Source: an uncultured virus (IMG/VR IMGVR_UViG_3300028920_001041) (Duplodnaviria > Heunggongvirae > Uroviricota > Caudoviricetes). Taken from it: a stretch of 64,000 bases of DNA. Under the pieces are notes generated by a model. The model searched no databases. It was given only the letters and a program-made list of their open reading frames with translations, and was not told where the DNA came from. Position 1 is the first letter of the stretch. Every line of letters begins with the position of its first letter. Position numbers and translations under genes: made by a program. Below, piece by piece: positions 1 to 64,000 of this stretch. The DNA is taken from the IMG/VR virus record IMGVR_UViG_3300028920_001041; one strand, written 5' to 3'.

Positions 1-57
1 CGATTCCACACAAAAGGTCTTCAAACGTTCTCTCACATTTACATCTGTTCACTCGCA

Positions 58-143
58 ATTTCGGGGAAAGTTCGGGGAAGTCCCAGTGCCATTTCCGGGG
101 AAAGTTCGGGGAAGTCCCAGTGCCATTTCCGGGGCATCTGGGG
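58..143. repeat. 34-bp GC-rich direct repeat (2 copies plus a partial) with six GGGG tracts
   Basis: ATTT(C)CGGGGAAAGTTCGGGGAAGTCCCAGTGCC at 58-90 and 91-124, partial copy at 125-134. Confidence 0.9.
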
Positions 144-388
144 CATACCTGGTGTTACTTTACAATTTCATTACCACTCGCAAAAATGCCGTTTATCCTC
201 TGCCCTTGGGCAATTTAATTTTTTTAACAATTTTACAAAACGGGTCTAAATCTTGTATAATTAAAAATATAAAATAATCCTATCATACCCCACACCGTCT
301 TATTCAATTTGAATTTATACAAATAACCTGTTACCATCTGTTGTTACCTGTTGTCATGTGTAGTAATTACATGTATAGTAATTATTAC

Positions 389-856
389 CTAATGTATATT
401 ATTAAGTCTCGTCTTATAGAATAAATAAGAGTTAGGTGATTGTTTTGTTTTAGTTATATGTTTGTCTATATCTACTTGTTTGAAGTTAGCTTTTTTATGT
501 GCTTTTATAGAATTCATATTGTTTTTATTTATTACTGCATATAGACCTTTAGCTTGAGGATACTTTTTTAATAGTGTAGTAGATATAACATCTACTAACC
601 CTTTACGTCTATATTTTTGATGGATTGCTATTTGAAAGAAATGTTTTATGTTTTGTTTAGATCCCCTTAATATTATTCCTGTTGATGCGGCGCGTTTTTG
701 ATCGTACAAGACTGTATACCAATCACTATGAGGAGTGTCAAACCTTACAGCTATATCGTACTCCTTGTTAGGTATATCTATAGTTTTATGAAATTTTCTA
801 TCGAGAGGAATTAGTTCTATGTTGGATGATTCGAATAAATTAGATACAGGAATCAT
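389..856 (-). CDS. GNAT-family acetyltransferase with MISI-like N-terminal motif
   Basis: IAIHQKYRRKGL acetyl-CoA motif A; NMNSIKAHKKANF motif B; N-terminus MIPVSNLFE. Confidence 0.7.
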   Translation of the reverse strand: MIPVSNLFESSNIELIPLDRKFHKTIDIPNKEYDIAVRFDTPHSDWYTVLYDQKRAASTGIILRGSKQNIKHFFQIAIHQKYRRKGLVDVISTTLLKKYPQAKGLYAVINKNNMNSIKAHKKANFKQVDIDKHITKTKQSPNSYLFYKTRLNNIH

Positions 857-944
857 TCTATTATTCCTTAAATACTTATAATTGCTACAATGAATGTTAA
901 TAAGATTATTAGTGTTCCAGTTAGATATAGTTCTCTTGGTGTCA

Positions 945-1180
945 TTACATTTTGATCCTACTTAGCATAGTTTTAGAGCCTGATATTAAAGATCCCTTTC
1001 GTTTTGGATCTTTTACTGCGCGCGATTTCTTCGCCATCAGATCACCTAAGTTTACCGTTCCGAAGTCTTTTGTATCCTGTGTCTTACCAGTTCTACTTAT
1101 GTTTCCTAGATGTCTCATGAACTTTGTTTCTCTTTCTTTCCATTCTCTCACTTCGAATAACCCAGATATATAGAAATCAT
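945..1180 (-). pseudogene. small basic MISI-motif protein, frameshifted by an extra TA near the start
   Basis: GGAG RBS and ATG ATT TCT ATA at 1180; removing one TA gives MISISGLFEVREWK... in frame with ORF 945..1151. Confidence 0.6.
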
Positions 1181-1204
1181 AAGTCTAATTCTCCGATCAA
1201 TATA

Positions 1205-1417
1205 TTATCCTTTTTTAAACATTGCTTGAGATGTTTTAAATATCCATTGAGCCTGGTCTTTAGAAAAACCGTTATTCTCTTCACATGATTTCTTCATACC
1301 CAATGCCATCTTATGTATATCTCCACCCTTCTTTTTGGTGGCGCCAATTATTGCCTTTAATGTACCCTTTGCATTATCTGTTGCGTTTTCTTCTAATATT
1401 CTTGTGATAGATATCAT
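1205..1417 (-). CDS. small basic protein, MISI-motif family (putative internal head protein)
   Basis: GGGGAG RBS; N-terminus MISITRILEE. Confidence 0.7.
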   Translation of the reverse strand: MISITRILEENATDNAKGTLKAIIGATKKKGGDIHKMALGMKKSCEENNGFSKDQAQWIFKTSQAMFKKG

Positions 1418-1429
1418 TTTAATTCTCCC

Positions 1430-2233
1430 CTATACTTTAATTTTATGAGATGCATCTTTAGCAGCTTCTCTACTCCTCTTTATTAACGAAGCAACACCTT
1501 TAAGTTTATCTATAGCACTACCGGTTTCTCCAGTCTTTTCAAAATCATCTTTTGCTGTTTCTAATTTCTCACTACCACGTCTGATACCTTTATCACTTTT
1601 CTTTTCTTCTTTTCTGATATCACGTCTTGATTTATCTTTAATATAAGAATCTTCACCGGTGGCCTTTCTCATAGCCTTAAGCTTCTTACCTACACCATAT
1701 GCTTTCGTAGTAAAATCCGTTAATTTCTTTTCTCTTCTTAAGACTTCAGGAGACATATGCTTACCAATCACTTTGTTCTTTTTGTTGACAAAAGTCATTG
1801 CTCCAGGAGCACCTACTGGCAGTTGAGCTCTGCCCTTTTTAACAGCAGATGATAACTCGTCTGCTTCATGTCTTCGAAGGAGAGGCCCTTCTTTCTTCAA
1901 GTCTGATTTTTTAAGATGTACACCAGTCTTTAATCCAACTATAGTTCTGAAAGGAACTGAGTTTCCTTTAGGCATATTTACACCTTTACCTAAAGGACTA
2001 TCTACTGGCATAGCAAAAGGACCTGCTATATCAGATATTTTTGATTTCTTTATTTTATTACCTGTTTCCCTCAACTTGTAAGCAGTACCTTTATCAATAC
2101 CTTTCATGTATTTTTTACCAGATCGAATAGATTTAGCTACTTTAAGTTTATCTATTCCTTTCTTACTAACATTACCAGCAGCAATCATTTTTTCTGCTTT
2201 ATTAAGTTCAAATACAGCAGATATAGAAATCAT
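1430..2233 (-). CDS. Lys-rich protein, MISI-motif family (putative internal head protein)
   Basis: N-terminus MISISAVFEL; very basic; RRHEADE...HMSPEV motif. Confidence 0.75.
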   Translation of the reverse strand: MISISAVFELNKAEKMIAAGNVSKKGIDKLKVAKSIRSGKKYMKGIDKGTAYKLRETGNKIKKSKISDIAGPFAMPVDSPLGKGVNMPKGNSVPFRTIVGLKTGVHLKKSDLKKEGPLLRRHEADELSSAVKKGRAQLPVGAPGAMTFVNKKNKVIGKHMSPEVLRREKKLTDFTTKAYGVGKKLKAMRKATGEDSYIKDKSRRDIRKEEKKSDKGIRRGSEKLETAKDDFEKTGETGSAIDKLKGVASLIKRSREAAKDASHKIKV

Positions 2234-2264
2234 TTTAATTTCCTTTTATTTTATGAGTAAGAAG

Positions 2265-2558
2265 TCAGAGATTAGGGCTATAATACTTGTGGGAATCAAG
2301 CTTGTTAAAAGTTCGAAGATTTCGCCTAGTTCCATGGATTCTATCTCGTTCTTGCTCCTTCCATGCTTGTTTAGATTCTTTTTCTGCACGAGCATGGAGA
2401 TTATGATCCGCAGGAGGACCCATCCCAGGACTTATTACCGAATGAGGCCCCCATTGTCTAGGCTTTCCCCCATATATATTCTTCGACTTAAGATGTTCTG
2501 TTCTTTTTGGACTCAAATTTACTTTTGTAGCATCAAATAATGGAGTTATAGAAATCAT
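2265..2558 (-). CDS. small basic protein, MISI-motif family
   Basis: N-terminus MISITPLFDA; start overlaps the upstream stop (ATGA). Confidence 0.7.
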   Translation of the reverse strand: MISITPLFDATKVNLSPKRTEHLKSKNIYGGKPRQWGPHSVISPGMGPPADHNLHARAEKESKQAWKEQERDRIHGTRRNLRTFNKLDSHKYYSPNL

Positions 2559-2743
2559 TCGTCCTTCTCCTCATCAACTCGTTTTAATGTGTCAGTAGCG
2601 AAATATTGTCTTGTACATTCACATTCAATACAATGAAAGTTTCTAATCGCTCTTGTACCCTTCTTAACTTCAATACTCATTTTATGTCTACATACAACAC
2701 ATTCGAATTCTCGTTCTATTAATTCTTTTATACTTACACCCAT
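2555..2743 (-). CDS. small zinc-ribbon protein
   Basis: CVVC...CIEC; N-terminus MGVSIKELIE resembles the MISI motif. Confidence 0.6.
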   Translation of the reverse strand: MGVSIKELIEREFECVVCRHKMSIEVKKGTRAIRNFHCIECECTRQYFATDTLKRVDEEKDE

Positions 2744-2747
2744 ATGA

Positions 2748-2939
2748 TTATCCTTTGTTTACTCCCATTTGAGCTGATGCTAAACTTGGTTTTTTAGTCC
2801 TGCCAGGAACTGGTGTTTTATTGAGACCAATTGGCGCTTTAGCTAAACTCACATTGGGAGGATTTACTCTTCTGTAATTTTGTAGCCCGAGAGTTCGAGA
2901 TAGATCTCTTTCCGCTATAATCTTAGTTATTGATATCAT
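2748..2939 (-). CDS. small basic protein, MISI-motif family
   Basis: AAGGA RBS; N-terminus MISITKIIAER. Confidence 0.7.
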   Translation of the reverse strand: MISITKIIAERDLSRTLGLQNYRRVNPPNVSLAKAPIGLNKTPVPGRTKKPSLASAQMGVNKG

Positions 2940-2953
2940 TTTAGTTTTCCTTT

Positions 2954-2985
2954 TAGAGACACCCCGACTAAACGGGGCATCTCTA
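2954..2985 (-). terminator. intergenic stem-loop (terminator or processing site)
   Basis: TAGAGATGCCCCG-TTTAGT-CGGGGTGTCTCTA on the - strand, G-U pairs valid on this strand; no clear U tract. Confidence 0.45.
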
Positions 2986-3447
2986 TTTTTTTGGATCTGC
3001 TGTCAACTTCTCAAAGACTCTACAATCATATCTACATTCAGATGCAAACTGTCTTAGTCTATCATCTTCAATCTGTTTAATCTTCTTGTGAACGATTATT
3101 TGTGGATCAGAGGGATTATTAATATAAGTTGCATACATTCTTATAACGCCATAGTGCATTAGATTTGATGTCAAGAAATACCATTTATTTTTCTCTATTC
3201 TTTTGTTAACACTTTCTTGAAATGTGGTTATCCTAAGAATATCTCTTGTCTTCAATTTTACACTACTCAGATCTTCATAATCATTAATTAGTAATGAATC
3301 TACATTCCATCTCCGATCTTGAGTCATAATGTCTATCTTTAATAGAACTGCGTCGACGGTTTCCTCTCCAATAGTCCGTATGTAAGCCATATTGAGTTCT
3401 TCATCGACGGTCCAATACGCGTTTTCTAAGAACTCGAAGGTATACAT
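2983..3447 (-). CDS. hypothetical protein (possible STAS/SpoIIAA-like fold)
   Basis: 154-aa ORF with RBS; alternating beta/alpha pattern; fold is a guess. Confidence 0.6.
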   Translation of the reverse strand: MYTFEFLENAYWTVDEELNMAYIRTIGEETVDAVLLKIDIMTQDRRWNVDSLLINDYEDLSSVKLKTRDILRITTFQESVNKRIEKNKWYFLTSNLMHYGVIRMYATYINNPSDPQIIVHKKIKQIEDDRLRQFASECRYDCRVFEKLTADPKK

Positions 3448-3458
3448 AATATTCTCTC

Positions 3459-3884
3459 TTAGTTTTGCATATTATCTATCTCAGCTACTGTATCTTTAGT
3501 ATCTTCTTTTAGAGCTTTAAGCTTAGATACTTTGAATGTTTCTCTTACAACTATAACTGTGCCACCTAAAGAAACTGTAAAGGTGCACCATGCTATAAAC
3601 CCGTCCATTGCTACTTTAAAAAACTTAGTTACATCGGAAGCGGCAGTTGGATGTTTTATTACAAAATCCAAAAACTCATCTCGCATACCGAACAGTTTCC
3701 AAAGAAAGAACAGTGACGTTAATAATGGAAAGAAGAATATTAACATTTTCGCGGACGAGAAATTCTCTAGCATCTTCTTTATAAACGCTTTCCAATAAGG
3801 TAATAACAACCCATCTCTTCGTTCTTTACCCGACCGTCTTTCCTTACAACATACAGAAGTTTCTTGTTTATCTTGATCAGTCAT
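3459..3884 (-). CDS. membrane protein with 2 TM helices (holin-like candidate)
   Basis: hydrophobic LIFFFPLLTSLFFLW and FIAWCTFTVSLGGTVIVV; charged C-terminus; ERRSGKERR motif. Confidence 0.6.
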   Translation of the reverse strand: MTDQDKQETSVCCKERRSGKERRDGLLLPYWKAFIKKMLENFSSAKMLIFFFPLLTSLFFLWKLFGMRDEFLDFVIKHPTAASDVTKFFKVAMDGFIAWCTFTVSLGGTVIVVRETFKVSKLKALKEDTKDTVAEIDNMQN

Positions 3885-3977
3885 AATCTAGTTCCTTACA
3901 TATAAGTTAACACTTATACTTGTGTCAATAACATCAATAGGGTAGGGAGGTATTGATTTAATTGTTTTAAATGATTG

Positions 3978-4679
3978 TCATATACTCTTCTCAGAAACGA
4001 ATGCTCGATTCTTTGGTGTCCAATTATTCAGGTTTTCGAAATCATTTTTGAGAATAGCATACATAATCCTATTGGTGTATTCTTTATATGCAGAACGACC
4101 CTTAAGTTGTTTTATAATATCTTCAGCAGCTTTCTTATCAATAGATCGACTATAATTTTTATCATATAGTTTTGGTGCGCCGTCGGCAAAATTTAGAACA
4201 AATGTAATATCTGGATATTTATCTAAAAACTTACCAAAGAAGTCGGCACTATGATTATCTACAACTATATTCATTTGCCAATGAGGATTCTCTTTATACG
4301 CATCAATAACTTTCTGATCTATCTCACTTTTAACAAAGGGAGAACTAACAGCATGTATATCAATTGATTTAATATATTCTTTAAATATTTCATGATATCC
4401 CTTTATGATAAATGTACCATTAGTACAAATTTCTACAGGAACACCAACAGTAGTAAAGAATCTTGACCAAAAGTTTCGAGACAATAGACCTGGTTCTCCT
4501 CCAGACACTACATGACTTGGAAAGAGATGTTTAATCTTTCTAACTTCTTTTAATATTAATTCTTCATTGAATGTATCACCACTATAGGAAATACAATAGG
4601 GGCATTCCCAATTACAGCTATTCAATAACCCTACACAGACATTGTCAATATATAAAGTTGATCCCATATAGTTGTCCAT
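3978..4679 (-). CDS. radical SAM protein
   Basis: CNWECPYC, SGGEP, CTNG. Confidence 0.9.
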   Translation of the reverse strand: MDNYMGSTLYIDNVCVGLLNSCNWECPYCISYSGDTFNEELILKEVRKIKHLFPSHVVSGGEPGLLSRNFWSRFFTTVGVPVEICTNGTFIIKGYHEIFKEYIKSIDIHAVSSPFVKSEIDQKVIDAYKENPHWQMNIVVDNHSADFFGKFLDKYPDITFVLNFADGAPKLYDKNYSRSIDKKAAEDIIKQLKGRSAYKEYTNRIMYAILKNDFENLNNWTPKNRAFVSEKSI

Positions 4680-4701
4680 ATTAATATCACCTCACTTTAA
4701 A

Positions 4702-5043
4702 TTAATACTTAGCTGATGCGAATGTCAATGTAATTGGATCAACACCATCATTTGAAACAAAGATATCTGTCGATTCTCCATCATAAGCAAAGAACTTCAT
4801 ATTAGAGAATTCAGGATTCGTTGTGTTTCCAACCTTGATTTTAAATGGTGAATCAGAAAAGATGACCATCTGATTGATATTTGACGCCAAATTATGATCC
4901 ACTGTTGGTCCAGGTAGATTTGCCTCGCCAGCTTCATGAGAAATAGGTTCATGCATAATCATATTATCCATAAACCTAGAGGTTTTTTGTTGATCTTCAT
5001 CAGTTAATACTACACTCACACTCGTCTTCAATGTTTTCGACAT
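4702..5043 (-). CDS. hypothetical beta-rich protein (possibly structural)
   Basis: AAGGAG RBS before ATG 5043 (MSKTLKT); the ORF-track extension to 5184 crosses a non-coding hairpin region. Confidence 0.7.
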   Translation of the reverse strand: MSKTLKTSVSVVLTDEDQQKTSRFMDNMIMHEPISHEAGEANLPGPTVDHNLASNINQMVIFSDSPFKIKVGNTTNPEFSNMKFFAYDGESTDIFVSNDGVDPITLTFASAKY

Positions 5044-5059
5044 TTTAATTCTCCTTGAT

Positions 5060-5087
5060 TTAATATTCAATGTTTTTGTAAAGAAAT
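5060..5087 (+). promoter_or_regulatory. variant copy of the phage early-promoter motif
   Basis: TTAATATTCAA-N6-TGTAAAGAAAT, same spacing as the copies at 52971 and 53664. Confidence 0.55.
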
Positions 5088-5097
5088 TAGTACAATA

Positions 5098-5191
5098 ATG
5101 GGGTTTGTAACCGAGCTCCAGAAATAATTTGATAATTTTTGGTTTGGATGAAGTCCCACATATAATTGGGGCTTCATCCATCATTTTTTTT
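5098..5191 (+). ncRNA. putative ~95-nt small RNA antisense to the late operon
   Basis: promoter motif upstream; hairpins GGGGTTTG/CGAGCTCC and GGATGAAGTCCC/GGGGCTTCATCC followed by a T tract; G-U pairs favour the + strand. Confidence 0.45.
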
Positions 5192-5461
5192 GTGACGGAA
5201 TCATCATCTCATAGGAAAGGATGCCTAATCAGGTCCACCACGCCCCGTTTAGACTAAAAAACTACAAAACGAATCATCCGCCAAGATATAATCGTGCGGG
5301 CGCATCGCTACGAGAGTACCTATTTGTGATCGCGCTTTCCGGGGGTGGCAAGCGCCCAGTGATCACACGAATTACCCGCACTTTGGATTAAATACTAAGG
5401 GCTGAGGACCCATCACATTTGGTCATGATCGCTCAGAATTTTAACCCGTAGCTTAATCCAA
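5192..5461 (-). ncRNA. putative ~270-nt multi-domain structured RNA, family unknown
   Basis: GC-rich intergenic region with nested helices TGGATTAA/TTAATCCA, CTGAG/CTCAG, GTGCGGGT/GCCCGCAC, TGTGATC/GATCACA, GCGCTT/AAGCGC, TGGCGGA/TCCGTCA; wobbles favour the - strand. Confidence 0.65.
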
Positions 5462-5962
5462 TTAAATATCACTTTCTCCTACATTAACTCCACTTTTCTT
5501 TGTTGATCGATCAATAACCGAGAATATACTATCATCATCACCAGGAGGTATTACTGTGGTGTCATCCTCGGTTAATACTTCTCGCCCTTCTCTAACAGAA
5601 TCAAGAGAAGTTAAAGGAGCACTTGGACGATTATCTTCGACCTCAGTTATCGCATCAACAGTCTTTTCCTCTACTTTCGGTGGAGCAGTAAATGCCGGTT
5701 TTGTTTCTCTAGTAAGATCCGGTCCTGCTGGTTTAACTGGAGGGACAATAGTAGGCCCAGGTGGTCTTACTGGTCCTGCAGTTACTTTTTGCGCTGATTG
5801 TATCTTCGCAAAGATAGTAGTAGCCATACTTGCTTCTTTAAACCCTGTAAAACTTGCAACATTCAATTTATTGAGAATCAATCCTGCTTCCTCGCCTGAA
5901 ATAATTAATTGAAACATTTGAGGTGTTGCTGGTGCCTGTTGTGTTTGATTATTTTCAACCAT
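5462..5962 (-). CDS. hypothetical protein with Pro-rich, probably disordered C-terminal part
   Basis: GGAGG RBS; 166-aa ORF. Confidence 0.75.
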   Translation of the reverse strand: MVENNQTQQAPATPQMFQLIISGEEAGLILNKLNVASFTGFKEASMATTIFAKIQSAQKVTAGPVRPPGPTIVPPVKPAGPDLTRETKPAFTAPPKVEEKTVDAITEVEDNRPSAPLTSLDSVREGREVLTEDDTTVIPPGDDDSIFSVIDRSTKKSGVNVGESDI

Positions 5963-6008
5963 CTTTATTACGCCTCCTAAAACATTTATATTTGATTAGT
6001 ATTTAATC

Positions 6009-6347
6009 TTATCCTGGGAAATTAGCTGGTGGACCTTGGGGGAACCATGATTTTAAAAATGTAATAATTGTCATCACAATACCAATCACCCCAATAATAA
6101 TTCCCACAGACCAAAAGAATTTAGAAAAGTTGGACAATATTTTTCTTTGTTGTTCAATAACAGTATCTAATTTAATAATCGTATCTGACGGAGTTGATCC
6201 TATTGCTTTCAGTAATTCTGTTATAGCGATAGTTAATTCCTTTATCGCCTCAGTATTCCCGTCATTAGAATCTTTAACTTGTGAGAAGAGGAGTTGTACT
6301 ATTCCCTCTGAAACAAGCCCTTCTCCCTTATCTTTGTCATTTGGCAT
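6009..6347 (-). CDS. coiled-coil protein with C-terminal TM helix (holin/XhlA-like architecture)
   Basis: heptad region followed by FFWSVGIIIGVIGIVMTIITFL. Confidence 0.6.
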   Translation of the reverse strand: MPNDKDKGEGLVSEGIVQLLFSQVKDSNDGNTEAIKELTIAITELLKAIGSTPSDTIIKLDTVIEQQRKILSNFSKFFWSVGIIIGVIGIVMTIITFLKSWFPQGPPANFPG

Positions 6348-6348
6348 A

Positions 6349-6927
6349 CTATTCAACCCCTAATTTAATATTTTCAACTGCTTTGCGCAACTTCTCTCTA
6401 TCTCCATCTAATTTCTTTTCTGACTTTTCTTTATCTTCCTCTAATTCTCGTGTGAATTTAAGAAACGTTTCTTTATTTTTATTCAATTGATCTCTAACAA
6501 AGTCAAGAGATCTTTTTAATTCATCACGTTCATCAAGAAGAATCTTCTTTTCAATTGCACGAGCAGATGCACGGGTTATACCTGGAATCTGTACAGGTTT
6601 CTCTAAATAGTCGTAAACGTCTATCGAGCCAGCTTTCTTAAGACTATCAATATTTGGTCTAGCAGTAATAATTATAATCTGGATATTGTTATCTTTCTTT
6701 TTAGCATATTGTGCGACAGTCATACCGTCAAAAGCACTTCCTGGTTGTAAATATATATCTGCTATTACTAAATCAATATCCTCTTCCTCAACAGTCTGTA
6801 TTGCACTACGATAATCCAAAGATGTGAGAACTCGATACTCTTCTCTTTCTAGTGTCATTCTAAATAGTTCGACGACTTCCGGTTCATCATCAACTACTAA
6901 GACACCTGGTAACTTTATTGGGTCCAT
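6349..6927 (-). CDS. response regulator (receiver domain plus coiled coil, no HTH)
   Basis: VVDDE, IADIY (phospho-Asp), IITA, YLEKP. Confidence 0.9.
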   Translation of the reverse strand: MDPIKLPGVLVVDDEPEVVELFRMTLEREEYRVLTSLDYRSAIQTVEEEDIDLVIADIYLQPGSAFDGMTVAQYAKKKDNNIQIIIITARPNIDSLKKAGSIDVYDYLEKPVQIPGITRASARAIEKKILLDERDELKRSLDFVRDQLNKNKETFLKFTRELEEDKEKSEKKLDGDREKLRKAVENIKLGVE

Positions 6928-6929
6928 AA

Positions 6930-7526
6930 CTATTCCTCATCCCGTCTTTGGATAGATTTCACTGCATCGACAAGTTTAGATCTTACACTGGTCATCTTAC
7001 TATTAAGGTCTTTTTGATGATCAACTAACTTCTGAGCCATACTTAAATAATCATCATCTTTGACATTACACTCATCACCCGCTGCTAATTGTGCAATAGC
7101 TTCTTCGAGTTTCGTTTGAGACTCTTTATTAGCCTTCTCTAATTTACGTTGCTCTGTGAGTAACGTTTTTCTTTCTACTGCACGATTACAGATTTGAAGA
7201 AGAGTGTCACGACTAACTGGCTTTGTAAGATAATCAGTTGCTCCATATCGTAGGGCTTGTTGACTTGATTCAACAGTAGGTTCTCCAGTCATCATGATTA
7301 CTAATGTATCTGGACGAGCATCTTTAATAGCTTTTAATATTTTTAAACCACTAATTTTAGGCATCAATATATCTAGAAATACAACATCATAATCTTGTTT
7401 ACCAATAAATCCTTTTGCTTCTCCCCAATTTTCAGCAGTATCAACAACATGCTTTTGCTTTGAAAGAATCGATTTAAAAGAAAATCGTATCGATCTCTCA
7501 TCATCGACAATTAACACTTTTGCCAT
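6930..7526 (-). CDS. response regulator (NtrC-type receiver plus coiled coil, no HTH)
   Basis: IVDDE, FLDILMP, MMTG, YLTKP. Confidence 0.92.
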   Translation of the reverse strand: MAKVLIVDDERSIRFSFKSILSKQKHVVDTAENWGEAKGFIGKQDYDVVFLDILMPKISGLKILKAIKDARPDTLVIMMTGEPTVESSQQALRYGATDYLTKPVSRDTLLQICNRAVERKTLLTEQRKLEKANKESQTKLEEAIAQLAAGDECNVKDDDYLSMAQKLVDHQKDLNSKMTSVRSKLVDAVKSIQRRDEE

Positions 7527-7538
7527 AATATAAGCTCC

Positions 7539-9353
7539 TTAGAGATGAACAGCTTTTGGAAGATCAATAGTGAATTTAGTCCATTTCCCTTCCTCACTCT
7601 CTATTCTGATTTCACCTTTATGATCTTTTATGATGCCATAACTAATTGAAAGGCCTAATCCTGTACCAAAGTCTGGTCTCTTTGTTGTAAAGAATGGTTC
7701 AAATATTCTTTTTATTGCATCTTTAGGTATACCAGGCCCGTGATCTTTAAAGATTAATCGTAAATATTTATTATGTTCGCTAACTTTAATATCAATAATC
7801 TTATCAATCTCTTCGATATTAGGATACTTTTCATTTAATGCATAAATAGAATTACTCATTAGATTAAGAAGAACTTGTTGTATCTGTGATTTGCTGCACA
7901 TAATCATTTCTAAATACTCAGGTATATCAATATCAAGAGAAACTCCATGTTTCTTTAGATTTGCTTTAAACAAAGCTACAGAATCTAATACTACTTCTTT
8001 AATATCATTTGGAGTTTTATCTACTTCCTCTCTCCTAGCAAACGCAAGAAGATTCTTAACAATCTTAGCAATCCTATTCCCTTCTCTAACTATTTCGTTT
8101 CCATACCCATATTCTTCAGAGTTCGCCATTAAAATGTCTTTAAGAAGTTCACCATAAGTGATAATTCCTGTGATAGGATTATTAATTTCATGGGCAATTC
8201 CGGCAGCCATTTCTCCAAGAGAAGAAAGTCTTTGACTTTCGGCAAGTTGCTCTTGAATCTTATGGCGTTCTGTGATGTCACGTATTACTCCACGAAAACC
8301 AACAGGATTACCATCTTTTGATCTTTTAATAAATATACTAGACTCAATATGTCTTATTTCATCTTGCCCTTTAAACTTCCAATGAATATTTCTTAAATCT
8401 TGATTCATCTTATATGCATTCACAAATATTTGTTTTAATACATCAGCAGTTTTAACAGGAAAGAAATCAGTGAACTTCTTGCCTAAAATCTTATCATCAT
8501 TGAAATGAAATATAGTTAACGCTGCAGTATTTACAAAAGTGAATTTACCTTTTAAATCAACTTCATAATACCCCTCATCAGTGTTCTCGATAATCGTTCT
8601 ATATTTCTCTTCACTTTCTCGTAATTGCTCCATTGCTTCTTTATAATCTGTTACATCAGTAAAAGAATAAATATATCCTTTCTCTGACCGAACTCTATCA
8701 ATCATATTACCTATTAAAATGCAAGGAACACGTTGTCCGTCTTTATGAAGAAATTCATGCTCTAATACAACCTGACCCTTCCTATGAAACTGACTTCTTA
8801 CTTCATTATTAACTTTAATGAATTCAGCTTTATCTTCATACAAAAATCTAGACCTATATCCTACTACTTCATTAGGTTTATATCCGAGAATCTTGGTCAT
8901 AGATTCATTGCCCCAACGATTCTTATCGTTTTGCACAAAACAAATACCATGGCTTGTCGTATTGAGAACTGCAGATAACAATTCTTTGGTTCCTTCATTT
9001 TCTTCAAATTGCGACTGAAGTTTACTCTCTTTAAGCCCAAATTCTATAATAAATATTCCTAACATCAAGAATAGTACGGCAAATAAGAATCCGGCAAAGT
9101 CTTGAACATATTGCTCTAAATCGCTGCTACCTAATTTGACAAACTTATTAAATGCATCAAAATGGTAACTTACTTCAACTGCCGCGCCAAATACTATGAG
9201 ACATACACCAATGATAATATTTCTAACCTTTTGTTGTCTTAGGTTCTTTACAATTTTAATTAAATACAATATTATAATGAGCATGAATAAATAATTAGTG
9301 TATTCTAAGATCACTTTTGTCATTACTATTGTCCCACTGTCGATGTTAACCAC
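7539..9353 (-). CDS. membrane PAS-PAS sensor histidine kinase (NtrB-like)
   Basis: 3 TM segments, two PAS/PAC regions, H box AGIAHEINNP, N box QVLLNLMSN, DHGPG, FEPFFTTK, GTGLGL. Confidence 0.95.
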   Translation of the reverse strand: MVNIDSGTIVMTKVILEYTNYLFMLIIILYLIKIVKNLRQQKVRNIIIGVCLIVFGAAVEVSYHFDAFNKFVKLGSSDLEQYVQDFAGFLFAVLFLMLGIFIIEFGLKESKLQSQFEENEGTKELLSAVLNTTSHGICFVQNDKNRWGNESMTKILGYKPNEVVGYRSRFLYEDKAEFIKVNNEVRSQFHRKGQVVLEHEFLHKDGQRVPCILIGNMIDRVRSEKGYIYSFTDVTDYKEAMEQLRESEEKYRTIIENTDEGYYEVDLKGKFTFVNTAALTIFHFNDDKILGKKFTDFFPVKTADVLKQIFVNAYKMNQDLRNIHWKFKGQDEIRHIESSIFIKRSKDGNPVGFRGVIRDITERHKIQEQLAESQRLSSLGEMAAGIAHEINNPITGIITYGELLKDILMANSEEYGYGNEIVREGNRIAKIVKNLLAFARREEVDKTPNDIKEVVLDSVALFKANLKKHGVSLDIDIPEYLEMIMCSKSQIQQVLLNLMSNSIYALNEKYPNIEEIDKIIDIKVSEHNKYLRLIFKDHGPGIPKDAIKRIFEPFFTTKRPDFGTGLGLSISYGIIKDHKGEIRIESEEGKWTKFTIDLPKAVHL

Positions 9354-10029
9354 TTTTTGTTACTCCCGCTAATTCGAATATATTCCCTAGCACCACTCTA
9401 TTTTTAGGAATATGTAGTTCGCCACCTTCAATTACTTTCATAAAGTCGAACTCATATGCGGTTATAACACTTTTGACTTGACCAAATATCAATATAGACT
9501 CAAGCTGTGCATTGATTGAGATGTCTATTGAGTTCATTTCCCCTATGAATATATTAGAAAGAAAATCCACTTTTAATGTAGGTTTCTTTCTAAACTTTTG
9601 AATTACTCTAACTAAGAATGATTTTTTAATTCTTAAATCTTTAATATTTTTTTTACAGACAACAATCTGATTAGCACAATAATCATTAATTTCATTTATC
9701 AAATCTAATGTGAATATTTCTTCTCCCCTCGCTAAATATGAATTTAATAAGGTTCGAAGTATTGTTTGAACAGAGGATCTAATTTTTCCCTCGGGTGGGT
9801 CTGTATATCCAGTCTCATCATAAAGTCTTCTTTTCTCTGGATGCTTTAAGAGAGTATAAGCTTCATTAATAGCATCATATTTTTCTTCCGCATCAGCTTT
9901 TACATCTTCACTTTCAGTAGCAACTTTATCAGGATGGTATTTTTGTATTAATTCTCTATATATTCCTCTTAGATCTTCTTGTTTAACACTGCTATCAACA
10001 CCTAATACATCATACGGCGTTTGATCCAT
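9346..10029 (-). CDS. J-domain (DnaJ-like, class C) protein
   Basis: PYDVLGV...KYHPDK...AINEAYTLL...RRLYD. Confidence 0.9.
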   Translation of the reverse strand: MDQTPYDVLGVDSSVKQEDLRGIYRELIQKYHPDKVATESEDVKADAEEKYDAINEAYTLLKHPEKRRLYDETGYTDPPEGKIRSSVQTILRTLLNSYLARGEEIFTLDLINEINDYCANQIVVCKKNIKDLRIKKSFLVRVIQKFRKKPTLKVDFLSNIFIGEMNSIDISINAQLESILIFGQVKSVITAYEFDFMKVIEGGELHIPKNRVVLGNIFELAGVTKSG

Positions 10030-10056
10030 TACTATTTTCCTTCCGGACAAAGAATA

Positions 10057-10890
10057 TTAATGTAACTCATATCTTAACACCTCTATACAATTCTGACAAA
10101 TGGGGTCTATAGGTTGATTATTTATTAATTCCCCTTTAATTAATTTGTCAAAATTATCATCATTTAATTCAGTATGTGCTGTATATGAATGACTTTGTTT
10201 ACAAAATTTGATCCTTTTATTAACTAAATCAAAACCAACAAAGTGTAATTTTCTAAAGCATCGTTCTCTAAGTTGATTTAATTTCTTTTCATTGTAGTAA
10301 TGTAGTCCTCTAGAAAACAATTCTTCTTTATTGACGAAACTTGGAAATGTTTTGATTAAATAAACATAATCTTTTGGTTGCAAAGCATATTCAGTTTGAT
10401 CATCAGGAACCTTTGTGTAAAAATATTGAAACCACAATTTCATACCTAGTTTGTAATTCTTTTTTAGGAAACCTTTAAGTAATTTAACATTCTTTCTATG
10501 AATAACAATCAAGTGTGTTACTTTACGATTGATTATATCAATTTCTATTTCCTGATCTAATTCTGATACACAATGATATATTACTCTATCAATATCATCA
10601 TAATATTTTTCGAAATATCCTTTCTTAAAGAATTCTCCATTTGTTTCTACTACAACAGGATAGTTGTATGAGAAAATATGTTCTAATATATGTTCTGGGA
10701 TTAATCCAGTTTCACCACCAGATATATGCAAAGGTATATTGTTCTCCTTTGCCCATCTAGCAATCTTGAAATAATATTTAATTAAATAACTACGATCAAC
10801 ACTCTTTATATCCTGTATTCTAGGACGATCACAATATCCACAGGTCCAATTGCACCTTTCTCCTAATACTACACATATTAATTTCGGCAT
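10057..10890 (-). CDS. radical SAM protein (paralog of 3978..4679)
   Basis: CNWTCGYC, SGGE, ETNG; C-terminal CQNC. Confidence 0.9.
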   Translation of the reverse strand: MPKLICVVLGERCNWTCGYCDRPRIQDIKSVDRSYLIKYYFKIARWAKENNIPLHISGGETGLIPEHILEHIFSYNYPVVVETNGEFFKKGYFEKYYDDIDRVIYHCVSELDQEIEIDIINRKVTHLIVIHRKNVKLLKGFLKKNYKLGMKLWFQYFYTKVPDDQTEYALQPKDYVYLIKTFPSFVNKEELFSRGLHYYNEKKLNQLRERCFRKLHFVGFDLVNKRIKFCKQSHSYTAHTELNDDNFDKLIKGELINNQPIDPICQNCIEVLRYELH

Positions 10891-11873
10891 TTAATTGCCC
10901 TTTCAAGCTCATCTGAGATGATCCTTTTCTTCGGTACACACACTTCTGAATAACAGTTGTCTTCCTGACACATTATGGGATGATTAAAAATATAAAGATG
11001 TTCTCTAAAATTATCTTTAATGAGATTTAATATAGGTGGTCTATGATTTTTTCTCATTGTTAAACAGTAATGAACATCTCCATTAGAACACACTATTAGA
11101 TTCTTTCGTCCACATTGGCACCTGAAGTGTTTATAATTCGCTTTACCTTCACAATACAGTTTTATTTCGTTAAAAGAGACATTTTTTTCAACAATTTGTC
11201 CGTTATCATCATATTTTATTTGATATTTTTGGAGAACATCATTATGCTCTTGTTGAGAGATATACCATCGTAAATCTTCCATATCGAATTTCTGATCTGG
11301 ATGATAGATTATATCAATAGAACAATTAAGATTAGCTTGAACGTTCTCCATTTCTTTAAATTCTTGATACAGTCTTTTAATTTCTTCTTTGTATCTTGAA
11401 TCCCACATTACTTTTACTTGAACAAAATTAACATGTTTCGCTAGAAATAAAGCATTCTCTAAGAATCTTCCATTGTTAGAGAATTCGTAATGATACGACC
11501 CTAATATCTTTATATCTCTTCTTATTTCAATCATCGTTTTGTAAAAATCTAAAGGCATACCAAGATTTGTAAAGACTTGAAGAGGATATTTTGATTTTTT
11601 AAGTTGACTTAATATTTTAAAGAAATGTGGATCGATGGTTGGCTCTCCACCAAACAAAATAAGGTCAAGATCATAATTCTCATATAGATAATTATAAAAT
11701 TCTATTATTCTTGATTTATGTTCATAGGTATAAAATTGTTCGTGTCTATTCTCATATGTACAATAATGACACCTATAATTGCAGCGACTTGTTATGTCCC
11801 AATGGGAAAAGAATGAGTTCTTCTCCTCTATTAACATGGTGGAGCCTACTCCTAATATTTTTATCTGGTTCAT
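10878..11873 (-). CDS. radical SAM protein with C-terminal Cys cluster
   Basis: CNYRCHYC, FGGEP, CQCG...GDVHYC; likely start MNQIKILGVG. Confidence 0.9.
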   Translation of the reverse strand: MNQIKILGVGSTMLIEEKNSFFSHWDITSRCNYRCHYCTYENRHEQFYTYEHKSRIIEFYNYLYENYDLDLILFGGEPTIDPHFFKILSQLKKSKYPLQVFTNLGMPLDFYKTMIEIRRDIKILGSYHYEFSNNGRFLENALFLAKHVNFVQVKVMWDSRYKEEIKRLYQEFKEMENVQANLNCSIDIIYHPDQKFDMEDLRWYISQQEHNDVLQKYQIKYDDNGQIVEKNVSFNEIKLYCEGKANYKHFRCQCGRKNLIVCSNGDVHYCLTMRKNHRPPILNLIKDNFREHLYIFNHPIMCQEDNCYSEVCVPKKRIISDELERAIKCRN

Positions 11874-12819
11874 TATTCTTCCTTCTAAGAACCAATGTCT
11901 TTGGAAATTCTGTTTCACAACAAAACCCCATAAAATCACATATCATCCCATCTTCAAAATGATTTAGATAATCCTTAAAATTTTCTTTAACTAGATTAAG
12001 AATAGGCGTGATATGACTTTTACAGGGAAACACATCTGCATTAGAATTAACAAAAATGAGGTTCTTTCCGGCGGCACCACATTTATAGTAGTTGTTTGAT
12101 TCTAACATTGTTGTTCTCATTTCATTCCAAGATACATCTCGTTCTTTTTCTATACCATCCTCTAAATACTTTAAACGAAGAACTTCATAATCTTGTAATG
12201 GTAAAAACCAATCTAAATCTTCTGGTTTCCAATCTGCACCAGTGTCACCGATTTGATTTGGTAACACAAGATCGATAAAACATTCGTATCCTGTACGACT
12301 TTCAAATTTTTTAAAGAACTTATACTCTTCAATAGATTGTTCCTTTCGACGGGAATCTGCCATAATCTTCATACGAATCTTTTTGACATCCGAGCCAAGC
12401 AGATACCCTAATTTCTTAAGAAACATATCTTTATTTACTTTGTATATATGGTATGAGATTGATATTGTCATATCAGATCGTATAGACAATAACTTTTTAA
12501 AGAAATCAAGATCCTGACTAAGATTAGTGAATAATCTAATATAACTGTTTAATTTCGTCACTATTTTTAAGAAATCTGAATCGCAAGTTGGTTCACCACC
12601 ATACAACAATACTTTTTGTTCTCTAATTGTATCCATGTAATTAAAGAATTCTATTATTTTTTTCTTCGTCTCCCATGTTGCTAACTTTTCATTTCTGAAA
12701 ACATCACAATAATCACATTTATAATTACAATTACCAGTAACAAACCAATATGCATATAATATATTTGGGTTCTCAAACATTGTTTTCAACCCAACTTCTA
12801 AGACCTCTACTTTTTTCAT
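11773..12819 (-). CDS. radical SAM protein with C-terminal Cys cluster
   Basis: CNYKCDYC, YGGEP, CGAAG...DVFPC. Confidence 0.9.
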   Translation of the reverse strand: MKKVEVLEVGLKTMFENPNILYAYWFVTGNCNYKCDYCDVFRNEKLATWETKKKIIEFFNYMDTIREQKVLLYGGEPTCDSDFLKIVTKLNSYIRLFTNLSQDLDFFKKLLSIRSDMTISISYHIYKVNKDMFLKKLGYLLGSDVKKIRMKIMADSRRKEQSIEEYKFFKKFESRTGYECFIDLVLPNQIGDTGADWKPEDLDWFLPLQDYEVLRLKYLEDGIEKERDVSWNEMRTTMLESNNYYKCGAAGKNLIFVNSNADVFPCKSHITPILNLVKENFKDYLNHFEDGMICDFMGFCCETEFPKTLVLRRKNNEPDKNIRSRLHHVNRGEELILFPLGHNKSLQL

Positions 12820-13772
12820 TTAAGACGCTCTCTTATTTTATTAGGTAATCTTCTTCTTGGAACAACTACTTCACAACAAAATCCTTTTGCCCGGCATATA
12901 ATATCTTTATTGAACATATCTAAATAATCATTATAATCAGCATTAAACAAGTTAAAAATTGGTTTTCCTTCATTCTTCATAGTCTGACAATAAAATACAT
13001 CACCATTAGATTCTATAAACAATCCATTTCTGCCACAACTACAAGTATACGAGTAATGTTCAGGAAACCCACCAGATAATCTTCTAATTGAATTATAACC
13101 CATACGTTTCGTTGTTATTGTTCCATCATCGTTCTTAATTACGATCGCATGGGAATTATCATTTTGTATCCTATCAAAATATGTTAAATCATTATCATTC
13201 CAATCACCACCACAGTCATCATTATACACTAAATCTAGACTGCACTTAAAGTTAGTGTGATATGTTTCTAATTTTTTAAATTCATGATAAACATTCAATA
13301 TATCGTTCTTACACCTTGAGTCCCACATTACTTTTATTTTTAAAAATGGGACATAATCTAAAAGATACTTAACAATAATTAAAAATTTCTTTTTATCTGC
13401 TTTTAAATGGTGGTAAGAAGGAACAACCTTTAAATAGTTTTTTGTCTTCACTAATTCTTTATAAAAGCCTAATTCCATTGATAGATTAGTGAGAAATATT
13501 ATATTCGAATTGATACTATTAACTATTTCTATGATATCAGGATGTATTGAAGACTCTCCACCAAATAAAACTGTCTCCATTGTGTGATTATTAGATATGA
13601 AATTTATATATTTAACAATTTGTTGCCATTTATCTTTATTAACTAAATTTTCTGTTTTATATACACCACAATAGTCACATTGATAGTTACATAAATTAGT
13701 TACTGACCAATGTAGATAGAAAAGATCATTAATTTTTTTAAAGTCGTGATGCCCTACTTCTAAGATGTCCAT
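12816..13772 (-). CDS. radical SAM protein with C-terminal Cys cluster
   Basis: CNYQCDYC, FGGE, CSCG...GDVFYC; likely start MDILEVG. Confidence 0.9.
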   Translation of the reverse strand: MDILEVGHHDFKKINDLFYLHWSVTNLCNYQCDYCGVYKTENLVNKDKWQQIVKYINFISNNHTMETVLFGGESSIHPDIIEIVNSINSNIIFLTNLSMELGFYKELVKTKNYLKVVPSYHHLKADKKKFLIIVKYLLDYVPFLKIKVMWDSRCKNDILNVYHEFKKLETYHTNFKCSLDLVYNDDCGGDWNDNDLTYFDRIQNDNSHAIVIKNDDGTITTKRMGYNSIRRLSGGFPEHYSYTCSCGRNGLFIESNGDVFYCQTMKNEGKPIFNLFNADYNDYLDMFNKDIICRAKGFCCEVVVPRRRLPNKIRERLK

Positions 13773-14835
13773 CTGATATACCTTTAAAATATAGAATGTC
13801 TGTAACCCTATCTCCATAAACTGTCTTAAATTCTTCTGTTCCCCATTTAGAGTCATATGTGGCCCATATACAATCACAGATATATAGGTAACTGCATTTA
13901 AGACAACAAAATGGTTGAATAGTGATAGAACGTAAAGTGCTTTGTATTGCATTTGTTTCTAAATCCCATTTAGACCCATTTAACTCTAATGGAGGTGGAG
14001 ATTGCCCATGCCGTATCTTCTCGGACCAATGTATTATATGTTCACTCCATTCATAAGGATCAAACATCCTCTGTTTATACATGCAAAGATACTTCTCATA
14101 TCCTTCCATAACACAAAATGGAACATACCGAACATTTATTCTCATCTTCTTATCAAGAATGTCAATTGATTCTTTAACATACGGCATACTCTCTGTAAAT
14201 GTTACCATATTATCTTGAGACGCTGTATTCTCTAGTCTAAAAGGAAGAAAGTTAAAACATTCGGGATTAATTTGATTTGCTAATTCGGCAATTTTAGGAA
14301 TGTCTTTATAATTATCTTTAGCAACCACAGTGTTGATACGAATAAATACTCCTAGCTTCATTGCATGATCAATAGCTTTTCTTATTTTTCTATATGATCC
14401 TTTAACACCAGTCATACCATCATGTACTTCTTCACAACTGCCATGTAAAGAAAATAATACTTCATTAAGTCCACAATCAATACTTTCTTCAAAAAAATTA
14501 ATATCCGACAATTCATACCCATTTGTTATTACAGCTATTCGATCAGCACCAAGTTCATCTTTCATATATGATAAAAGGAGAAACCAATAAGGTAACATTG
14601 TTGGTTCTCCTCCACTTATGTCCCAATCTTTTATACCATATGAAAATCCAGCATGTAATTGATCAGATATTTCATCCTTCATATCGACATGTTTCAAATC
14701 TTTATAGAAACAAAATTTGCATTTAATATTACATAAATATCCCGTAAACAATCTTGATCTTCTTGTCAATAAATCCATATGTTGGTGTTGTTCAATTTGA
14801 TTTCTAAAGTCTATTTTAAACGACGTCGTCATCAA
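13738..14835 (-). CDS. radical SAM protein (SPASM-like C-terminus)
   Basis: CNIKCKFC, SGGEP, ITNG, VPFC, CLKCSYLYICDC. Confidence 0.9.
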   Translation of the reverse strand: MMTTSFKIDFRNQIEQHQHMDLLTRRSRLFTGYLCNIKCKFCFYKDLKHVDMKDEISDQLHAGFSYGIKDWDISGGEPTMLPYWFLLLSYMKDELGADRIAVITNGYELSDINFFEESIDCGLNEVLFSLHGSCEEVHDGMTGVKGSYRKIRKAIDHAMKLGVFIRINTVVAKDNYKDIPKIAELANQINPECFNFLPFRLENTASQDNMVTFTESMPYVKESIDILDKKMRINVRYVPFCVMEGYEKYLCMYKQRMFDPYEWSEHIIHWSEKIRHGQSPPPLELNGSKWDLETNAIQSTLRSITIQPFCCLKCSYLYICDCIWATYDSKWGTEEFKTVYGDRVTDILYFKGISDGHLRSRASRL

Positions 14836-16285
14836 ATGCTCCCTTTTCGGCGTACTGTTTATCGTTCTCTCCTATATTATTAGCAAACATTTTGTGGCAA
14901 TACGCAGATCTTAATCGATCTACTCTTTCTTTAGCAACTGATCTTGGTAACCCATCTATACTGAACTTCTTTGGTATATTAACTACAATATCACTAAGAT
15001 CAGGTAATGCATCAATATATTCATCTTCCCAACTTGTAAAAGTTATACCAAATAAATCAGGGGTTGTGTACACATTTGAATTAGGAAAGACTTTAAACAC
15101 AGTTGGACAAAGGTTAAAAAGAGTATCATATTTCTCTTTAAATTCTCCACATATTTTAAAACGAACAGCATCGTCTTCATCACTCTCGCCTGGTAATCCA
15201 ACAATTAATCCTACATTGCATGTTATATTTCTTTCAACAACTCGAGTAATTGCTTTCATAGAATTTTCAGTGTTTTGATTATGTGCTTTCTTCATAAGTG
15301 CATATAATCTGTCACTAAATCCTTCTACACCTAAAAATATGCTCCCTGCCCCTGACCTTGATAATCCATCCGCAAAGTCTTTAGTAACCATTCTAGGTAA
15401 ACCAAAGCTATGCCAGTGTTCTACACCAACTTTTTCTATCATATCACAAATTTTAAGACCTCTAGCTTCTGTAGGATTTATGATATCATCTTCCATTTCA
15501 ATACCGGTGAAATTAGTTCTCTTCTTTGTCCTCATTAAATATTCATACATGTTATCTAACTCATATCTAACATAAGGTCTACTGCTGGCACAAAACGCAC
15601 ATTTATTAGGACACCCTACTGATGTAACAAAAGGTATAGTATAACGAGATCGTATTACATCCGTTCTATTAAGTTCAGGCCAAGTCATATCTTTATTGAA
15701 TGTTCCTGTTACACTCCCATGAGTTAATCTCCCTTCAATAATGTCTAACATAGGTTGACAACCATCATCTTTAACAACTACATCAGCTATACCGCTCTTT
15801 AGAGTAAAGTCTCTAATATTGCCACTAAGATCCATATGGTATCCACCAAATACAATGGTTATATTTGGGTTTTTGTTTCTTAATTTTAATGCATAATAGC
15901 TAATATAAAAATAAGTGATATATGTTACAGTGAAACCAAAAATACTATTATTAGGAATCATTAATTGATCGACATCTTTATCAATATCTGCCAGGATGTT
16001 AAGCTGATATTCACTAAAATCATCCTCTATGCCATCTATAAAATTATCATTATCTGATCTATAGTTTTTAATCATTGTTATAAATCTAGGTAAATCTGCT
16101 ATCTCTGCAACATAGGAATTATATTCAATTTTGCTATATATGCTATACATAAAATAATAATAATCTTTGCATTCGGCATTATACCCATGATTCTTTAAAT
16201 ACTGCTGTATAATACCTGTATTTGATTTTCTTAATTCCGTTATAAGTCCATTATTAATCGAAATTAATTGTATTAATCTATCCAT
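14816..16285 (-). CDS. B12-binding-type radical SAM protein (class B methyltransferase-like)
   Basis: GFTVTY, IVFGGYH, SVGCPNKCAFC, IVGLPGES. Confidence 0.85.
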   Translation of the reverse strand: MDRLIQLISINNGLITELRKSNTGIIQQYLKNHGYNAECKDYYYFMYSIYSKIEYNSYVAEIADLPRFITMIKNYRSDNDNFIDGIEDDFSEYQLNILADIDKDVDQLMIPNNSIFGFTVTYITYFYISYYALKLRNKNPNITIVFGGYHMDLSGNIRDFTLKSGIADVVVKDDGCQPMLDIIEGRLTHGSVTGTFNKDMTWPELNRTDVIRSRYTIPFVTSVGCPNKCAFCASSRPYVRYELDNMYEYLMRTKKRTNFTGIEMEDDIINPTEARGLKICDMIEKVGVEHWHSFGLPRMVTKDFADGLSRSGAGSIFLGVEGFSDRLYALMKKAHNQNTENSMKAITRVVERNITCNVGLIVGLPGESDEDDAVRFKICGEFKEKYDTLFNLCPTVFKVFPNSNVYTTPDLFGITFTSWEDEYIDALPDLSDIVVNIPKKFSIDGLPRSVAKERVDRLRSAYCHKMFANNIGENDKQYAEKGAFDDDVV

Positions 16286-16299
16286 TAAATTACTACCTC

Positions 16300-17769
16300 C
16301 TAAACATCATCGTCAAATGCTCCCTTTTCGGCGTACTTCTTATCTGCATCCCACTTAGCCATACCAGTTGTTGGACAGGCAGCTCTAAGCTTTTCCATAC
16401 GCTCTCTAGCAACTTTCCTATCAATTCCTTCAATAGCAAACTTCTTTGGAACCTTTGCTAGAATAGGACTAAGTTCAGGGATAGCATCTATATATTTATT
16501 ATCCCAAGGTTCAAGAGTAACACCAAACACATCTGGTTCTTGATAAATTCGAGAGTTAGGAAAGAGTTTAAATGTAGTAGCTAAAAGATCAAATAAGTAT
16601 CCGTATTTCTTATAAAACCCTTCGCATATCTCGTAACGAATCTTATCGTCTTCATCTGTCTCACCAGGTAATCCTACAATAATACCAACACAAGCCATTA
16701 CTTCATGTGAACAAACACGATCAATAGCATCAATAGCATTATCTTTAGTCTGTCCCGATGCTTTATTCATAAGTTCATAAACATCATCACTAAACCCTTC
16801 GGCACCTAAGAATATACTAACAGCGTTTGATTTCTTTAATGCTTTAATAAGTTTATCTGTTAAATTTCTAGGAACACCAAAACAATGCCAATGCTCAACA
16901 CCAACTCTTTCTATCATGTCACAGATTCTAAGGCCTCTAGCTTCTGTTGCATTTATGTTGTCATCCGCCATTTCAATGCCAGTGAATCCGGTTGTTTTTC
17001 TCATCATTTTTAGATATTCATACATATCATCTAAATTATAAGTTGTATATGGTCTGCTGCTGGCACAAAACGCACATTGATTTGGACAACCTACCGAGGT
17101 AACAGATGGAATTATCTTTTTAGACATATGAACTTCAAGGCGGCTAAGTATAGGCCATGTAACATCTTTACTAAATACACCTGTCACTATCCCATGAGTT
17201 AATCTGCCTTCTATAACATCAAGCATGGGTTGGCAACCATCATCTTTAACAACTACATCAGCAATTCCGCTAGCTAAAGTAAAATCTCGATTGTTATCAC
17301 CAAACCCCATATGATACCCACCAAATACAATCTTTATATTCGGGTTTTTTCTTCTCAACATTAGCGCATAATAAGAAGTGTAGAAATGGGATATATAAGT
17401 ACAACTGAATCCGAAGACACTATTATCTGGAATAGTTAATGCTTCAACATCATCATTAATACGATTAATTATTATCATTTGATGTTCAGTGAATTCGTCC
17501 TCTATACCTTTCAAAAGAGATTTTTCATGATTCTTATAATTTTGGATCATAGGAATAAATTTAGGTACATCCGCTATCTCTGCAACATACGAATGATATT
17601 CAGTCCTATTATACCTACTATACATAATATAATAATAATCTTTGCATTCGGCATTATATCCATGATTTCTCAAAAACTGCCGTATAATGCTAGTCGTGGA
17701 CCTTCTTAATTCTGTTATAAGTCCATTGTTAATTGAAATTAACTGTATTAATCTCTCCATATTAGGCAC
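16300..17769 (-). CDS. B12-binding-type radical SAM protein (tandem paralog of 14816..16285)
   Basis: IVFGGYH, SVGCPNQCAFC, IVGLPGET; near-identical N- and C-termini to its neighbour. Confidence 0.85.
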   Translation of the reverse strand: MPNMERLIQLISINNGLITELRRSTTSIIRQFLRNHGYNAECKDYYYIMYSRYNRTEYHSYVAEIADVPKFIPMIQNYKNHEKSLLKGIEDEFTEHQMIIINRINDDVEALTIPDNSVFGFSCTYISHFYTSYYALMLRRKNPNIKIVFGGYHMGFGDNNRDFTLASGIADVVVKDDGCQPMLDVIEGRLTHGIVTGVFSKDVTWPILSRLEVHMSKKIIPSVTSVGCPNQCAFCASSRPYTTYNLDDMYEYLKMMRKTTGFTGIEMADDNINATEARGLRICDMIERVGVEHWHCFGVPRNLTDKLIKALKKSNAVSIFLGAEGFSDDVYELMNKASGQTKDNAIDAIDRVCSHEVMACVGIIVGLPGETDEDDKIRYEICEGFYKKYGYLFDLLATTFKLFPNSRIYQEPDVFGVTLEPWDNKYIDAIPELSPILAKVPKKFAIEGIDRKVARERMEKLRAACPTTGMAKWDADKKYAEKGAFDDDV

Positions 17770-17780
17770 AATCTCCTTCT

Positions 17781-18689
17781 CTACAAAATATCGAGTAATA
17801 AATCATTTTCAGACATAAATAACTCTTCTTTTACTTCTTCTGATTCTATATCTAACGGAATATGATTAATCTCACCATCTATCCCGAATAACCTTAAATA
17901 ATAGTATAGCCCATCTCGCATAAACATACCATCAGTATAGTAATTAACGATCTTGTTTTTATATAAATGCTCGAAGATAACCCGACCCATATTCTCTAGA
18001 TGTCGGCCGTCGGCAATCTTACTATTCCGTCTCTCTGTTCGCCTATAAGTAAACGTATCATGTAGCCAGGGCATAAATTCGAAACGTTTTATATTGAATT
18101 TCTGATAGTATGTATATTGTTTGCATGTAGTAGGTACGTGATTGCAAGGATTAACCAGAAATACATTATAATCAAATTTAAGAATATGACATAAATCAGA
18201 AAATATACCAAGTTTTGATTTAGTCAAATCTAAACTATCCATCACAATTAATCGCTTACAATTAATACTAATCGGTTTCCCTGCATAAATTTCATAAAGT
18301 AATCTAGCAGAACATATTATCGTATCTGCCTCAAATTCTTTATCCTCGGTTAAGCAGGAATACAATCCTAAATCTCCAAAACAACGATTATTTCTAAGAA
18401 ATGGGATTTCAGGAGTAATACCATATTTAGCAGTAGGGTTATCTATACTCAATGGTTCACAATCTGTTGTTTCTTTATTATCATATCTAAACAACTTTGT
18501 TTCTGCTAAAGGAATATTATAATATATATTATTATCCGGGTATTGTGGGTCAAGAAGATATAATTCTGGACATATTATATTAAATGTAATATCATTTCTA
18601 AACATTCTTAGATTTTGATATAAATCAATTAATGAAGTCATAACTCCATCAACGATACTAAGATAATAATGCAAAATCAGAATCTTCAT
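17781..18689 (-). CDS. putative glycosyltransferase-like protein
   Basis: MKILILHY...DGVMTSLIDL N-terminus; ENMGRVIFEHLYKNKIV GT-B-like motif. Confidence 0.5.
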   Translation of the reverse strand: MKILILHYYLSIVDGVMTSLIDLYQNLRMFRNDITFNIICPELYLLDPQYPDNNIYYNIPLAETKLFRYDNKETTDCEPLSIDNPTAKYGITPEIPFLRNNRCFGDLGLYSCLTEDKEFEADTIICSARLLYEIYAGKPISINCKRLIVMDSLDLTKSKLGIFSDLCHILKFDYNVFLVNPCNHVPTTCKQYTYYQKFNIKRFEFMPWLHDTFTYRRTERRNSKIADGRHLENMGRVIFEHLYKNKIVNYYTDGMFMRDGLYYYLRLFGIDGEINHIPLDIESEEVKEELFMSENDLLLDIL

Positions 18690-19615
18690 TTCAACAATGT
18701 CTCCACTAATTTAATAATTTCATCATCTTCTCTCAACCACAACCCTTCAAAATTTTGTTCCGTATCTAATGATCTATAATATCCTCCAGCTTTAACTGAT
18801 TCGACTATATCATGGTATACTACTTTCTTACCATAAAACTTACACTCAGGGATTAAACGAGGTGTAGCATCCCATCCATCATTATAAGGAACATATATAA
18901 GAGTATGAAACATACCCATAAAGTCTTCAATTGGAGGTACTAATAAATGAACGTTATCAATTTTATTTGCCCAAAGATAATATTTCCAATTTCTCTTTCC
19001 GACGTAAATTGCAATTTCTCCATCATATTGTTCAAATAGTTCCATCATTAACATCTTTGGAAACACTCGCTGAGGGATAGATAAATTTATCATATAATCA
19101 TATTTCGCACCATATTCTTTCTTCTTAAAAATATCGAAATATAATTTCTTACGATAAGGTTCACCAAAATCATTAAACTCAAATATTCTATCATCGTACA
19201 TAGTACGATAAGTTTTATAGTATCTTTTTGCTCGTTCATGAGTTTCTTTAATATCAGCCAATGTTACTGTATTAACTGTAATAAGCTTATTACCATGATC
19301 AAGAAACCAATAAACATCAGAGTTAGTCGCACAAAACAATACTTGAGAAATATATGGATCTTTGACAGTTGTATTGATAACAATATCTTGAACTATTAAA
19401 TTATCCCAAACAATTTGAGGTAAATCAATATATCTATCCGATAATATTTGAACTACCTGATCTCTAGTAAATTCTGTATATATTTTATAAATTACACTAG
19501 CTCTATCTCCAAACACTTTATGAAAAAGACAATAATATTCAAAGTTATCAAATAATGATCCGTTGATACAACATTTATCAAATAGAAGAAACGTTATAGT
19601 CTGTTTACTTGGCAT
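18686..19615 (-). CDS. putative glycosyltransferase-like protein
   Basis: NGSLFDNFEYY; DATPRLIPECKFYGKKV; DDEII C-terminus shared with paralogs. Confidence 0.55.
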   Translation of the reverse strand: MPSKQTITFLLFDKCCINGSLFDNFEYYCLFHKVFGDRASVIYKIYTEFTRDQVVQILSDRYIDLPQIVWDNLIVQDIVINTTVKDPYISQVLFCATNSDVYWFLDHGNKLITVNTVTLADIKETHERAKRYYKTYRTMYDDRIFEFNDFGEPYRKKLYFDIFKKKEYGAKYDYMINLSIPQRVFPKMLMMELFEQYDGEIAIYVGKRNWKYYLWANKIDNVHLLVPPIEDFMGMFHTLIYVPYNDGWDATPRLIPECKFYGKKVVYHDIVESVKAGGYYRSLDTEQNFEGLWLREDDEIIKLVETLLK

Positions 19616-20525
19616 TTAGTATTCCCCGTATAATCTTAATGATCTCATCATTTTCCTCTAATGTTAGAGTATGTACTCCTGTCTCAATATCCTTTCTTCT
19701 CCATTTGAGACCTTCATCTTCATAATCAATATTAAAAATGATATTTTTACCAAAGTAAGCACATTCTGTTATAATTCTTGAAGAACAATCAAATTTTCTA
19801 GAAACAGGACCATAAATATAAGTATCAAAGTTTTCAAAAACAAAAGGAACATGTTTATCATAACATTCAATCTTTGGATGATCTATTTTTAAACTTGATA
19901 GGAGAATATACTTATCAAAGAACGAATATTTATTAATTACATCATAAACATATTCTTCTGATTGAATCCTTGCTCCTGGTGGCATATAAATCCAAGCAGA
20001 ATTATCTAGATTTCTCTTCTCAATAAGATTAAATCTATCAAACAATATCTTTTTAACATAATGATAAGTATAATGATTAGAATATGTATTATTATAAATT
20101 CGAGTATCCTGGAGAATATGTATCTTACGAGAATGATTATCTACTCTATACAAATCTTCGGCACATCTAAACCCTGCAATATGGTTTGTAAGTATGACCT
20201 GATTTGAATCTAATAAATCATTATAATCGTATAATTCAACATAAAAGAATACTTTACTTGCAAGTTTTTGATAAATGTTTTTTTCAAAGAATCCTCTATG
20301 TGTTTCAACTATTAAATTCTCATTTAATTCAATTAATTCATCTTTGCTTAAATCATATTTATCTTTAATAGCTGTCATGAATACATCTTTATCATATCCA
20401 TGGACTAAAAATATTAGTGTGTCAAAATGTTCTTTAAGAACCATATAATATTCAAAACATTCATAAAAATGTCCAGATAGTTCCTCACGAAACATCATAG
20501 TTAAACATACATCACAGGTCCTCAA
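19605..20525 (-). CDS. putative glycosyltransferase-like protein
   Basis: SGHFYECFEYY; DCSSRIITECAYFGKNI. Confidence 0.55.
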   Translation of the reverse strand: MRTCDVCLTMMFREELSGHFYECFEYYMVLKEHFDTLIFLVHGYDKDVFMTAIKDKYDLSKDELIELNENLIVETHRGFFEKNIYQKLASKVFFYVELYDYNDLLDSNQVILTNHIAGFRCAEDLYRVDNHSRKIHILQDTRIYNNTYSNHYTYHYVKKILFDRFNLIEKRNLDNSAWIYMPPGARIQSEEYVYDVINKYSFFDKYILLSSLKIDHPKIECYDKHVPFVFENFDTYIYGPVSRKFDCSSRIITECAYFGKNIIFNIDYEDEGLKWRRKDIETGVHTLTLEENDEIIKIIRGILNAK

Positions 20526-21078
20526 TATTTATTCTCTCCCCTCCGTAAAAATGTTTAAACCCGTATTCCTTAAGAATCTCTTTCATTAAAAATTCTTCAT
20601 TATTAAAAGGAAAACAATAATGAATCGGTAAGAAACCTAAATTTATCTCAAACCATTCTAACATCAATTCTGTGTCCCTCTTTATTTCTTCTACTTTTTC
20701 TTGTAACCGTGTGCTATACGTTCTAATATGAGAATATCCGTGTCCACCAATTATAAGATCCGATGATTCTCTTACTAACACTTTAATTTCATCGACAAGC
20801 ATATAATCAAACAAGTTGCCAGTTTCTTCCCATCGAGACATAGCTTCAAAGCAAGTTGGGAAAGTCTTAAATTCTCCAGTAAAATATGGTCTTTTCGGAA
20901 AATTATTGATTAACGCTCCTGACACAAATAGAATCTTTTGTGTATTAAATGTAGATAATATTGGCCAATAATAATATTGACTATATAATGCGTCATCAAA
21001 TGTTAAAATATAATTAGATAGATTAAGAGTTAAATATCGTCTCTCTATCTCATGTATCATTAAAACAGGTTTATTCAA
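20512..21078 (-). CDS. polysaccharide deacetylase (CE4/NodB-like)
   Basis: LTFDD, GGHGYSH, YCFPFN. Confidence 0.85.
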   Translation of the reverse strand: MNKPVLMIHEIERRYLTLNLSNYILTFDDALYSQYYYWPILSTFNTQKILFVSGALINNFPKRPYFTGEFKTFPTCFEAMSRWEETGNLFDYMLVDEIKVLVRESSDLIIGGHGYSHIRTYSTRLQEKVEEIKRDTELMLEWFEINLGFLPIHYCFPFNNEEFLMKEILKEYGFKHFYGGERINIEDL

Positions 21079-22045
21079 AGGAATAAGATCTCCTATTTAG
21101 AAATTCAACTATCCTTGGGCTGAGAGTACAATAAACTCTGCAATTTGCATGATAATTAAGATTCATTAAAATATCTTCATAATATTCACTACTCATTATA
21201 TCTTTATAATGATTTGTCCTTACTTGCAACTTATCTCTATTACGAAGATACATGTCAACAAAATCGCTACCATGCTCTAACCCTCTATTTCTACGGTATA
21301 TTTCGTTTTGTGTTGAGCAATTTTTCTGATTACATATCCATAACTCTCCAGCACTATTAAGATATGTTAATCCGCGCTTTCTCGATTTGCATTCGACGGG
21401 CCGTTTAACTTTATTAAATATCTTATTTAACTCAAATTTTGTTTTGTCATTATTTGAAGGCCGTTGTATAACATCATCATACATTCGACTATTTATCAAT
21501 AAGAATTCCTTACATCCTATATCTTTAGCTAATTTCTTAGCATCTTCAACTTGATGCTCATTATGCTTAAACAAAATAAATTGCCAAATAGCTTCTCCTC
21601 CACCAGCAATGAATCCCTTCATATTATTTAGGATAATGTCACCATGCTTTAAACGATATAATTTATTAGTTTCTCCTATACCATCCAATCCAAAATATAT
21701 TAACTGCATCGTTGAAGCCAAATCTTTCCACCAAGTATAATCGTAAATTGATCCATTTGTATGCATTACCAGTTTTGTGATTGGATATGTTTTATGTATT
21801 TCTTTGACTATAGACAGAAACTCGGGATGAAAAATTGATTCTCCTCTTCCTCCAATGAAATTAATATATTCTAAACTGTTATCTTCATGAATCTCTTTTA
21901 ACAATTTAAAAACAACCCATTTAGGTAAATCAATAATATCTTTAAATTCTGTCAGTACTCTATGACAAAATCTGCAATGTCCATTACATCTTGTAGTTAA
22001 TCCTATTTCTAATTTTGTTACTTCGTAAGGCTTATAATCGCTCAT
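21071..22045 (-). CDS. radical SAM protein (twitch-like C-terminus)
   Basis: CNGHCRFC, HTNG, WQFILFKHNEHQV. Confidence 0.9.
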   Translation of the reverse strand: MSDYKPYEVTKLEIGLTTRCNGHCRFCHRVLTEFKDIIDLPKWVVFKLLKEIHEDNSLEYINFIGGRGESIFHPEFLSIVKEIHKTYPITKLVMHTNGSIYDYTWWKDLASTMQLIYFGLDGIGETNKLYRLKHGDIILNNMKGFIAGGGEAIWQFILFKHNEHQVEDAKKLAKDIGCKEFLLINSRMYDDVIQRPSNNDKTKFELNKIFNKVKRPVECKSRKRGLTYLNSAGELWICNQKNCSTQNEIYRRNRGLEHGSDFVDMYLRNRDKLQVRTNHYKDIMSSEYYEDILMNLNYHANCRVYCTLSPRIVEFLNRRSYSFE

Positions 22046-22991
22046 GATCAACTATCTCATTAAAATTAGTGTGACATTTTTCTTTACATCTATAAATATG
22101 CTCATAGTGTTTACGAATTGATTTAATATATCCGCTATCTATAGCATCATTAAAAGAGTTATAGTATAAGTTATTCTCAGTTGGTTCTTTCTTATAATCT
22201 GATATATATTTTAACCCAATTAGATCTTTAATTTGACTTTTAAAGAAAAGAGTAAAATCATCAACATAGTTATCATCTCCCATAAAACAACAAGGTCTGA
22301 TTTCTCCATAAACAGTTAGATAATATTTATCACGATGGATCATATCACAAACTATATCTTTATCTGTATTTTGATTATTTAACTCAGTTCTTGTTGTATT
22401 ATAAGAAATAAGAGGTCGTTGTAATTCATCTGTGAAACATCTTGACTGTCTTGTCCAAAACCCTACACAACCTATATCTTCAGCTAACTGTTTGACATCT
22501 TCTAATTGATGTTCATTATGTTTAAAAACAATAAACTGAATTATAGCGTTTCCACCACTCATTATAAATGCATCAATATTTTGAACTATCCGATTAAAAT
22601 CTGTACCAACTCTGTGTAAACTATGAGTGTCATTTAACCCATCCACAGCAAATATAATATGATTATTCTTATGGTATCTTATTAATTCACCAAGCTCTGC
22701 CCACCAACCAAAATCATGAACGCTCCCATTAGTCTGTATGGTTACACTTGTATTGTTATGCGAAACATCTTTGATATAAGTAATTAAATCAAAAAGTCTA
22801 GGATAGAATATTGGATCTCCACGATTACCACATAACCCAATAAATTCAAATTGATCAAATGGTATTTTATGGAATATGTTAAAATCCAAATTAATTGGTT
22901 CTAAATCTACCAATTGTGATCTATTACAGAAAGGACATTTAGCGTTACATATAGTTGTTAATTCTATTTCTAGTTCCCGCCATCTTGTCAT
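22032..22991 (-). CDS. radical SAM protein (twitch-like C-terminus; paralog of the neighbour)
   Basis: CNAKCPFC, QTNG, FIVFKHNEHQL, IRPCC. Confidence 0.9.
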   Translation of the reverse strand: MTRWRELEIELTTICNAKCPFCNRSQLVDLEPINLDFNIFHKIPFDQFEFIGLCGNRGDPIFYPRLFDLITYIKDVSHNNTSVTIQTNGSVHDFGWWAELGELIRYHKNNHIIFAVDGLNDTHSLHRVGTDFNRIVQNIDAFIMSGGNAIIQFIVFKHNEHQLEDVKQLAEDIGCVGFWTRQSRCFTDELQRPLISYNTTRTELNNQNTDKDIVCDMIHRDKYYLTVYGEIRPCCFMGDDNYVDDFTLFFKSQIKDLIGLKYISDYKKEPTENNLYYNSFNDAIDSGYIKSIRKHYEHIYRCKEKCHTNFNEIVDHERL

Positions 22992-24085
22992 TCGAAATAA
23001 TCCTCCGGTGAATCATCTCTCCTTATATCAAGAGTAGCACAATGTATTCCTCCGGCAAATAATCGACTATGTCTGAATCTGATAGGAACAGGAGTAAATC
23101 CTTTCTTCTCTAACATTTTGATTGCATTCGGAGAATCCTGATTAATAATCACATGTTCTTCGTCAATAGGGAGAACATTCACATTAATACCTGTGCTTGT
23201 TAAAATCAACTCATTATCTGTGTATTGAGTTTTATCTTTATCATCAGGAGTCATGAATATTTTATCCCATTTTTTAAGAGGCCCTGGTAGTTTATCTAAT
23301 TTCTCTTTCATATTATCAGGGTCAATAAGCAAAACACCAGGTCGAAGTGGCATAAAACATCCATCAATATGACTATCAGTTAATTCTACCATATGAATTT
23401 CAAATTTTCCTTCAAGATACTGCCGTAACCACCGTACTCCCATTCTATGATTTGCAGTTGATGCATTCATGACTATGTGCTTACCGAATTTAAAACAATT
23501 AGCAGCATCAAACATAATCTCAAACTTGTTTGCATCATTATGTACAGCATAATTAAATCCTTGATCATTAATATACGATGTATCAAAAGATTCGTCTAAC
23601 ATCATGGGTTTTGGAGCAGAAACCCAGTTTACACCCTTTCTCCAATACTCATAAAATATGTCTTTAAGTAAATCATTCTCAAAGAATCTACATCTATTAA
23701 GATGTGGAGTTTCAATTATTTCCTCACCAGCTATTAACACTTGATCTCTAGGATTATCAACTGGTTTACACATTCCCTCCCAATAAGGAGTTTTAAATCT
23801 AACTAATTTATCTAATCTCTTAGGCTTTCTAACCGTTACACCAAATTTAATTAACACTTCTTCTAAACCTGCTAAATCTTCTTCTCGTTCGTCCACAAAT
23901 CTAGCGTTCGCTTTAGAATAATCTGTTTTGTCCCAAAATATTGGATTATCTTGACAATACTTTACATTATCATGATATAATAATTTAAAACTCAAATCTT
24001 TACCTGCTACATTAAAATTGTAACATGAGGCTATTATGACCTCCTGAAGTTTACCCCACTCCGTGTAACAATGAACTGGACTCAT
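22988..24085 (-). CDS. amidinotransferase (glycine/inosamine-phosphate amidinotransferase family)
   Basis: EWGKLQEVI, PRDQ, FDAAN, HIDG, GGIHCATLD. Confidence 0.9.
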   Translation of the reverse strand: MSPVHCYTEWGKLQEVIIASCYNFNVAGKDLSFKLLYHDNVKYCQDNPIFWDKTDYSKANARFVDEREEDLAGLEEVLIKFGVTVRKPKRLDKLVRFKTPYWEGMCKPVDNPRDQVLIAGEEIIETPHLNRCRFFENDLLKDIFYEYWRKGVNWVSAPKPMMLDESFDTSYINDQGFNYAVHNDANKFEIMFDAANCFKFGKHIVMNASTANHRMGVRWLRQYLEGKFEIHMVELTDSHIDGCFMPLRPGVLLIDPDNMKEKLDKLPGPLKKWDKIFMTPDDKDKTQYTDNELILTSTGINVNVLPIDEEHVIINQDSPNAIKMLEKKGFTPVPIRFRHSRLFAGGIHCATLDIRRDDSPEDYFE

Positions 24086-25025
24086 CAGTATCTATTATCC
24101 TTTCAAAGTAACGAATAGTGTTCTTTAGTCCCTCAATTAAATTAGTCGTAGGTGCCCAACCTATTGCCTTTTTAATTTTATCAACATCTGGGCACCTTCT
24201 ATTTGGATCATCAATTGGTCGATTTAAATAGGTAATAGAAGTGCTACTTTGTGTCAAGTCCAATACTACATTCGCCAATTGAAGTATTGAGATCTCTTCT
24301 GGATTACCTAAATTAAAAGGAGATAAAAAGTATCTATCGTAATTCACTAACCTAATTACCCCGGACACAAGATCATCAATATAACAAAACGATCGAGTTT
24401 GTGAACCATCACCATGAACAGTTATTCTTTTACCTTTTATTGATTGACATACAAAATTTGAAACGACACGACCATCGTCAACTTGCATTCTTGGACCATA
24501 GGTATTGAATATTCTACCAATTCTAACATGTGTATTATGATTGCGAATATAATCATAACATAATGCTTCAGCACTTCTTTTTCCTTCATTATAGCAAGAT
24601 CGAGGACCAAAACAATTTACATTTCCAAGGTAGTCTTCTGATTGAGGGTGTACTGCTGGATCCCCATACACTTCTGAAGTTGATGCATGAAACATTATTG
24701 CGTTATTTTTTTTCGCTAATTTAAGAACATTTAATGTACCTAATACATTAGTTCTAATAGTTGATATAGTATTCTCTTGACATTTAATTGGACTTGCAGG
24801 ACTTGCAAAATTATATATTTGATCTATATCTGCAATATGGAAAGGATGTTCAATATCCTCTTTTATAAATTTAAAGTTTGATAAACCCTCCAAATGCTGT
24901 ATATTATCCATAGACCCGGTACTTAGATTGTCTAAGCAAATAATGGTATTTTCTCTGTTTTCACATAATTTTTGACAAATATGTGATCCAATGAATCCTG
25001 CGCCTCCAGTCACTAAAATTCTCAT
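24051..25025 (-). CDS. UDP-glucuronate decarboxylase (UDP-xylose synthase-like SDR)
   Basis: VTGGAGFIGSH, ASTSEVYGDP, RSCYNEGKR, RIFNTYGPRM, DGRVVSNF. Confidence 0.92.
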   Translation of the reverse strand: MRILVTGGAGFIGSHICQKLCENRENTIICLDNLSTGSMDNIQHLEGLSNFKFIKEDIEHPFHIADIDQIYNFASPASPIKCQENTISTIRTNVLGTLNVLKLAKKNNAIMFHASTSEVYGDPAVHPQSEDYLGNVNCFGPRSCYNEGKRSAEALCYDYIRNHNTHVRIGRIFNTYGPRMQVDDGRVVSNFVCQSIKGKRITVHGDGSQTRSFCYIDDLVSGVIRLVNYDRYFLSPFNLGNPEEISILQLANVVLDLTQSSTSITYLNRPIDDPNRRCPDVDKIKKAIGWAPTTNLIEGLKNTIRYFERIIDTDESSSLLHGVG

Positions 25026-25033
25026 ATTTCCCC

Positions 25034-25867
25034 TCATATAAATAACTTTACAATTTCATCATCCTTGTTTAAAAATCTATCACTTAATCCTCTATCATTT
25101 AAATCATTAAATCTATAATAACTTCCGTCTCTAACATCATATGGGTTATAATAGAAAATTTTCTTGCCATAATATGCACATTCAAGAAAGAGACGAGGAT
25201 GAGGATCAAAATATTTATTCGCATGGTAATAAATAAACCTATCAAAAAACTCAAATAAATTCTTAAAATGATCAGTTTGTTTAAAATATATAGATCGATT
25301 ACGATCTAAATTTAGTTCTTCGATAAAATTATAATTATCATTCCCGGGTGAATTTATATAATATCCTTTTCTTGTGCCATCTATTTTCCTCATTCGATCA
25401 AATAATAATTTCATTCGATACGGCGTATCTTTATATACGAAAGGCATTTCTCCATAATATGTTACATTATATAAATCTTTACGAAACATATATTCAGGAT
25501 TATCAGTATGTAAATCACTTATAATAGTTATTTCAGTAATTACATCTATTTCCCCTGCTTTTAAAATACCACGCAATCTATTAATTGTCGTGTAATCTAA
25601 TATTAAAACCTTTTCGAATACATAATGTACAATGTTGAATCTTCTTATATTTTCAATATTATCTTTCCAATTCAAGTCGTCCAAGTTATATCGTTCTTCT
25701 ATAATATTAAAGAGATATTGTTTAAACTCGACATTGAAATCTATTAGAATCATCCTCATTTCTGGATTATGTTCTAGTATAGCGAAATAATATTCAAACG
25801 CATCTATTATTGCTCCACTAACCGTTTTATGAGGATATGCATTACAAAGAAGTACAGCATTCATCAT
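25034..25867 (-). CDS. putative glycosyltransferase-like protein
   Basis: SGAIIDAFEYY; DPHPRLFLECAYYGKKI; DDEIV. Confidence 0.55.
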   Translation of the reverse strand: MMNAVLLCNAYPHKTVSGAIIDAFEYYFAILEHNPEMRMILIDFNVEFKQYLFNIIEERYNLDDLNWKDNIENIRRFNIVHYVFEKVLILDYTTINRLRGILKAGEIDVITEITIISDLHTDNPEYMFRKDLYNVTYYGEMPFVYKDTPYRMKLLFDRMRKIDGTRKGYYINSPGNDNYNFIEELNLDRNRSIYFKQTDHFKNLFEFFDRFIYYHANKYFDPHPRLFLECAYYGKKIFYYNPYDVRDGSYYRFNDLNDRGLSDRFLNKDDEIVKLFI

Positions 25868-26685
25868 TAAATACCTTTATCTGGTGTCCACCCGATGAGA
25901 GAGATATGAGAATCTATATCGTCTTCTATTGTTTCTGGTACCATGTCTTCTAAATATAAACGATCTGGGTTATTAAAGAATAAATTAAATTCTTTTCCTG
26001 CGTTCGACAGATAATCTAATTCTTCCCTCTTAACCACTTTACTATCTTCAGAATATTTACGCATATTTAAAAGATCCATAATTGTGAAATACTTATTATA
26101 TTGGGGAGTAGAATGAATAAATTTATTATGATCGAAATGTAATCCAGTTAAATTCATAACATCTTTAATTACTGATTCTTGATTTGCAATCAACGATTCA
26201 AATTTTATACTCATTACATTCGTATATTGACTAACTGGTAAAAATCTTTTAAAATGAGGAAAATAAGCAGAAGCATATTTCTTAACACCACCAACTCTAT
26301 GCTGTGTGACAACCCAACACGCTCTAGGATCTCTACCAATAAAGAATCCATAATCACAATATTTAACAAATTCTTCAGATCTAATAAAAACAAAGACATA
26401 CGGTTTATCTGTTAGATTATCATATATCTTTAATAATAGTTCTTTATTTAAATTATCTCTTACTAGATCAATAGCAAATGAATCACATCCATACGTTTTA
26501 ATTATGTGAAACATATTCTCGCCTGAAAAATCTGTTAATTTATCTAATCTAATATCGTCACCGATATGAGTGGGACTTCTATTCGAATTCATGAAGAATT
26601 GATTCTTAAAATTCTTATTAAATATATCTAAAAGGAGACTCTTTCCTCCATCAGTCATCATCATCAAACCAATTATAGTCTTCAT
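25867..26685 (-). CDS. sulfotransferase-like protein
   Basis: N-terminal GGKSLL loop, GRDPR, IKFESLI...VIKDVMNLTGL pattern. Confidence 0.5.
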   Translation of the reverse strand: MKTIIGLMMMTDGGKSLLLDIFNKNFKNQFFMNSNRSPTHIGDDIRLDKLTDFSGENMFHIIKTYGCDSFAIDLVRDNLNKELLLKIYDNLTDKPYVFVFIRSEEFVKYCDYGFFIGRDPRACWVVTQHRVGGVKKYASAYFPHFKRFLPVSQYTNVMSIKFESLIANQESVIKDVMNLTGLHFDHNKFIHSTPQYNKYFTIMDLLNMRKYSEDSKVVKREELDYLSNAGKEFNLFFNNPDRLYLEDMVPETIEDDIDSHISLIGWTPDKGI

Positions 26686-27443
26686 TAAATCTCCCCCCTT
26701 AATTTCCGCACTCTATTCTCTAAAAGACCAATCTGTTCCGATGAATCAATTCCAAACCCAATATGTTTTATCTTATACATCATAACAGGAATACTAGACT
26801 CAATAAACCTATTTTGCTCAAGACTTTCAATATCTGAGTTTTTACTCCAAATTGACGGACCATTTACTGCAAAGAGATCTCTAGGGAATATAAAAATACC
26901 TACATGCTTATTATACTCTTCTAACTTTAGTCCTTCTCCACTTCTTTTAATCGGCACAACAGCTCTAGAATTATATATCATTCTATTATTATATATTACT
27001 ATTTTACAAGAGAATAGACTAATCAAATCATCTACACTATAAAAACTTGAGTAAAACGATGATATTACATGTCTTGCAAAGTCAAATTTCGATACAACCT
27101 TGTTAACTTCATCAGGATCAATACAAGGTTCATCACTAGGGATAGATATATAATAATCAAAATCTTTATTCGATAAATAATATAAATATGACCGTTCTGA
27201 TCCACAGGATGCTTTACCTACATTGATAGCATCTACACCTATAAAATTCGTTTCTACATAATCAATAATATCTTCACTATCCGTGGCTACTACAATTTTA
27301 TTTAAGAAATCGAGTTTTAAGGCATTACTAATAACATGATGCAATATGGGTTTACCTAAAAATTCGGCAAACAATTTATTAGGGAACCGCTTAGATTTAA
27401 GTCTCGCTGGGATTACCCCTACAGCGCTGTCATTTATCTGCAT
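26685..27443 (-). CDS. kdsB: CMP-Kdo synthetase-like cytidylyltransferase
   Basis: IPARLKSKRFPNK, VVATDS, GSER, DEP, HVGIF, ESLEQNR. Confidence 0.85.
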   Translation of the reverse strand: MQINDSAVGVIPARLKSKRFPNKLFAEFLGKPILHHVISNALKLDFLNKIVVATDSEDIIDYVETNFIGVDAINVGKASCGSERSYLYYLSNKDFDYYISIPSDEPCIDPDEVNKVVSKFDFARHVISSFYSSFYSVDDLISLFSCKIVIYNNRMIYNSRAVVPIKRSGEGLKLEEYNKHVGIFIFPRDLFAVNGPSIWSKNSDIESLEQNRFIESSIPVMMYKIKHIGFGIDSSEQIGLLENRVRKLRGEI

Positions 27444-28269
27444 ATCTAGAGTTTATCTCCTTCATCGCCCTAAGAAATATAGAGTTATGTACAGTTCTAA
27501 ACATATGTTCAGTTCGATCGTCTGTTTTATATCGAAAACAATGAACTCCAATAACTCTAACTTCTTTCATACCTTCTCGCATATAATAAACACCATCGCG
27601 AACATAACAGTCTCTAACGACACAATTCCATTTATATGCATTACCTTTATCATTATTAAAATCAAAGAAATAATTAAGATAAAACTGTTCTGCACACCAA
27701 TTAGCAATAATAAACATATTAGCAAGACATTGTTTAAATCCTAATAGTTTCCTTTTTATTTGAATCACATGACCACCTAAAAGTCCGGCGTTAACAGTTC
27801 CTCCAAATGTTTTAATTAATTTAGCATTTGTTTTTAATTCTTTTTCTTTAATTCTTGGTTCCTTTGGCCCTCTATATATCTTTTTATTTAGATAATCTAA
27901 AGGTATCTTCTCACATGCCATTAAACAGCCAGTGGTTAATTCAATCATTGGCCACAACCCACTAACACTGCCCTGAAACCAGATATCTACATCCATAATA
28001 ACAACATTATAATTTTCATACTTATCTAATAACGGAATTAAATCAATGTATCTCGCTACTCCTGTTACTTCCTCTACTCGCAACATACAATTTACTATCT
28101 TCGCTCCTAACAACTTACAGCGAGCAATTATATCATCATTAATTCCATAGTTTAATATTAGAATTTCTCCATCGTACACTCCTAATGTTCTTAAACTAAT
28201 TATCCAATCTAATAATAATTCTTCTGTCGCTTTACTTGCTGCGCCACATATTAAAGTTTTATTTTCCAT
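27430..28269 (-). CDS. GT-A-fold glycosyltransferase-like protein
   Basis: MDVDIWFQ DxD motif, NAGLLGG, EQFYLN. Confidence 0.65.
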   Translation of the reverse strand: MENKTLICGAASKATEELLLDWIISLRTLGVYDGEILILNYGINDDIIARCKLLGAKIVNCMLRVEEVTGVARYIDLIPLLDKYENYNVVIMDVDIWFQGSVSGLWPMIELTTGCLMACEKIPLDYLNKKIYRGPKEPRIKEKELKTNAKLIKTFGGTVNAGLLGGHVIQIKRKLLGFKQCLANMFIIANWCAEQFYLNYFFDFNNDKGNAYKWNCVVRDCYVRDGVYYMREGMKEVRVIGVHCFRYKTDDRTEHMFRTVHNSIFLRAMKEINSRYADK

Positions 28270-28852
28270 TGATATATTCTTTATAATCAGATATTGCTCG
28301 ATGGTTAGTAAAACATTTCTTTAAGACAGCAGGTGGTACAGTTGCATAATCTGCTCCCTCTAACATTGCGAATATGACATCTGCTTTTTCACGAAAACTT
28401 GCAGCGATAATCCTTGTTTTATATTTGTAGTTCGTTCTAATCCTATTGCATTCATAAAGAAGACCTCTATTTTCATTTTTAGCAATCAGAACTATGCAAT
28501 AATCACAACCTAAGTCACAAGATTGATGAAATTGTAGTACATCATATGTTGTCGTTCCACATACTCTTATACTAGGAGTATCGACCAATTTTCTAATAAG
28601 ATCAAATTTTTGTTTGATTAATGGAACTTTATAAACCATTCTTCCTTTAGCTGCAGGTAAATCTTCCCATATTTGGTTTTCATTATCAATCTGGAGGAAT
28701 ATGTTATCAAACATTCCTGCCATTTTTGAGACAAAATCAGGAGTCTTAACATTCGCTTTTTTAAGAAGGTGAGGATTTGTTGTTACCCCCTCAACATAAT
28801 CTTTCCATTCGACAATTTGTTCTGTATCAGCAGTATCAATAAAGTACTTCAT
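28259..28852 (-). CDS. transaldolase / fructose-6-phosphate aldolase family
   Basis: FIDTA, GVTTNP, VYKVP (Schiff-base Lys), IAASFR, TVPP. Confidence 0.9.
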   Translation of the reverse strand: MKYFIDTADTEQIVEWKDYVEGVTTNPHLLKKANVKTPDFVSKMAGMFDNIFLQIDNENQIWEDLPAAKGRMVYKVPLIKQKFDLIRKLVDTPSIRVCGTTTYDVLQFHQSCDLGCDYCIVLIAKNENRGLLYECNRIRTNYKYKTRIIAASFREKADVIFAMLEGADYATVPPAVLKKCFTNHRAISDYKEYINGK

Positions 28853-28853
28853 A

Positions 28854-29768
28854 TTACACTTTCCTATAGTTTGTTGAAGTTCTATTTAATCTATCGTCAC
28901 CAGAAAATTTACTATTATAAATTACGGCATCTTGTTGGTCTCTTCGTTGGTCACAATTTTTACATATATAATTTGATTCTGCTAATGTTCCATCTATGTG
29001 CTGCTTTTTTAAATCAATAAAAGCATCAGAATTAAATATCTCTTCTAATGTTTGAGTCATAAAATCACCCAATAATAGTATTCCATTATAATCGAAACAA
29101 CACATGTTAATTGTTCCATCTACTTGAATCTGTAATGGACTATTTATTGGACGACCACAGGAATTTTTAACAATGGGTCCTTTCCTATAATCTAAAATGT
29201 CTACCCAATTATGAGGACGCCAAATCTCAAGAAGATCAACTCTATCTGAATACATTTCAATAATATTATCTATTTCATCCTTATTAATATCTATAACATC
29301 TATTGTGATAACTAGACGAGTGCATTCTTTGTTGTTAATAATATATTCAATATTCTTTAATACTTTTTTATGCTGAACAGGAGAAGCTCCCGTTATCTTA
29401 CAATAATTATCGGTATCTATCGAATGTAAGCTAATTCTAATATCTTCAACAGCTGTGTCGAATAATATATCAATTTGATTTTCATCTAATGTGCTTCCAT
29501 TAGTTAATATGTGAACGAGAAACCCTCGTTCTCTAGAATATTTAATCTTTTCAAAAATAGTAGGATCTAAAAATGCCTCACCAAATCCAGAAATAGTTGT
29601 TTCGTGTATATATGGTGCTTCAATCTTTAGTTTATCAATAATAAATCGATATATTTCCAACGACATGATCTCTTTTTTTCGAGTGAAATGTGTTGGATGT
29701 GTACAGAATTTGCAACGATAGTTACACTTTGTACAAGTCTCTATCCTTGCTTCGTTAGTTATTAGCAT
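28854..29768 (-). CDS. radical SAM protein with SPASM/twitch domain
   Basis: CNYRCKFC, GFGEA, CGRP...DGTINMCCFD...CKNC. Confidence 0.9.
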   Translation of the reverse strand: MLITNEARIETCTKCNYRCKFCTHPTHFTRKKEIMSLEIYRFIIDKLKIEAPYIHETTISGFGEAFLDPTIFEKIKYSRERGFLVHILTNGSTLDENQIDILFDTAVEDIRISLHSIDTDNYCKITGASPVQHKKVLKNIEYIINNKECTRLVITIDVIDINKDEIDNIIEMYSDRVDLLEIWRPHNWVDILDYRKGPIVKNSCGRPINSPLQIQVDGTINMCCFDYNGILLLGDFMTQTLEEIFNSDAFIDLKKQHIDGTLAESNYICKNCDQRRDQQDAVIYNSKFSGDDRLNRTSTNYRKV

Positions 29769-30514
29769 TATTTCATAACTCCACAAGTTCTTAATATACT
29801 TATTAATTCAGTAATTGGTAATTGTGTATCAGCATCACATAATGCATTATCAGGATCTGTGTGACATTCTATGAACAACCCATCAGACCCACAAGCAATA
29901 GAAGATTTTGCTAAATCATAAGCATATGTATAATTGTTCCAATATTTATTGGGATGAGTGATATCAGTCACAACTTTAAACTTATAAGGGGTTTTCCCCT
30001 TCATTACTCTGATGAATCTAGGATCCATAATTAAGTAATCGAATCCAAAACTGGTTCCTCTATCTCCTATTATTAATTCAGCGTCTTTATTTAATTCAAA
30101 TACTTTAGTAACTATCTGCCCTATCTTAAAAGGATTAAGATGCTGTGGCTTTTTAATATGAATCGGAAGATCTCTTTTTACTGCCGCTTCAATTATAGAT
30201 GTTTGCATTGCTAAGAATGCAGGAATTTGAATCAAATCAACTCTATATGCATAATGATTAATTTGATCAACACTATGAAAATCTGTTGTTATCTTAATAT
30301 TGAATGATGTGCTGATATCTTCTAATGCCGCTAATCCATCTTCAAATCCTGGTCCATAATAATTTTCTAATTTAGTTCTATTATCCTTAATACAAGATGC
30401 TTTAAAATAAAAATCTATGTCTTTAATGTTTTTAATAACATCATTAATTTTCTTAGCTGTTATGAACAGCTTCTCAGGATCTTCTATTACACATGGACCA
30501 CAAATTAAAATCAT
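29768..30514 (-). CDS. kdsA: Kdo-8-phosphate synthase-like enzyme
   Basis: ICGPCVIE, FKAS..KDNRT, QIPAFL, IKKPQ, RGTSFG, DITH, FIECH..PDNALCD. Confidence 0.88.
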   Translation of the reverse strand: MILICGPCVIEDPEKLFITAKKINDVIKNIKDIDFYFKASCIKDNRTKLENYYGPGFEDGLAALEDISTSFNIKITTDFHSVDQINHYAYRVDLIQIPAFLAMQTSIIEAAVKRDLPIHIKKPQHLNPFKIGQIVTKVFELNKDAELIIGDRGTSFGFDYLIMDPRFIRVMKGKTPYKFKVVTDITHPNKYWNNYTYAYDLAKSSIACGSDGLFIECHTDPDNALCDADTQLPITELISILRTCGVMK

Positions 30515-31410
30515 ATTACTTCTCCAACAACCCAATCAATAAAAGTGCTGTATTTTGATCTATCTAAAATATACTCAAAATTATTATCGAACACATTCTT
30601 ATAAAAATTTTTAAATAATGACGAATTAAAAGGAATATTGTCATTATGAATATATGCCCCCGGTATAAATCTATCATGAACCTTTACAAAATCTTTAATA
30701 TCATCTATCCCATCACAATGCAGCCTTCCTTCTAATACAGGGGATATTATCTCTTTATTATTCTGAATTGCTTCTATTAAAGAATACGGCAAAGGATCGA
30801 TATAGTTTCTAGATTGTGGATAAACGTAATGAGTTATATTTGAGAAAAATACTTGTTGATCAAAAGTATGATGATGATTTAAAACATATTTAAACCTTTT
30901 ACTAAAATCATGTCTAGTATTTTGCCCCATCGTGTATACGTCAACATAAGAATATAAATCATTTAACATTCCTAAAAAATAATCAAACGAATCCCTTGTT
31001 ATATAGTTTCTTATATAAAATCCCAAACAAGGTCTAGTGACCTCTGATTGTTTCACTATAAAATCTGTAATCATAGGAATGAAATTCTTAATACTGTCAC
31101 ATTCATGAGTATAATAAAAACCATTATTACATGATTTATTTCCGAAGTAGTTATATTCATTTCGAACATATATTAAATAATCAATATCAATTAAAGAAAC
31201 AATATTAACAGGGAACGAATAATTACTCGGAACCTGAGTAACAAATATAAGCTTTTTGTATTTCTCATTTAACTCTCTTAAATTAACTACATCTTTTGAT
31301 TCTAGATGATCTAGATATTCCGAGTGTTCATTAGCCATTCTTTCTGAAACTGTAAATGCTCCACGTTTAAGATTTCCGTAGGCTACAGATATCAATAAGT
31401 ATTTCTTCAT
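30511..31410 (-). CDS. putative glycosyltransferase-like protein
   Basis: KRGAFTV N-terminal loop; DPLPYSLIEAIQNNKEI GT-B-like motif. Confidence 0.5.
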   Translation of the reverse strand: MKKYLLISVAYGNLKRGAFTVSERMANEHSEYLDHLESKDVVNLRELNEKYKKLIFVTQVPSNYSFPVNIVSLIDIDYLIYVRNEYNYFGNKSCNNGFYYTHECDSIKNFIPMITDFIVKQSEVTRPCLGFYIRNYITRDSFDYFLGMLNDLYSYVDVYTMGQNTRHDFSKRFKYVLNHHHTFDQQVFFSNITHYVYPQSRNYIDPLPYSLIEAIQNNKEIISPVLEGRLHCDGIDDIKDFVKVHDRFIPGAYIHNDNIPFNSSLFKNFYKNVFDNNFEYILDRSKYSTFIDWVVGEVI

Positions 31411-31427
31411 AATTATTAACAATAACG

Positions 31428-31456
31428 GGAGGTAAATATATGAAATATTTACCTCC
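31428..31456 (-). terminator. stem-loop between the Cys-repeat operon and the sugar cluster
   Basis: GGAGGTAAATAT/ATATTTACCTCC perfect 12-bp stem. Confidence 0.6.
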
Positions 31457-31470
31457 AGTCATTATATTAT

Positions 31471-32064
31471 TTAACCAAACTGTGAGTAGAAACTGTCTGT
31501 CATTGATCTAACTTGTTCAACAGAGGTCGCAGTATCAAGATCTCTCGAAAACTGTAACCACTGTTTGTACATAAAATTACCTTCAGATAATTTATCTAAT
31601 AGTGCCAAATATTCTTCCAAAGAAGAAATCAGATCTGAATCCCCAGTGTTTACGATTTCTAAATACTTTTCTTCCCTATTTGAATCTGAAATAATATACC
31701 CAGCAGCACCAAGTTTATTATTTAAAAGTTGAAAAGAAAAGAATTCAAACATACTTATATATCCAACTCTATAAGCTACAAAATGTTTTGATCGAATTAT
31801 AGCACCTTGTCTTTCGGCAGCAATCGGATCCGGAATATCTTGAATAATTAAATCTCTAAATGTTAGAGGGTAATCGATACCTTTCGGGAAAAATACTTCT
31901 TTCCCGTTCTCCATAGCATCCTCGATCTGTTTCTTTAAATCATAGCTAGGAATCTCATAATATTTAACACCACTATGTTCAAAAATCTGACCTTCATCCC
32001 CCTCTAAAACAGAAATTACTCTGTAGTTGATACCAACATCAGCTACACCTGCTAGAATCTTCAT
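31471..32064 (-). CDS. hypothetical protein (possible fibre-assembly accessory protein)
   Basis: GGAGG RBS; last gene of the Cys-repeat operon; function is a positional guess. Confidence 0.7.
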   Translation of the reverse strand: MKILAGVADVGINYRVISVLEGDEGQIFEHSGVKYYEIPSYDLKKQIEDAMENGKEVFFPKGIDYPLTFRDLIIQDIPDPIAAERQGAIIRSKHFVAYRVGYISMFEFFSFQLLNNKLGAAGYIISDSNREEKYLEIVNTGDSDLISSLEEYLALLDKLSEGNFMYKQWLQFSRDLDTATSVEQVRSMTDSFYSQFG

Positions 32065-32078
32065 ATTTTCCTCCAAAA

Positions 32079-32591
32079 TTAATTATCTTTTAACATTGAA
32101 TCATTATTACATTGACAAGTACAATGATAATCACAATTGCATGTACATGAGTAATTACATTGACAAGTACATGAATAGTCACACTGACAAGTACATTGAT
32201 AATCACAATTGCATGTACATGAGTAATTACAATCACATACACATACACCAATATTTTCTTTATTGATAGGTTCTTTAGGATCTACATCATATTTACTTAA
32301 TAGTAATTCTATTTTCTCTAACAATTCAGGAAGTAATTCAACCATTTCAATTATTTCCTGTAGAGCTTTTATAAGCAATGGAGAGAATTGTCCGTAATCT
32401 ACTTTAAAATAATTTGATTGTTGATCTTTTGAAACTATCGAATATTTATCAGGACTAAATATCTTTGTTAAGTCTTGGGCTATTACACCAAAGAAAATTC
32501 TTTCATCTTCAATATGATCAGGATGTTTTTCTTTATCATATCGAAATTTAACTGCTTTAAACCGTTTAACTAATTCTAAATATTCTCCCAT
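32079..32591 (-). CDS. stand-alone body of a peptidase-S74 (tail-fibre chaperone) domain plus 6 Cys repeats
   Basis: KAVKFRY, FGVIAQDL, VDYGQFSPLLIKALQE; lacks the SDxxxK start; C-terminal CxCxCxY repeats. Confidence 0.8.
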   Translation of the reverse strand: MGEYLELVKRFKAVKFRYDKEKHPDHIEDERIFFGVIAQDLTKIFSPDKYSIVSKDQQSNYFKVDYGQFSPLLIKALQEIIEMVELLPELLEKIELLLSKYDVDPKEPINKENIGVCVCDCNYSCTCNCDYQCTCQCDYSCTCQCNYSCTCNCDYHCTCQCNNDSMLKDN

Positions 32592-33353
32592 TTAAAGATA
32601 TTCAACCTCAAGTTTAAGATTTTCATCTGAATAATTACAATCACATGTGCAATTGTAATCACAATCACAGGTACAATAGTTACAATCACAGGTACAATAG
32701 TTACAATCACAAGTACACGGATAATTACAGTTACATGTGCATGCATAGTTGCATTGACAAGTACATGCATAGTTGCATTGACAAGTACATGCATAATTAC
32801 ACTTACAAGTACAGGTATAATCACATTGGCAACTACAACCATAATTGCAATTACATACACATTCAGATTCTAGAAAATTCATCCTATCTCTTAACGCTAC
32901 AATAGGTTCATCTCTAATCTGATCACCATCTTCAAGAACTGAATTAGCTAAATCACCTGGATATGCCCAACCAGGAGATAACGTCGCAATTGCAGACCGT
33001 AACTCTAGAATCGTCTCATTATTAATAACCCCACCTGCAGAAACCGCTGGTGGTGGAACACCAGGTTCACCACGACGACCTGCTTCATTAAGAATAGCAG
33101 TTCTTAATTCGTTAATATGAACAGCTTTAATTTGAAATTGTGTAGTAAGACCAGGATCAGTCCATACTGTAGGCGTAACAGGATCTATTCTTCCAGTGTG
33201 AGTAGGACAAACATCACTTCCCCCAACATGGCCAGGGCAAGATGTAGTAACTGAATGTGCTGTACAAGCAATTGTAGCTGCGTGTCCGCTACAAGATGGT
33301 AAATTTGTGTGACCTGTGCAAGTTGTAGTATTTGAATGTGCCGTACAAGCCAT
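32592..33353 (-). CDS. Cys-rich repeat protein (putative fibre or rSAM substrate)
   Basis: CxxH N-terminal repeats, WTD...IKAVHINELRTAI, 10 CxCxC(N/D)Y repeats, ends YSDENLKLEVEYL. Confidence 0.88.
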   Translation of the reverse strand: MACTAHSNTTTCTGHTNLPSCSGHAATIACTAHSVTTSCPGHVGGSDVCPTHTGRIDPVTPTVWTDPGLTTQFQIKAVHINELRTAILNEAGRRGEPGVPPPAVSAGGVINNETILELRSAIATLSPGWAYPGDLANSVLEDGDQIRDEPIVALRDRMNFLESECVCNCNYGCSCQCDYTCTCKCNYACTCQCNYACTCQCNYACTCNCNYPCTCDCNYCTCDCNYCTCDCDYNCTCDCNYSDENLKLEVEYL

Positions 33354-33374
33354 AATTTTCCTCCAAGAAATTTA

Positions 33375-34259
33375 TTATAGATATTCAATATCTCTTTTGA
33401 CTCTTTCATCTGAGTAATTACAGTTACATACACAAGGATAGTTGCAATTACAGGTACACGGATAGTTACAGTTACAGGTGCATGCATAGTTACAATTACA
33501 GGTACATGCGTAATTACATTGACAGGTACAACCATAGTTGCATTGACAGGTACATGCGTAGTTACAATTACAAGTACATGCGTAGTTGCATTGACAGGTA
33601 CATGCGTAATTACATTGACAAGTGCAACCATAGTTGCATTGACAGGTACAACCATAGTTGCATTGACAGGTACATGCGTAATTACATTGACATACACAGA
33701 CTTGTTCAAAAGTATTAAGCCCTGTTCGTAAACTTTCTAGTTGCTCATTTTGTATTACATCACCTTCCTCTAAATTCACAAGATCTAATGACGAATGTGC
33801 AGACCAAGGGCCAAACAGATTCAATGCTGCTCTGAATGATATAACAGTTGCATTATCAACTGCACTACCAACAGAAACTGCTGCAGGGATAGTCGCCCCG
33901 GCAGATCTTCTTGTATTTTCATTAGATATTGCAGTTCTTAGCTCATTAATATGTTGAGCTTTAATAGCAACACCAGTAAGAGCAGAATCTGTCCAAGTAG
34001 TAGGCGTTATAGGGGCTACAAATCCAGTACAACCACTCGCAGGATCAGTTGCTGAATGTGTTGCACAAGTTGTTGTGTTTGCATGACCAGAACAATATGT
34101 CGTTGCTGAATGTGCTGCACATGATACTGTGTTTGAATGTGATACGCAAGCTAATGTATTTGAATGTGCTGTACATGGACCCGCAGCATGTCCGTAACAT
34201 GATACTGTGTTTGAATGTGATACGCAAGCTAATGTATTTGAATGCGCCGTACAAGCCAT
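33375..34259 (-). CDS. Cys-rich repeat protein (paralog)
   Basis: CxxH N-terminal repeats, WTD...IKAQHINELRTAI, 12 CxCxCNY repeats, ends YSDERVKRDIEYL. Confidence 0.88.
   Translation of the reverse strand: MACTAHSNTLACVSHSNTVSCYGHAAGPCTAHSNTLACVSHSNTVSCAAHSATTYCSGHANTTTCATHSATDPASGCTGFVAPITPTTWTDSALTGVAIKAQHINELRTAISNENTRRSAGATIPAAVSVGSAVDNATVISFRAALNLFGPWSAHSSLDLVNLEEGDVIQNEQLESLRTGLNTFEQVCVCQCNYACTCQCNYGCTCQCNYGCTCQCNYACTCQCNYACTCNCNYACTCQCNYGCTCQCNYACTCNCNYACTCNCNYPCTCNCNYPCVCNCNYSDERVKRDIEYL
33414..33698. repeat. 24-bp coding tandem repeat (Cys octapeptide)
   Basis: units such as CATAGTTGCATTGACAGGTACAAC; related arrays at about 32630-32863 and 32105-32246. Confidence 0.9.
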
Positions 34260-34282
34260 AATTTTCCTCCAAAGATTTAATT

Positions 34283-35434
34283 CTATACAATCTGTTTTAA
34301 TGCTTTAGTAATTTTACCATTAATTTTATAAAATCTACAAAGTCTCGGTTGAGTAGCGTAATCTCTCCACTTATCAATATAAGTGTCTTTATTACTAGAT
34401 TCATACTTAACTGGGTTACATCGTAGACAATAATCTGCTTCACAATCCATACATTCAATAGGCTGATATCCAAAATTAGTATTATGCAATGTATGGGAAG
34501 CACTTAATTTATCTATAAAATCTTCATCTTTTAAATTGGAAACAATATGATCATCAACTTTATCGTCATAAACACTTCCATGACATTTATAAATTTTGCC
34601 ACCTACCCCGACACAAACCATATCTCTTCCGGCACAACAAAGAGCTTTATTAGGATTAAACCACGCAAAGAAGAACTGATTATTGTTCTTCTTACGAAAG
34701 TCTATCTCTTTTGCTGCGATTTCAGCAAGGACATTTTCTAGATCAACACAATATTCATCTATTTCTGCATCACTATATTTATCTAAGTGATAATAATCGA
34801 TTGTTGGAAAATAATTGCCAGAATGAAAGAATTGCTGACCTAGATATTGTTCATAAATATCTCTTATATCCTCATAAGCAGATAGCAAGTACTTAAAAGC
34901 ATCAGGAGGTATAGTTGACTTGACTGTACTTGGAATTCTATTATTATACACCTTTAAAATATTATTTCTAACTGTGTTTGATGTTAACACTCCATCTTTT
35001 CTGGTTCGATATATGTCATGAACAGGTATCCCATCATAAGACATCTGAATACAAAACTTAGGGTGTCCACCTTCAATAAATTGATCTTTAAGTCTAATAA
35101 GAGTATCCCAAATACCATCTAAATAATACCCATTACTAAAGATAAAAAATTTAACTCTAGGATTATTTTCATAATAGCTTATAATATTATTTACAAGCTT
35201 GTGGGCTAATGTGGGTTCGCCACCCCAAAGACCAATATTTAATGCATCATATTTTTCGTTAAAAAAATTCGAATTTAATAATTCGTCAGCTTTAGTCTTA
35301 AATAATTCAATGTCTTTAAAAAATGTATTCCTGAAATGTCCATCTTCAAAACAATATTTACATCCAAAGTTACAAGAATCTGTTAGTGTTAAATCTATGT
35401 TATACATACGAACTTGATTGAAAGTTTTACTCAT
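34283..35434 (-). CDS. radical SAM/SPASM peptide-maturase-like enzyme
   Basis: CNFGCKYC, WGGEP, SYDG, CCAG...KIYKCH...CMDC...CLRC...C. Confidence 0.9.
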   Translation of the reverse strand: MSKTFNQVRMYNIDLTLTDSCNFGCKYCFEDGHFRNTFFKDIELFKTKADELLNSNFFNEKYDALNIGLWGGEPTLAHKLVNNIISYYENNPRVKFFIFSNGYYLDGIWDTLIRLKDQFIEGGHPKFCIQMSYDGIPVHDIYRTRKDGVLTSNTVRNNILKVYNNRIPSTVKSTIPPDAFKYLLSAYEDIRDIYEQYLGQQFFHSGNYFPTIDYYHLDKYSDAEIDEYCVDLENVLAEIAAKEIDFRKKNNNQFFFAWFNPNKALCCAGRDMVCVGVGGKIYKCHGSVYDDKVDDHIVSNLKDEDFIDKLSASHTLHNTNFGYQPIECMDCEADYCLRCNPVKYESSNKDTYIDKWRDYATQPRLCRFYKINGKITKALKQIV

Positions 35435-35448
35435 TTCATCTCCACTTT

Positions 35449-36456
35449 CTAAAATTGACTGAACTTCACTTTTGTCTCTTTATTTGCATAAGTTATACCA
35501 GTTGTCGGAGATAAATACGCATTACCAACGCTTGTTGATTTATCACACCGTCCACAAGCAACGCATGTTACACCACAAAAAGGAATATTATATAGTAAAT
35601 ACACATGTTCTAAGTATGGTCGTAATTGATTTCGCAATACCTCAGCATAACCTGGGGGACCAACAGAATCTAAATCTTTATGAGCAAAACTAAGAGCAAT
35701 TTTATCACAAGTAGGCCATCTTTCACATATTTCGATCATATCTTCTACAACTTTATCATAGTTCCCAGCATGAACTGTATAACTCATACTAAAGAATATA
35801 TAATGTTTAACAAGATTATCAACTGCTCGTTCAACATATGGTTTAGAACTTGCACCATTAGGAAACTTTCTACGATAATGTCCTGACCCATCATAACTTA
35901 CTTCGATACTAAGATATACATTCTTATTCTCAACTGATGCCTTTAATTCTTTATATTGTAGAATTAATCGTTCATCTAGGAACAATAATGCGTTAGTGGT
36001 TATAGGAATTGCCCAACCTCCACCTTTAGGTAAATCAGCTGCTTTTCTAACTAAATATTCATAAAGATCAAATTTTAACAAAGGTTCTCCACCCATTACA
36101 ACAATACATGAATTTAGATTTCCCTCTCTTTCGTGAATTTCATGAAGAAAAGAATCTAACATCTCTGTAGAACAATTAGCATGATCTGGAAGACCTTCGC
36201 GACTATCTTCTTCATAACAATATTCGCAACGAAGATTACAATTAGTATTTAAATAAACAACATTGGTTCTTGTCGTTCCTTGTGCATCATTAATCTGTTT
36301 AACTAATTTTTGTTCACCATATATTGTATTATCTTGATCACACCCTTGCCCATCTTTGCATGACTGACAAGAATCGCATACTTGATTTTTTTCACCTAAT
36401 GTCTCTTTAATATCAGTCATAAATATATTTATATCTTCCTTAGTTACATGACTCAT
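35449..36456 (-). CDS. radical SAM protein (maturase-like core, Cys-rich N-terminus, no full SPASM)
   Basis: CNLRCEYC, MGGEP, TTNA, SYDG; N-terminal CDSCQSC...C. Confidence 0.9.
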   Translation of the reverse strand: MSHVTKEDINIFMTDIKETLGEKNQVCDSCQSCKDGQGCDQDNTIYGEQKLVKQINDAQGTTRTNVVYLNTNCNLRCEYCYEEDSREGLPDHANCSTEMLDSFLHEIHEREGNLNSCIVVMGGEPLLKFDLYEYLVRKAADLPKGGGWAIPITTNALLFLDERLILQYKELKASVENKNVYLSIEVSYDGSGHYRRKFPNGASSKPYVERAVDNLVKHYIFFSMSYTVHAGNYDKVVEDMIEICERWPTCDKIALSFAHKDLDSVGPPGYAEVLRNQLRPYLEHVYLLYNIPFCGVTCVACGRCDKSTSVGNAYLSPTTGITYANKETKVKFSQF

Positions 36457-36459
36457 TTA

Positions 36460-36984
36460 TCACTTCCCCATTTTAGACCGTATTTTTGAGACAAGATCCT
36501 TAACATCACTTTCTATCTCATTAACTGATGTTGGATTACCAACACCAATGCCCTGCCCTGATGCATTTTTACCATGAATAGGACAGTCACAATCTACACC
36601 TTGACCCATAGCATTCTTACCATGAATAGGGCAATTCTCATCACTTGAAGTATTACTACCCTGTAATCCGCCAGCGCCATGCCCTCGACATTCTTGAGGA
36701 TCAGCATTTATATGACCTACACAAATCTGGTCTTTGTTTACATCCGCTTCTGACGCCTCACTAGCAGTACTAAATGATAGAACCTTACTACCACTAGGTG
36801 TTGGCGCCATATTATCTAGCGAACAAGATTGTTCTTCTTTCGGTTGACAACATTCAACAATTTTAAGAAGTTTATCAGATATATACAAACATAGATCACT
36901 AAGACTATTATCAAATTCTTTTATTTCTTGTGATACTTTTAACATTCCTTGCGCCGAATTAAAGATTTTAGCTTGGTCCATCAT
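36460..36984 (-). CDS. Cys/His/Gly-rich protein with CPIHGKNA repeat
   Basis: two CPIHGKNAxGQG repeats; CxGH motifs. Confidence 0.75.
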   Translation of the reverse strand: MMDQAKIFNSAQGMLKVSQEIKEFDNSLSDLCLYISDKLLKIVECCQPKEEQSCSLDNMAPTPSGSKVLSFSTASEASEADVNKDQICVGHINADPQECRGHGAGGLQGSNTSSDENCPIHGKNAMGQGVDCDCPIHGKNASGQGIGVGNPTSVNEIESDVKDLVSKIRSKMGK

Positions 36985-36993
36985 TCGCCTCCA

Positions 36994-38112
36994 TTAGCCA
37001 ACATTTTGAATAGATCCTTTTACCATTTCTTGGAATAATTCATTGTCTTTTAATTCATGAACAATTCTCATCGATTGTTTATATAAGATATGTAATAATT
37101 CACAAACACCATCTACTGGTTCACAATAGTTAGCATTTGATTCATCAGTTTTTAATTGCTGAAAAGTACATCCAGCGTTACAATATTGATATAATTCACA
37201 TGTTTGACATTTATCATAGACTCGAGGATTAGCAACTTGTGGCGATTGCATAATATTAACAGTGTCACCAAATTCGATATTATTTATTGAATCATATAAT
37301 GGATTAATATCATTTGATCCAAATCTTGCACATGGATACACTAAACCATCTGGCATAAAACCAGCACCATTAACTCCAGCAAAACACCCAAATGGTCTTT
37401 TACCATAAGTTGTTCCAAAAAGAAGATCTAAAATATATAATTGGAAGAATCCAATAGTGGTTCTTATACCACTTTTAATATATTTTATCATTTGGGCTGC
37501 CAGTTTTTCTGCCTCTATTTCAAATCTCTTTACATCATCTTCTGTCCAGATATTATCTCGAACAATTGAGAAATCTGGACTTGGTAAATTAAATTCCTCA
37601 ACGAACCATTTATAGTTATCAACTAAAGTATCGATACTCTCAGGAGATACCATCACTTTACACCCTCCTTGTCCACTAAATCTAGACTTAAGAGGCTCTT
37701 CTAAATAAAGACTTAGACTAGAACTTCCGTCTTTAAGAGGTCTATTATGTTGATTCCATAGTCCGTCAAAAGATAGCGAAATCGCCAAATTATTTTTTTG
37801 AAAGTAATCCCACTTGTCACCATCCACAAACTCTAAACCATTAGTCATTGCTATAATAAAAGTACATCTAGGATCTTTTTTAAAGATTGGAACAATATAT
37901 TCAATTAATTTCCAATTTAATAGTGGTTCTCCACCAAATAAAGCTGCGTGATAATCATGTCGATTATATTTTTTCATCATTTTCGGCAGAGTATTATAAT
38001 AATGCGCATCAAAAACCTCTCGAGTCATATCTTTTGGCTTCTGATTAATATAACAATATGTACACGCCATATTACATCGTTCTGTAAGTACTAATTGAAA
38101 CTCAAATGACAT
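36994..38112 (-). CDS. radical SAM/SPASM peptide-maturase-like enzyme
   Basis: CNMACTYC, FGGEP, SFDG, GCFAG...GLVYPC...CQTC...CNAGC...C. Confidence 0.92.
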   Translation of the reverse strand: MSFEFQLVLTERCNMACTYCYINQKPKDMTREVFDAHYYNTLPKMMKKYNRHDYHAALFGGEPLLNWKLIEYIVPIFKKDPRCTFIIAMTNGLEFVDGDKWDYFQKNNLAISLSFDGLWNQHNRPLKDGSSSLSLYLEEPLKSRFSGQGGCKVMVSPESIDTLVDNYKWFVEEFNLPSPDFSIVRDNIWTEDDVKRFEIEAEKLAAQMIKYIKSGIRTTIGFFQLYILDLLFGTTYGKRPFGCFAGVNGAGFMPDGLVYPCARFGSNDINPLYDSINNIEFGDTVNIMQSPQVANPRVYDKCQTCELYQYCNAGCTFQQLKTDESNANYCEPVDGVCELLHILYKQSMRIVHELKDNELFQEMVKGSIQNVG

Positions 38113-38123
38113 TCAATTTCACC

Positions 38124-38726
38124 TTATTTGATTACACATTCGACAAGTTTTTCAGAGGGCGAATCATTTGTTTCTAATGACATACCAATCTTATCAAGTT
38201 TTTCATTCATGTTTTCAATCGCTCTTGCGCAGCCACCACCAGCAGATACAATTGGTTGGCCTTTTCTAATCTGTCCCACAATTCTTACCGGAACACGACC
38301 TGTTAAACCAACTGCTTCCCCTTCTCCTGCAAAATTCATAAGATACGCAGGATTAGGAGAAAATACACCAACTACATTCTCAGCTAATTCATCATCGCAA
38401 ATCTGTAAATCTGCATCATCATCATCACAGACGCGTAATACTGTGCCTTCTGGAACAGTACCTTCTTTTATACTAAATCTTTCCGCTAAGTCGGCATATT
38501 TAGCGTAACTCGCAGTTCCCACAAAACTAACACTATAAACTGCTTTATACCTTTGACCGCTTCTTCCAAGGTCAATAGTGTTATCCGTATTTGGGGACAT
38601 TTCATCTGAATCGACAAAAATTCCACCTGAATGAAGATTTGAATAATATCCATCATTCCATCTTTTAGCAGGAGTACCAATGCTACCTTCACCAGTAGCT
38701 CGAGGAACTATATTTCTCGTAGCCAT
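38124..38726 (-). CDS. short fibre-type protein with peptidase-G2-like autoprocessing domain
   Basis: YADLAERF...GVFSPNPAYLMN...GRVPVRIVG. Confidence 0.75.
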   Translation of the reverse strand: MATRNIVPRATGEGSIGTPAKRWNDGYYSNLHSGGIFVDSDEMSPNTDNTIDLGRSGQRYKAVYSVSFVGTASYAKYADLAERFSIKEGTVPEGTVLRVCDDDDADLQICDDELAENVVGVFSPNPAYLMNFAGEGEAVGLTGRVPVRIVGQIRKGQPIVSAGGGCARAIENMNEKLDKIGMSLETNDSPSEKLVECVIK

Positions 38727-38751
38727 TCGATTAACCTCCAAAAATTATAAT

Positions 38752-39726
38752 TTATGCAGCCTGTAAAGTTAAATCATCATTACCATCAAGTTCAAAGAAC
38801 ACATCCGGATCTGATGATGGGGAAGCAAGAGGCGTTAAATCACCGCTGCCATCATCTTCAAACAAACCATTTATAATTGGGTCTTCTTCACTAGGAGCTA
38901 CATTGCCAGAAGCATCAGTAACCCAACCATATCCAATTGTTGAGGGACCAACACCACCAACGGCGTCATTAATAAACTGAACAAAATCGCTCCATGCTAT
39001 TTCACTGTATCTTTTAGTCACTGGGTTGTAAAGAATAAATTGATCAGATGATTGTACTTGATCTGTTATTGGAGCAGCATCTGTAAGAACTTCTCTCCAT
39101 TTAGCATCTACTCCCGGAGAACACTCAGTACAAACAAAAGTTTTATCAGTGGCTCTATTAATCCATTGCTGTCCTATAAAATGTCCAGCATCCCTATTAT
39201 CAGATGGTAAAGGATCTCTAGACTCAGTAGAAACTGTATTAACAATGGGAAACAGTTTTGATCCGCCGTCTATCCATGTACCAGAAAGCCAATGACCAGC
39301 AGGTTCGTCCCACTTTAAATAAGCGGATGCTAAATCTCCTCGACGAACTCTTAGCTGACCATAAGGGTCTGGAACTCCTGATATATTATTCTTATTTACT
39401 GTAATCGTACCACCATCAAAAGAAGCATTACCAATAGCATTTAAAACAAAATTATTAGCATCTACAGTGAAATTACCATCACCCAAATCAAAATGAGCAG
39501 CTTGGTCGGATCCATCGCCGAAGACAATTCCTCCGGCGAGTAGATCCGAAGATAGCACGATGACCCATTTGCCAGTGTCCCTATCTATTAATGTGAATAT
39601 TCTACCAGTAGTTTTGTTTACCCATATCGTACCTTCAACAAAACCTTCAGACTTGTTTTGGGCAGGAGTTGGGTCAGATAATTCAACAACAACTCTTGGG
39701 AAACTGATAACAGAAAGGTCAGACAT
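38752..39726 (-). CDS. putative tail-fibre/structural protein
   Basis: GTIWVN and GQQWIN repeats; RRGDLASAYLKWDE motif shared with neighbouring fibre genes. Confidence 0.65.
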   Translation of the reverse strand: MSDLSVISFPRVVVELSDPTPAQNKSEGFVEGTIWVNKTTGRIFTLIDRDTGKWVIVLSSDLLAGGIVFGDGSDQAAHFDLGDGNFTVDANNFVLNAIGNASFDGGTITVNKNNISGVPDPYGQLRVRRGDLASAYLKWDEPAGHWLSGTWIDGGSKLFPIVNTVSTESRDPLPSDNRDAGHFIGQQWINRATDKTFVCTECSPGVDAKWREVLTDAAPITDQVQSSDQFILYNPVTKRYSEIAWSDFVQFINDAVGGVGPSTIGYGWVTDASGNVAPSEEDPIINGLFEDDGSGDLTPLASPSSDPDVFFELDGNDDLTLQAA

Positions 39727-39740
39727 ACTTTCCTCCAATT

Positions 39741-42700
39741 TTACTTGATTATACACATTACGAGTTTTTCTTCATTCTCAAGATTTTCTTCAATAGACTG
39801 TCCTATCTTGTAAAGAAGTTCACTCTCTTTTCTAATTGCACGAGCAGCACCTTTTCCCGCAGAAACGATTACTTGTCCTTTACCAATAGGTCCTATAATT
39901 CTAACAGGAACCTTACCAGTAAGACCCACAACTACACCATCTGATTCATCATTCATCAAATAGCCAGGATCTGCAGAACAAACACCAGCGACGTTTTTAC
40001 AGAGTTCAGTACCACACTCCTCAACTTCGTATTCTCCAGAATCACAAGCCTTCATGATTGTTCCTGGATATACGTCATCTTCAGCACAGGTATATTTTTC
40101 GGCAAGATCAGCGTAACGAGCAGATGTTGCTTGCCCTGATACAATACCACTGGTCCAAATATTATTTCCTAATGCAGCAGTTGGACTACCGTTTTGTGCC
40201 CATACAAGCTGATGACCTACTGCTCTTAAGGATGCACTATACTGATATGCTGCACCATAGAGATTACCAAAATCGGCACCTGAGGCACTATTCCTAAAAG
40301 ACGTACCCATAGACCAAATATGCTGAGTCTTAGTTTGGTCATAAGTACCAAATATACCTTCATCTCTATTAGCATCTGGAACAACAATAGCAGAAACTAA
40401 GTAATCATCTTCTCCAGATTTCAAAAGATTAGAGGCATTATATCCATCAACAGTGTCCGCGTCAAGACCATTTCCTGCCCCCTCATCTGCAACTGTGAGA
40501 ACTCTATTGTTAAAAACTAGAACTTCATCTGCAACACCACCGGATGCGGTAATTCTTAAAGGATAAGGAGTCGTACCCGTATTTGGATACCGAATAGTGA
40601 ACGCCTCACCATCAGCAGTTAGATGCCAATCACCAGCAACATCATCTGATTCACTAAGTATAAATTGTGGTGCAATATTATTAATAGCAATATTTCCAAT
40701 AGTGATTTGATGACTTACATCTTTTCTCAAAATATTGGCAGCTTCAACACCATCAACAGTATCTGCATCTAGACCTGATCCAGTACCATCATTACCAGCG
40801 TGCCAAATTTCATTACCTTTCCACTCGAAGAAGTCTTTATCAATATAGACTAACTCTCTAGCGGCATCATGCCTAACACTCTCATCACATGTGATCAATA
40901 AAGCCCCATCCATTGTCGGGTTACCATCCACCAGATTCATTAAACGAGTATCATTAGGTTGATGTGCCCCTAGCGTCGGAGTGCCTGTACGATCACCGCC
41001 ATCCTGAAATGATAAACCTTCTCCTATTTGTGACATATATAATGGTCTTGAATTACCTGCTATCGATAAAGTACCATTGAATGTATCATCAACATTACTT
41101 CTCAAATAAGCACTACCATTAACGCCATCAAGCAACTCAGAATCTGCAGCTTTCGCAGTGGTTCCTAATTTACCTGCAAGACCATTGTCAACGTAAGTTT
41201 TAGCAGCAAGTTGACTTGGATAATCACTATCGGAAGCTGATCCTCCACCTAACCCTGTATCGGTGTTTAGATTATTCAGATTGGCATAGTTATTGACAAT
41301 TTCTGTTTCAGTGTAATAACGATTATCATGATTATGACTATCATTCGCAACAGTCGCAACAATATTAACATTCGCAGAACCGTCAAACGATACAGAACCT
41401 GTAACATCACCTGACAAGCTAATATCTCTAGCATTGTTAAGTTTTGCTGCATTTTCCGCAACACCCTTAAACGTCTGGGCATAGATTTCAGCGAAACGAT
41501 GTGTAGCATCACCGATATCATATGTAATATCTGCGCTCGGTGTAGTATTAGCGTTTCTTCTCAAAAATCTTGTATCTTGCTCTGTTTCTGTATAATATCG
41601 AGTATCATGAGTATGACTATCGTTTACAACAGCGGCAGTTATACCAGCGTCACCTGTACCATCAAAAGAAACTGTACCTGTGACATCCCCTGACAATGTA
41701 ATATTACGAGCGGTTTCTAGCGCTGTCGCCGTAGCGGCATTGCCATCTAATTCGCCATGAATAGTCGTGCCATGTATATCAGAGAATTTAGCACCTGCTG
41801 AACCAAGACTATGCGTATCATCCGCATCTGGTAAAGCATCAGCATTACGACGTAAATATACAGAATCATGATTATGAACACTTAATTCGAGATCGGTCAT
41901 AGATCCTGTAATACCTGCTTGCCATTTATCTGTTGCTTCATTATATATAAGTCTAGCATTCGGCAAATTGCCGCGTTCAATTTCAATACCACCAGACCCT
42001 GCAGTTATACCATCCCCAGTTTGATTCTTATTAAGAACAATTTCATTATCCTCAACCTGAAGAGTTGCAGTATCAACAGTGGTTGTCTCACCATTAACAT
42101 AAAGATTTCCTTGAACAGTTAAATCTCCACTACTTTCCACTTCCCCTGCTGTGATTTTACCAGCAGCATCTAGAGTGACGTTATTTGCAATAATTGTAAA
42201 ATCATTAGCAGCGCCACAATTGACAGCAATATCATCATTACCATCACCCAAAGTAGCTTGTTCGCCAAAAGTAACTGGCGTCTGTACATCAAGAACACCT
42301 TTAATACTAATAGTGTTATTATCATCATAACCGAGATCAACATCTCCATCTACTCTAAGACTCTGATCAAATCTGACCTCAGCAGTACCCGTTGTTCGAA
42401 TTGAATCTACAGTTGCTACACCACTTGCTTCAAGATCTTTACAAGCGATAACACCTTGTCCGACATTTCCTTGTGCATCAAAGGAAAATTTATTGTTAAC
42501 CGTATCAAAAGATATCGGATAGTTTTGCCCGCCAACTTGAAACTGAAATACTGGTCTAACCTCAATTTCTCCACCACCTGGATTATATGTAAACGGCTTC
42601 AATGTAATATTCGAAGCTTGAATAGTAGGTACTTCAGCTGCCGAAGTCGGAGAAGCTCCAGCATCAATCGCTAGAGATGTACCTTCAAAGGTAGCATTAT

Positions 42701-43355
42701 CACCTACATGTACTGTGGTAGCAGATACATAAAGATCTTTAATCTTCTTAGTAGCAGAACCAATGTTAAGACTAGAATCATTTTCAGGAATTAAATCTCC
42801 TTTAAATGTAATCTCTTCAGTAGTTCCATTCCAGGAAAACATAGCATTTAAATCAGTTTGAGTCTGATCAAGAAGTGCAACAATATCTACACCGCTTACA
42901 GTAATGCTTGTCCCTTCTAATGTAATATTATCACCAACATTGAGAATTCCTGCGTTAACAGCAGGAGCATATTGTTCTGACGCTCCAAATACAACACATT
43001 TACCCTTTTCACCACTCAAGAAAGTTAATGTAATTTGATTTTCACTATCAATTGTTACACTACTCGGAATCATTTGTACATTATTTTCATCATATACAAT
43101 AAAGATAACATCTTCGGTTTGTAGATTATGACCGATGACCCAAGATGTTGATGAAATTCCCTGAGTAAATACATAATGTTGGTTTTTATTTGTAAGAGGA
43201 TACCAGGTTTCACTAGAATCAATAATGGCATAAAGATACAACACACCGCCCTTGAAACAAAATTGACCTACAGTAGGACTACCTGGAAAGTCAGTTTCCT
43301 CATCAAGAACAATGGTTGAACTGTTCATCAATAGATTGGTTAATACTTTTGCCAT
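39741..43355 (-). CDS. long tail-fibre protein with C-terminal peptidase-G2-like chaperone
   Basis: ARNITLSGDVTG repeats, HDxRYYTETE, WHAGNDGTGSGLDADTVDG, C-terminal YADLAEKY...PGYLMN...GKVPVR. Confidence 0.85.
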   Translation of the reverse strand: MAKVLTNLLMNSSTIVLDEETDFPGSPTVGQFCFKGGVLYLYAIIDSSETWYPLTNKNQHYVFTQGISSTSWVIGHNLQTEDVIFIVYDENNVQMIPSSVTIDSENQITLTFLSGEKGKCVVFGASEQYAPAVNAGILNVGDNITLEGTSITVSGVDIVALLDQTQTDLNAMFSWNGTTEEITFKGDLIPENDSSLNIGSATKKIKDLYVSATTVHVGDNATFEGTSLAIDAGASPTSAAEVPTIQASNITLKPFTYNPGGGEIEVRPVFQFQVGGQNYPISFDTVNNKFSFDAQGNVGQGVIACKDLEASGVATVDSIRTTGTAEVRFDQSLRVDGDVDLGYDDNNTISIKGVLDVQTPVTFGEQATLGDGNDDIAVNCGAANDFTIIANNVTLDAAGKITAGEVESSGDLTVQGNLYVNGETTTVDTATLQVEDNEIVLNKNQTGDGITAGSGGIEIERGNLPNARLIYNEATDKWQAGITGSMTDLELSVHNHDSVYLRRNADALPDADDTHSLGSAGAKFSDIHGTTIHGELDGNAATATALETARNITLSGDVTGTVSFDGTGDAGITAAVVNDSHTHDTRYYTETEQDTRFLRRNANTTPSADITYDIGDATHRFAEIYAQTFKGVAENAAKLNNARDISLSGDVTGSVSFDGSANVNIVATVANDSHNHDNRYYTETEIVNNYANLNNLNTDTGLGGGSASDSDYPSQLAAKTYVDNGLAGKLGTTAKAADSELLDGVNGSAYLRSNVDDTFNGTLSIAGNSRPLYMSQIGEGLSFQDGGDRTGTPTLGAHQPNDTRLMNLVDGNPTMDGALLITCDESVRHDAARELVYIDKDFFEWKGNEIWHAGNDGTGSGLDADTVDGVEAANILRKDVSHQITIGNIAINNIAPQFILSESDDVAGDWHLTADGEAFTIRYPNTGTTPYPLRITASGGVADEVLVFNNRVLTVADEGAGNGLDADTVDGYNASNLLKSGEDDYLVSAIVVPDANRDEGIFGTYDQTKTQHIWSMGTSFRNSASGADFGNLYGAAYQYSASLRAVGHQLVWAQNGSPTAALGNNIWTSGIVSGQATSARYADLAEKYTCAEDDVYPGTIMKACDSGEYEVEECGTELCKNVAGVCSADPGYLMNDESDGVVVGLTGKVPVRIIGPIGKGQVIVSAGKGAARAIRKESELLYKIGQSIEENLENEEKLVMCIIK

Positions 43356-43361
43356 AACAAA

Positions 43362-43595
43362 TTACTCTCCTGTTGAATTTGATTCAGTTTTCCATCCTTG
43401 AAGAAGCGTCTTACCTTGTTTCGCATCTCTTAGGACGAATATTAATCTGTATTGTTCACCTAATGCTTCTTTTACTCTACTGTAATGTCCATTCTCAAAA
43501 TCTTTTTCAATAGACCCAAGATTTTTTACTATTTGATCGACCCACATGTGCACTCTAGCAGCCATCAAATTTTTAGGATCGCTAAATGTTGGCAT
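43362..43595 (-). CDS. hypothetical protein
   Basis: 77-aa ORF with GGAG RBS, overlapping the upstream gene. Confidence 0.6.
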   Translation of the reverse strand: MPTFSDPKNLMAARVHMWVDQIVKNLGSIEKDFENGHYSRVKEALGEQYRLIFVLRDAKQGKTLLQGWKTESNSTGE

Positions 43596-43830
43596 TTTTA
43601 GATTTCTCCAACTTTATTAAATTAAGTTCTAATTTAGAAAATCTACCATGGATTATTTGGAGAAGTTCTTCAAATTTTTTATCATCCATATATGAGTACT
43701 TGAGTTGATCTGTCTCACTTCTTAAAAACTTAATAATCTTTCTAGATGATTCTTGTAAATTAACAACAGAACTATCTCCTTGCGGTTGAAACTCAACCGG
43801 ATTTTTTAACACACCACTATCTTCTTCCAT
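43582..43830 (-). CDS. hypothetical protein
   Basis: 82-aa ORF with GAGG RBS. Confidence 0.6.
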   Translation of the reverse strand: MEEDSGVLKNPVEFQPQGDSSVVNLQESSRKIIKFLRSETDQLKYSYMDDKKFEELLQIIHGRFSKLELNLIKLEKSKNANI

Positions 43831-43851
43831 TGAAAAATCCTCTGAACTTAT

Positions 43852-43883
43852 GAGGAGGGGTGCAAATTTCTACACCCCTCTTC
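43852..43883 (-). terminator. stem-loop after the fibre gene
   Basis: GAGGAGGGGTG/CACCCCTCTTC stem. Confidence 0.5.
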
Positions 43884-43892
43884 TCTCAAAAA

Positions 43893-45053
43893 TTAGGACA
43901 ATGCAGCAGTCGATCTCACAATAGCCTTAATGTCGCGAGATTCAGTAAGATCAACAGTTACAGAATTACCATCGGTGACAGTAATACCAACCAAATCATT
44001 ACGATATTTCAGATCATCATCTTTTACCCATACAGTGACATCTACCATTTGATCACCCAAGTTATGGGTAACCGTGTGAGAAGTAGCGGCAGAACTTGAA
44101 GTAAAGGTGAAGACTAGAGCGTCAATAGCGGTTTCGAGAGTATTTACAGCACTTGTGACAGCAGTTCCACGATCAGTAATTTCAGTAGCTAGACCATCAG
44201 TGACAGTCTTTAGCTGTGCGTCAAGGTCAATAAGATCTGCAGTTACATCAGCATTACCATTGATATAGTTTTTACCACTATGAGCAACATAAGCACCAGC
44301 GGTACTTACCATAGCACCCATAGCACCTTCAATTGCATCAACTTCATTTTGAACACCAGTAACAGCACTCCCACGATTGGTAATTTCAGTCTGGAGAGCA
44401 GTATCAAGATCCAAAAGATCTGTAGTGATATTCGTATTTCCATCAATAAAATTACTTGTGGTGTGTGCAACATAAACACCAGAAGCATTTACAACAGCAC
44501 CAAGAGAAGTTTCCAGGGCATCAATTTCAGTCTGAGCTGTACCCCGAGCATCGGAGACTGCCTTAAGGGAAGTATCAAGATCCAAAAGATCTGCAGTGAT
44601 AGAAGCATTACCATCAATGTAATTAGAACCACTATGAGCAACATAAGCTCCAGCGGCACTAATTGCGGCACCAATAGCGGCTTCCATTGCATTAATTTCA
44701 TCCTGAGCGGAATCAAGACCCGTATCTAGATCTGTTAAATCCTCAGAAACAGCAGCATTACCATTAATATAGTTGGTTCCACTAAAGGCCACATAATTAC
44801 CATCAGTTCCAACTACTCCACCCATAGCACCTTCGATGTTATCAACTTCAGTCTGAAGTGCAACAATCGTAGTACCAGTAGCTGCACCAATTGCATCAGC
44901 ATTTGCTTTAATCTGAGTATCCAAATCCAGAAGATCAGTTGTTACATTGGTGTTGGCATTAATGTAGTTGGTTCCAGTATGAGCAACATAATCACCAGAA
45001 GTGTCAACCATAGCACCCAGAGCAGCTTCAATACCATCTACTTCATCATTCAA
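43893..45053 (-). CDS. C-terminal part of a repeat-rich fibre protein (frameshift-separated)
   Basis: ~45-aa repeats (GxYVAHxGxNYIxGN...DLxDLD); no RBS; continues the repeat pattern of 45050..46843. Confidence 0.75.
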   Translation of the reverse strand: MNDEVDGIEAALGAMVDTSGDYVAHTGTNYINANTNVTTDLLDLDTQIKANADAIGAATGTTIVALQTEVDNIEGAMGGVVGTDGNYVAFSGTNYINGNAAVSEDLTDLDTGLDSAQDEINAMEAAIGAAISAAGAYVAHSGSNYIDGNASITADLLDLDTSLKAVSDARGTAQTEIDALETSLGAVVNASGVYVAHTTSNFIDGNTNITTDLLDLDTALQTEITNRGSAVTGVQNEVDAIEGAMGAMVSTAGAYVAHSGKNYINGNADVTADLIDLDAQLKTVTDGLATEITDRGTAVTSAVNTLETAIDALVFTFTSSSAATSHTVTHNLGDQMVDVTVWVKDDDLKYRNDLVGITVTDGNSVTVDLTESRDIKAIVRSTAALS

Positions 45054-46843
45054 GGTATAATATTATCTTGGAGAGTACCATCAGCATTACCTCGAGCAGT
45101 AGCTTCATTACCAACAGCAGTTCCTCTATCGATAACCTCTTGTGCAATGTCATCCTCATTCGATTTAATTGCAGTATCAAGAGCAGACATACCATTAACG
45201 ATAGAAGTTGATCCGCCCAAGTAATTAGAAGCAGGAGCCGTATACGCCCCACCAGTACCAAGTCCAGCACCAGCCTCCGTAGCATCTAATTCACTCTGAA
45301 TTGCACTATCACCGTTGGTACGATTTGTTATTTCAGTAGATAACCCGTCAGTATTGGTTTTGATTTGATCATCCAGAAGTGAATCAGCATTTGTGAGAGA
45401 GGTAGCACCACTAATGTAATCTGCACTACCATCAGCTGAATAAGCTCCACCAGTACCAAGACCGGCACCTGTCTGAGTATTATCAAGTTCAGTCTGAATA
45501 TTAGAGATATTTGTCATGACACTATCAGTAACCTTCAAACCAGATGCTCCAAGAGTAAGAGTAGCACCATCCAATTTGATACCAATTTCAGCAGCAGAAG
45601 CAGTTGAAGGAGTACTACCATCTTCAGTTAACTGAAGACCACCAGTAGCATAAAGATCAATTCCGATTTCATCACCAGGCAATTCAACAATACCAGCACC
45701 AAAATTCAGATAAATTTCATTACCAGTCTTGGCAATACCAGCACCTGCTGTAAGTTGTCCTGCACCTGAGAACTGTACCCAAACAATATCATCAGTTCCA
45801 ACATCAACATTACCTGTAAACTGAACAACAAATCCCATATTCTGATATGATGTACCTTCTTCAACAAAGCAGAAAGATCCACCTGATACTTCATTAGCAG
45901 GCGTACCATCAAAATCAGTCGTTCTAGTCCATGCTCCACCATCAACAGCAAGATAAATACCATTGTCTACTGCACTAGCCTGTGCTCTAACCAAAACACG
46001 ATCACCAGCAGCAACATTAACACCATCAACTGTCTGAAGACCGGATAGGGTAATAGCAGCAGTAGTTGCACATCGAGCAGATTCTTTAGGATCAAGACCT
46101 GCGCTGAAAGCATCCACATAATTCTTCGTTGCAGCATCTCCGGAATCAACAGGCTCTGCAAGCCCAGTAACCCGATAAGTTCCACCAAATCCCAGGCTTC
46201 CACTCATTGTTCCGCCAGTGAGATTTACTTTAAGGGCATCCTGAGATGCTCGAGTACTAGCTTCACTAGAAATAGCTGCTGCATTTGCTGCTGCTGCAGC
46301 ATCCAATTTAGCATCTGCATCATGCAAACTGGTAGCACTATCTAGGTAATCAGAACCGGAAGGTTGCTGATATTGCCCATCAGAAGCCAAACCAGCACCA
46401 GTCTGAGTGGTATCCAATTCAGTCTGAAGACCAGATAGGGAAGTTCCAGATCCACCAGTTACATCATCAATATCCTGCATTGCTTGATCGACATTGTTCA
46501 GAAGCAAGTCTAGGGCGTCTGCAACTGTACCTGCAGTAAGTGAAAGTTGTCCCTGTGCACCAACTTGTCCATCATAACCCATAACGGAGGCACCAGAAGA
46601 ATCTCCAGTTTGGGCTGTGATACTTGCTACAAATGTATCATAATCTTCTTTGTCTTTAATAGACCTAATGATAACTTGTCCACCACCATTAAGTGTTGAG
46701 AATTTAAAAAGCTTTGAGGTTTCGTTAAACCAAGCTCGACCAGGCTCTACAACTGTAGGATCGGAGGCAAGGCTTTCTACGACCATATTTTCAATATAAC
46801 CATTTTGTGCAACTGTTAATCCATGTGCCTTTTGAAACGCCAT
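45050..46843 (-). CDS. N-terminal part of a fibre/decoration protein
   Basis: AAGGAG RBS; DAATKNYVD, ITLSGLQTVDGV...GDRVLV...NGIY motif of phage fibre proteins. Confidence 0.82.
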   Translation of the reverse strand: MAFQKAHGLTVAQNGYIENMVVESLASDPTVVEPGRAWFNETSKLFKFSTLNGGGQVIIRSIKDKEDYDTFVASITAQTGDSSGASVMGYDGQVGAQGQLSLTAGTVADALDLLLNNVDQAMQDIDDVTGGSGTSLSGLQTELDTTQTGAGLASDGQYQQPSGSDYLDSATSLHDADAKLDAAAAANAAAISSEASTRASQDALKVNLTGGTMSGSLGFGGTYRVTGLAEPVDSGDAATKNYVDAFSAGLDPKESARCATTAAITLSGLQTVDGVNVAAGDRVLVRAQASAVDNGIYLAVDGGAWTRTTDFDGTPANEVSGGSFCFVEEGTSYQNMGFVVQFTGNVDVGTDDIVWVQFSGAGQLTAGAGIAKTGNEIYLNFGAGIVELPGDEIGIDLYATGGLQLTEDGSTPSTASAAEIGIKLDGATLTLGASGLKVTDSVMTNISNIQTELDNTQTGAGLGTGGAYSADGSADYISGATSLTNADSLLDDQIKTNTDGLSTEITNRTNGDSAIQSELDATEAGAGLGTGGAYTAPASNYLGGSTSIVNGMSALDTAIKSNEDDIAQEVIDRGTAVGNEATARGNADGTLQDNIIP

Positions 46844-46900
46844 AATTTAAATCTCCTTGTAATTCTCTTTTGGGATCAATTGTCTAAGTCACTTTCAATA

Positions 46901-48148
46901 TTATTTTACTTCTTGCACTGTAACCTTAATAATGCTAGATTCTGTTAATTCTACATAAAAAATATTATTATCAAAATATTCTATACCTACTAAATCTCTT
47001 TGCCAAATTCCTGTAATAGGATTTTGTACCATAATATGAATTAATAAATCTTGAGTATTAAGATTGTGCATTATGGTATGAAAGACTGATGGAACCATAG
47101 AGTGATATTTATAAGTTTCAAGTTTGGTATCACCCCAGTTTAGAACAGTTAGGTCACCTCCCTCAACACCAATTCTCCATACATCGTCTTCTTCATCCCA
47201 TAGTAAGAGCGCAGCAGGGAGAGATCCTCGATTTACTCGCAAACCGGCAAATCTCCCTGTTACACCAGAATTAAGCTCATTCGCATTGAGCATAATTTCT
47301 CGATCATCTATTTCGACATCGTCGGATTGTAATAGTATTCTATCACCTTGGGCTTTAAAAATTCCTTGAATTGTTAAATCCTCTGCTACATTAAGATCAT
47401 GCGCAATATACACATTCTCACCATTAAGTGAGGTATCACCTCCTACTTCTAATCCTTCAGAGATAACAACATCATCAGTGATAACAGTTGGATTTGTAGG
47501 TGACGGTGTAGTAGGTTCTCCACCACCGCCAGTAGTCACTTCAAATTTATCAAGAAACCAATTAACATAACGCAAAAGCGTTATACTACTTTCACCTAGT
47601 CCATATTTATAGTAACTTCTCATTCCGACTGAAGTGTCTATTTCAATAAACTCATCTGTGGATTCTGTAATAGAGGTCAGATTGCCCTCTACATCTTTAG
47701 TGAAATCAAAGAACGTTAGTACCGTAGAATTTCTATTGTGATCCCAGCCATCAGCAGCTACTCCTGTCTGGGCGATATGTTGAATTCCAAATCGTATAGG
47801 GTTGTCTTGAACGGTGTTTAAATACTGGTATTGAACGTAAACTGCAAATTTACCATCTACATCATAAACGCTGGCTTCAGGCAGGGATAATTGAGTTGTA
47901 GATCTTATTTCGATCAATGTATGGTTCTGTATTAGGACGCCATCACTAATCTCAACAACAACACCATTGTTACCATCCAATGAAGCAGTTACATCCAATC
48001 CTTTTAATACTACATTATTACCAATTACTCTCAAAAGATTATTAATAATTACTGGTAATTGATACATGTAGTTTGATGCATTGACTTGGGAGTATTCGCT
48101 GAGATCAATGTACTTGCTAGCATCGCTAGGTCTTCGTAAATCAGCCAT
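46901..48148 (-). CDS. putative baseplate/tail structural protein
   Basis: N-terminal domain paralogous to 48191..49471; RGSLPAALLLWDE and HNLNT motifs shared with fibre genes. Confidence 0.7.
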   Translation of the reverse strand: MADLRRPSDASKYIDLSEYSQVNASNYMYQLPVIINNLLRVIGNNVVLKGLDVTASLDGNNGVVVEISDGVLIQNHTLIEIRSTTQLSLPEASVYDVDGKFAVYVQYQYLNTVQDNPIRFGIQHIAQTGVAADGWDHNRNSTVLTFFDFTKDVEGNLTSITESTDEFIEIDTSVGMRSYYKYGLGESSITLLRYVNWFLDKFEVTTGGGGEPTTPSPTNPTVITDDVVISEGLEVGGDTSLNGENVYIAHDLNVAEDLTIQGIFKAQGDRILLQSDDVEIDDREIMLNANELNSGVTGRFAGLRVNRGSLPAALLLWDEEDDVWRIGVEGGDLTVLNWGDTKLETYKYHSMVPSVFHTIMHNLNTQDLLIHIMVQNPITGIWQRDLVGIEYFDNNIFYVELTESSIIKVTVQEVK

Positions 48149-48190
48149 AATCACTGCCTTTAATTTTGCATAGTTTTATTCACTCCCTAA

Positions 48191-49471
48191 TTATAAACCA
48201 TAATTGCAATCACAAGTACATCCATAGTTACAATTACAGCTACAAACAGCAGGTTCAGTTAAAAATTCAATCTTTGTTACTTGCGCTAGAGGGGCATTGC
48301 TAGCTACATATATTTTATCAATATCTTCATCTACTCCTATCATATTAAGTTCTTCGCCAGAATTATGATGTAAGTTTTGCCCTTCACTCAAAATTGTCCC
48401 TGTAGCACTTTCAACCCAAACCTTACGTTGTGTAGAACCTTCAGTCCAAGATACCCTCATCTTAGTAGGCCTATATGCTGTGGCCCATGGTTTGCCTCCA
48501 ACATCTAAGATCATGTTGTCTCTAGAAGCTTGTAATGTATAATACTTATCATTCCATGATGCGCCTTCTACAATTACCCAATTATCTGGACCCATAAAGT
48601 TATTGTAAAATGGAACATTTGAGAAATATGCATGTGAATCTAATCCTAGATCAGTCATATGCATATTACCATCACGGAATATCTGATTAAAATCTTTAAG
48701 AAATTGTGGTAAACTAGATTCATTATCAATTGATAATGAACTAATATCAAAGAAACCTTTCGATCCTGTGTTATTCGTACCATAATATTTTGCAGCACCA
48801 GGAGATTCTACATCACCTTTAAGAACTATACCTTCTTCGGGATCAAGTATTACAGAAGATCCACCAGATAGTTCAAATAATTGATGTATCATATAACGGG
48901 TTAAGACTCTATTCGTATCACTATATCCGCGAATCCAATAATTCTCACCATTCACTGTTATATATTCATCAATAGATGGGGTAAAAGAGATAACATTATC
49001 TGCCCCATCCTTACTAAAATTGAATATTCCTAATAATAAACGATCCCTAGAATTCACAAATGAATATAACGGGTTTCCTGTAGAATCAATATAATTCATG
49101 TTAAATGAGTGTTTGTTCTGTTCGAATGTCTGAAGAAATCCATAATTACAGAATACGACGATTCTACCTGATGGGTCCAGACCAGATACACCGTCTAATT
49201 GTAATACTACATTTTCTTCTGTAGTTATGAGAGTGTTATCTTGCAGAGCATTGCCAGCTTCCACTGCTAGAGTAACTGAATCAGAAGAATAGGAGACATT
49301 GGTGAGCTCTAACCCACTCATTACAATATCGTCTCCAAAAATTCTATAAACTGAATTTGCTACTCTACTCAAAAACACATCACTTTTCTCAGTGTCATAC
49401 TGAAATACCCTTTGGTCAAAAGGTTCAATGTAGTGCCTTTGAGACGACGGTTCGACAACCCTGTTCGCCAT
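48191..49471 (-). CDS. putative structural protein ending in two CxCxCNYG repeats
   Basis: GGAGG RBS; LKGDVESPGAAKYYGT fibre-like motif; C-terminus CSCNCNYGCTCDCNYGL. Confidence 0.75.
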   Translation of the reverse strand: MANRVVEPSSQRHYIEPFDQRVFQYDTEKSDVFLSRVANSVYRIFGDDIVMSGLELTNVSYSSDSVTLAVEAGNALQDNTLITTEENVVLQLDGVSGLDPSGRIVVFCNYGFLQTFEQNKHSFNMNYIDSTGNPLYSFVNSRDRLLLGIFNFSKDGADNVISFTPSIDEYITVNGENYWIRGYSDTNRVLTRYMIHQLFELSGGSSVILDPEEGIVLKGDVESPGAAKYYGTNNTGSKGFFDISSLSIDNESSLPQFLKDFNQIFRDGNMHMTDLGLDSHAYFSNVPFYNNFMGPDNWVIVEGASWNDKYYTLQASRDNMILDVGGKPWATAYRPTKMRVSWTEGSTQRKVWVESATGTILSEGQNLHHNSGEELNMIGVDEDIDKIYVASNAPLAQVTKIEFLTEPAVCSCNCNYGCTCDCNYGL

Positions 49472-49709
49472 TAAATAATCCTCCCTTTACCAGTATTTTC
49501 CAAAGTTCATAAATCGTTAAAATTAATCTAATTCTTAGATTCGCTTGAGTCAAAGATAAACCCGTTCCGACAAGTATAAGTTAGTCCCCAAACCAGGCCC
49601 AGAAACATTTAAAGGGTGGTAAGAAATTCTAATTTCATAAGTTGAATTTTTTTCTCATGAGTTTTTAAGATTCGAATCTACTATTTAATATCTTATTTTT
49701 GACCTTTTT

Positions 49710-49720
49710 TATATAGAAAT
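49710..49720 (+). promoter_or_regulatory. putative phage early promoter core TATATAGAAAT
   Basis: one of 11 intergenic copies in the right arm. Confidence 0.75.
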
Positions 49721-49827
49721 AATGTTATCAGTTAGTCACAAAAGGTAATACAAAGATTTTATTACTTGTGCGACATAAACCCTATTCGTAGGGTTTATGT
49801 TTGCCCTAAATATGAAAGGAGAATTAG

Positions 49828-50184
49828 ATGGATCTATTATTTCAGCAGTTTTCGTTATACCCAACAATGTTAATTAGTATGTTTGGTATTGACATGTTAC
49901 GGGCAAGACCTAAAGAAGACTTCAAAACATTAGAAGCGAATAGTAAAAAAGTGTGTTTCATTGAATTCGCTACTTTCCCTTTAGCAGGAGAATCAATGGG
50001 ATTAGGATTATTACTTGATATTGAAGGTGCGAGAGTAATTCCAGCATTTATGCGATTTCAAATAATGGATGATGGTGAATATATATTACTTCAATATATA
50101 GAGATAAAAGATGAAGAATATAGAGATAAATTCAATGGGGATTTTAGATCATCTATGGGCGAAGTATTAAGGGAAATAGAATAA
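49828..50184 (+). CDS. hypothetical protein
   Basis: AAGGAG RBS; 118-aa ORF. Confidence 0.75.
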   Translation: MDLLFQQFSLYPTMLISMFGIDMLRARPKEDFKTLEANSKKVCFIEFATFPLAGESMGLGLLLDIEGARVIPAFMRFQIMDDGEYILLQYIEIKDEEYRDKFNGDFRSSMGEVLREIE

Positions 50185-50187
50185 TAA

Positions 50188-50226
50188 TATAGACCGTCAT
50201 TTGGCGGTCTATAATCTTATTTTTAA
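50188..50226 (+). terminator. intrinsic terminator
   Basis: TATAGACCGTCA-TT-TGGCGGTCTATA followed by a T-rich tract. Confidence 0.7.
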
Positions 50227-50232
50227 TTATTA

Positions 50233-50243
50233 TATATAGAAAT
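50233..50243 (+). promoter_or_regulatory. putative early promoter core
   Basis: TATATAGAAAT just after a terminator. Confidence 0.75.
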
Positions 50244-50297
50244 TAATGTTATACGACGATATATAATCGTCGCAACTCGACTTAGAGAGGAGAGACT

Positions 50298-50339
50298 ATG
50301 TGTAAAAACTCAAAAGTATCGAAAGGAAACGGAAGATAA
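50298..50339 (+). CDS. possible 13-aa peptide MCKNSKVSKGNGR
   Basis: GAGAGGAG RBS inside a promoter-to-T-tract cassette. Confidence 0.35.
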   Translation: MCKNSKVSKGNGR

Positions 50340-50433
50340 TATGTTACACATAAGAGATTCGGAACAAATCAAGGTATCGAACCTCTTATTATCGCGTTTT
50401 TTTTGCCCTAAAAATTTAGTTTTTTTGACTCAA

Positions 50434-50444
50434 TATATAGAAAT
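50434..50444 (+). promoter_or_regulatory. putative early promoter core
   Basis: TATATAGAAAT about 60 bp before ORF 50504. Confidence 0.75.
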
Positions 50445-50503
50445 AATATACTCATAGTACACAATCATGTGTATTATAACCCCAACTTAAAAAGGAGAGA
50501 GCA

Positions 50504-51100
50504 ATGTTTGAACCTACGATTCTAATAAGTACTGTCTATAAACTTTTAGCAGGTGTAGGTGGAATAGGACTATCAACCTATGCAGGAAGACAATTGATAC
50601 TTCTAACGGCTATGGAATTCGATGATAAATTCAGTGCCTTTAAGGATGCCGAAGAAGATAAAATCAATCAAGCCATTAAAGCCGGCAAGAAAGGCAAAGA
50701 CCTTCGCAAGATAAAATCAAAGGTCAAGAAAGCAATTAGCGCCGAGAAGAAACGCCTCATTCAACTTAAGATCTCAGAAAAAGGGATCAAAGCAATGTTG
50801 CGTAAACTACGGAAAGCAGGCGATGATAATGCTGCCGACAATCTTAGCAAGTTCGCTAAGAAACACGGCACGAAAGCGACTAAAACTGCGAAAGAAGCAG
50901 AAGTCGTGCCTGATGAAGAGACGACATCTGTCGACTCTGAAGAAGGTAAGAAAGCGGCACCAGCGAAAACGGCCGAAACTTCAGATTCGAAGCCTGCCGC
51001 TAAAACTGCAGAATCCAAGTCAAAGAAGAAACCTGCCAAAAAAACAACTGTCAAAAAACGTGGCCCTGGCCGCCCAAAAACATCGGGCGCCACAGCTTAA
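50504..51100 (+). CDS. Lys/Ala-rich protein with N-terminal hydrophobic segment and AT-hook-like tail
   Basis: AAGGAG RBS; KKPAKK...KKRGPGRPK; histone-H1-like composition. Confidence 0.8.
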   Translation: MFEPTILISTVYKLLAGVGGIGLSTYAGRQLILLTAMEFDDKFSAFKDAEEDKINQAIKAGKKGKDLRKIKSKVKKAISAEKKRLIQLKISEKGIKAMLRKLRKAGDDNAADNLSKFAKKHGTKATKTAKEAEVVPDEETTSVDSEEGKKAAPAKTAETSDSKPAAKTAESKSKKKPAKKTTVKKRGPGRPKTSGATA

Positions 51101-51113
51101 CGACTTAGATATC

Positions 51114-51155
51114 ACCCGGGTGGTTTATCCACCCGGGTTGGATATTGTTTATTTT
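51114..51155 (+). terminator. intrinsic terminator
   Basis: ACCCGGGTGG/CCACCCGGGT stem followed by a T-rich tract. Confidence 0.7.
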
Positions 51156-51169
51156 AGAAAGGAGAATAT

Positions 51170-52108
51170 ATGATCTTCGATAAAGTTTGTCGGGTTGCTG
51201 AAAGAGCAATGCCTGACTTGGCAAGCATGTTAAGTAAATCGAAATTGTTTTGGTTTGATGGAAAACCACATGAATTCTTACCAAAGGAAATCACTGATAA
51301 AGACATGGAGTTCCTTTCTGAACAATTTATGCTACCCTTCCCCATTGTGGCTATTGAAGACGTGGGAAGCTTAGTTATTCTATACGATTTAGACCCTGGG
51401 ATTAGAGGTATAAACACAAAAAGAGGATTTATTGACGTCACTAGAATGGAAACTGACATATCTGCATATGACGATGCAGATAAAGTTAAAGAACAGAAAT
51501 ATCAAAAAGCTTGGGAAAAAGCTGGTATGGCAAACAAAGATCCTATGACAATTTCTTTCGGGGTAATTCATGAAGTAAAATTCATAAATAAGGAAGACTT
51601 TTACACAATCGGATCAGTACATCGAATAGTCCAGGCTTGTGCAAAAGCACGAGATGATGATATCATTTTTGTGGACTACTGTGATCCTGTGCAAATGCGT
51701 GAATTAGGACAAAAAGTTGTTGATAATCATTTAAGAGCTATGTTAAAAAATGCGATGTGTGCAATGCAAGAAGTATTGTACGCAAACACACCAAATAAGT
51801 TTATCTTAGAAGAGTCTCCAGTAAATCGTAGACCTGCAAGAAGAGGAAAGCTATCAAGGTCAAATGATAGACCAGTCTACACATTACTTAAACCTGGGCA
51901 AATTAGATCTAAAATGGAAATAACTGAATCATCAGACGGCGAAAAACAAACTCGGTTATTCCTCGGAAGAAGAGCCCACCCGAGAACATACCATGACCCA
52001 CGGTATGTTAACATGCAGGGGAAGACGGTTATGATACCTGCTGTTTGGCCCGGAGAAAATACTAAAATTGTTGGAGCCAAGCGTTATAAGGTAATGCTTG
52101 ATTTATAA
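51170..52108 (+). CDS. hypothetical phage protein
   Basis: AAGGAG RBS; C-terminal RRAHPR...W motif. Confidence 0.8.
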   Translation: MIFDKVCRVAERAMPDLASMLSKSKLFWFDGKPHEFLPKEITDKDMEFLSEQFMLPFPIVAIEDVGSLVILYDLDPGIRGINTKRGFIDVTRMETDISAYDDADKVKEQKYQKAWEKAGMANKDPMTISFGVIHEVKFINKEDFYTIGSVHRIVQACAKARDDDIIFVDYCDPVQMRELGQKVVDNHLRAMLKNAMCAMQEVLYANTPNKFILEESPVNRRPARRGKLSRSNDRPVYTLLKPGQIRSKMEITESSDGEKQTRLFLGRRAHPRTYHDPRYVNMQGKTVMIPAVWPGENTKIVGAKRYKVMLDL

Positions 52109-52119
52109 GGAGGAGATAT

Positions 52120-52395
52120 ATGTCAACAGAAAAGAAGATATTTGAGGCTACAAGAATAGCTATAGACAAAGTAGATAAAAAAGATAGATTTCTTACATTT
52201 CAACCAGAGAGGGATAAAATTCTTACACTTGATTTAAAAGAAGTAAAGCGTATAGAGTGTAACCCAGAAAAGAAAACTATTTTCATCAATGATGATTTAT
52301 TTGTGTATTTTCCTGGACTAAATTTGGATATCAGCTTTGCTGATTATTATGCCCAGTTGGTAGGTGCCTGGGTTAAATTTAAACACCGAGTTTAA
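52120..52395 (+). CDS. hypothetical protein
   Basis: AAGGAGG RBS. Confidence 0.75.
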   Translation: MSTEKKIFEATRIAIDKVDKKDRFLTFQPERDKILTLDLKEVKRIECNPEKKTIFINDDLFVYFPGLNLDISFADYYAQLVGAWVKFKHRV

Positions 52396-52397
52396 GA

Positions 52398-52434
52398 GGG
52401 GGGGATCCTATTAAGTAGGATCCTTCCACATTTT
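52398..52434 (+). terminator. intrinsic terminator
   Basis: GGGGGGGATCCTA/TAGGATCCTTCC stem. Confidence 0.65.
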
Positions 52435-52440
52435 CATTAA

Positions 52441-52451
52441 TATATAGAAAT
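52441..52451 (+). promoter_or_regulatory. putative early promoter core
   Basis: TATATAGAAAT after a terminator. Confidence 0.75.
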
Positions 52452-52497
52452 TGTACTAATGAATCTACTTTTTATTTTTATTAACAGGAGAATCAAT

Positions 52498-52974
52498 GTG
52501 GAATTATATACATTTGAAGAAGTAAGAGATAGGGTGAATCATTTCATTAACGTTGTTAAAAAGAATGGGGAATGGGATGTTATACTTTATGAGATGCTAA
52601 CCGCTGAGTTTAAGAATTATTATACACCTAATATTCCATATGATTATAATCAACCATATCAATCCCAAGATTGTAAGATCTATATTAAGAACGGCACATT
52701 TGAAATTGAAATATGTCAAAATATTGAATCCGTATATCCCACTGTTAATGTATTTCAAATAGATGGTACATCAAACCCAGATCAGATAGATACAATATCT
52801 ATGAGAGAATGGTTATATGTTTACTCTAACCCAGAAGGAATGACTCTATTAGAAAAAGTAGAATTCACAATTGAAAACACAGATTGGCAACAATTAGATG
52901 AGGAAAGAAGAAAAAGGTTAGGGCAGGGGATGAGACCAGATGATATTGAATACGATGATGATATTCCCTTTTAA
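52498..52974 (+). CDS. hypothetical protein with SSB-like acidic C-terminal tail (YDDDIPF)
   Basis: AGGAG RBS, GTG start; ends PDDIEYDDDIPF. Confidence 0.75.
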   Translation: MELYTFEEVRDRVNHFINVVKKNGEWDVILYEMLTAEFKNYYTPNIPYDYNQPYQSQDCKIYIKNGTFEIEICQNIESVYPTVNVFQIDGTSNPDQIDTISMREWLYVYSNPEGMTLLEKVEFTIENTDWQQLDEERRKRLGQGMRPDDIEYDDDIPF

Positions 52975-52998
52975 TATTCAACACGATTATATAGAAAT
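52971..52998 (+). promoter_or_regulatory. putative early promoter (extended motif)
   Basis: TTAATATTCAA-N6-TATATAGAAAT. Confidence 0.78.
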
Positions 52999-53029
52999 TA
53001 GAGTTATAAACATTAATTCTGGGAGGATT

Positions 53030-53422
53030 ATGAAAACTAATGAAGACTATTGTAAAGATATGTTAATCGGTATTTTTAAGAGGTTAAATCAGTTACCCAT
53101 GAAAAGGTCTACGGATTGGATAATGGAGATTATCAAAGAACGTGTCGAACTAAACATCGACATATTTAAAAATGCTGAATTAACTATAAAGTTGTGCGGC
53201 AAGAATATTGCAGACTTAGAAAGGCTCCCTGAAGCACGAAGAAACTCAGATTTCGGGGTATCTCTATTGCGAGAAAAGTTTGGCAGTATTATTCATTTAA
53301 TGGGTAATCCTGACAACGAATACCAGAAAGGAGGTGGTGGGGATAAGTTTGCCAAAACTAAAAAAGAAATTGAAGACCTGGCTAGAGGAGAACAACAAAG
53401 TAATAATGGCGAAGGAGATTAA
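53030..53422 (+). CDS. hypothetical protein
   Basis: GGGAGG RBS before ATG 53030. Confidence 0.72.
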   Translation: MKTNEDYCKDMLIGIFKRLNQLPMKRSTDWIMEIIKERVELNIDIFKNAELTIKLCGKNIADLERLPEARRNSDFGVSLLREKFGSIIHLMGNPDNEYQKGGGGDKFAKTKKEIEDLARGEQQSNNGEGD

Positions 53423-53627
53423 GCGTGTCACTAAGGGAGGATATGCTATTCTCGTATCAAAAGGATCTCGATCACAAGAGATCCTTTTTAGTCAAGGCCA
53501 CCAAATAGTTGCTGTGCAAGTTGCATTTAGATTAGGCTGGTTTAAGCCTATGAGATGCGGTTCGCATAATGAAACTATATATGGTTTCGAATATGGAGAA
53601 AATCGCGAGAAATATTTGCGATTTTAG
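53406..53627 (+). CDS. hypothetical protein
   Basis: ORF overlapping the upstream gene, followed by a terminator. Confidence 0.5.
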   Translation: MAKEIKRVTKGGYAILVSKGSRSQEILFSQGHQIVAVQVAFRLGWFKPMRCGSHNETIYGFEYGENREKYLRF

Positions 53628-53629
53628 TG

Positions 53630-53665
53630 ATGCCCGGAGCAATCCGGGCATACAACTCTTTTTTT
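53630..53665 (+). terminator. intrinsic terminator with GCAA tetraloop
   Basis: ATGCCCGGA-GCAA-TCCGGGCAT followed by a T tract. Confidence 0.75.
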
Positions 53666-53691
53666 AATATTCAAGAATTTCATATAGAAAT
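53664..53691 (+). promoter_or_regulatory. putative early promoter (extended motif)
   Basis: TTAATATTCAA-N6-CATATAGAAAT. Confidence 0.78.
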
Positions 53692-53699
53692 AGTGTTAA

Positions 53700-53890
53700 C
53701 ATAGATAGGGTGGATACATTTTTTATGTTTCCACTTTACTATCCTAGGGGGCTTTTAGCTTCCTCCGGCGTGATTATCTAATATCTTCGGATGTTAGGTG
53801 ATCAGGTTAAGTCGGTTCGTCTGCCCGAACAGGGGGACGTTGGTGAATATATCTTCGGATATGTTCACCAACGCCCTTCTGTTTGCAGTA
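53700..53890 (+). ncRNA. putative ~190-nt structured RNA with two cUUCGg-capped long hairpins
   Basis: own promoter, no ORF; TGATTATCTAATATC-TTCG-GATGTTAGGTGATCA and AACAGGGGGACGTTGGTGAATATATC-TTCG-GATATGTTCACCAACGCCCTTCTGTT. Confidence 0.7.
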
Positions 53891-53899
53891 AAATTAGTT

Positions 53900-53927
53900 T
53901 TAATAATTAACCTTTTTATATAGAAAT
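53900..53927 (+). promoter_or_regulatory. putative early promoter (extended motif)
   Basis: TTAATAATTAA-N6-TATATAGAAAT. Confidence 0.75.
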
Positions 53928-54087
53928 AATTAATACATAAAGTTCGAACTTTACGAGGGCCATTCAAATATCCTCGGAAAGAGTCTATTTTAGGCTGTTT
54001 TCTACAAAGCGGAAGGGGAGTGTTTTTGTAAACATTAGATAATATACGGGTACCTATGAGCCTAAAACTAAAAGCTAAAGGAGAATC

Positions 54088-54552
54088 ATGTTTACTGAAA
54101 AGGAGATCGAATTTCTAAAAACCTTGGTATTTACTGATTTAAATCTTAAATATACAGGGGATAGTATTGAATCACTATTAAATTGTGGATATATTAACTT
54201 CAATATTCCCAGAGAAGACGTAATATTTAGGAGAACTCTTCTCACCAAGTTGATGTCCGCTAAAATTAGAACCCACGACAATAGGCCTTCTCCACCATCT
54301 ATATTCAGTCCGGGAGTAGTTCCTAATGCTGTCAACAAAGCTAAAAAGCTTACTGCTGCTCAGATTAATATAATAGCAGGATTGATTATGGAACAAAAGA
54401 AGCTCGAGGCTATTAAAATGTTTCGAACTTACACTGGATTAGGTTTAAAGGATGCGAAGGAGTTTATGGACTTGTTTATTCCAATGGGACATACACCAAG
54501 CAACTTCTCGTATATTAGTGCGTCAAACGCATTCTCGGATATATGTGTATAA
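54088..54552 (+). CDS. protein with ribosomal L7/L12 C-terminal-like domain
   Basis: KKLEAIKMFRTYTGLGLKDAKEFMD; AAGGAG RBS. Confidence 0.8.
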   Translation: MFTEKEIEFLKTLVFTDLNLKYTGDSIESLLNCGYINFNIPREDVIFRRTLLTKLMSAKIRTHDNRPSPPSIFSPGVVPNAVNKAKKLTAAQINIIAGLIMEQKKLEAIKMFRTYTGLGLKDAKEFMDLFIPMGHTPSNFSYISASNAFSDICV

Positions 54553-54562
54553 GGAGATCAAT

Positions 54563-55087
54563 ATGAAGGGTAATCCAATTCCATTTGCTAGGACCTTTCT
54601 TTGGCTAACATGCGAAGAAGATGGTCTTCAAAAAGTTGAACAATTTCAGGGGCAAACATTACTCAAAGCAATTATGTTGCAATTTCAGCATAACCATAGT
54701 TTTATATGTTGGATTGATGATGATTTTGAGAAAGGGATTTCTATTACCGAGAAAGCAGAGATGACGCTTTCTAGATTAGAGAATGGAGATCATGAGATAC
54801 CTATCATTATTATGGATATCACCAACTCGGTTAATCCTTATAGTAAGGTTATTGATCCTATAATAATATTCCCGTCTGATTCTCGAAAACATGAATTCGA
54901 CGATAGCTTCATCGGTTATCAATATGTCATTGATGCTTATATTAAAGCAAATGAAGAAGATGATCAAATCAAATTCAATAGCTTGCAAGAAGCTAAAAAC
55001 GAAGCAAACAATCTTCGGGCAATACAACCTGAAAATATTTATAGAGTTAGAAATGTAACAATACAAGAAGATATTGTTACAACTTGA
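54563..55087 (+). CDS. hypothetical protein
   Basis: AAGGAG RBS before ATG 54563. Confidence 0.72.
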   Translation: MKGNPIPFARTFLWLTCEEDGLQKVEQFQGQTLLKAIMLQFQHNHSFICWIDDDFEKGISITEKAEMTLSRLENGDHEIPIIIMDITNSVNPYSKVIDPIIIFPSDSRKHEFDDSFIGYQYVIDAYIKANEEDDQIKFNSLQEAKNEANNLRAIQPENIYRVRNVTIQEDIVTT

Positions 55088-55123
55088 CCTATTATTATTT
55101 ATCAAGCAGTTGGGAGGCTGATA

Positions 55124-55163
55124 GGGGATAGTCTTGTACTATCCCCAACCTATTTTTCTTTTT
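55124..55163 (+). terminator. intrinsic terminator
   Basis: GGGGATAGT/ACTATCCCC stem followed by a T tract. Confidence 0.7.
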
Positions 55164-55189
55164 AATATTTATAAGTAATATATAGAAAT
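55162..55189 (+). promoter_or_regulatory. putative early promoter (extended motif)
   Basis: TTAATATTTAT-N6-TATATAGAAAT. Confidence 0.75.
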
Positions 55190-55237
55190 ATATAATATAC
55201 ACAATTGACTTTTTGATTAATTAGAAAGGAGAATAGC

Positions 55238-55528
55238 ATGGAGAGATCAAGACAACAATTAATTGATGCACTTGACAAAATGATTTCAATAAGCAAAGCG
55301 AGAGAAATAGATTTTTCAGGTTGCGCATACTTGGAATTTAGAAACCCAGTTGTATCTGGAGATGATTTCGAGAATATTGATGTAACAACTATCCTTGTTC
55401 CTCTGTCAGAAATGAGCTGTGGTTTTGAGGGACGTGAAGTAATTTTACAAAAAGAGAAATTCTTAGACGGTGGGAACAAACCAATCTCAACGTTCAAAGA
55501 GGTATTTTCTTTTAAGGAGATTGCATGA
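55238..55528 (+). CDS. hypothetical protein
   Basis: AAGGAG RBS. Confidence 0.72.
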   Translation: MERSRQQLIDALDKMISISKAREIDFSGCAYLEFRNPVVSGDDFENIDVTTILVPLSEMSCGFEGREVILQKEKFLDGGNKPISTFKEVFSFKEIA

Positions 55529-55695
55529 AATTAATTATCCGATATAAAGATCCGATTCCTATCAAAATGAGACAGTTATATGAAAGAGCATTCAAAGTAG
55601 CATTTGGAGATTGTGTCATTTCTTGGTGGAATCTTAAAGTAATTCGAATAGCAAACATTAAAAATATGGACATCGAGATTCAAGAAGATGATTAA
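55525..55695 (+). CDS. 56-aa hypothetical protein (not in the ORF track)
   Basis: AAGGAG RBS, ATGA overlap, MKLIIRYKDP...QEDD. Confidence 0.65.
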   Translation: MKLIIRYKDPIPIKMRQLYERAFKVAFGDCVISWWNLKVIRIANIKNMDIEIQEDD

Positions 55696-55933
55696 AAAAA
55701 TTGATAAACATTTTGAAGAATTCTGTTTGTTTAATACATGGGTTATAATGCGATGCGTAGTCGCCTTTGCTCCAAATCACCCATGGTATTACAATCGTCC
55801 TACTCTTGATGGTTGGTTCAAAAATAGCACCCCGTTAAACATTAGAATGAGTCGTATAATTACATTCGGTTTAATAATATCTTGGGAATTGATTATATTT
55901 ATAATAGTTAAAATAATAAAGGGTGGAATATGA
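55688..55933 (+). CDS. small membrane protein
   Basis: C-terminal hydrophobic helix; overlaps both neighbours. Confidence 0.6.
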   Translation: MIKKIDKHFEEFCLFNTWVIMRCVVAFAPNHPWYYNRPTLDGWFKNSTPLNIRMSRIITFGLIISWELIIFIIVKIIKGGI

Positions 55934-56439
55934 CAACTTGGTTTTCAGCAGATTTACATCTTGGTCACGCAAACATTATATGGAGATGCAATCGTCCGTA
56001 TAAGAATATACACAAGATGCAAACTAATTTAATAAAGAACATTAATAACATCATACAAGTCAAAGATAAGTTTATAATAATCGGTGACTTTTCAATGTAT
56101 GGTGTTGTTCAAAAGCATATTGTGAAACAAATTCGAGAACAAATTAATTGTCGTAGTATAATATTAATATTAGGCAACCATGATGCATTATATCCTTTCG
56201 ACTACACAGATTTCTGTGGTTTTGAATCCGTTCATACTAGATTAGAATACGAAGGATTTATATTAAATCATGATCCTGGGAAAGCCTATGAGGAACCCAA
56301 TAAGGTATGGTTAACAGGTCATGTACATACTCATTGGAAAACTCAAAGAAACTGCATCAATGTAGGAGTCGATGTTCGTGATTATTGCCCTATACATATC
56401 GATTCAATCTATCAAATAGTAAGAGGACTAGACATGTGA
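55930..56439 (+). CDS. calcineurin-like metallophosphoesterase
   Basis: ADLHLGH, GDF, GNHD, NH, GHVH, NVGVD. Confidence 0.92.
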   Translation: MTTWFSADLHLGHANIIWRCNRPYKNIHKMQTNLIKNINNIIQVKDKFIIIGDFSMYGVVQKHIVKQIREQINCRSIILILGNHDALYPFDYTDFCGFESVHTRLEYEGFILNHDPGKAYEEPNKVWLTGHVHTHWKTQRNCINVGVDVRDYCPIHIDSIYQIVRGLDM

Positions 56440-56933
56440 AAAGACCAACAGATCGTCAAATTCGTAAATACGCACATATGATTATTGAACGAGCGAAAGG
56501 TGATCCTATTGTTCTCGAAGATATATTTAATGATATTCTTCCTGGGATTGTATATGAGTCATTTTTCATGAATACCACATCAGGAGGATCAACTAAAAAA
56601 CATCAATATCAAAAGAGAGATGACGGGATATTAAAATTCAATATTAGTAAGGAAGCCGCTAAAAAAGCTAAAATTAATCCGTATCATAGACAGGAGTATA
56701 CAGTCTATGTTGCTAACTATTATGAACTAAGTGAAAGATTACCACCTATCGAAATTGATAGTCCTCCAATAGATCAAGAGGATGGATATATTATGACTAA
56801 AATTCTGATCCATTCGAGACCTAGCGCAAAACATAGAAAACAATTCGAGATATTTGGATTCTTGAGAGTATTGACGAAATTAGATCCTGATGTACTATTA
56901 AGGATAGAAGGGCGGATGTTAGCACACGCATGA
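56436..56933 (+). CDS. hypothetical protein
   Basis: GAGG RBS; GTGA overlap with the upstream stop. Confidence 0.65.
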   Translation: MKRPTDRQIRKYAHMIIERAKGDPIVLEDIFNDILPGIVYESFFMNTTSGGSTKKHQYQKRDDGILKFNISKEAAKKAKINPYHRQEYTVYVANYYELSERLPPIEIDSPPIDQEDGYIMTKILIHSRPSAKHRKQFEIFGFLRVLTKLDPDVLLRIEGRMLAHA

Positions 56934-56967
56934 TTAAATCAAAAGTCAAAATCTTTAGGGAGGAAAA

Positions 56968-57621
56968 ATGACCAACAATAATAAACCGCATGACTATCTC
57001 TTAACTTTTTGGTTTACCGGTGAACAAGATGTTGAACATTTAATATCCAGAGGTCTCAATGAAGAAGAGGCTTTACAATTAGCAGAAGAGATTAGAGGAG
57101 AGCTTCCAGAAAATATTAAGATTGAGAAGGTATCAGATATTCCTAAAGTTACAACCAAAGAAATAACTATACAGGAAATTATGAAGACTAGCTTCTCAAA
57201 TGATCATTTAAGAAACTCAATTAACTTATTTGAGATCATGATTATTCAACAAAAAGTAACTCTCGAAAAGTTTCTTGAGATCTTTTCCCCATATGGATAT
57301 TATAGAGGAGGGGACGATAAAAGATCAACTGTGACCACTATTAATTTTAATTACTTTGACCAACCAACAAACTTTGAGTTTAAGATGACTGATTTTGGAT
57401 TCAGATATCTTCCAAAAAAGAATCCTCCTTTTGGTCATGATATTCATCGTTATGATATGGTGTCTCAAAGTATTGGTACTCTTCATAAGAATAAAAGAAA
57501 GATTGTATTTAAAACGCCAAAAAAAGAAGAGATCAATTTCTTAGATTTCTTAATGGAAACCAGAAAACTAATACCTGACTTTCCCATTCGATTGGAGAAA
57601 GTTATGATATCATGTTTATAG
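56968..57621 (+). CDS. hypothetical protein
   Basis: GGGAGG RBS. Confidence 0.75.
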   Translation: MTNNNKPHDYLLTFWFTGEQDVEHLISRGLNEEEALQLAEEIRGELPENIKIEKVSDIPKVTTKEITIQEIMKTSFSNDHLRNSINLFEIMIIQQKVTLEKFLEIFSPYGYYRGGDDKRSTVTTINFNYFDQPTNFEFKMTDFGFRYLPKKNPPFGHDIHRYDMVSQSIGTLHKNKRKIVFKTPKKEEINFLDFLMETRKLIPDFPIRLEKVMISCL

Positions 57622-57627
57622 GGGATT

Positions 57628-57987
57628 ATGTTCATGATAGTTATCTTTGAAGCGATAGATCTAATCACAGGAAATAATGATAAGCCGATGAAAGAATTAG
57701 GTACCAAGCATTTACAAACAGCGAATTGGAAATCATTAAGTCAAAGCAGATCATCATTCTTAATAAAGAAGGGGGAAATGAAGATTCTCAAAGAACGTGA
57801 AACTATAAAAATGAGAATAGATGGATACGAAATAGAAGAACTATTCTGGTATTTATATCACAAACTTCGGCGAGAACATAATATCTCTATTCCTTCAACA
57901 ATATTACATTTGGCTAACGAATTAAATTCAAAACAAATCGAAATATTAATTAAACAATTGGAAGCAAAGGCATTCGCAAAAATATGA
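57628..57987 (+). CDS. hypothetical protein (start uncertain, possibly 57778)
   Basis: ORF within an operon; ATGA overlap with the next gene. Confidence 0.55.
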   Translation: MFMIVIFEAIDLITGNNDKPMKELGTKHLQTANWKSLSQSRSSFLIKKGEMKILKERETIKMRIDGYEIEELFWYLYHKLRREHNISIPSTILHLANELNSKQIEILIKQLEAKAFAKI

Positions 57988-58400
57988 ATTATCTACAAGA
58001 TTTATGTCATATATTTCACGGCTCATTAACTCCAGAACATTGCTTTACTAGAAACGTGTTGAATAGGATATCTATATATATGTATCCTAGTAAAATAATA
58101 AATACTCAAATAATTAAACAAAATGATAAAATTGTCAAAGCGATTGAATATTCAACTAAGGTTCAGACTGTTAAGTTCCCTGACATTAAATTAAAGCATT
58201 GTTTTCTGCAACCTGACACTGAATACCATGCAAGAACAATCTTTTATCATGATGGAAGTTGTGGTGTTAGATTATACAGAAATAAAGATTGGAAAATCGA
58301 CCGACCAAAAACGGATCTGCTTAACTTTCTAACACAATTAACAATAATCGACAACCAAGTAATTCTTAACTTTGAGAAGTTAATATTCCAACATATTTAG
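57984..58400 (+). CDS. hypothetical protein
   Basis: operonic ORF; C-terminus (LLNFL..L) resembles those of neighbours 56436 and 56968. Confidence 0.65.
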   Translation: MNYLQDLCHIFHGSLTPEHCFTRNVLNRISIYMYPSKIINTQIIKQNDKIVKAIEYSTKVQTVKFPDIKLKHCFLQPDTEYHARTIFYHDGSCGVRLYRNKDWKIDRPKTDLLNFLTQLTIIDNQVILNFEKLIFQHI

Positions 58401-58408
58401 GAGGAGAG

Positions 58409-58627
58409 ATGACAGCAAGAATTAGTATGCTCTATGTTATATTAGAAAAAGATGTTCGTATAGATGAGATAGACAAACTTGCAGATGCAATAGCACAATT
58501 TAATAATGTTTTAGAAGTTAAAACACACATTAAAGAAGCAACTGAAGACATTGCTCAAGATCGAGCAAAACATGAGCTTAGTCAGAAATTATTAGAAGTA
58601 TTATATCCCATAAAGGAGAAAATTTGA
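58409..58627 (+). CDS. hypothetical protein
   Basis: AGGAGG RBS. Confidence 0.72.
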   Translation: MTARISMLYVILEKDVRIDEIDKLADAIAQFNNVLEVKTHIKEATEDIAQDRAKHELSQKLLEVLYPIKEKI

Positions 58628-58938
58628 ACCTATTTGAATACATGGATAAGCATAGTTTGACATCGATATTCTTGATAATTCCTATTGCTGGATTTATCTT
58701 AACAGTTGCTCTATTAATACTTGAAAAAATTATTAATAATATATTTCAAATACCACGATTATATATGCGACATAAAACTATAAGGAAAGTGGGGTGGCCA
58801 CCTTATAATAATATGGACGCAGACGGCGATATAATGACAATAGACGATGAAGAAGAAGGAGACAAAATTGTTGATACTAATAGACGACCAGATGATCTCG
58901 ATGGTTCATCAGATCATAAGAGACAATCCGAAGGATGA
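58624..58938 (+). CDS. small membrane protein with acidic tail
   Basis: AAGGAG RBS, TTG start, one TM helix, GWPP...DADGD. Confidence 0.68.
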   Translation: MNLFEYMDKHSLTSIFLIIPIAGFILTVALLILEKIINNIFQIPRLYMRHKTIRKVGWPPYNNMDADGDIMTIDDEEEGDKIVDTNRRPDDLDGSSDHKRQSEG

Positions 58939-59176
58939 TTTCTGGGAGGCCGAAGATAATGAATTTCTCTTCGATGATATCGTATCTATGTGTAAATCTG
59001 ATGGGTACGATATGTTCATTGTTCCTACAAAAAATAAGGAACAGCATATTCTCACAGATTTCCTAATTAATGGATCGGTAGAAGGTAAACAAATGCTCTT
59101 AGAGAATGGTATAGATCCAGATGCTTACAAAAACTTATTTAAAAGTATTGAAAAAGCATTACTTAATAAGGAGTAA
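58847..59176 (+). CDS. hypothetical protein
   Basis: ORF overlapping the upstream gene; start uncertain. Confidence 0.6.
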   Translation: MKKKETKLLILIDDQMISMVHQIIRDNPKDDFWEAEDNEFLFDDIVSMCKSDGYDMFIVPTKNKEQHILTDFLINGSVEGKQMLLENGIDPDAYKNLFKSIEKALLNKE

Positions 59177-59178
59177 TT

Positions 59179-59730
59179 ATGACACCATTGATTATTGATA
59201 AGAATGTGAGGGAAGACATTAGAAACTTAATTAAATTTGCATTTGAACCCACCAGTATTGTCCGTATAGAACAAATGGTAATAAATGGCGAATTAAAACA
59301 AGGAACACCTAATCCTATTGGGGATGATCCTCGTCATTCAATCATCATTCCGGCAAACTTTAAAGTCGTTTATTCGATCGAAGATCAAGGCGAAGGAATA
59401 GGTGAAAGACAAGGATTAGGATTGTGTAGACATCTCTCAATGTCAGTCGGTGTAATAGGCAGAGTACCTAATCCGGTTGGACTTGATATGATAGTTGAAG
59501 AATTCGGATTTGATGGTGCATTATACCAATGTATATTCTGGGCTGAGGATTTTGGTGTAGGGGATCAGAAAGCATTCAACGTACTTGAGCCAATCAAAGG
59601 ATGGCCGAATGATCTTAAACTCGACGTAGAAAATGACGCAATTAAAAGATTAGGTAGTCCTATGGTAATGACGATGAAACAAAGGAGATTACACTCATCT
59701 AGACAATCTATCACAGAAGTGATACTATAA
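59179..59730 (+). CDS. hypothetical phage protein
   Basis: AAGGAG RBS; VVYSIE...CRHLSMSV...P motif. Confidence 0.75.
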   Translation: MTPLIIDKNVREDIRNLIKFAFEPTSIVRIEQMVINGELKQGTPNPIGDDPRHSIIIPANFKVVYSIEDQGEGIGERQGLGLCRHLSMSVGVIGRVPNPVGLDMIVEEFGFDGALYQCIFWAEDFGVGDQKAFNVLEPIKGWPNDLKLDVENDAIKRLGSPMVMTMKQRRLHSSRQSITEVIL

Positions 59731-59744
59731 GGGGGGAACAGCCT

Positions 59745-60362
59745 ATGAGGATGTGGATGGTATCGCCCAAATGGATCTGCAATCAGCATCTATTAGGTGA
59801 GCATCGAGAGTTACATGCTATAATCGGAATATTGCATAAAGGAACGTCAATATATGGTTATATTCAAAATAACTGTTTAGAAGTTTCATCCATATATAAA
59901 AGACATAATGCCCTCGTAAATGAAATGTATATAAGAGGGTACAAACACAAAACACCAATCATTGAATCAGAAATTGTGTTTGAGCATTTACCAATAACAC
60001 ATCAAGAATATAAAATTGATAGAACAAAATCTGCGGCAGATTTATTCTCACGATGTTCGGATTGTGCTAAAAGATGTGAAATATACAGCACTATTAATTT
60101 GGACTTCACAGATGCCTTCTATTGTGACGATACTATCGTTTTTCAAAACCAACAAGGGATATGCGGCTTAATGCAAACTGAAATCCAGCAAAGTGAATGT
60201 TACACATGTAGTAACTGGGATTGGGAAGGATATCAATGGAGTCACGGAGAGTACAAAATTGACGGTAAAAACAAAGGATTATGTACCGCTAATAATCGCA
60301 ATAAACCAACTAATTGGTCTCAACTTTGTGATATTGGTGCGTATAAATGTAAACCCCTATAA
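59745..60362 (+). CDS. pyrimidine-dimer DNA glycosylase (T4 endonuclease V family) with Cys-rich C-terminal extension
   Basis: MRMW...NQHLLGEHRELH...RHNALVNEMYIRGYKH. Confidence 0.82.
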   Translation: MRMWMVSPKWICNQHLLGEHRELHAIIGILHKGTSIYGYIQNNCLEVSSIYKRHNALVNEMYIRGYKHKTPIIESEIVFEHLPITHQEYKIDRTKSAADLFSRCSDCAKRCEIYSTINLDFTDAFYCDDTIVFQNQQGICGLMQTEIQQSECYTCSNWDWEGYQWSHGEYKIDGKNKGLCTANNRNKPTNWSQLCDIGAYKCKPL

Positions 60363-60373
60363 GGAGATTAAAT

Positions 60374-60841
60374 ATGATCTGTTTGAATTGTGGATTATGT
60401 TGTATCCAATTCGATGTTGTAATCATTTCCCCAGATTATGCAAGAGAAGGAATAATATTCAAAAAGTTACCAGAGGACGCGTTCATAATTAAGAGAGGTA
60501 GAACGCCATGCCCGCACCTATATTGGGAAGTAGAAGAATCAAGATGTATGATTCATAATTACAGTTGGTATGAGCAAACCCCATGTTATGATTTTACTCA
60601 AGTTGAATCTAAATCTAGCGATTTTTGCAGGATCGGACAATATTCAATTAAAACCGATGGGCCTGAACACTGGAGATTATATTCTGAAATAATTCATAAT
60701 GAAGTGTTAAGTCCTAAAGAATTAACAGAATCATTTAGTGCTTCTATTAGAAAAGGATTGAAAAATGCCAAAGACACAACAAGACAGATTCTTCCACCAG
60801 AAGCATTGCGACAGATGTCAGGAGGAATTACAAGGGGCTAG
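60374..60841 (+). CDS. YkgJ-like CxxCxxCC cysteine-cluster protein
   Basis: CLNCGLCC...CPHL...CMIH...PC. Confidence 0.75.
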   Translation: MICLNCGLCCIQFDVVIISPDYAREGIIFKKLPEDAFIIKRGRTPCPHLYWEVEESRCMIHNYSWYEQTPCYDFTQVESKSSDFCRIGQYSIKTDGPEHWRLYSEIIHNEVLSPKELTESFSASIRKGLKNAKDTTRQILPPEALRQMSGGITRG

Positions 60842-61004
60842 GACAACATCTTGGTTTACTGAACAAACCATCTGCATGGAATGTTCAGATAAAGAAACAG
60901 ACATTAAAACTAAATTAAGGGAAGGTGGAATGAATCCTGACGATTATGAAGGATGTGGATTCATTCCAACGGAAGGGATACTTAAAAATCTCAATAAAAG
61001 GTAA
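60765..61004 (+). CDS. small zinc-finger protein
   Basis: CDRC...SWF...ICMEC. Confidence 0.7.
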   Translation: MPKTQQDRFFHQKHCDRCQEELQGARTTSWFTEQTICMECSDKETDIKTKLREGGMNPDDYEGCGFIPTEGILKNLNKR

Positions 61005-61009
61005 AGTAG

Positions 61010-61456
61010 ATGGTTAAAATTTATATTCCTGAATCGAATAAACCTCAACATAGAGGTCCTTTAAAGCTTAATAAATATAATCATATAATAGAAGGACATA
61101 GTAAACGTCGTTTTATACAAAGAAAGCTAAAGGAAACTTGGATCTCTACAACTATTGAGAACGGCAGACTTGTAAGATGTGATTTGAAAGGGAAGAAAGT
61201 TGTTGAACTTAAATCAGAAGCAATTAAACAAATAATCAAATCACTTGAACAAGAAGTTGAACGCCTTAAACTTATGCCAAGAGATTATTCAATTAGAATT
61301 GCTGAGCTAAACTTGAAAATTAAAGATCTAGGAGAGTTGTATAAATTAGAAGGTATGAGAGTTGTATATAATATTGTGGCAAAAAAAATTATCACAGCTT
61401 TCACATTCGGAGATCCTTGGAAAGATCGAATTATGTATAAAAGAAGACTTAAATGA
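61010..61456 (+). CDS. hypothetical protein (possible RelE/DUF4258-like motif)
   Basis: HSKRRFIQR...RVVY...IITAF with a coiled-coil insert. Confidence 0.65.
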   Translation: MVKIYIPESNKPQHRGPLKLNKYNHIIEGHSKRRFIQRKLKETWISTTIENGRLVRCDLKGKKVVELKSEAIKQIIKSLEQEVERLKLMPRDYSIRIAELNLKIKDLGELYKLEGMRVVYNIVAKKIITAFTFGDPWKDRIMYKRRLK

Positions 61457-61486
61457 AGGGTGTGAATTCATTCCAACGGAGGTAAT

Positions 61487-61690
61487 ATGAAAGCATTGAT
61501 ACTATATCTCAATAAAAAATGGGATAATCTACCAGAACCACAATGGACTATTGTAATGGTTATCCTTGTTATAGTAATAGTAGTCGGAGTAACATCTAAA
61601 ATACCAATGGTCAGATCAATATCAATTCCCATATTAATGATATTTTGTCTTATCAGATTATGGGGGATAGGATTGACTAAAAAGAATTAA
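61487..61690 (+). CDS. small 2-TM membrane protein
   Basis: GGAGG RBS; two hydrophobic segments. Confidence 0.7.
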   Translation: MKALILYLNKKWDNLPEPQWTIVMVILVIVIVVGVTSKIPMVRSISIPILMIFCLIRLWGIGLTKKN

Positions 61691-61693
61691 TCA

Positions 61694-61734
61694 GGAGTGT
61701 AGCGCTCGTATGCTACACTTCACTTTTTATTTTT
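61694..61734 (+). terminator. intrinsic terminator
   Basis: GGAGTGTAGC/GCTACACTTC stem followed by a T tract. Confidence 0.72.
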
Positions 61735-61742
61735 AAGATACA

Positions 61743-61753
61743 TATATAGAAAT
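61743..61753 (+). promoter_or_regulatory. putative early promoter core
   Basis: TATATAGAAAT after a terminator. Confidence 0.75.
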
Positions 61754-61790
61754 TGTATTAACACAACTTAAAAAAGAGGGGAGATGCTTG

Positions 61791-63119
61791 ATGCCAAAAA
61801 AGAAGATTCGAGGTCCAGATGATCTATTTGATACCATTCCAAGAGAAAAGACAGCAGTTGAACGATTTAGTTTTGTTCCGTATTTACCTGGGCAAAAAAT
61901 TTATCGAACACTCAGAGCAGTTGCTTGGAGAGAAGGTGGTAATCCAATGGAGATAAACCTCGATTTTCCATATGCGGATCAGTACACCTTCGAAACAAAA
62001 GCAATCCTTGAGAAAAAAATAATGCTCGGACATGTCTCGATACCAAATGCTGACGAACAAATTGACATAAAATGCATGCCAGCAGAAATCATATCTCCTC
62101 ATCCTGATTATAGGGGGATATCTAACTATGAATATGTAGATGAAACAATTAATGAATTTCGAGAAAGAAATGAGAGATTTAAGAAAATTCGTGGATACCT
62201 AAACAGAATAATGAATGTTATGGTATTTAATCTGGATCTGAAGCTTATACCTATATATAAAAAGCTTCAGATTCCGTATCCATCAGAGGACGCTAATATT
62301 GAGAGAAAAAGATTTATAAATAGACACAGCAAATCTAAAATTATTAAAGCAATAACTGATTCACCTGTGCAACCGTTAGTTGATAGAGGGAGGCGTAAAA
62401 AGGTTATAAATCTTGATCCTAAACATTTATGTGTACAAGCGTTCACGTCACAATTAGGTCAACTTCTAGAAATTGAGATATTTAAAAATCTTATGTCGAT
62501 AGGAATTGACCCTAGTAATGAGGAGTTTGAAGTTGAGAGAAGAAGATTCTTGAGACAAACTCGAAACTCGAAACTTTTACAACATCTTGGTGTTATGCCA
62601 AAACCAAAAAAGAAGATACTTTCTCGAAAGAAAACCAAGTTGTTTAAAGATTACAAACCTGAAATATTCAAACCTGAAAGAGTCACTGTTACAGTTGCAA
62701 AAGAGATAGTAGCTACTATCTCTAAGAAAAAATTAAAAGATTTACATAACAATCACGTAGCCTGGTCTAAATTTCAACCACAACAGTTCAAAATGTTAAA
62801 ATCAGCATTAGATATTAATGCATTCTCACATACTCTTGGATTTACCCAAAATCAACTTGCAAAAATTTGGAGTTGGGTAGATATACCAAAAGACTTTACA
62901 AAATGTTGGGAATGGAGAGGAGAGTATTATACAGTCGGACCTTACATCGGGCAAGGAATATATGTATCAATGGATAGTGGTACATCATATCCGATTCATA
63001 AAATGATCTTTATGATGTATTACAAAGGGAAACTACCACAAATAGATTTAGAGGTATATCACAAATGTAATAATAGAATATGTGTCAACCCAAGTCATAT
63101 GACACATGTTCCTTATTAA
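61791..63119 (+). CDS. protein with C-terminal HNH endonuclease domain
   Basis: CWEWRG...HK...HKCNNRICVNPSHM. Confidence 0.8.
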   Translation: MPKKKIRGPDDLFDTIPREKTAVERFSFVPYLPGQKIYRTLRAVAWREGGNPMEINLDFPYADQYTFETKAILEKKIMLGHVSIPNADEQIDIKCMPAEIISPHPDYRGISNYEYVDETINEFRERNERFKKIRGYLNRIMNVMVFNLDLKLIPIYKKLQIPYPSEDANIERKRFINRHSKSKIIKAITDSPVQPLVDRGRRKKVINLDPKHLCVQAFTSQLGQLLEIEIFKNLMSIGIDPSNEEFEVERRRFLRQTRNSKLLQHLGVMPKPKKKILSRKKTKLFKDYKPEIFKPERVTVTVAKEIVATISKKKLKDLHNNHVAWSKFQPQQFKMLKSALDINAFSHTLGFTQNQLAKIWSWVDIPKDFTKCWEWRGEYYTVGPYIGQGIYVSMDSGTSYPIHKMIFMMYYKGKLPQIDLEVYHKCNNRICVNPSHMTHVPY

Positions 63120-63121
63120 CC

Positions 63122-63160
63122 GTGGTGCGGTATTACCCCGCACCACTATCTATTTTTTTT
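63122..63160 (+). terminator. intrinsic terminator
   Basis: GTGGTGCGG/CCGCACCAC stem followed by a T tract. Confidence 0.75.
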
Positions 63161-63162
63161 GC

Positions 63163-63360
63163 AAAAAAACAAGAAGCGACCGCAACCTAAGACGAATCTC
63201 AAGTTACAGTCACATCTTGCTGGAGGACGATAAATTAAATGTAAGTCGATTAACCGAAACGACGAAACACAGTAATTAGTATACACTGTTCAGTTTCAAG
63301 CCACGTCGGTATCGACTTTATGTATTAATTAATATTAATAGAGCGAGTCTATCAATATTA
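63163..63360 (-). ncRNA. putative ~195-nt structured small RNA
   Basis: promoter at 63369-63379 (-); AAGTCGAT/ATCGACTT helix; long G-U-rich hairpin with TTCG loop followed by a T7 tract. Confidence 0.62.
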
Positions 63361-63368
63361 CTATTAAT

Positions 63369-63379
63369 ATTTCTATATG
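63369..63379 (-). promoter_or_regulatory. putative early promoter core
   Basis: CATATAGAAAT on the - strand. Confidence 0.7.
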
Positions 63380-63392
63380 ATTTTTTTAAAAA

Positions 63393-63490
63393 TTAAAAAG
63401 AACGGCCCTCCCCGGAGAAGGGAGGGCCAACCTAGAAAAGGAATTCAGTGATACGACTGTGAAAATGATCATATCAAAAGAACTTCCGCA
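63393..63490 (-). ncRNA. putative ~95-nt small RNA
   Basis: promoter at 63497-63507 (-); 5' hairpin GATATGA/TCGTATC; terminator GGCCCTCCC/GGGAGGGCC with T tract. Confidence 0.58.
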
Positions 63491-63496
63491 TTTAAT

Positions 63497-63507
63497 ATTT
63501 CTATATA
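63497..63507 (-). promoter_or_regulatory. putative early promoter core
   Basis: TATATAGAAAT on the - strand. Confidence 0.7.
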
Positions 63508-63527
63508 ACTGGTTGAAATTATTTAAT

Positions 63528-63965
63528 TCATAAGAGACAATCATTAAATACTGTCTTCTTATAAAATGTGTAATAGTATGGTATTACTATTTGAAATACA
63601 ATAAACAATATTGTTATATACCTAATACTCTCTGGGTGTGGAAGGTTATCAATAACAACTCTATAATAATCATAAGTGTTATCCATACTCTCCGGCAAAT
63701 TTTGGTTTGTTAGAATATTCTTAGTAAGAATCGGAAACAAGTTTATTATTTCCTTAGGTAAGTCTTCTATTAGAGTTACTGATCCTGCTTGCTTTATATA
63801 ATCCATTACATACTTAAATGTTTTAGTTATTATATTATCTTCAATTACCTCATAGTACAAATAATTTGTTAAAATTATATCATCAGACATAACAGGATCT
63901 ATTGTTCCATTAGGATCAATAAAACTAGATTTCTTAACTTTCTTACTAATCTCAATTGACTTCAT
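63528..63965 (-). CDS. hypothetical protein
   Basis: 145-aa ORF. Confidence 0.55.
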   Translation of the reverse strand: MKSIEISKKVKKSSFIDPNGTIDPVMSDDIILTNYLYYEVIEDNIITKTFKYVMDYIKQAGSVTLIEDLPKEIINLFPILTKNILTNQNLPESMDNTYDYYRVVIDNLPHPESIRYITILFIVFQIVIPYYYTFYKKTVFNDCLL

Positions 63966-64000
63966 TATATTATTTAAATCTATTATTTTTTTATTCGAGA

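Follow-up and report, generated by a model that had tools for sequence, protein, structure and literature searches.

The 64,000-nucleotide stretch of DNA analysed here (uncultured virus, Caudoviricetes, IMG/VR IMGVR_UViG_3300028920_001041), which we refer to as the window, carries on its minus strand a gene for a 1204-aa tail fibre, followed by three radical SAM (rSAM) genes and then by three genes for Cys-repeat proteins, R1 to R3 (Table 1). A first-pass annotation, made from the sequence alone, had placed the three rSAM genes downstream of the tail fibre, and we found the reading frames as it described them, with all three products above the PF04055 cut-off of 29.5 bits. The 1204-aa fibre and p205 have a self-cleaving-chaperone-like C-terminal end in common, p205 scoring just under the PF11962 cut-off of 25. 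A p205-like ORF was present in 17 of 38 related loci, and the relatives of p205 are the C-termini of longer fibres encoded immediately upstream of the cassette. No Pfam or PHROG match was obtained for the 334-aa protein between the fibre genes, no Pfam, NCBIfam or PHROG match for p303, and no family above cut-off in the same three collections for p174; the slot after rSAM_A holds a small gene in most loci, with two recurring ORF types elsewhere.

Table 1. Cassette genes and adjoining fibre genes in the window
Feature	Coordinates	Strand	Matches and characteristics
Long tail-fibre protein, 1204 aa	39741..43355	minus	PHROG long tail fibre distal subunit phrog_11011, E 4.5e-39, and other tail-fibre families
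334-aa protein between fibre genes	38752..39756	minus	Weak relatives upstream of cassette in L012, L030
p205, 205-aa fibre-type protein, Peptidase_G2-like chaperone end	38124..38741	minus	PF11962 24.9 bits; PHROG tail fibre phrog_19602, E 2.9e-12
rSAM_A, radical SAM/SPASM enzyme, 372 aa	36994..38112	minus	PF04055 38.3 bits; TIGR04085 36.4 bits (cut-off 27); 7 invariant SPASM Cys
p174, small, helical ends, Cys/His-rich low-complexity middle	36460..36984	minus	Weak relatives in L003, L009
rSAM_B, radical SAM enzyme, 335 aa	35449..36456	minus	PF04055 46.5 bits; one conserved C-terminal CxxxCxxCxxC
rSAM_C, radical SAM enzyme, SPASM-like 7-Cys pattern, 383 aa	34283..35434	minus	PF04055 30.3 bits
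R1, 294-aa fibre-type protein	33375..34259	minus	8 CxxH, helical central domain, 12 CxCxCNYx, S74 tag SDERVKRDIEYL
R2, 253-aa paralogue of R1	32592..33353	minus	6 CxxH, central domain, 10 repeat units, tag SDENLKLEVEYL
R3, S74 remainder (1-100) and repeat units (117-163)	32079..32591	minus	PF13884 25.7 bits
p201, conserved cassette member	31471..32076	minus	phrog_25260, E 2.8e-16; after R genes in most loci
p303, conserved cassette member	30511..31422	minus	After p201 in L003, L008, L010/11, L017/18, L020/21, L033, L118

The cassette forms the head of a 28-kb island of 12-13 rSAM genes and sugar-nucleotide enzymes, and in a window with that many rSAM genes adjacency here alone is weak. Nine further rSAM genes, which the first-pass annotation had not noticed, lie downstream of the cassette.

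Cys-repeat proteins

The repeat proteins had been credited with 12, 10 and 6 copies of C-x-C-x-C-(N/D)-Y-x; the first two counts were exact and the third slightly generous. The strict C.C.C[ND]Y units of R1 are all 8 residues apart and those of R2 are spaced by 8 or 7, and R3 has 5 strict units and one degenerate CTCQCNN. When the residues of R1-R3 were shuffled (20000 times per protein), no shuffled sequence contained more than one copy of the motif. The CxxH repeats and the WTD...IKAxHINELR domain previously ascribed to two of the proteins are indeed present in R1 and R2, the N-terminal CxxH units with a period of ∼9 and the domain being kept in relatives.

At E ≤ 1e-3, R1 has 324 relatives, with few longer fused forms among them (4 proteins, 516-2000 aa). 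Among 995 repeat units from 128 proteins, position 4 was N, D or Q in 924 and position 6 was N or D in 915, so that each unit contains two C-x-x-[N/D/Q] motifs; position 7 was Tyr in 934. A comparison of the R1 sequence with solved structures gave no relative (E up to 1), and neither a DNA search of the region nor tblastn of R1 gave matches in 50,697 phage records, the latter probably because the low-complexity filter masks the repeats.

In the AlphaFold2 model of R2, the central domain had a pLDDT of 84-97 and the repeats, with short strands, one of 61-70; within a complex model of R1 and R3 (see below), the repeat block reached 51-54. Since the block is modelled at low confidence, it offers no geometry in support of contact between Cys and acceptor residues. 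The monomer model of the repeats resembled beta-solenoids, namely, the RTX beta-roll 7usl_C (Z 9.5, not far from the 7-8 at which the top hit of a model lacking any true match typically lies; rmsd 2.4 over 78 residues), as well as antifreeze beta-helices (Z 6.5-7.1), and a Foldseek search of the PDB with the R2 model found nothing at E ≤ 0.001 (best, 0.56). Disulfide ladders are known to brace the antifreeze beta-helices of certain insects, and the CxxH repeats at the N-terminus resemble metal ligands. Together with the solenoid likeness, these points would fit an alternative that we consider unlikely, in which the repeats form a metal- or Fe-S-binding rod, or one braced by disulfides after lysis, and the rSAM enzymes have some other target, for instance a sugar, a cofactor or a different island protein. 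The likeness on which such a rod draws, however, hardly exceeds what matchless models typically give.

Radical SAM enzymes and their nearest families

The CxxxCxxC cluster motif reads CNMACTYC at residue 13 of rSAM_A, CNLRCEYC at residue 73 of rSAM_B and CNFGCKYC at residue 21 of rSAM_C. The earlier assignment of a SPASM-type Cys cluster to rSAM_A, with rSAM_B lacking a full SPASM, was borne out, and rSAM_C has a SPASM-like Cys pattern. Seven C-terminal Cys were invariant in rSAM_A (C243, C261, C302, C305, C311, C315 and C337; 19 orthologues), which scored above the TIGR04085 cut-off, and seven in rSAM_C (C266, C284, C328, C331, C336, C339 and C366; 18 orthologues), where the spacing is CxxCx4CxxC; rSAM_C gave no match to PF13186, and TIGR04085 was absent among its matches listed (25 of 36 families). 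The Cys invariant in 15 orthologues of rSAM_B are C73, C77, C80, C294, C298, C301 and C304; since only the last four lie beyond the rSAM motif, the enzyme has no full SPASM, and no SPASM match (PF13186 or TIGR04085) was among its Pfam and NCBIfam matches listed.

Judged by sequence, the cassette enzymes are nearest to the thioether-forming maturases PapB, CteB and QhpD. The PapB ranthipeptide maturase family NF047865 was the best NCBIfam match for rSAM_A, rSAM_B and rSAM_C (E 1e-39, 2.5e-13 and 3.6e-21; 135.4, 50.0 and 75.8 bits), and since its cut-off of 340 was reached by none of them, the chemistry is not transferable. Next came SCIFF (TIGR03974, 82.6 bits, cut-off 425), QhpD (TIGR03906; for rSAM_A E 1.8e-17, 63.2 bits, cut-off 453) and anSME (TIGR03942; E 3.2e-16 for rSAM_A and 8.5e-12 for rSAM_C). 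The CXXX-repeat rSAM family TIGR04115 gave 58.8, 34.9 and 38.1 bits for A, B and C (cut-off 350) and the CrpC-type family TIGR04463 29.9 bits for rSAM_C (cut-off 525); with no maturase score at cut-off, the family ranking is no more than a lead. Among solved structures, rSAM_A was closest to CteB (5wgg, E 2.1e-15), with anSME 4k36 at E 3.9e-5.

The enzymes might also act on the repeats by other chemistry, such as formylglycine formation (anSME-like), sactionine bonds, Tyr-based carbon-carbon or ether crosslinks, or methylation. The matches to anSME families and to the cyclophane-forming families YhhB and FxsB, as well as the Tyr at position 7, point in this direction, and three different enzymes for one repeat suggest more than one reaction. 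PapB, SCIFF and QhpD nevertheless outscore the anSME and cyclophane families for rSAM_A and rSAM_C, a ranking with the reservation just given, and we regard such chemistry as quite unlikely.

Residues 7-325 of rSAM_A aligned to positions 101-426 of the 451-position TIGR03974 profile and to 103-419 of 5wgg_A, and the rSAM motif begins so early in rSAM_A and rSAM_C that both are without an N-terminal leader-binding extension; positions 1-100 of SCIFF/CteB-type maturases are what we take to be the leader-binding RRE. With neither this part in the enzymes nor a leader peptide, recognition would differ from that in known systems. In the PapB/PapA (freyrasin) and CteB/CteA (SCIFF) systems, an rSAM/SPASM enzyme likewise adjoins a Cys-repeat substrate. 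Unlike these, the phage enzymes lie far under the family cut-offs and are without the N-terminal part, the candidate substrate is a leaderless protein of fibre type (170-294 aa), there are three enzymes instead of one, and the motif C-x-x-[N/D/Q] differs from the C-x3-D of PapA.

In Methanococcus voltae, the SPASM rSAM enzyme CrpC has been shown to install thioether crosslinks on CrpA (Dieter et al. 2026, PMC13692751), which is described there as a Cys-repeat protein rather than a short peptide, with C-X-X-Q/D motifs and a predicted beta-helix. The phage cassette is similar in pairing a SPASM rSAM enzyme with a Cys-repeat protein, whereas CrpA is an archaeal cellular protein with a leader-like N-terminus and a 17-residue repeat, and CrpC has an RRE (PMC13692751). 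The same source, in whose available text the word "phage" is absent, describes QhpD, also an rSAM/SPASM enzyme, as introducing thioethers between Cys and Asp/Glu into a protein subunit (PMC13692751). QhpD/QhpC differs from the phage case in that the target is a quinohemoprotein amine dehydrogenase subunit and not a structural repeat, and in its use of a leader and an RRE.

Gene neighbourhoods in related viruses

The forward synteny set comprised 38 viral loci with R relatives, or 28 once near-duplicates were merged. An A-, B- or C-type rSAM ORF lay within 6 kb of the repeat gene in 32 of the 38 (24 of the 28 merged), and all three types were present in 23 of the 38. The first-pass annotation had named repeat genes found mostly without rSAM neighbours as the outcome that would speak against it, and the distribution proved to be the opposite. 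In the reverse direction, 42 distinct close orthologues of rSAM_A (E ≤ 1e-60) were considered, and 35 of these had a repeat gene 0.13-3.2 kb away; the rSAM_A loci were found by an alignment-based scan, a single-protein scan having yielded none. The two sets have contigs in common and are thus not independent, and with 32/38 and 35/42 the pairing is not a matter of local chance. Among 185,579 species genomes, there was one confirmed match, a 24.8-kb MAG contig with the whole cassette.

That the rSAM enzymes act elsewhere in the island would be in line with its sugar-nucleotide enzymes and nine additional rSAM genes, and with one locus (L012) in which the R gene has no rSAM gene within 10 kb on either side. 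The A-B-C-R order, however, is kept among orthologues with only 26-60% identity, far tighter than island co-residence, and the families nearest to A, B and C modify peptides or proteins and not sugars or cofactors. In five loci (L034, L035, L037, L039 and L040), every Cys of the R proteins lies within the repeats and all three rSAM types are present, which makes the repeats the common candidate target. No rSAM gene was found in the 9.9 kb upstream of R in L022/23 and L026/27, where less than 1.6 kb of downstream sequence is covered, and no R gene in the 7-9.8 kb downstream of the rSAM_A orthologues in L053 and L098. A specific tie of rSAM_B to the N-terminal CxxH repeats was rejected, as some R proteins at loci with all three enzyme types have no N-terminal Cys.

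An rSAM_A orthologue of 36-37% identity was found in 15 records of 11 Campylobacter group II phages (Firehammervirus; CP220, CPt10, CP21 and IBB_35 are named). The same 11 phages encode a 534-aa protein with (CxCxCNY)6-7, with an rSAM_C-like gene 2.3 kb downstream and rSAM_A ∼32 kb from the R-like gene. With 11-12 rSAM genes per genome they are similar to the phage studied here, but their rSAM genes are dispersed, in contrast to the clustered cassette. The 534-aa protein corresponds to the "21 bp repeat" gene CPT_0180/CPt10_1891 (Timms et al. 2010, PMC2853527); the available part of that paper proposes a metabolic role for the rSAM genes and makes no link to the repeat gene (PMC2853527). Literature searches returned no description of an rSAM/Cys-repeat fibre system, and "radical SAM" is absent from a jumbo-phage survey (PMC7824862).

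A split Peptidase_S74 domain and the proposed fibre

The C-terminal 12 residues of R1 and R2 are the first strand of Peptidase_S74 (conserved Ser S283 in R1 and S242 in R2), and the rest of the domain is a separate gene. Residues 1-100 of R3, which had escaped the first-pass annotation, constitute this remainder, minus the first 15 profile positions (residues 4-45 against positions 16-53 of 58 in PF13884, cut-off 22), and the R3 N-terminus also matches the C-termini of PHROG tail spikes and fibres. The same domain (PF13884), with the same SDxxLK start and C-terminal place, is found in endosialidases and tail spikes or fibres. The known chaperone, however, is intramolecular, whereas here there is no complete single-chain domain at the cassette, the tag being on R1/R2 and the remainder on R3. 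The stop codon of R2 abuts the ATG of R3. Eight separate-gene homologues of the remainder were found. Loci with a separate remainder gene are L008, L010/11, L016, L019, L030, L034, L037, L038 and L118; these genes have their own start codons and lie in varied frames, and R forms with a fused full S74 occur in L035/36, L037, L039 and L040. In L034, a single remainder gene stands alongside up to four R paralogues; in the tag-bearing loci L003, L013 and L029, no remainder gene was found within 10 kb. Programmed read-through or frameshifting joining R2 to R3 was rejected, since the junctions compared at nine loci vary in both frame and spacing, and the downstream genes begin with start codons of their own, several of them preceded by GGAG/AAGG.

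A complex model of three R1(165-294) and three R3(1-105) chains scored 0.61, compared to 0.00 for the best of 3 controls, a pass that may reflect likeness only, since the S74 domain, here split, has solved structures. The mark for this score is reached by 116/157 solved complexes and 2/215 mismatched pairs. At least 56% of contacts agreed between runs, the partner pLDDT was at least 71, and the modelled interface comprised R1 residues 281/282-294, the S74 tag. Because the R proteins end in the tag and the remainder is a separate gene, the arrangement reads, as far as sequence and models can tell, as fibre-type trimers with a split trans-acting chaperone. This architecture of the repeat proteins, a tag plus a separate remainder gene, appears to be what is new here; the split form was not found described in the partly available literature searched.

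A Cys-rich C-terminal core adjoining rSAM/SPASM maturases is also the classic RiPP layout, and the R proteins could on that basis be precursors of released antimicrobial or signal peptides, with the N-terminal and central parts as leader. We regard this as highly improbable: the R proteins end in a fibre-chaperone tag or a full S74 domain, the cassette is immediately behind tail-fibre genes, the enzymes are without a leader-binding part, and the scan of the cassette genes turned up neither a protease nor an exporter.

Enzymatic crosslinking of a virion fibre is, in our view, the best reading, with a probability of roughly 0.6. The cassette would then be a conserved phage morphogenesis unit, in which R1, R2 and the repeat part of R3 are, quite likely, trimeric fibre-type proteins of the virion. 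The N-terminal 100 residues of R3 would complete S74 in trans and thereby trimerise R1 and R2 from the C-terminus, with self-cleavage probably at the Ser of ...NY-S-D, and the (C-T-C-[N/Q/D]-C-[N/D]-Y-x)n block would fold as a beta-solenoid-like rod. The three rSAM enzymes from the same operon probably modify this block post-translationally; every computational test run favours the original suggestion that they act on a Cys-repeat fibre-type protein. The most likely product would be a ranthionine-type thioether between the sulfur of Cys and a side-chain carbon of a conserved Asn, Asp or Gln, a bond type to which we give somewhat less than an even chance, and the resulting covalent staples would need no oxidising environment. 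A bolder and rather doubtful extension is a new structural-protein class, a trimeric beta-solenoid fibre whose 7-8-residue C-T-C-N-C-N-Y units would each be stapled by up to three different rSAM-installed bonds, one enzyme per Cys position and possibly between chains, locking the rod covalently without oxygen. A single split S74 chaperone acting in trans would fold several such fibres, and the rSAM gene sets of Campylobacter phages would find an explanation as well.

Thioether formation by radical SAM enzymes is established for small antibiotic-like peptides, and Campylobacter phages are under development for biocontrol. Since 2026, this chemistry has also been described on one archaeal protein (PMC13692751). 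If the crosslinking reading is true, phages would have a new means of stabilising their particles that is independent of oxygen and made in the reducing cytoplasm, and thus well suited to gut, sediment and microaerobic hosts, and the 11-12 rSAM genes of Campylobacter phages, unexplained since 2010 (PMC2853527), would gain a testable function. The strict short repeat with several dedicated enzymes would be attractive for enzymology and for engineered crosslinked protein rods, and the split S74 architecture suggests that a self-cleaving folding domain could work between chains, which matters for recombinant fibre expression.

For p201, the model was confident (pLDDT 91) and had no PDB match at E ≤ 0.001. 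BFVD yielded nothing but uncharacterised phage proteins (best E 7.8e-4), apart from rows labelled "tail assembly chaperone" or DUF4376 at E 0.06-0.15. Clusters named "tail fiber assembly protein" and DUF4376 in the Atlas had a score of 0.82, within the chance range. Given the PDB result and these weak matches, a role of p201 as a tail-fibre assembly protein stays a lead. In Campylobacter phage CP220, a p201 homologue adjoins the baseplate hub gene.

Cysteine repeats and their radical SAM neighbors

A single long gene block on the minus strand of the window runs from a 1204-aa fiber gene through two smaller fiber-associated genes into a cassette of three radical SAM (rSAM) enzymes (rSAM_A, rSAM_B and rSAM_C; here A, B and C) and three cysteine-repeat proteins (R1, R2 and R3). 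No DNA match to the cassette region was found among 50,697 phage records. The strict repeat motif, C-x-C-x-C-[N/D]-Y, occurs 12 times in R1 at a constant spacing of 8 and 10 times in R2, 7 or 8 apart. The first-pass annotation had counted these correctly, together with six copies in R3, which are better described as 5 strict units and one degenerate CTCQCNN. Residue shuffling (20,000 shuffles per protein) yielded the motif at most once. The CxxH repeats and shared domain reported earlier for two of the proteins are present in R1 (8 units) and R2 (6 units; period, ∼9), which have a central domain in common.

A tally of 995 repeat units from 128 proteins gave N, D or Q at position 4 in 924, N or D at position 6 in 915 and Y at position 7 in 934, with units 8 apart in 510 cases and 7 apart in 335. 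Each unit thus contains two C-x-x-[N/D/Q] motifs. Since the R proteins have no cysteine outside the repeats in five loci having all three rSAM types, the repeats, rather than the CxxH units, are the common candidate target.

R1 has 324 relatives at an E value of ≤1e-3 in the protein collection, all unnamed and with the architecture of R1, many of them on contigs of 65 to 315 kb. In a forward survey, viral contigs were scanned for repeat genes, giving 38 loci whose ORFs were called and searched with the window's proteins. It had been set beforehand that repeat genes usually found without rSAM neighbors would speak against the proposed phage RiPP-like system; an A-, B- or C-type rSAM ORF lay within 6 kb of the repeat gene in 32 of the 38 loci, and all three types were present in 23. 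After near-identical loci were merged by eye (L004-7, L010/11, L017/18, L020/21, L022/23, L024/25, L026/27, L035/36), the proportion was 24/28. The usual order is a fiber gene with an end like p205 (a 205-aa fiber-type protein), A, a small gene, B, C, one to four R genes, the remainder of a Peptidase_S74 (PF13884) chaperone domain as a separate gene, and the conserved genes p201 and p303. Among the misses, the L008 contig begins inside R, and L022/23 and L026/27 have no rSAM gene in the 9.9 kb upstream of the repeat gene (with <1.6 kb of downstream sequence). L012, with none within 10 kb on either side, is a true exception and the clearest one; its 16-unit repeat protein (9995-10750) lacks CxxH units and the central domain, and a weak S74-like ORF lies upstream (6574-7113).

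In the reverse direction, scanning with an rSAM_A profile gave 75 loci (56 distinct sequences). A repeat gene was located 0.13 to 3.2 kb away from 35 of 42 close orthologues (E ≤ 1e-60) and beside 1 of 14 weaker matches. The seven close orthologues with no repeat gene nearby were L053, L098, L079 (with only 553 nt of sequence to inspect), L096 (whose R homologue is degenerate) and three records of Campylobacter phages. The two surveys have contigs in common and are not independent. When one genome from each of 185,579 prokaryote species was searched, 51 stretches fit the repeat pattern and 1 was confirmed, on a 24.8-kb MAG contig carrying the entire cassette; we thus conclude that the repeat family is essentially confined to phages. 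Because the window holds 12 to 13 rSAM genes, adjacency inside it says little by itself, and the weight lies on the conserved A-B-C-R order elsewhere.

Features of the fiber-cassette block and of the adjoining rSAM island
Feature	Coordinates	Strand	Remarks
1204-aa protein	39741-43355	-	PHROG long-tail-fiber families, E 4.5e-39
rSAM_A	36994-38112	-	radical SAM (Pfam above cutoff)
p174, 174 aa	36460-36984	-	between rSAM_A and rSAM_B
rSAM_B	35449-36456	-	radical SAM (Pfam above cutoff)
rSAM_C	34283-35434	-	radical SAM (Pfam above cutoff)
R1	33375-34259	-	Cys-repeat protein
R2	32592-33353	-	Cys-repeat protein
R3	32079-32591	-	Peptidase_S74 remainder + Cys repeats
p201	31471-32076	-	conserved, follows repeat genes
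p303	30511-31422	-	conserved, follows p201
rSAM gene with SPASM	28854-29786	-	PF04055 above cutoff
rSAM gene	22032-22991	-	PF04055 above cutoff
rSAM gene	21071-22051	-	PF04055 above cutoff
rSAM gene, 489 aa	16300-17769	-	PF04055 above cutoff; nearest B12-binding rSAM methyltransferase types
rSAM gene, 489 aa	14816-16285	-	PF04055 above cutoff; nearest B12-binding rSAM methyltransferase types
rSAM gene, HxsC-like	13738-14835	-	PF04055 above cutoff
rSAM gene	12816-13952	-	PF04055 above cutoff
rSAM gene	11773-12819	-	PF04055 above cutoff
rSAM gene	10878-11939	-	PF04055 above cutoff
Candidate rSAM gene	10057-10890	-	PF04055 just below cutoff (26.8 vs 29.5)

The enzymes and the proposed modification

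All three enzymes contain CxxxCxxC. Seven C-terminal cysteines are invariant in rSAM_A (alignment of 19 sequences) and seven in rSAM_C (18 sequences), and only four are kept in rSAM_B (15 sequences), in agreement with the initial call of two SPASM enzymes and one without a full SPASM. The ranthipeptide maturase PapB was the best NCBIfam for A, B and C (135.4, 50.0 and 75.8 bits), followed by SCIFF, nif11, QhpD, anSME and other peptide-maturase families. No curated NCBIfam cutoff was approached by any of them (PapB cutoff, 340); they therefore belong to no named family, and a family's chemistry is not transferable to them.

CteB (5wgg), the best solved relative of rSAM_A (E = 2.1e-15), aligns from chain residue 103, and the SCIFF profile was matched only from position 101 onward. 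The first 100 positions of such enzymes we take to be the N-terminal leader-binding part. With the cluster motif at residue 13 in rSAM_A and 21 in rSAM_C, these two have no room for it, which is consistent with a leaderless protein substrate. In most loci, rSAM_A is followed by a gene for a small helical protein (p174 in the window), possibly an enzyme partner or a substrate-recognition subunit replacing the leader-binding part. Two types recur, one p174-like with a variable Cys/His-rich middle and one reading ...EEARKGKAKVDS.YV...GHLF.Y..DY.... Small proteins directly after rSAM_A in L039 (6179-6520) and L079 (11122-11466) end in ...GSCGCGTSVSF and ...SSCGCGVSVNF, respectively, presumably resembling A-type (IscA/ErpA) iron-sulfur carriers.

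In an AlphaFold2 model of R2, the helical central domain was confident (pLDDT, 84 to 97), the repeats were weak (61 to 70, with short strands) and the CxxH part was poor (<50). Foldseek gave no PDB match to this model. A wider aligner likened the repeats to beta-solenoids, namely an RTX beta-roll (rmsd of 2.4 over 78 residues; Z of 9.5, barely above the typical best score of models without a true match), antifreeze beta-helices and bactofilin.

We propose, with a probability of roughly 0.6, that the rSAM enzymes modify the repeats. A, B and C would crosslink the fiber's repeat block during its synthesis in a cytoplasm too reducing for disulfide formation; three enzymes for three cysteine positions is a guess. 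Against modification of the repeats count the unreached family cutoffs, the lack of a leader in the substrates and of a leader-binding part in the enzymes, the exceptions in both surveys, the low confidence of the repeat models and the mixture of 12 rSAM genes, plus one below cutoff, with sugar-nucleotide genes in the window. That the modification is thioether chemistry is a more tentative suggestion. Dieter et al. (2026, PMC13692751) regard a C-X-X-Q/D motif as a hint of thioether formation by rSAM enzymes, show that CrpC, a SPASM enzyme, forms ranthionine-type crosslinks on CrpA, a Cys-repeat protein, and cite QhpD/QhpC as another protein precedent. Crosslinking of Cys-repeat proteins by rSAM enzymes is already known, and the cassette would extend it to a phage structural context. 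Literature outside subscription journals was found to describe neither rSAM activity on phage fibers nor a split S74 chaperone. The novel elements here are a split S74 chaperone that would act in trans, synteny counted in both directions, maps of the conserved cysteines in each of the three enzymes and the grammar of the repeat.

The split Peptidase_S74 chaperone

The C-termini of R1 and R2 read SDERVKRDIEYL and SDENLKLEVEYL, respectively, the last 12 residues being referred to here as the tag. R3 starts one codon past the R2 stop, and its N-terminal stretch matches Peptidase_S74 at profile positions 16 to 53 (25.7 bits; cutoff, 22). Judged by sequence, the tag is the putative missing start of R3's S74 domain. 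The split is conserved elsewhere: separate remainder genes of 85 to 100 aa lie behind tag-ending R genes in L008, L010/11, L016, L019, L030, L034, L037, L038 and L118. Each of these genes starts at a codon of its own, and their frames and spacings differ between loci, which argues against read-through or frameshifting joining R to the remainder. One remainder gene is common to four R paralogues in L034, and fused full-S74 forms occur in L035/36, L039, L040 and one of three in L037. Within 10 kb, no remainder gene was found in the tag-bearing L003, L013 and L029.

A modeled complex of three R1 tails and three R3 N-termini scored 0.61 (best of three controls, 0.00), passing a mark attained by solved complexes in 116 of 157 cases and by mismatched pairs in 2 of 215. 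Contacts agreed by at least 56% between runs, the partner pLDDT was at least 71, and the modeled interface was exactly the tag (R1 281/282-294). This pass may reflect mere likeness, since S74 domains have solved structures and the complex amounts to one such domain in two pieces. S74 domains assemble fibers and spikes into trimers, starting at the C-terminus, before cleaving themselves off. By analogy, the R proteins are best read as trimeric fiber-type parts whose mature end would be the Cys block, with the cut in R2 predicted after Ser242; that they are a trimeric, putative virion part we regard as likely.

R3 is the only one of nine aligned S74-remainder genes fused to its own Cys repeats. 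Its C-terminus, ...CNNDSMLKDN, looks like a decayed SDxxLK tag, as would result from fusion of a remainder gene to the end of another repeat gene. In three of four longer repeat-protein relatives (P0123, P0124 and P0125), the part after the repeats begins CFLAGTPVLAYDP and, where S74 would otherwise stand, seems to resemble a self-cleaving module of the Hint/intein type.

Campylobacter phages and the wider island

Eleven Campylobacter Firehammervirus phages (15 records) have orthologues of rSAM_A (36 to 37% identical) and also encode a 534-aa protein, listed as CPT_0180 / CPt10_1891 for CP220 and CPt10, with the pre-repeat segment of R proteins and 6 to 7 CxCxCNY units. This repeat gene of CPt10 has an rSAM_C-like gene 2.3 kb downstream, whereas rSAM_A, unlike in the window, is ∼32 kb away. 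Timms et al. (2010, PMC2853527) describe 11 to 12 rSAM genes per Campylobacter phage genome as "highly unusual" and suggest a metabolic role; the repeat gene is noted there solely for holding the one intragenic "21 bp repeat." For phage IBB_35, 38 virion proteins have been reported (PMC3322345), and by a count along its contig 3 the repeat gene would be gene 3-9. In CP220 and CP21 (L091:17839-18207; L092:17831-19265), three ORFs (123, 172 and 310 aa) consist almost entirely of C-x-x-C-x-x repeats (27, 47 and 76 Cys, respectively); they lie downstream of the rSAM_A orthologue at a distance of ∼7 kb and are a second kind of candidate Cys-repeat substrate.

The cassette is the head of a larger minus-strand island with further rSAM genes across 10057-29786, bringing the total to 12 above the PF04055 cutoff and one below in 28 kb. 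Scattered among the island rSAM genes are others of KDO8P-synthase-like, transaldolase-like, cytidylyltransferase and GDP-mannose-dehydratase type. At its far end (7539-10050, minus strand), the same-strand block carries a histidine kinase of PAS-HisKA-HATPase architecture (604 aa) and a protein with a DnaJ domain (234 aa), cargo that is unusual in a phage.

Follow-up and report, generated by a model that had tools for sequence, protein, structure and literature searches.

Within the window, i.e., the entire 64,000-nucleotide stretch of viral DNA analysed here, the minus strand carries two genes for Cys-repeat proteins (clients 1 and 2), a shorter open reading frame behind them (the body), and three radical SAM genes in front of them (Table 1). 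Client 1 combines eight CxxH motifs, spaced 9 residues apart, with a helical middle domain and 12 CxCxC units that recur every 8 residues; client 2 contains six CxxH motifs and 10 CxCxC units (residues 165-241). Neither client, searched alone against Pfam, matched any family. The middle domain of client 2 is predicted at pLDDT 84-98, and its model matched no PDB fold at E <= 0.001. The Cys repeats and the CxxH repeats of the client model stay below pLDDT 50 when predicted as a monomer, so that a triple-beta-helix of the 8-residue Cys repeats is only putative.

Table 1. Features of the client-body locus and its radical SAM neighbourhood (positions in the window)
Feature	Position	Strand	Length or residues	Matches and remarks
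Conserved downstream cassette gene	31471..32076	-		phrog_25260; synteny in related loci
Body ORF	32079..32591	-	170 aa	PF13884
C-terminal end of body, NNDSMLKDN	32082..32108	-		
CxCxC units of the body	32109..32243	-	residues 117-161	six units, 8-residue spacing
Remainder of S74 in the body	32277..32591	-	residues 1-105	PF13884, 25.7 bits; PDB profile and fold matches
Client 2, Cys-repeat protein	32592..33353	-	253 aa	
Client 2 tail	32595..32630	-	12 residues	SDENLKLEVEYL; Ser242, Lys247
Client 1, Cys-repeat protein	33375..34259	-	294 aa	phrog_26958
Client 1 tail, S74 domain head	33378..33413	-	12 residues	SDERVKRDIEYL; Ser283, Lys288
Radical SAM gene immediately 5' of client 1	34283..35434	-		PF04055; PapB family best in NCBIfam, below cut-off
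Radical SAM gene	35449..36456	-		PF04055; PapB family best in NCBIfam, below cut-off
Small conserved cassette protein	36460..36984	-		synteny in L004, L005, L006, L020, L022, L026
Radical SAM/SPASM gene	36994..38112	-		PF04055; TIGR04085 SPASM, 36.4 bits (cut-off 27); PapB, 135 bits

Both clients terminate 12 residues into the start motif of a peptidase S74 domain, a layout that the sequence-only reading had proposed and that is borne out here. Client 1 ends ...CNCNY-SDERVKRDIEYL before a double stop (TAATAA, 33372..33377), behind which lies client 2 and no body ORF; client 2 ends ...CDCNY-SDENLKLEVEYL before a single TAA (32592..32594). Each tail holds the S74 dyad of Ser and Lys(i+5) at the domain start (S283/K288 in client 1 and S242/K247 in client 2), for which PMC8326128 describes a catalytic role. 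The tail pattern is rare by chance (a mean of 0.02 matches per shuffled window in 50 shuffles), and its two matches among the 835 six-frame ORFs of the window are the two client C-termini.

The rest of the domain is found in the body, which, as had been noted, is a separate ORF lying in frame and without a gap behind client 2: at the junction (TAT CTT TAA ATG GGA), its ATG directly follows the TAA. The body contains FGVIAQDL and VDYGQFSPLLIKALQE, and its residues 1-105 form beta strands and one long helix (residues 66-100). Searched alone against PF13884 (Pfam cut-off 22), it scores 25.7 bits over profile positions 16-53 of 58; when client 2 and the body are joined with an X at the TAA, the score is 32.9 bits over positions 1-53, such that the two pieces cover the profile without gap or duplication. 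A profile of the body matched 3gud (1.4e-6), 8jov (4e-4), 7dc3 (7.7e-4), and 3gw6 (0.016) in the PDB, and the top folds for its model (mean pLDDT 70.8; residues 1-100 at 81-91 except one block at 69) were 7dc3 (7dc3_A: E 5.7e-4, rmsd 2.9 over 105 columns), 3gud, and 3gw6. Both pieces belong to S74.

The S74 domain is the textbook example of a chaperone that acts solely on the polypeptide of which it is part and that cleaves itself off after folding. The present system resembles the known examples (phage K1F endosialidase, 3gw6; the GA-1 neck appendage, 3gud; and the MyRF ICA, 7dc3) in the family and fold of the body and in a Ser...Lys(i+5) head placed straight after a repetitive fibre-type segment, and fused S74 relatives with matching Cys repeats also exist. 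However, the entire S74 domain is expected in one C-terminal polypeptide, whereas here it is divided after residue 12 between two genes by a stop that occurs in both clients, and one body stands beside two clients; eight further lineages depart from the one-polypeptide arrangement in the same way. Divided over two polypeptides, such a domain cannot be intramolecular.

The body of the window also ends in Cys repeats of its own, as the sequence-only reading stated. This extension of six CxCxC units is restricted to the lineage of the window and is absent from the bodies of L012, L014, L020, L022, L026, L031, and L104. The claim that the body terminates in a degenerate S74 motif holds in part: NNDSMLKDN does align with YSDxxLK, but it has Asn at the place of Ser, occurs only in the window and in P0003, and has no counterpart at the ends of the other three close body homologues. 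Judged from this alignment, it may at most be a vestige of the head motif.

The division of the domain is conserved and is no sequencing error. Among 172 related Cys-repeat proteins, each with at least three CxCxC units, 76 have their C-terminus exactly 12 residues after the Ser, which agrees with the earlier argument that identical stops in both clients speak against such an error; a further eight end 13-16 residues past the Ser. Homologues are not always fused, as the entire S74 domain is present in only 27 of the 172. At least 56 have no tail whatever, and S74 is thus dispensable for making Cys-repeat proteins. Twelve relatives end exactly in ...C-x-C-x-[Y/H/F], at the residue preceding the Ser position, as do both clients of L002/L004; from their sequences, such ends would look like the expected pre-cut form. 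A tailed protein together with a separate body ORF occurs in nine lineages (window/L001, L003, L012, L014/15, L020, L022, L026, L031, and L104), and the starts of these bodies agree within three residues of domain position. By comparison, 72 ordinary S74 loci were retrieved from viral contigs, and in 71 of these head and body lie in one ORF (one of the 71, L088, is truncated by the start of its contig); the sole split locus is L031. The relatives of the body in viral contigs were detected by alignment-based queries; a scan of these contigs with the body sequence alone found nothing, and megablast of the 30-40 kb region of the window against phages gave no match.

Tail and body also tend to occur together: both are present in nine lineages, only the tail in three, only the body in one, and neither in eight (Fisher p=0.0075, or p=0.0098 without L031, a lineage detected by way of its body), although the test overstates independence because the counted lineages are related. 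The canonical tails of L005, L006, and L013 are accompanied by neither a body nor other S74 in the available DNA, these records being an estimated 65, 66, and 21% complete, respectively. In L002/L004, which is one phage in two metagenomes, both tails are lost and the body is intact: the client 1 tail has degenerated and carries stops where the Ser and Asp codons would be, and client 2 lacks two bases of its Ser codon. This body must therefore serve, or have come to serve, some function that is independent of the tail.

The structure of a complex formed by three copies of client 2 residues 196-253 and three copies of body residues 1-105 was predicted, as the sequence-only reading had suggested. 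In the model, the tail docks on the body with a score of 0.80, compared with 0.01 for the best of three controls. In calibration, this mark was attained for 116 of 157 complexes of solved structure and for 2 of 215 mismatched pairs; the present prediction, in which 3+3 chains were given their own alignments, is unlike that calibration set. Contact agreement between runs is at least 95%, and the pLDDT is at least 83 for the partner and only 58 for the client side. The predicted interface joins client 2 residues 238-253 to body residues 12-19, 22-25, 34-41, and 59-67. The score may stem from solved S74 trimers already known to the predictor, an effect to which halves of split genes are prone. 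The interface can be compared with the crystal structure of the MyRF ICA, in which, according to PMC8326128, a cleavage-site "cable" from the neighbouring subunit threads a beta-strand "donut" and cleavage occurs between P586 and S587, with Y615, Y617, I637, and Q639 at the cleavage site. On that description, the head docks onto another chain even in fused domains, and the body contact residues F16, Y18, I37, and Q39 align with these four MyRF residues. Binding of the tail by the body is thus supported at the level of the model.

Our preferred explanation, to which we assign a probability of roughly 70%, is that the locus encodes a naturally split S74 chaperone and autoprotease whose body acts in trans on the client tails. 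The sequence-only reading had offered action in trans as one of two options, and it gains weight from the conserved split, the co-occurrence of tail and body, the bodies' own starts, and a complex model that scores well above its controls. Each client would retain just the first 12 residues of S74, including both catalytic residues (Ser and Lys), and the remaining approx. 100 residues would be made as a separate protein by the next gene. The body would trimerise through its long C-terminal helix, and each of its subunits would bind one client tail as a strand on its first beta strand (KAVKFRY) and the GVIAQ loop. The three client C-termini would thereby be brought into register, and folding of the 8-residue Cys repeats could start. 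The Ser-Lys dyad would probably then cut between Tyr and Ser, giving mature clients that end in ...CNY, and both clients would be served by one body. Of these steps and their wider setting, we infer trimer nucleation, cleavage, thioether cross-links, and a role in a virion fibre.

The tails might instead be functionless leftovers of a decayed S74 domain, and the body a Cys-repeat protein in its own right that is trimeric and possibly structural. The phage that kept its body and lost its tails, the three tailed records without a body, and the Cys repeats on the body of the window's lineage speak for it. However, a non-functional tail would drift, whereas all 76 twelve-residue tails retain S, D, and K, and the same stop residue is used across proteins that are only 29-59% identical. 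Moreover, tail and body co-occur, and the bodies of seven other lineages are 83-103 aa long and have no Cys repeats, which makes this explanation unlikely.

It is also conceivable that the tail acts independently of the body, either as a follower peptide recognised by the radical SAM maturases or as a tag for docking to the particle. Radical SAM genes lie beside the clients at nearly every locus, and tails do exist in records without a body. Nonetheless, the radical SAM cassette also accompanies the tail-less or fused forms of L007, L016, L018, L021, L023, L025, L103, and L027, and thus the maturases do not need the tail. As, moreover, the profile search identifies the tail as the S74 head and the complex model places it on the body, we regard such a function as quite improbable.

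The second option of the sequence-only reading, that read-through or recoding at the TAA produces a client 2-body fusion, in which the chaperone would still act in cis and the separate ORF would be apparent only, is very improbable as a general mechanism: although the TAA is directly followed by an in-frame ATG in both the window and L003, and L026 is likewise in frame, the adjacent body is out of frame with its client in five of seven lineages (L014/15, L020, L022, L031, and L104), so that read-through is not conserved and the two in-frame cases are about what chance would give among seven independent adjacent lineages; the L012 body lies 5 kb from the client; client 1 ends in TAATAA with client 2, and no body, as the next gene; and every body has its own ATG or GTG start, mostly preceded by GGAG or AGGA-like sites. 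All three stops are in ordinary use among the 65 long ORFs of the window (TAA, the commonest, in 37, TGA in 15, and TAG in 13), which gives no sign of TAA reassignment. The contig of run X1, possibly the window's own source sample, has no alternative letter at 32592-32594; the X2 contig ends at 32519, and the X3 and X4 contigs do not include these positions. A minor read-through product may still be made in the window's phage.

With regard to the neighbourhood, PF04055 matches each of the three radical SAM genes above its cut-off, and SPASM does so only for 36994..38112. The PapB family (NF047865) is the best match for all three proteins at 135.4, 75.8, and 50.0 bits, each far below its cut-off of 340. 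The models of CXXX-repeat systems likewise stay below their cut-offs (TIGR04115, 38-59 bits vs. 350; TIGR04119, 23 bits vs. 150), and PF27846 occurs on only 52-58% of neighbouring Atlas cluster members, with feature scores <0.9. The small protein at 36460..36984 matched no family in Pfam or NCBIfam searches. Judging from gene neighbourhood, the Cys repeats of the clients are probably cross-linked by the three PapB-like enzymes. A comparable arrangement is described in PMC13692751 for CrpC/CrpA of Methanococcus voltae, in which the gene of a SPASM radical SAM enzyme lies beside its Cys-rich protein substrate. As in CrpC/CrpA and in the PapB ranthipeptide maturases, radical SAM genes here adjoin Cys-rich proteins; unlike in those systems, the putative substrates are encoded by a phage and combine CxCxC units of 8 residues with an S74 tail. 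A further idea, that radical SAM enzymes could act before folding owing to the split, in which case fused forms would be without them, was rejected, as the fused L027 has three directly upstream.

Within the trans-acting interpretation, the split might convert a folding module that works once and in cis into an assembly enzyme that can be reused for several clients, although we consider this extension tentative and rather doubtful. A free body trimer would capture three 12-residue tags and register the Cys-repeat chains, before or after their cross-linking by radical SAM enzymes; the tag would then be cut off and the body freed for another round. The clients could vary, perhaps even forming mixed trimers of clients 1 and 2, and the body of the window's lineage, having gained Cys repeats, would have become a third member of the assembly.

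Small separate chaperones whose genes lie just behind a fibre gene, and which fold trimeric fibres, are known from phages (T4 gp38/gp57A and the Tfa type of Mu/P2). The body resembles them as a small helper encoded after a fibre-type gene; to our knowledge, however, they are unrelated to S74 and complete no client-borne catalytic domain. By analogy, the system also resembles split inteins, in which a self-processing domain is divided into a short and a larger piece and becomes active once these associate, but the fold and chemistry differ, and cleavage and release, with no ligation, would be expected here. No description of split or trans-acting S74 domains or of such phage Cys-repeat proteins was found in the literature covered, most subscription journals lying outside that coverage.

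If the proposed mechanism is correct, the head segment of S74 alone would suffice as a docking and cleavage tag, and the locus would provide a simple two-component system for studying how S74 nucleates trimeric fibres; it also suggests a portable pair of tag and helper for trimeric proteins. More broadly, a single search revealed a sizeable and as yet undescribed phage protein group (76 representatives with a tail, 27 fused, and approx. 56 tail-less) that is associated with radical SAM enzymes of the thioether type, and this association of Cys repeats with radical SAM genes points to enzymatically cross-linked structural proteins in phages.

The split of the Peptidase_S74 (S74, intramolecular chaperone/autoprotease) domain in the Cys-repeat proteins is genuine and conserved, and makes a variant of a domain already known. 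The sequence-only reading had placed the stops of two Cys-repeat clients within the S74 head and the rest of the domain, the body, in a separate ORF, and this layout was confirmed in every particular. Clients and body form part of a long minus-strand operon on a phage-like contig (GC 33.6%), in which TAA, TGA and TAG are all in normal use as stop codons and tail-fibre PHROGs are matched across 38-47 kb. The CxCxC units of both clients are spaced by 8 residues, twice by 7, and the C-terminal segments are SDERVKRDIEYL (client 1) and SDENLKLEVEYL (client 2). The pattern of their tail, the first 12 residues of the domain with Ser and, five places on, Lys, has no third occurrence in the window, and shuffled windows average 0.02 matches. 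Client 1 is followed by TAATAA, a GGAGG site and client 2, whose TAA directly abuts the ATG of the body. Against PF13884, the body alone scores 25.7 bits from profile position 16, whereas client 2 and body joined (X at the stop) score 32.9 bits from position 1, bearing out the expectation that the joined sequence would match S74.

Features of the split locus and of other genes in the window
Feature	Coordinates	Strand	Remarks
Client 1	33375..34259	-	8 CxxH motifs (9-residue spacing), middle domain, 12 CxCxC units
C-x-x-H array of client 1	34259..34050	-	N-terminal
Client 2	32592..33353	-	6 CxxH motifs (9-residue spacing), middle domain, 10 CxCxC units
C-x-x-H array of client 2	33353..33180	-	N-terminal
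Client 2 middle domain	32862..33203	-	residues ~51-164
Body	32079..32591	-	S74 domain without head
Three radical SAM genes and small conserved protein	34283..38112	-	directly upstream of client 1
Small acidic protein	36460..36984	-	between radical SAM genes; duplicated CPIHGKNA-type motif
Radical SAM ORFs (14)	3978..38112	-	
Adjacent run of eight radical SAM ORFs	10057..17769	-	
Signalling and DnaJ-domain genes	6349..10050	-	same operon as phage genes
PAS histidine kinase	7539..9353	-	
Response-regulator receiver proteins (two)	6930..7526, 6349..6927	-	
DnaJ-domain protein	9346..10050	-	
Sugar-nucleotide genes	24051..30535	-	
DAHP/KDO8P-synthase family protein	29768..30535	-	
Transaldolase-like protein	28259..28852	-	
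Cytidylyltransferase	26685..27443	-	
GDP-mannose dehydratase/epimerase	24051..25037	-	
Peptidase_G2 module protein	38124..38741	-	205 aa
Fibre protein	39741..43355	-	1204 aa
Pyrimidine dimer DNA glycosylase	59745..60362	+	PF03013, 57.5 bits

The regularly spaced C-x-x-H arrays of the clients, modelled at pLDDT below 50, look like metal-binding sites or a second modification target. The middle domain of client 2 is modelled as three helices (pLDDT 84-98) and has a repeated xELRxAI motif, conserved family-wide; its model had no match in the PDB at E <= 0.001. S74 domains fold triple beta-helices, and from this role the 8-residue repeats would be expected to form one; they have no confident structure in the client, body or complex models.

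Client 2 was searched against 1.84 billion cluster representatives (273 relatives, 150 listed), and the body, in a word-based search, yielded 46; from a set of 183 proteins, the 172 with three or more CxCxC units were kept and the 11 with fewer dropped. Among the matches listed, 76 of the 172 end exactly 12 residues past the Ser, eight end 13-16 and one 26 residues past it, 27 carry a complete S74 domain (mostly extending 72 residues past the Ser), 12 end exactly one residue before the Ser position, 44 are without a tail of any kind and four are body-type. The 76 twelve-residue tails listed all keep S, D and K; at position 9 they carry I or V, at position 11 Y or F (72 tails), and at position 12 L, M, F or I. 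Since Cys-repeat proteins only 29-59% identical share the stop residue, the stop is neither a sequencing error nor due to chance; the earlier argument against such an error, drawn from the identical stop of the two clients, therefore holds, and the split is kept in homologs.

A profile built from ten body ORFs matches 3gud (1.4e-6), 8jov, 7dc3 (MyRF) and 3gw6 (K1F endosialidase), and in its alignment the body begins near residue 14 of the domain crystallised in 3gud. AlphaFold modelled residues 1-100 of the body at pLDDT 81-91 with one block at 69, and the ten best PDB folds for this model are those of 7dc3, 3gud and 3gw6. All bodies start at the same domain position within three residues; those outside the window's lineage are 83-103 aa long and without Cys repeats. 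The body of the window's lineage carries six CxCxC units; only in the window and in the body homologue P0003 does its end align with YSDxxLK, Asn replacing Ser. The sequences hint that this Cys extension derived from a client-type C-terminus, and the body in this lineage may by now double as a structural partner.

When the fetched loci were grouped into distinct lineages (L010, cut by the contig end, was left out), nine had a tailed client and a separate body ORF (window/L001, L003, L012, L014/15, L020, L022, L026, L031, L104), three a tail and no body or other S74 in the record (L005, L006, L013), eight neither tail nor body (L007/8/9/11, L016/17, L018, L019, L021, L023/24, L025, L103), one a body and broken tails (L002/L004) and one a fused domain (L027/28). 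Tail and body are associated (Fisher's exact p=0.0075; p=0.0098 when L031, detected via its body, is omitted), the lineages being related, so that independence is overstated. The body profile fetched 72 viral-contig loci, 71 of them ordinary S74 whose head and body share a single ORF (L088 among them, cut at the contig start) and one split (L031). On these sequences the split is, so far, confined to the Cys-repeat family. In L019, a tail-less Cys-repeat protein lies between two small whole-S74 proteins of 175 and 219 aa (6589..7113, 9995..10750, 10778..11434), which is the same parts in a different arrangement.

The co-occurrence of tail and body favours a body acting in trans. Several points nonetheless argue against a simple picture. 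L002/L004, one phage in two metagenomes, has lost both tails and kept a well conserved body (67% identical to that of the window). In its client 1, TGA TAA stand where the Ser and Asp codons would be and what is left of the tail is shortened, in its client 2 two bases of the Ser codon are missing and the other 11 tail codons persist undamaged in the +1 frame (L004 7380..7480 and 8150..8260, the same in L002), and its body gene starts 11 bases past the old stop. To this intact body are added the Cys units of the window's own body, the three tailed records without a body in the record (65, 66 and 21% complete, respectively) and the many Cys-repeat relatives without any tail. The other possibility raised from the sequence, TAA read-through, is rejected as a conserved mechanism because, although the body is in frame with the client in the window, in its close relative L003 and in L026, it is out of frame in L014/15, L020, L022, L031 and L104 and lies 5 kb away behind sugar genes in L012, every body begins with an ATG or GTG of its own (usually 5-12 bases past a GGAG, AGGA or AAGG site), and client 1 of the window ends in a double stop with no body behind it. 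The abutting TAA-ATG in the window looks like ordinary translational coupling.

The trans-acting body is also favoured by a model that combines client 2 residues 196-253 and body residues 1-105, three chains of each. This complex scored 0.80 against 0.01 for the best of three controls, in a job that differs from the calibration, in which 116 of 157 solved complexes and 2 of 215 mismatched pairs attained that level. The runs share at least 95% of their contacts, with pLDDT of at least 83 for the partner and only 58 on the client side; tail residues 247-252 lie along body residues 12-19, and S242-E244 against residues 37-39 and 61-63. Split-gene halves with solved family trimers can pass this test from the predictor's memory, and the prediction of tail-body trimers proposed in the sequence-only reading counts as support for S74 likeness more than as proof of binding. 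In the MyRF structure report (PMC8326128), cleavage falls between P586 and S587, the site is lined by Y615, Y617, I637 and Q639, and the head docks on another chain. The modelled geometry agrees with that structure, and a break after residue 12 would be tolerated because the S74 head already docks on another chain.

The radical SAM cassette next to client 1 has the same order in L004, L005, L006, L020, L022 and L026. The best family for all three enzymes is the PapB ranthipeptide maturase, far below the cut-off, and the next-ranked are SCIFF, QhpD, CXXX-repeat and sulfatase maturases. Whether the locus is fused, split or tail-less, radical SAM genes lie beside its Cys-repeat gene, with the exception of L019, where none was found within 5 kb. 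The SPASM radical SAM enzyme CrpC has been shown to put ranthionine links on the Cys-rich CrpA of Methanococcus voltae (PMC13692751); going by gene neighbourhood, the phage enzymes would cross-link the Cys repeats. The small acidic protein, which keeps its position in six other loci, had no family match. Of the 14 window ORFs that match Pfam Radical_SAM at E<1e-5, 12 score above the gathering score, and two in the adjacent run of eight have a weak B12-binding match or its position; the array is unusually large for a phage contig.

Among the other genes, those for sugar nucleotides also come after the Cys-repeat cassette in L004, L012 and L003. The only matches of the 205-aa protein are to the C-terminal portion of tail-fibre phrog_19602 and to the Peptidase_G2 IMC autocleavage domain, a module that also ends the fibre protein two genes upstream; by its sequence, the 205-aa protein may represent a fibre chaperone-type module present a second time, on its own. 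The PF03013 glycosylase is of the kind seen in T4 denV-type phage repair genes.

No published description of a split S74 domain was found in the literature searched, which left most subscription journals outside. The most likely reading is a two-piece S74 chaperone/autoprotease that acts in trans on two Cys-repeat clients. The body would complete the domain for both through their 12-residue tails, and the tail would be cut by the domain so completed. Docking of the tail on the body in trans is probable (roughly 70%), and docking followed by cleavage stands at about even odds. If true, one separate S74 body serves two different clients in trans.

Follow-up and report, generated by a model that had tools for sequence, protein, structure and literature searches.

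The element described here, which we call RNA A, belongs to an uncultivated phage and lies within a 64-kb window, by which we mean the whole stretch of DNA that was analysed. The record of a neighbouring protein gives a contig of 306 kb for the phage, and the DNA runs that contain the stretch are labelled as marine sediment metagenomes. Tail-fibre and virion proteins are encoded on the minus strand, which points to a phage origin. On the plus strand a block of small ORFs starts at ~49.7 kb, and nearly every unit of this block is preceded by a short cassette composed of a T- or AT-rich box, seven variable bases and a 10-nt core (repeat families D1 and D2). The window and three related loci (L001, L002 and L003, see below) together contain 30 exact core sites, and the window itself about 11 cassettes. 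In 28 of the 30 cases the core is accompanied by a T-rich box, as judged by eye, and oriented towards the downstream gene; the two sites that have no T-rich box both fall within the minus-strand gene block. Among 39 loci that were fetched, the core occurs only in L001, L002 and L003. The cassette was not flagged by a simple sigma-70 scan; its recurrence, its position and its orientation suggest that it is a promoter.

RNA A is flanked by such cassettes on both sides (Table 1). The preceding unit ends with a gene of 73 codons, which on sequence grounds is a true protein gene. Its product has no Pfam or PHROGs family, and the Atlas model of this protein is poor (pLDDT 0.39) with weak matches only. 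Behind the gene stands a terminator-like hairpin that is conserved in all three relatives, with one compensatory change from G-C to A-U in L002, and the run of seven T residues following it doubles as the start of RNA A's cassette. The next cassette follows ~30 nt past the last hairpin of RNA A (H4). The gene downstream encodes a 154-aa protein whose match to PF00542 is short (residues 102-128) and close to the threshold (27.3 bits against a cutoff of 25.9). Its AlphaFold model is helical with a mean pLDDT of 66 and has no Foldseek match in the PDB at E <= 0.001. Neither structure model gives a hint of RNA binding by the 73-aa or the 154-aa protein. The position of the element between a terminator-like hairpin and the next promoter, with a promoter copy of its own, had been noted in an initial annotation of the sequence; it was borne out here, the promoters being putative ones.

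Table 1. Features in and around RNA A (coordinates of the 64-kb window)
Feature	Coordinates	Strand	Evidence or remarks
73-codon upstream gene, ends the preceding unit	53406..53627	+	Intact and full-length in L001, L002 and L003, 45-63% aa identity
Terminator-like hairpin (53630-53651) and 7-T run (53659-65)	53630..53665	+	Sequence, fold
Promoter-like cassette of RNA A, core 53682-53691	53659..53699	+	Repeat families D1/D2
Structured RNA (RNA A)	53700..53890	+	Fold, covariation, covariance model; ends estimated
H1, promoter-proximal hairpin with U-rich loop	53701..53742	+	Fold; 3/10 consensus pairs altered on both sides
H2, short hairpin	53746..53764	+	Fold; 4/7 consensus pairs altered on both sides
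Short basal stem under H3	spans 53765..53815	+	Fold
H3, 15 contiguous pairs, cUUCGg cap	53771..53804	+	Fold; 3/17 pairs altered on both sides
G+C-rich linker between H3 and H4	53805..53828	+	20 nt identical in 4/4 phages (alignment)
H4, long hairpin	53821..53888	+	16 contiguous, 10 lower and 4 outer pairs, cUUCGg cap; 7/25 consensus pairs altered on both sides
Next promoter-like cassette, core 53918-53927, serving the downstream gene	53898..53940	+	Same place in L001, L002 and L003
5' leader of the downstream gene, ~150 nt	53935..54087	+	Conserved ~23-nt motif
154-codon downstream gene	54088..54552	+	Short PF00542 match (ribosomal L7/L12 C-terminal domain); anchor for finding relatives

By eye, hairpins are found 6-9 nt ahead of a T-rich box at 50192-50213, at the terminator-like hairpin upstream of RNA A and at H4, and their sequences differ; further boundaries consisting of a hairpin plus a cassette follow downstream at 55180 and 61744. 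The other boundaries of the block have one hairpin each. In addition, other predicted transcripts of the block likewise have a hairpin at their beginning, a short distance after the cassette. Hairpins capped by UUCG behind cassettes of the block are located at 49772-49801, 53771-53804 (H3), 53838-53873 (within H4) and, on the minus strand, at 63179-63216. The first of these, a leader hairpin of 13 bp, is kept in L003, and in L002 the same pairing is formed by a different sequence.

The predicted fold of RNA A is exceptionally stable. The minimum free energy of 53700-53900 on the plus strand is -92.4 kcal/mol, compared with -49.6 +/- 4.4 for 200 dinucleotide shuffles (z -9.67), none of which folded as well. 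The leader of the downstream gene, which served as an internal control, folds unremarkably (z +0.38; 130 of 200 shuffles were at least as stable). When both strands of the whole 64 kb were scanned with a sliding window of 120 nt, the stablest segment was 53761-53880 on the plus strand at -59.0, against a plus-strand background with a mean of -16.9 and a standard deviation of 6.4. The minus strand of the RNA A region reaches -60.3 kcal/mol (z -6.4), some 32 kcal/mol short of the plus strand, and 12 of the 75 pairs in the RNA A fold are G-U pairs. The 12-nt cUUCGg cap exists in exactly two copies in 64 kb, at 53781 and 53849; it is the sole part common to H3 and H4, which are otherwise unlike. 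The earlier description of four hairpins, two of them long stems carrying an identical cUUCGg cap, and of G-U pairing specific to the plus strand is therefore accurate. The length of ~190 nt given for RNA A is an estimate.

Relatives of RNA A were found through the neighbouring protein. Five full-length relatives of the 154-aa protein (61-71% identity) were aligned, and scanning metagenome contigs with this alignment led to the three loci L001, L002 and L003. In each of them, as in the window, the order is the 73-codon gene, the hairpin with its T-run, a cassette, RNA A, a second cassette, the leader and the gene. Folded separately, each of the four homologues gives the same set of four hairpins, and the ~26-bp helix of H4 is kept in every one of them, while its four outer pairs are present only in the window copy and in L003. 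The energies on the plus and minus strands are -92/-60, -77/-58, -82/-59 and -82/-65 kcal/mol, and those of the consensus fold -65.9 and -47.5.

Covariation was counted on an alignment of the four sequences (A4), in which two members are 91% alike. The consensus contains 62 pairs, and 95.9% of the 246 cells hold a standard pair (99% in H4). Seventeen of the 62 pairs are altered on both sides (three in H1, four in H2, three in H3 and seven in H4), so that the covariation in related phages which the initial annotation had named as a check extends to all four hairpins. None of 500 shuffled alignments matched the covariation values. This control takes no account of the relatedness of the sequences; a second one, in which the 3' partners were slid by 1-3 columns, does so and gave 0-2 pairs altered on both sides with 41-48% pairing. 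Changes such as G-C to G-U to A-U preserve the pairing of the RNA. In L002 the stem sequence of H2 is replaced with its pairing kept, and in L003 the loop-closing C-G pair of H4 has become A-U. Four DNA runs that were examined yielded one further L002-like contig of 220 nt and one single-base variant; the contig variant, A53738G, converts a U-A pair of H1 into U-G.

The conservation of RNA A is distributed in blocks. Its mean nucleotide identity (0.76) is higher than that of the upstream gene (0.63), the downstream gene (0.68) and the next leader (0.61). About 85 of the ~190 positions are invariant, and they are concentrated in the upper parts of H3 and H4, in the junction at the base of H3 and in 20 nt of the G+C-rich linker; the apical ~17 nt of H3 show no variation across the four sequences. 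The lower stems and the whole of H1 and H2 are variable with compensation. With four sequences, two of which are 91% alike, the invariant blocks may partly reflect shallow sampling.

A covariance model built from A4 (R1) scores the four homologues at 202-226 bits, and otherwise recovers only reverse-strand echoes of the near-palindromic H4; there is no second copy of RNA A within the window. A unit near 63 kb on the minus strand is of the same style. It comprises a cassette at 63378, hairpins, a 17-bp UUCG hairpin and a run of seven U residues, with no convincing ORF, and the phage thus appears to carry promoter-to-terminator RNA units. It is not recognisable as a paralogue of RNA A: no convincing alignment extends beyond the cassette, and R1 does not match it.

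Searches for known families and for more distant homologues were negative within their scope. The search of the window against Rfam 15, which had been proposed as a check, gave no match at the gathering threshold. At E <= 10 eight sub-threshold matches appear within 53400-54200; those over RNA A are of microRNA or snoRNA type with 15-25 bits, the best having 25 against a threshold of 80, and are explained by the hairpins. L001, L002 and L003 gave no Rfam match at E <= 1, and ARAGORN found no tRNA or tmRNA gene in the window. Neither 53600-54090 in blastn nor the 312-aa neighbouring protein in tblastn had a match in 50,697 phage records. The IMG/VR collection contained no relative of the 154-aa neighbour, whether searched with the single sequence or the alignment. 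Nor did exact searches for the cap stretch of H4, the cassette plus start or the invariant linker give a match in it; 14 of its loci encode distant relatives (24-33%) of the 312-aa protein and have neither RNA A nor the cassette core. A search of species genomes with 18 nt of the linker gave 22 matching stretches, approximately the number estimated by chance. The best of the 22 (L009, 19.7 bits) was rejected as a homologue, its alignment being without H3 and H4 and resting on the 18-mer itself. Word searches of open-access full texts returned no description of RNA A or of the clade, and a report may exist elsewhere.

What RNA A might interact with was approached through base pairing. The best non-self duplex of the linker with either strand of the window has an energy of -29.5, within the range of minima obtained with ten shuffled seeds (-24 to -30.8). 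Duplexes between RNA A and the next leader are no better than those with shuffled leaders in any of the four phages. Moreover, ~85 invariant positions exceed what a simple antisense seed needs. These fixed positions, together with the lack of a complementary target in these searches, favour a protein-binding RNA acting in trans over an antisense regulator. The CUUCGG loop is described in the available part of a review as unusually stable, a nucleation site for folding and bound by no proteins (PMC4371310). The caps are hence more likely to be stabilisers of the fold than recognition sites, and specific recognition would more likely involve the invariant linker, the junction and the helices.

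Apart from a separate RNA gene, four explanations of the locus have to be considered. The presence of a small protein, with the hairpins being incidental, has a practically negligible probability. It is true that the statement of the initial annotation that the region has no ORF does not hold literally, since ORFs of 39 and 41 codons are found on the plus strand, and the 39-codon frame (53791-53910) is open in L001 as well as in the window with 82% identity. However, this frame is broken in two of the three relatives, by two in-frame stops and the loss of the ATG in L002 and by a stop in L003, beyond which no start codon follows; to this extent the statement stands. The sequence upstream of the 39-codon ORF has no Shine-Dalgarno, and the substitutions compensate RNA pairing rather than being synonymous. 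The latter point also weighs against an element acting at the level of the DNA, such as a replication origin or a packaging or recombination site made of inverted repeats. We consider this very improbable: each homologue has 8-12 G-U pairs, which are C-A mismatches on the opposite strand, the plus strand is the stabler one by 18-32 kcal/mol in all four phages, and no iterons or tandem repeats exist within 53628-54087. Such a site would nevertheless be in keeping with hairpin-rich, gene-free DNA between AT-rich flanks and with the low z-score of the minus strand mentioned above.

A smaller but real chance must be given to a cis-acting leader, in which case RNA A would stay on a transcript reading into the downstream genes and act on its own transcription complex or message. 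RNA A lies directly behind a cassette, and after H4 there is a short U-rich stretch in the window and an A-rich tail in the relatives, with no conserved U-tract in L001, L002 and L003, whereas the hairpins behind real genes and that of the 63-kb unit do have U-runs. H4 is thus terminator-like in a weak sense, and the missing U-tract makes read-through into the next gene likely, which would render the element at least partly a leader. It could be a processive antiterminator resembling HK022 put, taking RNA polymerase through the hairpins that separate the many short downstream units, and boundaries of this kind do recur farther downstream. It could also be an attenuator or a ligand-sensing leader with H4 as the switch. 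The linker can pair either with the beginning of H4 or with the 5' strand at the base of H3, the two pairings being mutually exclusive, and covariation cannot choose between them because both partners are invariant. Yet in all four phages a second full cassette between RNA A and the gene would bypass any control of that gene, and of the ~11 cassettes in the window no other is followed by an element of this kind. There is no match to an Rfam riboswitch or leader family, and the pairing with the next leader, as described above, is no better than with shuffled leaders. That RNA A is a module for RNA processing or stability we hold to be improbable. It would then not function as an RNA of its own; its long helices would be cutting sites of a double-strand-specific RNase or exonuclease barriers and, with the flanking cassettes, would make up an enlarged form of the PeSL-type terminator/promoter boundary where, in the available part of the original account, early promoters are joined to terminating or attenuating stem-loops (PMC2839356). 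The long H4 helix of all four phages and the recurrence of stable UUCG-capped hairpins behind the cassettes of the block agree with this, as does the fact that the UUCG tetraloop was first discovered in phage T4 mRNA (PMC4371310, available part). Such a boundary requires neither an upstream promoter nor four hairpins, nor an unpaired linker with 20 invariant nt; one hairpin suffices for each of the other boundaries in the block, and by the model R1 RNA A is unique in the window.

We are therefore left with a preferred reading whose parts differ in strength. That RNA A is a selected RNA structure of some kind is very probable. That it is a separately acting structured non-coding RNA is the reading we favour by a modest degree. 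A conserved non-coding element of four hairpins between two cassettes, in the place of a gene, is most simply read as an RNA gene, and cassettes on both sides of it are more in keeping with a separate unit than with a 5' or 3' UTR. The best reading of the family is that it is undescribed and, within the reach of the data, restricted to a narrow clade of jumbo phages from marine sediment that have not been cultivated. The proposal of a dedicated early ncRNA with its own promoter made in the initial annotation is thus supported as regards a conserved structured element (by the fold, the covariation, the conservation, the broken ORF and the cassette of its own), while the term early is taken from the surrounding gene block only and the timing would be that of the block. 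The roles suggested in that annotation (decoy or antitoxin mimic, anti-defence RNA, protein sponge) receive no specific support from the data.

From these data we infer that RNA A is transcribed, has ends close to those estimated in Table 1, acts in trans and has a protein partner. Transcription would proceed from its own copy of the cassette and start at or just ahead of H1, which as a 5'-terminal hairpin probably protects the 5' end. H1 is probably generic, like the hairpins opening the neighbouring transcripts. The transcript would then continue through H2, H3, the invariant G+C-rich linker and the long H4, the two cUUCGg caps serving to nucleate and stabilise folding. The best candidates for recognition by a protein partner would be the linker, the junction at the H3 base and the upper helices of H3 and H4. 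In this form RNA A may act in trans early in infection, as a component of a stable RNP or as a decoy. Its 3' end might be generated by weak termination at H4 or by cleavage of the ~26-bp helix by a double-strand-specific RNase.

It is also conceivable, if rather unlikely, that RNA A represents a new kind of RNA effector based on shape and not on base pairing, either a put-like element acting on the polymerase or a double-stranded decoy of ~26 bp. If the former were true, RNA polymerase would pass the numerous hairpin boundaries of the early block as though they were absent. In the latter case, the ~26 bp and the invariant G+C-rich platform would sequester a host defence protein that senses or cuts RNA during the first minutes after infection.

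RNA A can be compared with several classes of known RNAs. CsrB/RsmZ sponges and ToxI share with it a structured, non-coding, multi-hairpin nature. The CsrB/RsmZ sponges present many GGA motifs in hairpin loops or single strands. The window copy of RNA A has four GGA triplets, none of them in an open loop: those at the caps span the last loop G and the closing pair, the others are inside helices, and L003 lacks the triplet of the H4 cap, so that a sponge of this type was rejected. ToxI-type antitoxin RNAs of type III systems consist of tandem direct repeats beside the gene of an endoribonuclease toxin, and retron msr/msd RNAs have an adjacent reverse transcriptase gene. Among 22 proteins around the locus, Pfam and PHROGs identified no reverse transcriptase, toxin, nuclease or defence-type family, and 53628-54087 has no tandem repeat; both assignments were discarded. 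RNA anti-CRISPRs, which are solitary repeat mimics, resemble a CRISPR repeat of the host. HK022 put, with a length of about 70 nt and two hairpins, exerts its effect on RNA polymerase in cis. According to the available portion of one report (PMC9378689), pausing and termination in early phage genes are suppressed by this element of the nascent RNA. Both put, which in this account works as an RNA without a protein product, and RNA A are built from hairpins just behind an early phage promoter, putative in the case of RNA A. Unlike put, RNA A is followed by a second cassette, and the likeness derives from its position behind a cassette and from the missing U-tract.

The flanks of RNA A recall the PeSL cassettes of T4-type phages, for which the accessible text describes an early sigma-70-like promoter with an AT-rich upstream part and a terminating or attenuating stem-loop (Arbiol et al. 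2010, PMC2839356). The likeness concerns the flanking cassettes, with a repeated promoter-like motif, an upstream stretch rich in A and T and, putatively, an associated stem-loop between the genes, all within a block of small ORFs of unknown function; a repeated motif with an AT-rich part in such a block is indeed found here (30 cores, 28 with the box). RNA A differs from a PeSL in being a unique 190-nt element of four hairpins between two cassettes, in the position usually taken by a gene. The CUUCGG hairpins of T4 have the same very stable cap in phage transcripts (PMC4371310). In the available part of that review they are single hairpins inside messages, whereas RNA A has multiple hairpins, its own cassette and invariant parts outside the helices.

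The non-coding RNAs of phages are barely charted, those of jumbo phages especially, and the few that have been mapped are without known function, as stated in the available part of a study of the Pseudomonas phage 201phi2-1 (PMC11512511). The comparative support for RNA A is unusually clean for a sequence from metagenomes only, with covariation in all hairpins, conservation above that of its neighbours and a cassette of its own. RNA A is small and can be synthesised, which makes it a suitable object for probing the roles of early structured RNAs in giant phages, and A4 and R1 provide the seed alignment and the model of a new RNA family that can be searched for across metagenomes. In 201phi2-1, ONT-cappable-seq revealed 11 small RNAs, of which three are intergenic and eight derive from 5' UTRs; the structure of one of them is conserved in related giant phages, and their functions are given as unknown in the same part of the study (PMC11512511). 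Like RNA A, they are short non-coding units of a jumbo phage, those of 201phi2-1 each running from a start site to a stop close by (PMC11512511, same part). They were found from transcript ends, whereas RNA A is known from sequence and covariation alone, and no sequence shared between its clade and these phages is detected, as judged by blastn and tblastn against the phage collection. In our view RNA A is a new family and not a new principle, and its nearest kind are the small RNAs of the giant Pseudomonas phages.

Near 63 kb the window contains a second candidate RNA unit, in which the promoter-like cassette (a T/AT-rich box and a 10-nt core) is followed by hairpins and a U-run on the minus strand. 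The fold energy of the unit is −95.7 kcal/mol (z −9.46), and the 120-nt window ranking second in stability over the whole 64 kb lies inside it. Its UUCG-loop hairpin is made up of 17 bp with five G-U pairs. We found no convincing ORF in this unit, a search of Rfam gave no match, and alignment with the 53.7-kb RNA, the conserved four-hairpin structured RNA candidate on the plus strand, is possible over the cassette only. The contigs from the relatives do not extend over this unit. A third short unit with a cassette, a hairpin and a U-run is present on the same strand; a hydrophobic peptide of 28 codons may be its product, or it may be non-coding.

Hairpins are also found in the leaders of other plus-strand units. 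The leader of the first plus-strand gene carries a UUCG-capped hairpin of 13 bp that is unchanged in L003, one of three related metagenome contigs (L001, L002 and L003) with the 53.7-kb RNA in the same gene order, while in L002 the same pairing is formed by a different sequence with a different loop. The units at 50234 and 50435 likewise open with hairpins directly behind the cassette.

The protein genes upstream of the 53.7-kb RNA deserve some comment. The mechanically called 160-codon ORF encloses a complete cassette (core at 52989), about 40 nt past which there is an ATG within the frame that has a good ribosome-binding site, and in the relatives this frame contains stops upstream of the internal ATG. 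Because of these three features the real gene, as judged from sequence, probably starts near 53030 and comprises ~130 codons. A terminator-like hairpin with a U-run is situated within the coding sequence of a 73-codon gene; in L003 matching substitutions in the two arms of the stem maintain it, and L001 and L002 show no clear preservation of it. The 312-aa protein has no family in Pfam or PHROGs and belongs to a large uncharacterised family. With an E-value limit of 0.001 it matches 735 cluster representatives, and with a limit of 1e-30 it matches 175; family members are carried by IMG/VR contigs of 19-183 kb.

Coordinates of the features in the window and in related contigs
Feature	Window (strand)	Relatives	Details
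Second candidate RNA unit	63160-63395 (minus)		Cassette (core start 63378), several hairpins, UUCG hairpin, 7-U run
Third short unit	63400-63520 (minus)		Cassette (core start 63506); strong G+C-rich hairpin and U-run ~90 nt on
First plus-strand gene leader hairpin	49740-49828 (+)	L002 ~1760-1815; L003 ~2010-2070	
312-aa protein	51170-52108 (+)		
160-codon ORF	52940-53422 (+)		
Terminator-like hairpin	53459-53494 (+)		
G-rich leader motif	~54000-54025	L001 ~2763-2786; L002 and L003 ~5920-5945	
L12-like gene	54088-54552 (+)		154 codons
Histidine kinase, receiver and DnaJ-domain genes	6349-10050 (minus)		
Radical SAM gene set	3978-38112 (minus)		
Sugar-nucleotide genes	within 3978-38112 (minus)		DAHP/Kdo-8-P synthase family member; cytidylyltransferase; NAD-dependent epimerase/dehydratase; transaldolase-like protein; deacetylase-like protein

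The minus strand also holds a set of radical SAM genes that is unusually large for a phage. The Pfam Radical_SAM cutoff was passed by 12 of the 43 ORFs scanned, with two more just below it, and two radical SAM ORFs show an additional domain signal, either a faint B12-binding match or a SPASM domain. Sugar-nucleotide genes are intermixed with this set, which adjoins the tail-fibre genes. Consecutive genes on the same strand encode a PAS-domain histidine kinase of 604 aa, two response-regulator receiver proteins and a DnaJ-domain protein.

Downstream of the 53.7-kb RNA, the leader of the L12-like gene contains a G-rich motif of ~23 nt followed by a U-run, near-identical in the four phages (the window and its three relatives), which could be a regulatory site. 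The remainder of this leader is poorly conserved and unstructured. The AlphaFold model of the 154-aa product is all-helical, with a pLDDT of 80-90 in the C-terminal half, and nothing in the PDB matched it within an E-value limit of 0.001. Residues 102-128 score 27.3 bits (cutoff 25.9) against the ribosomal L7/L12 C-terminal domain, and the protein might be a mimic of part of L12.
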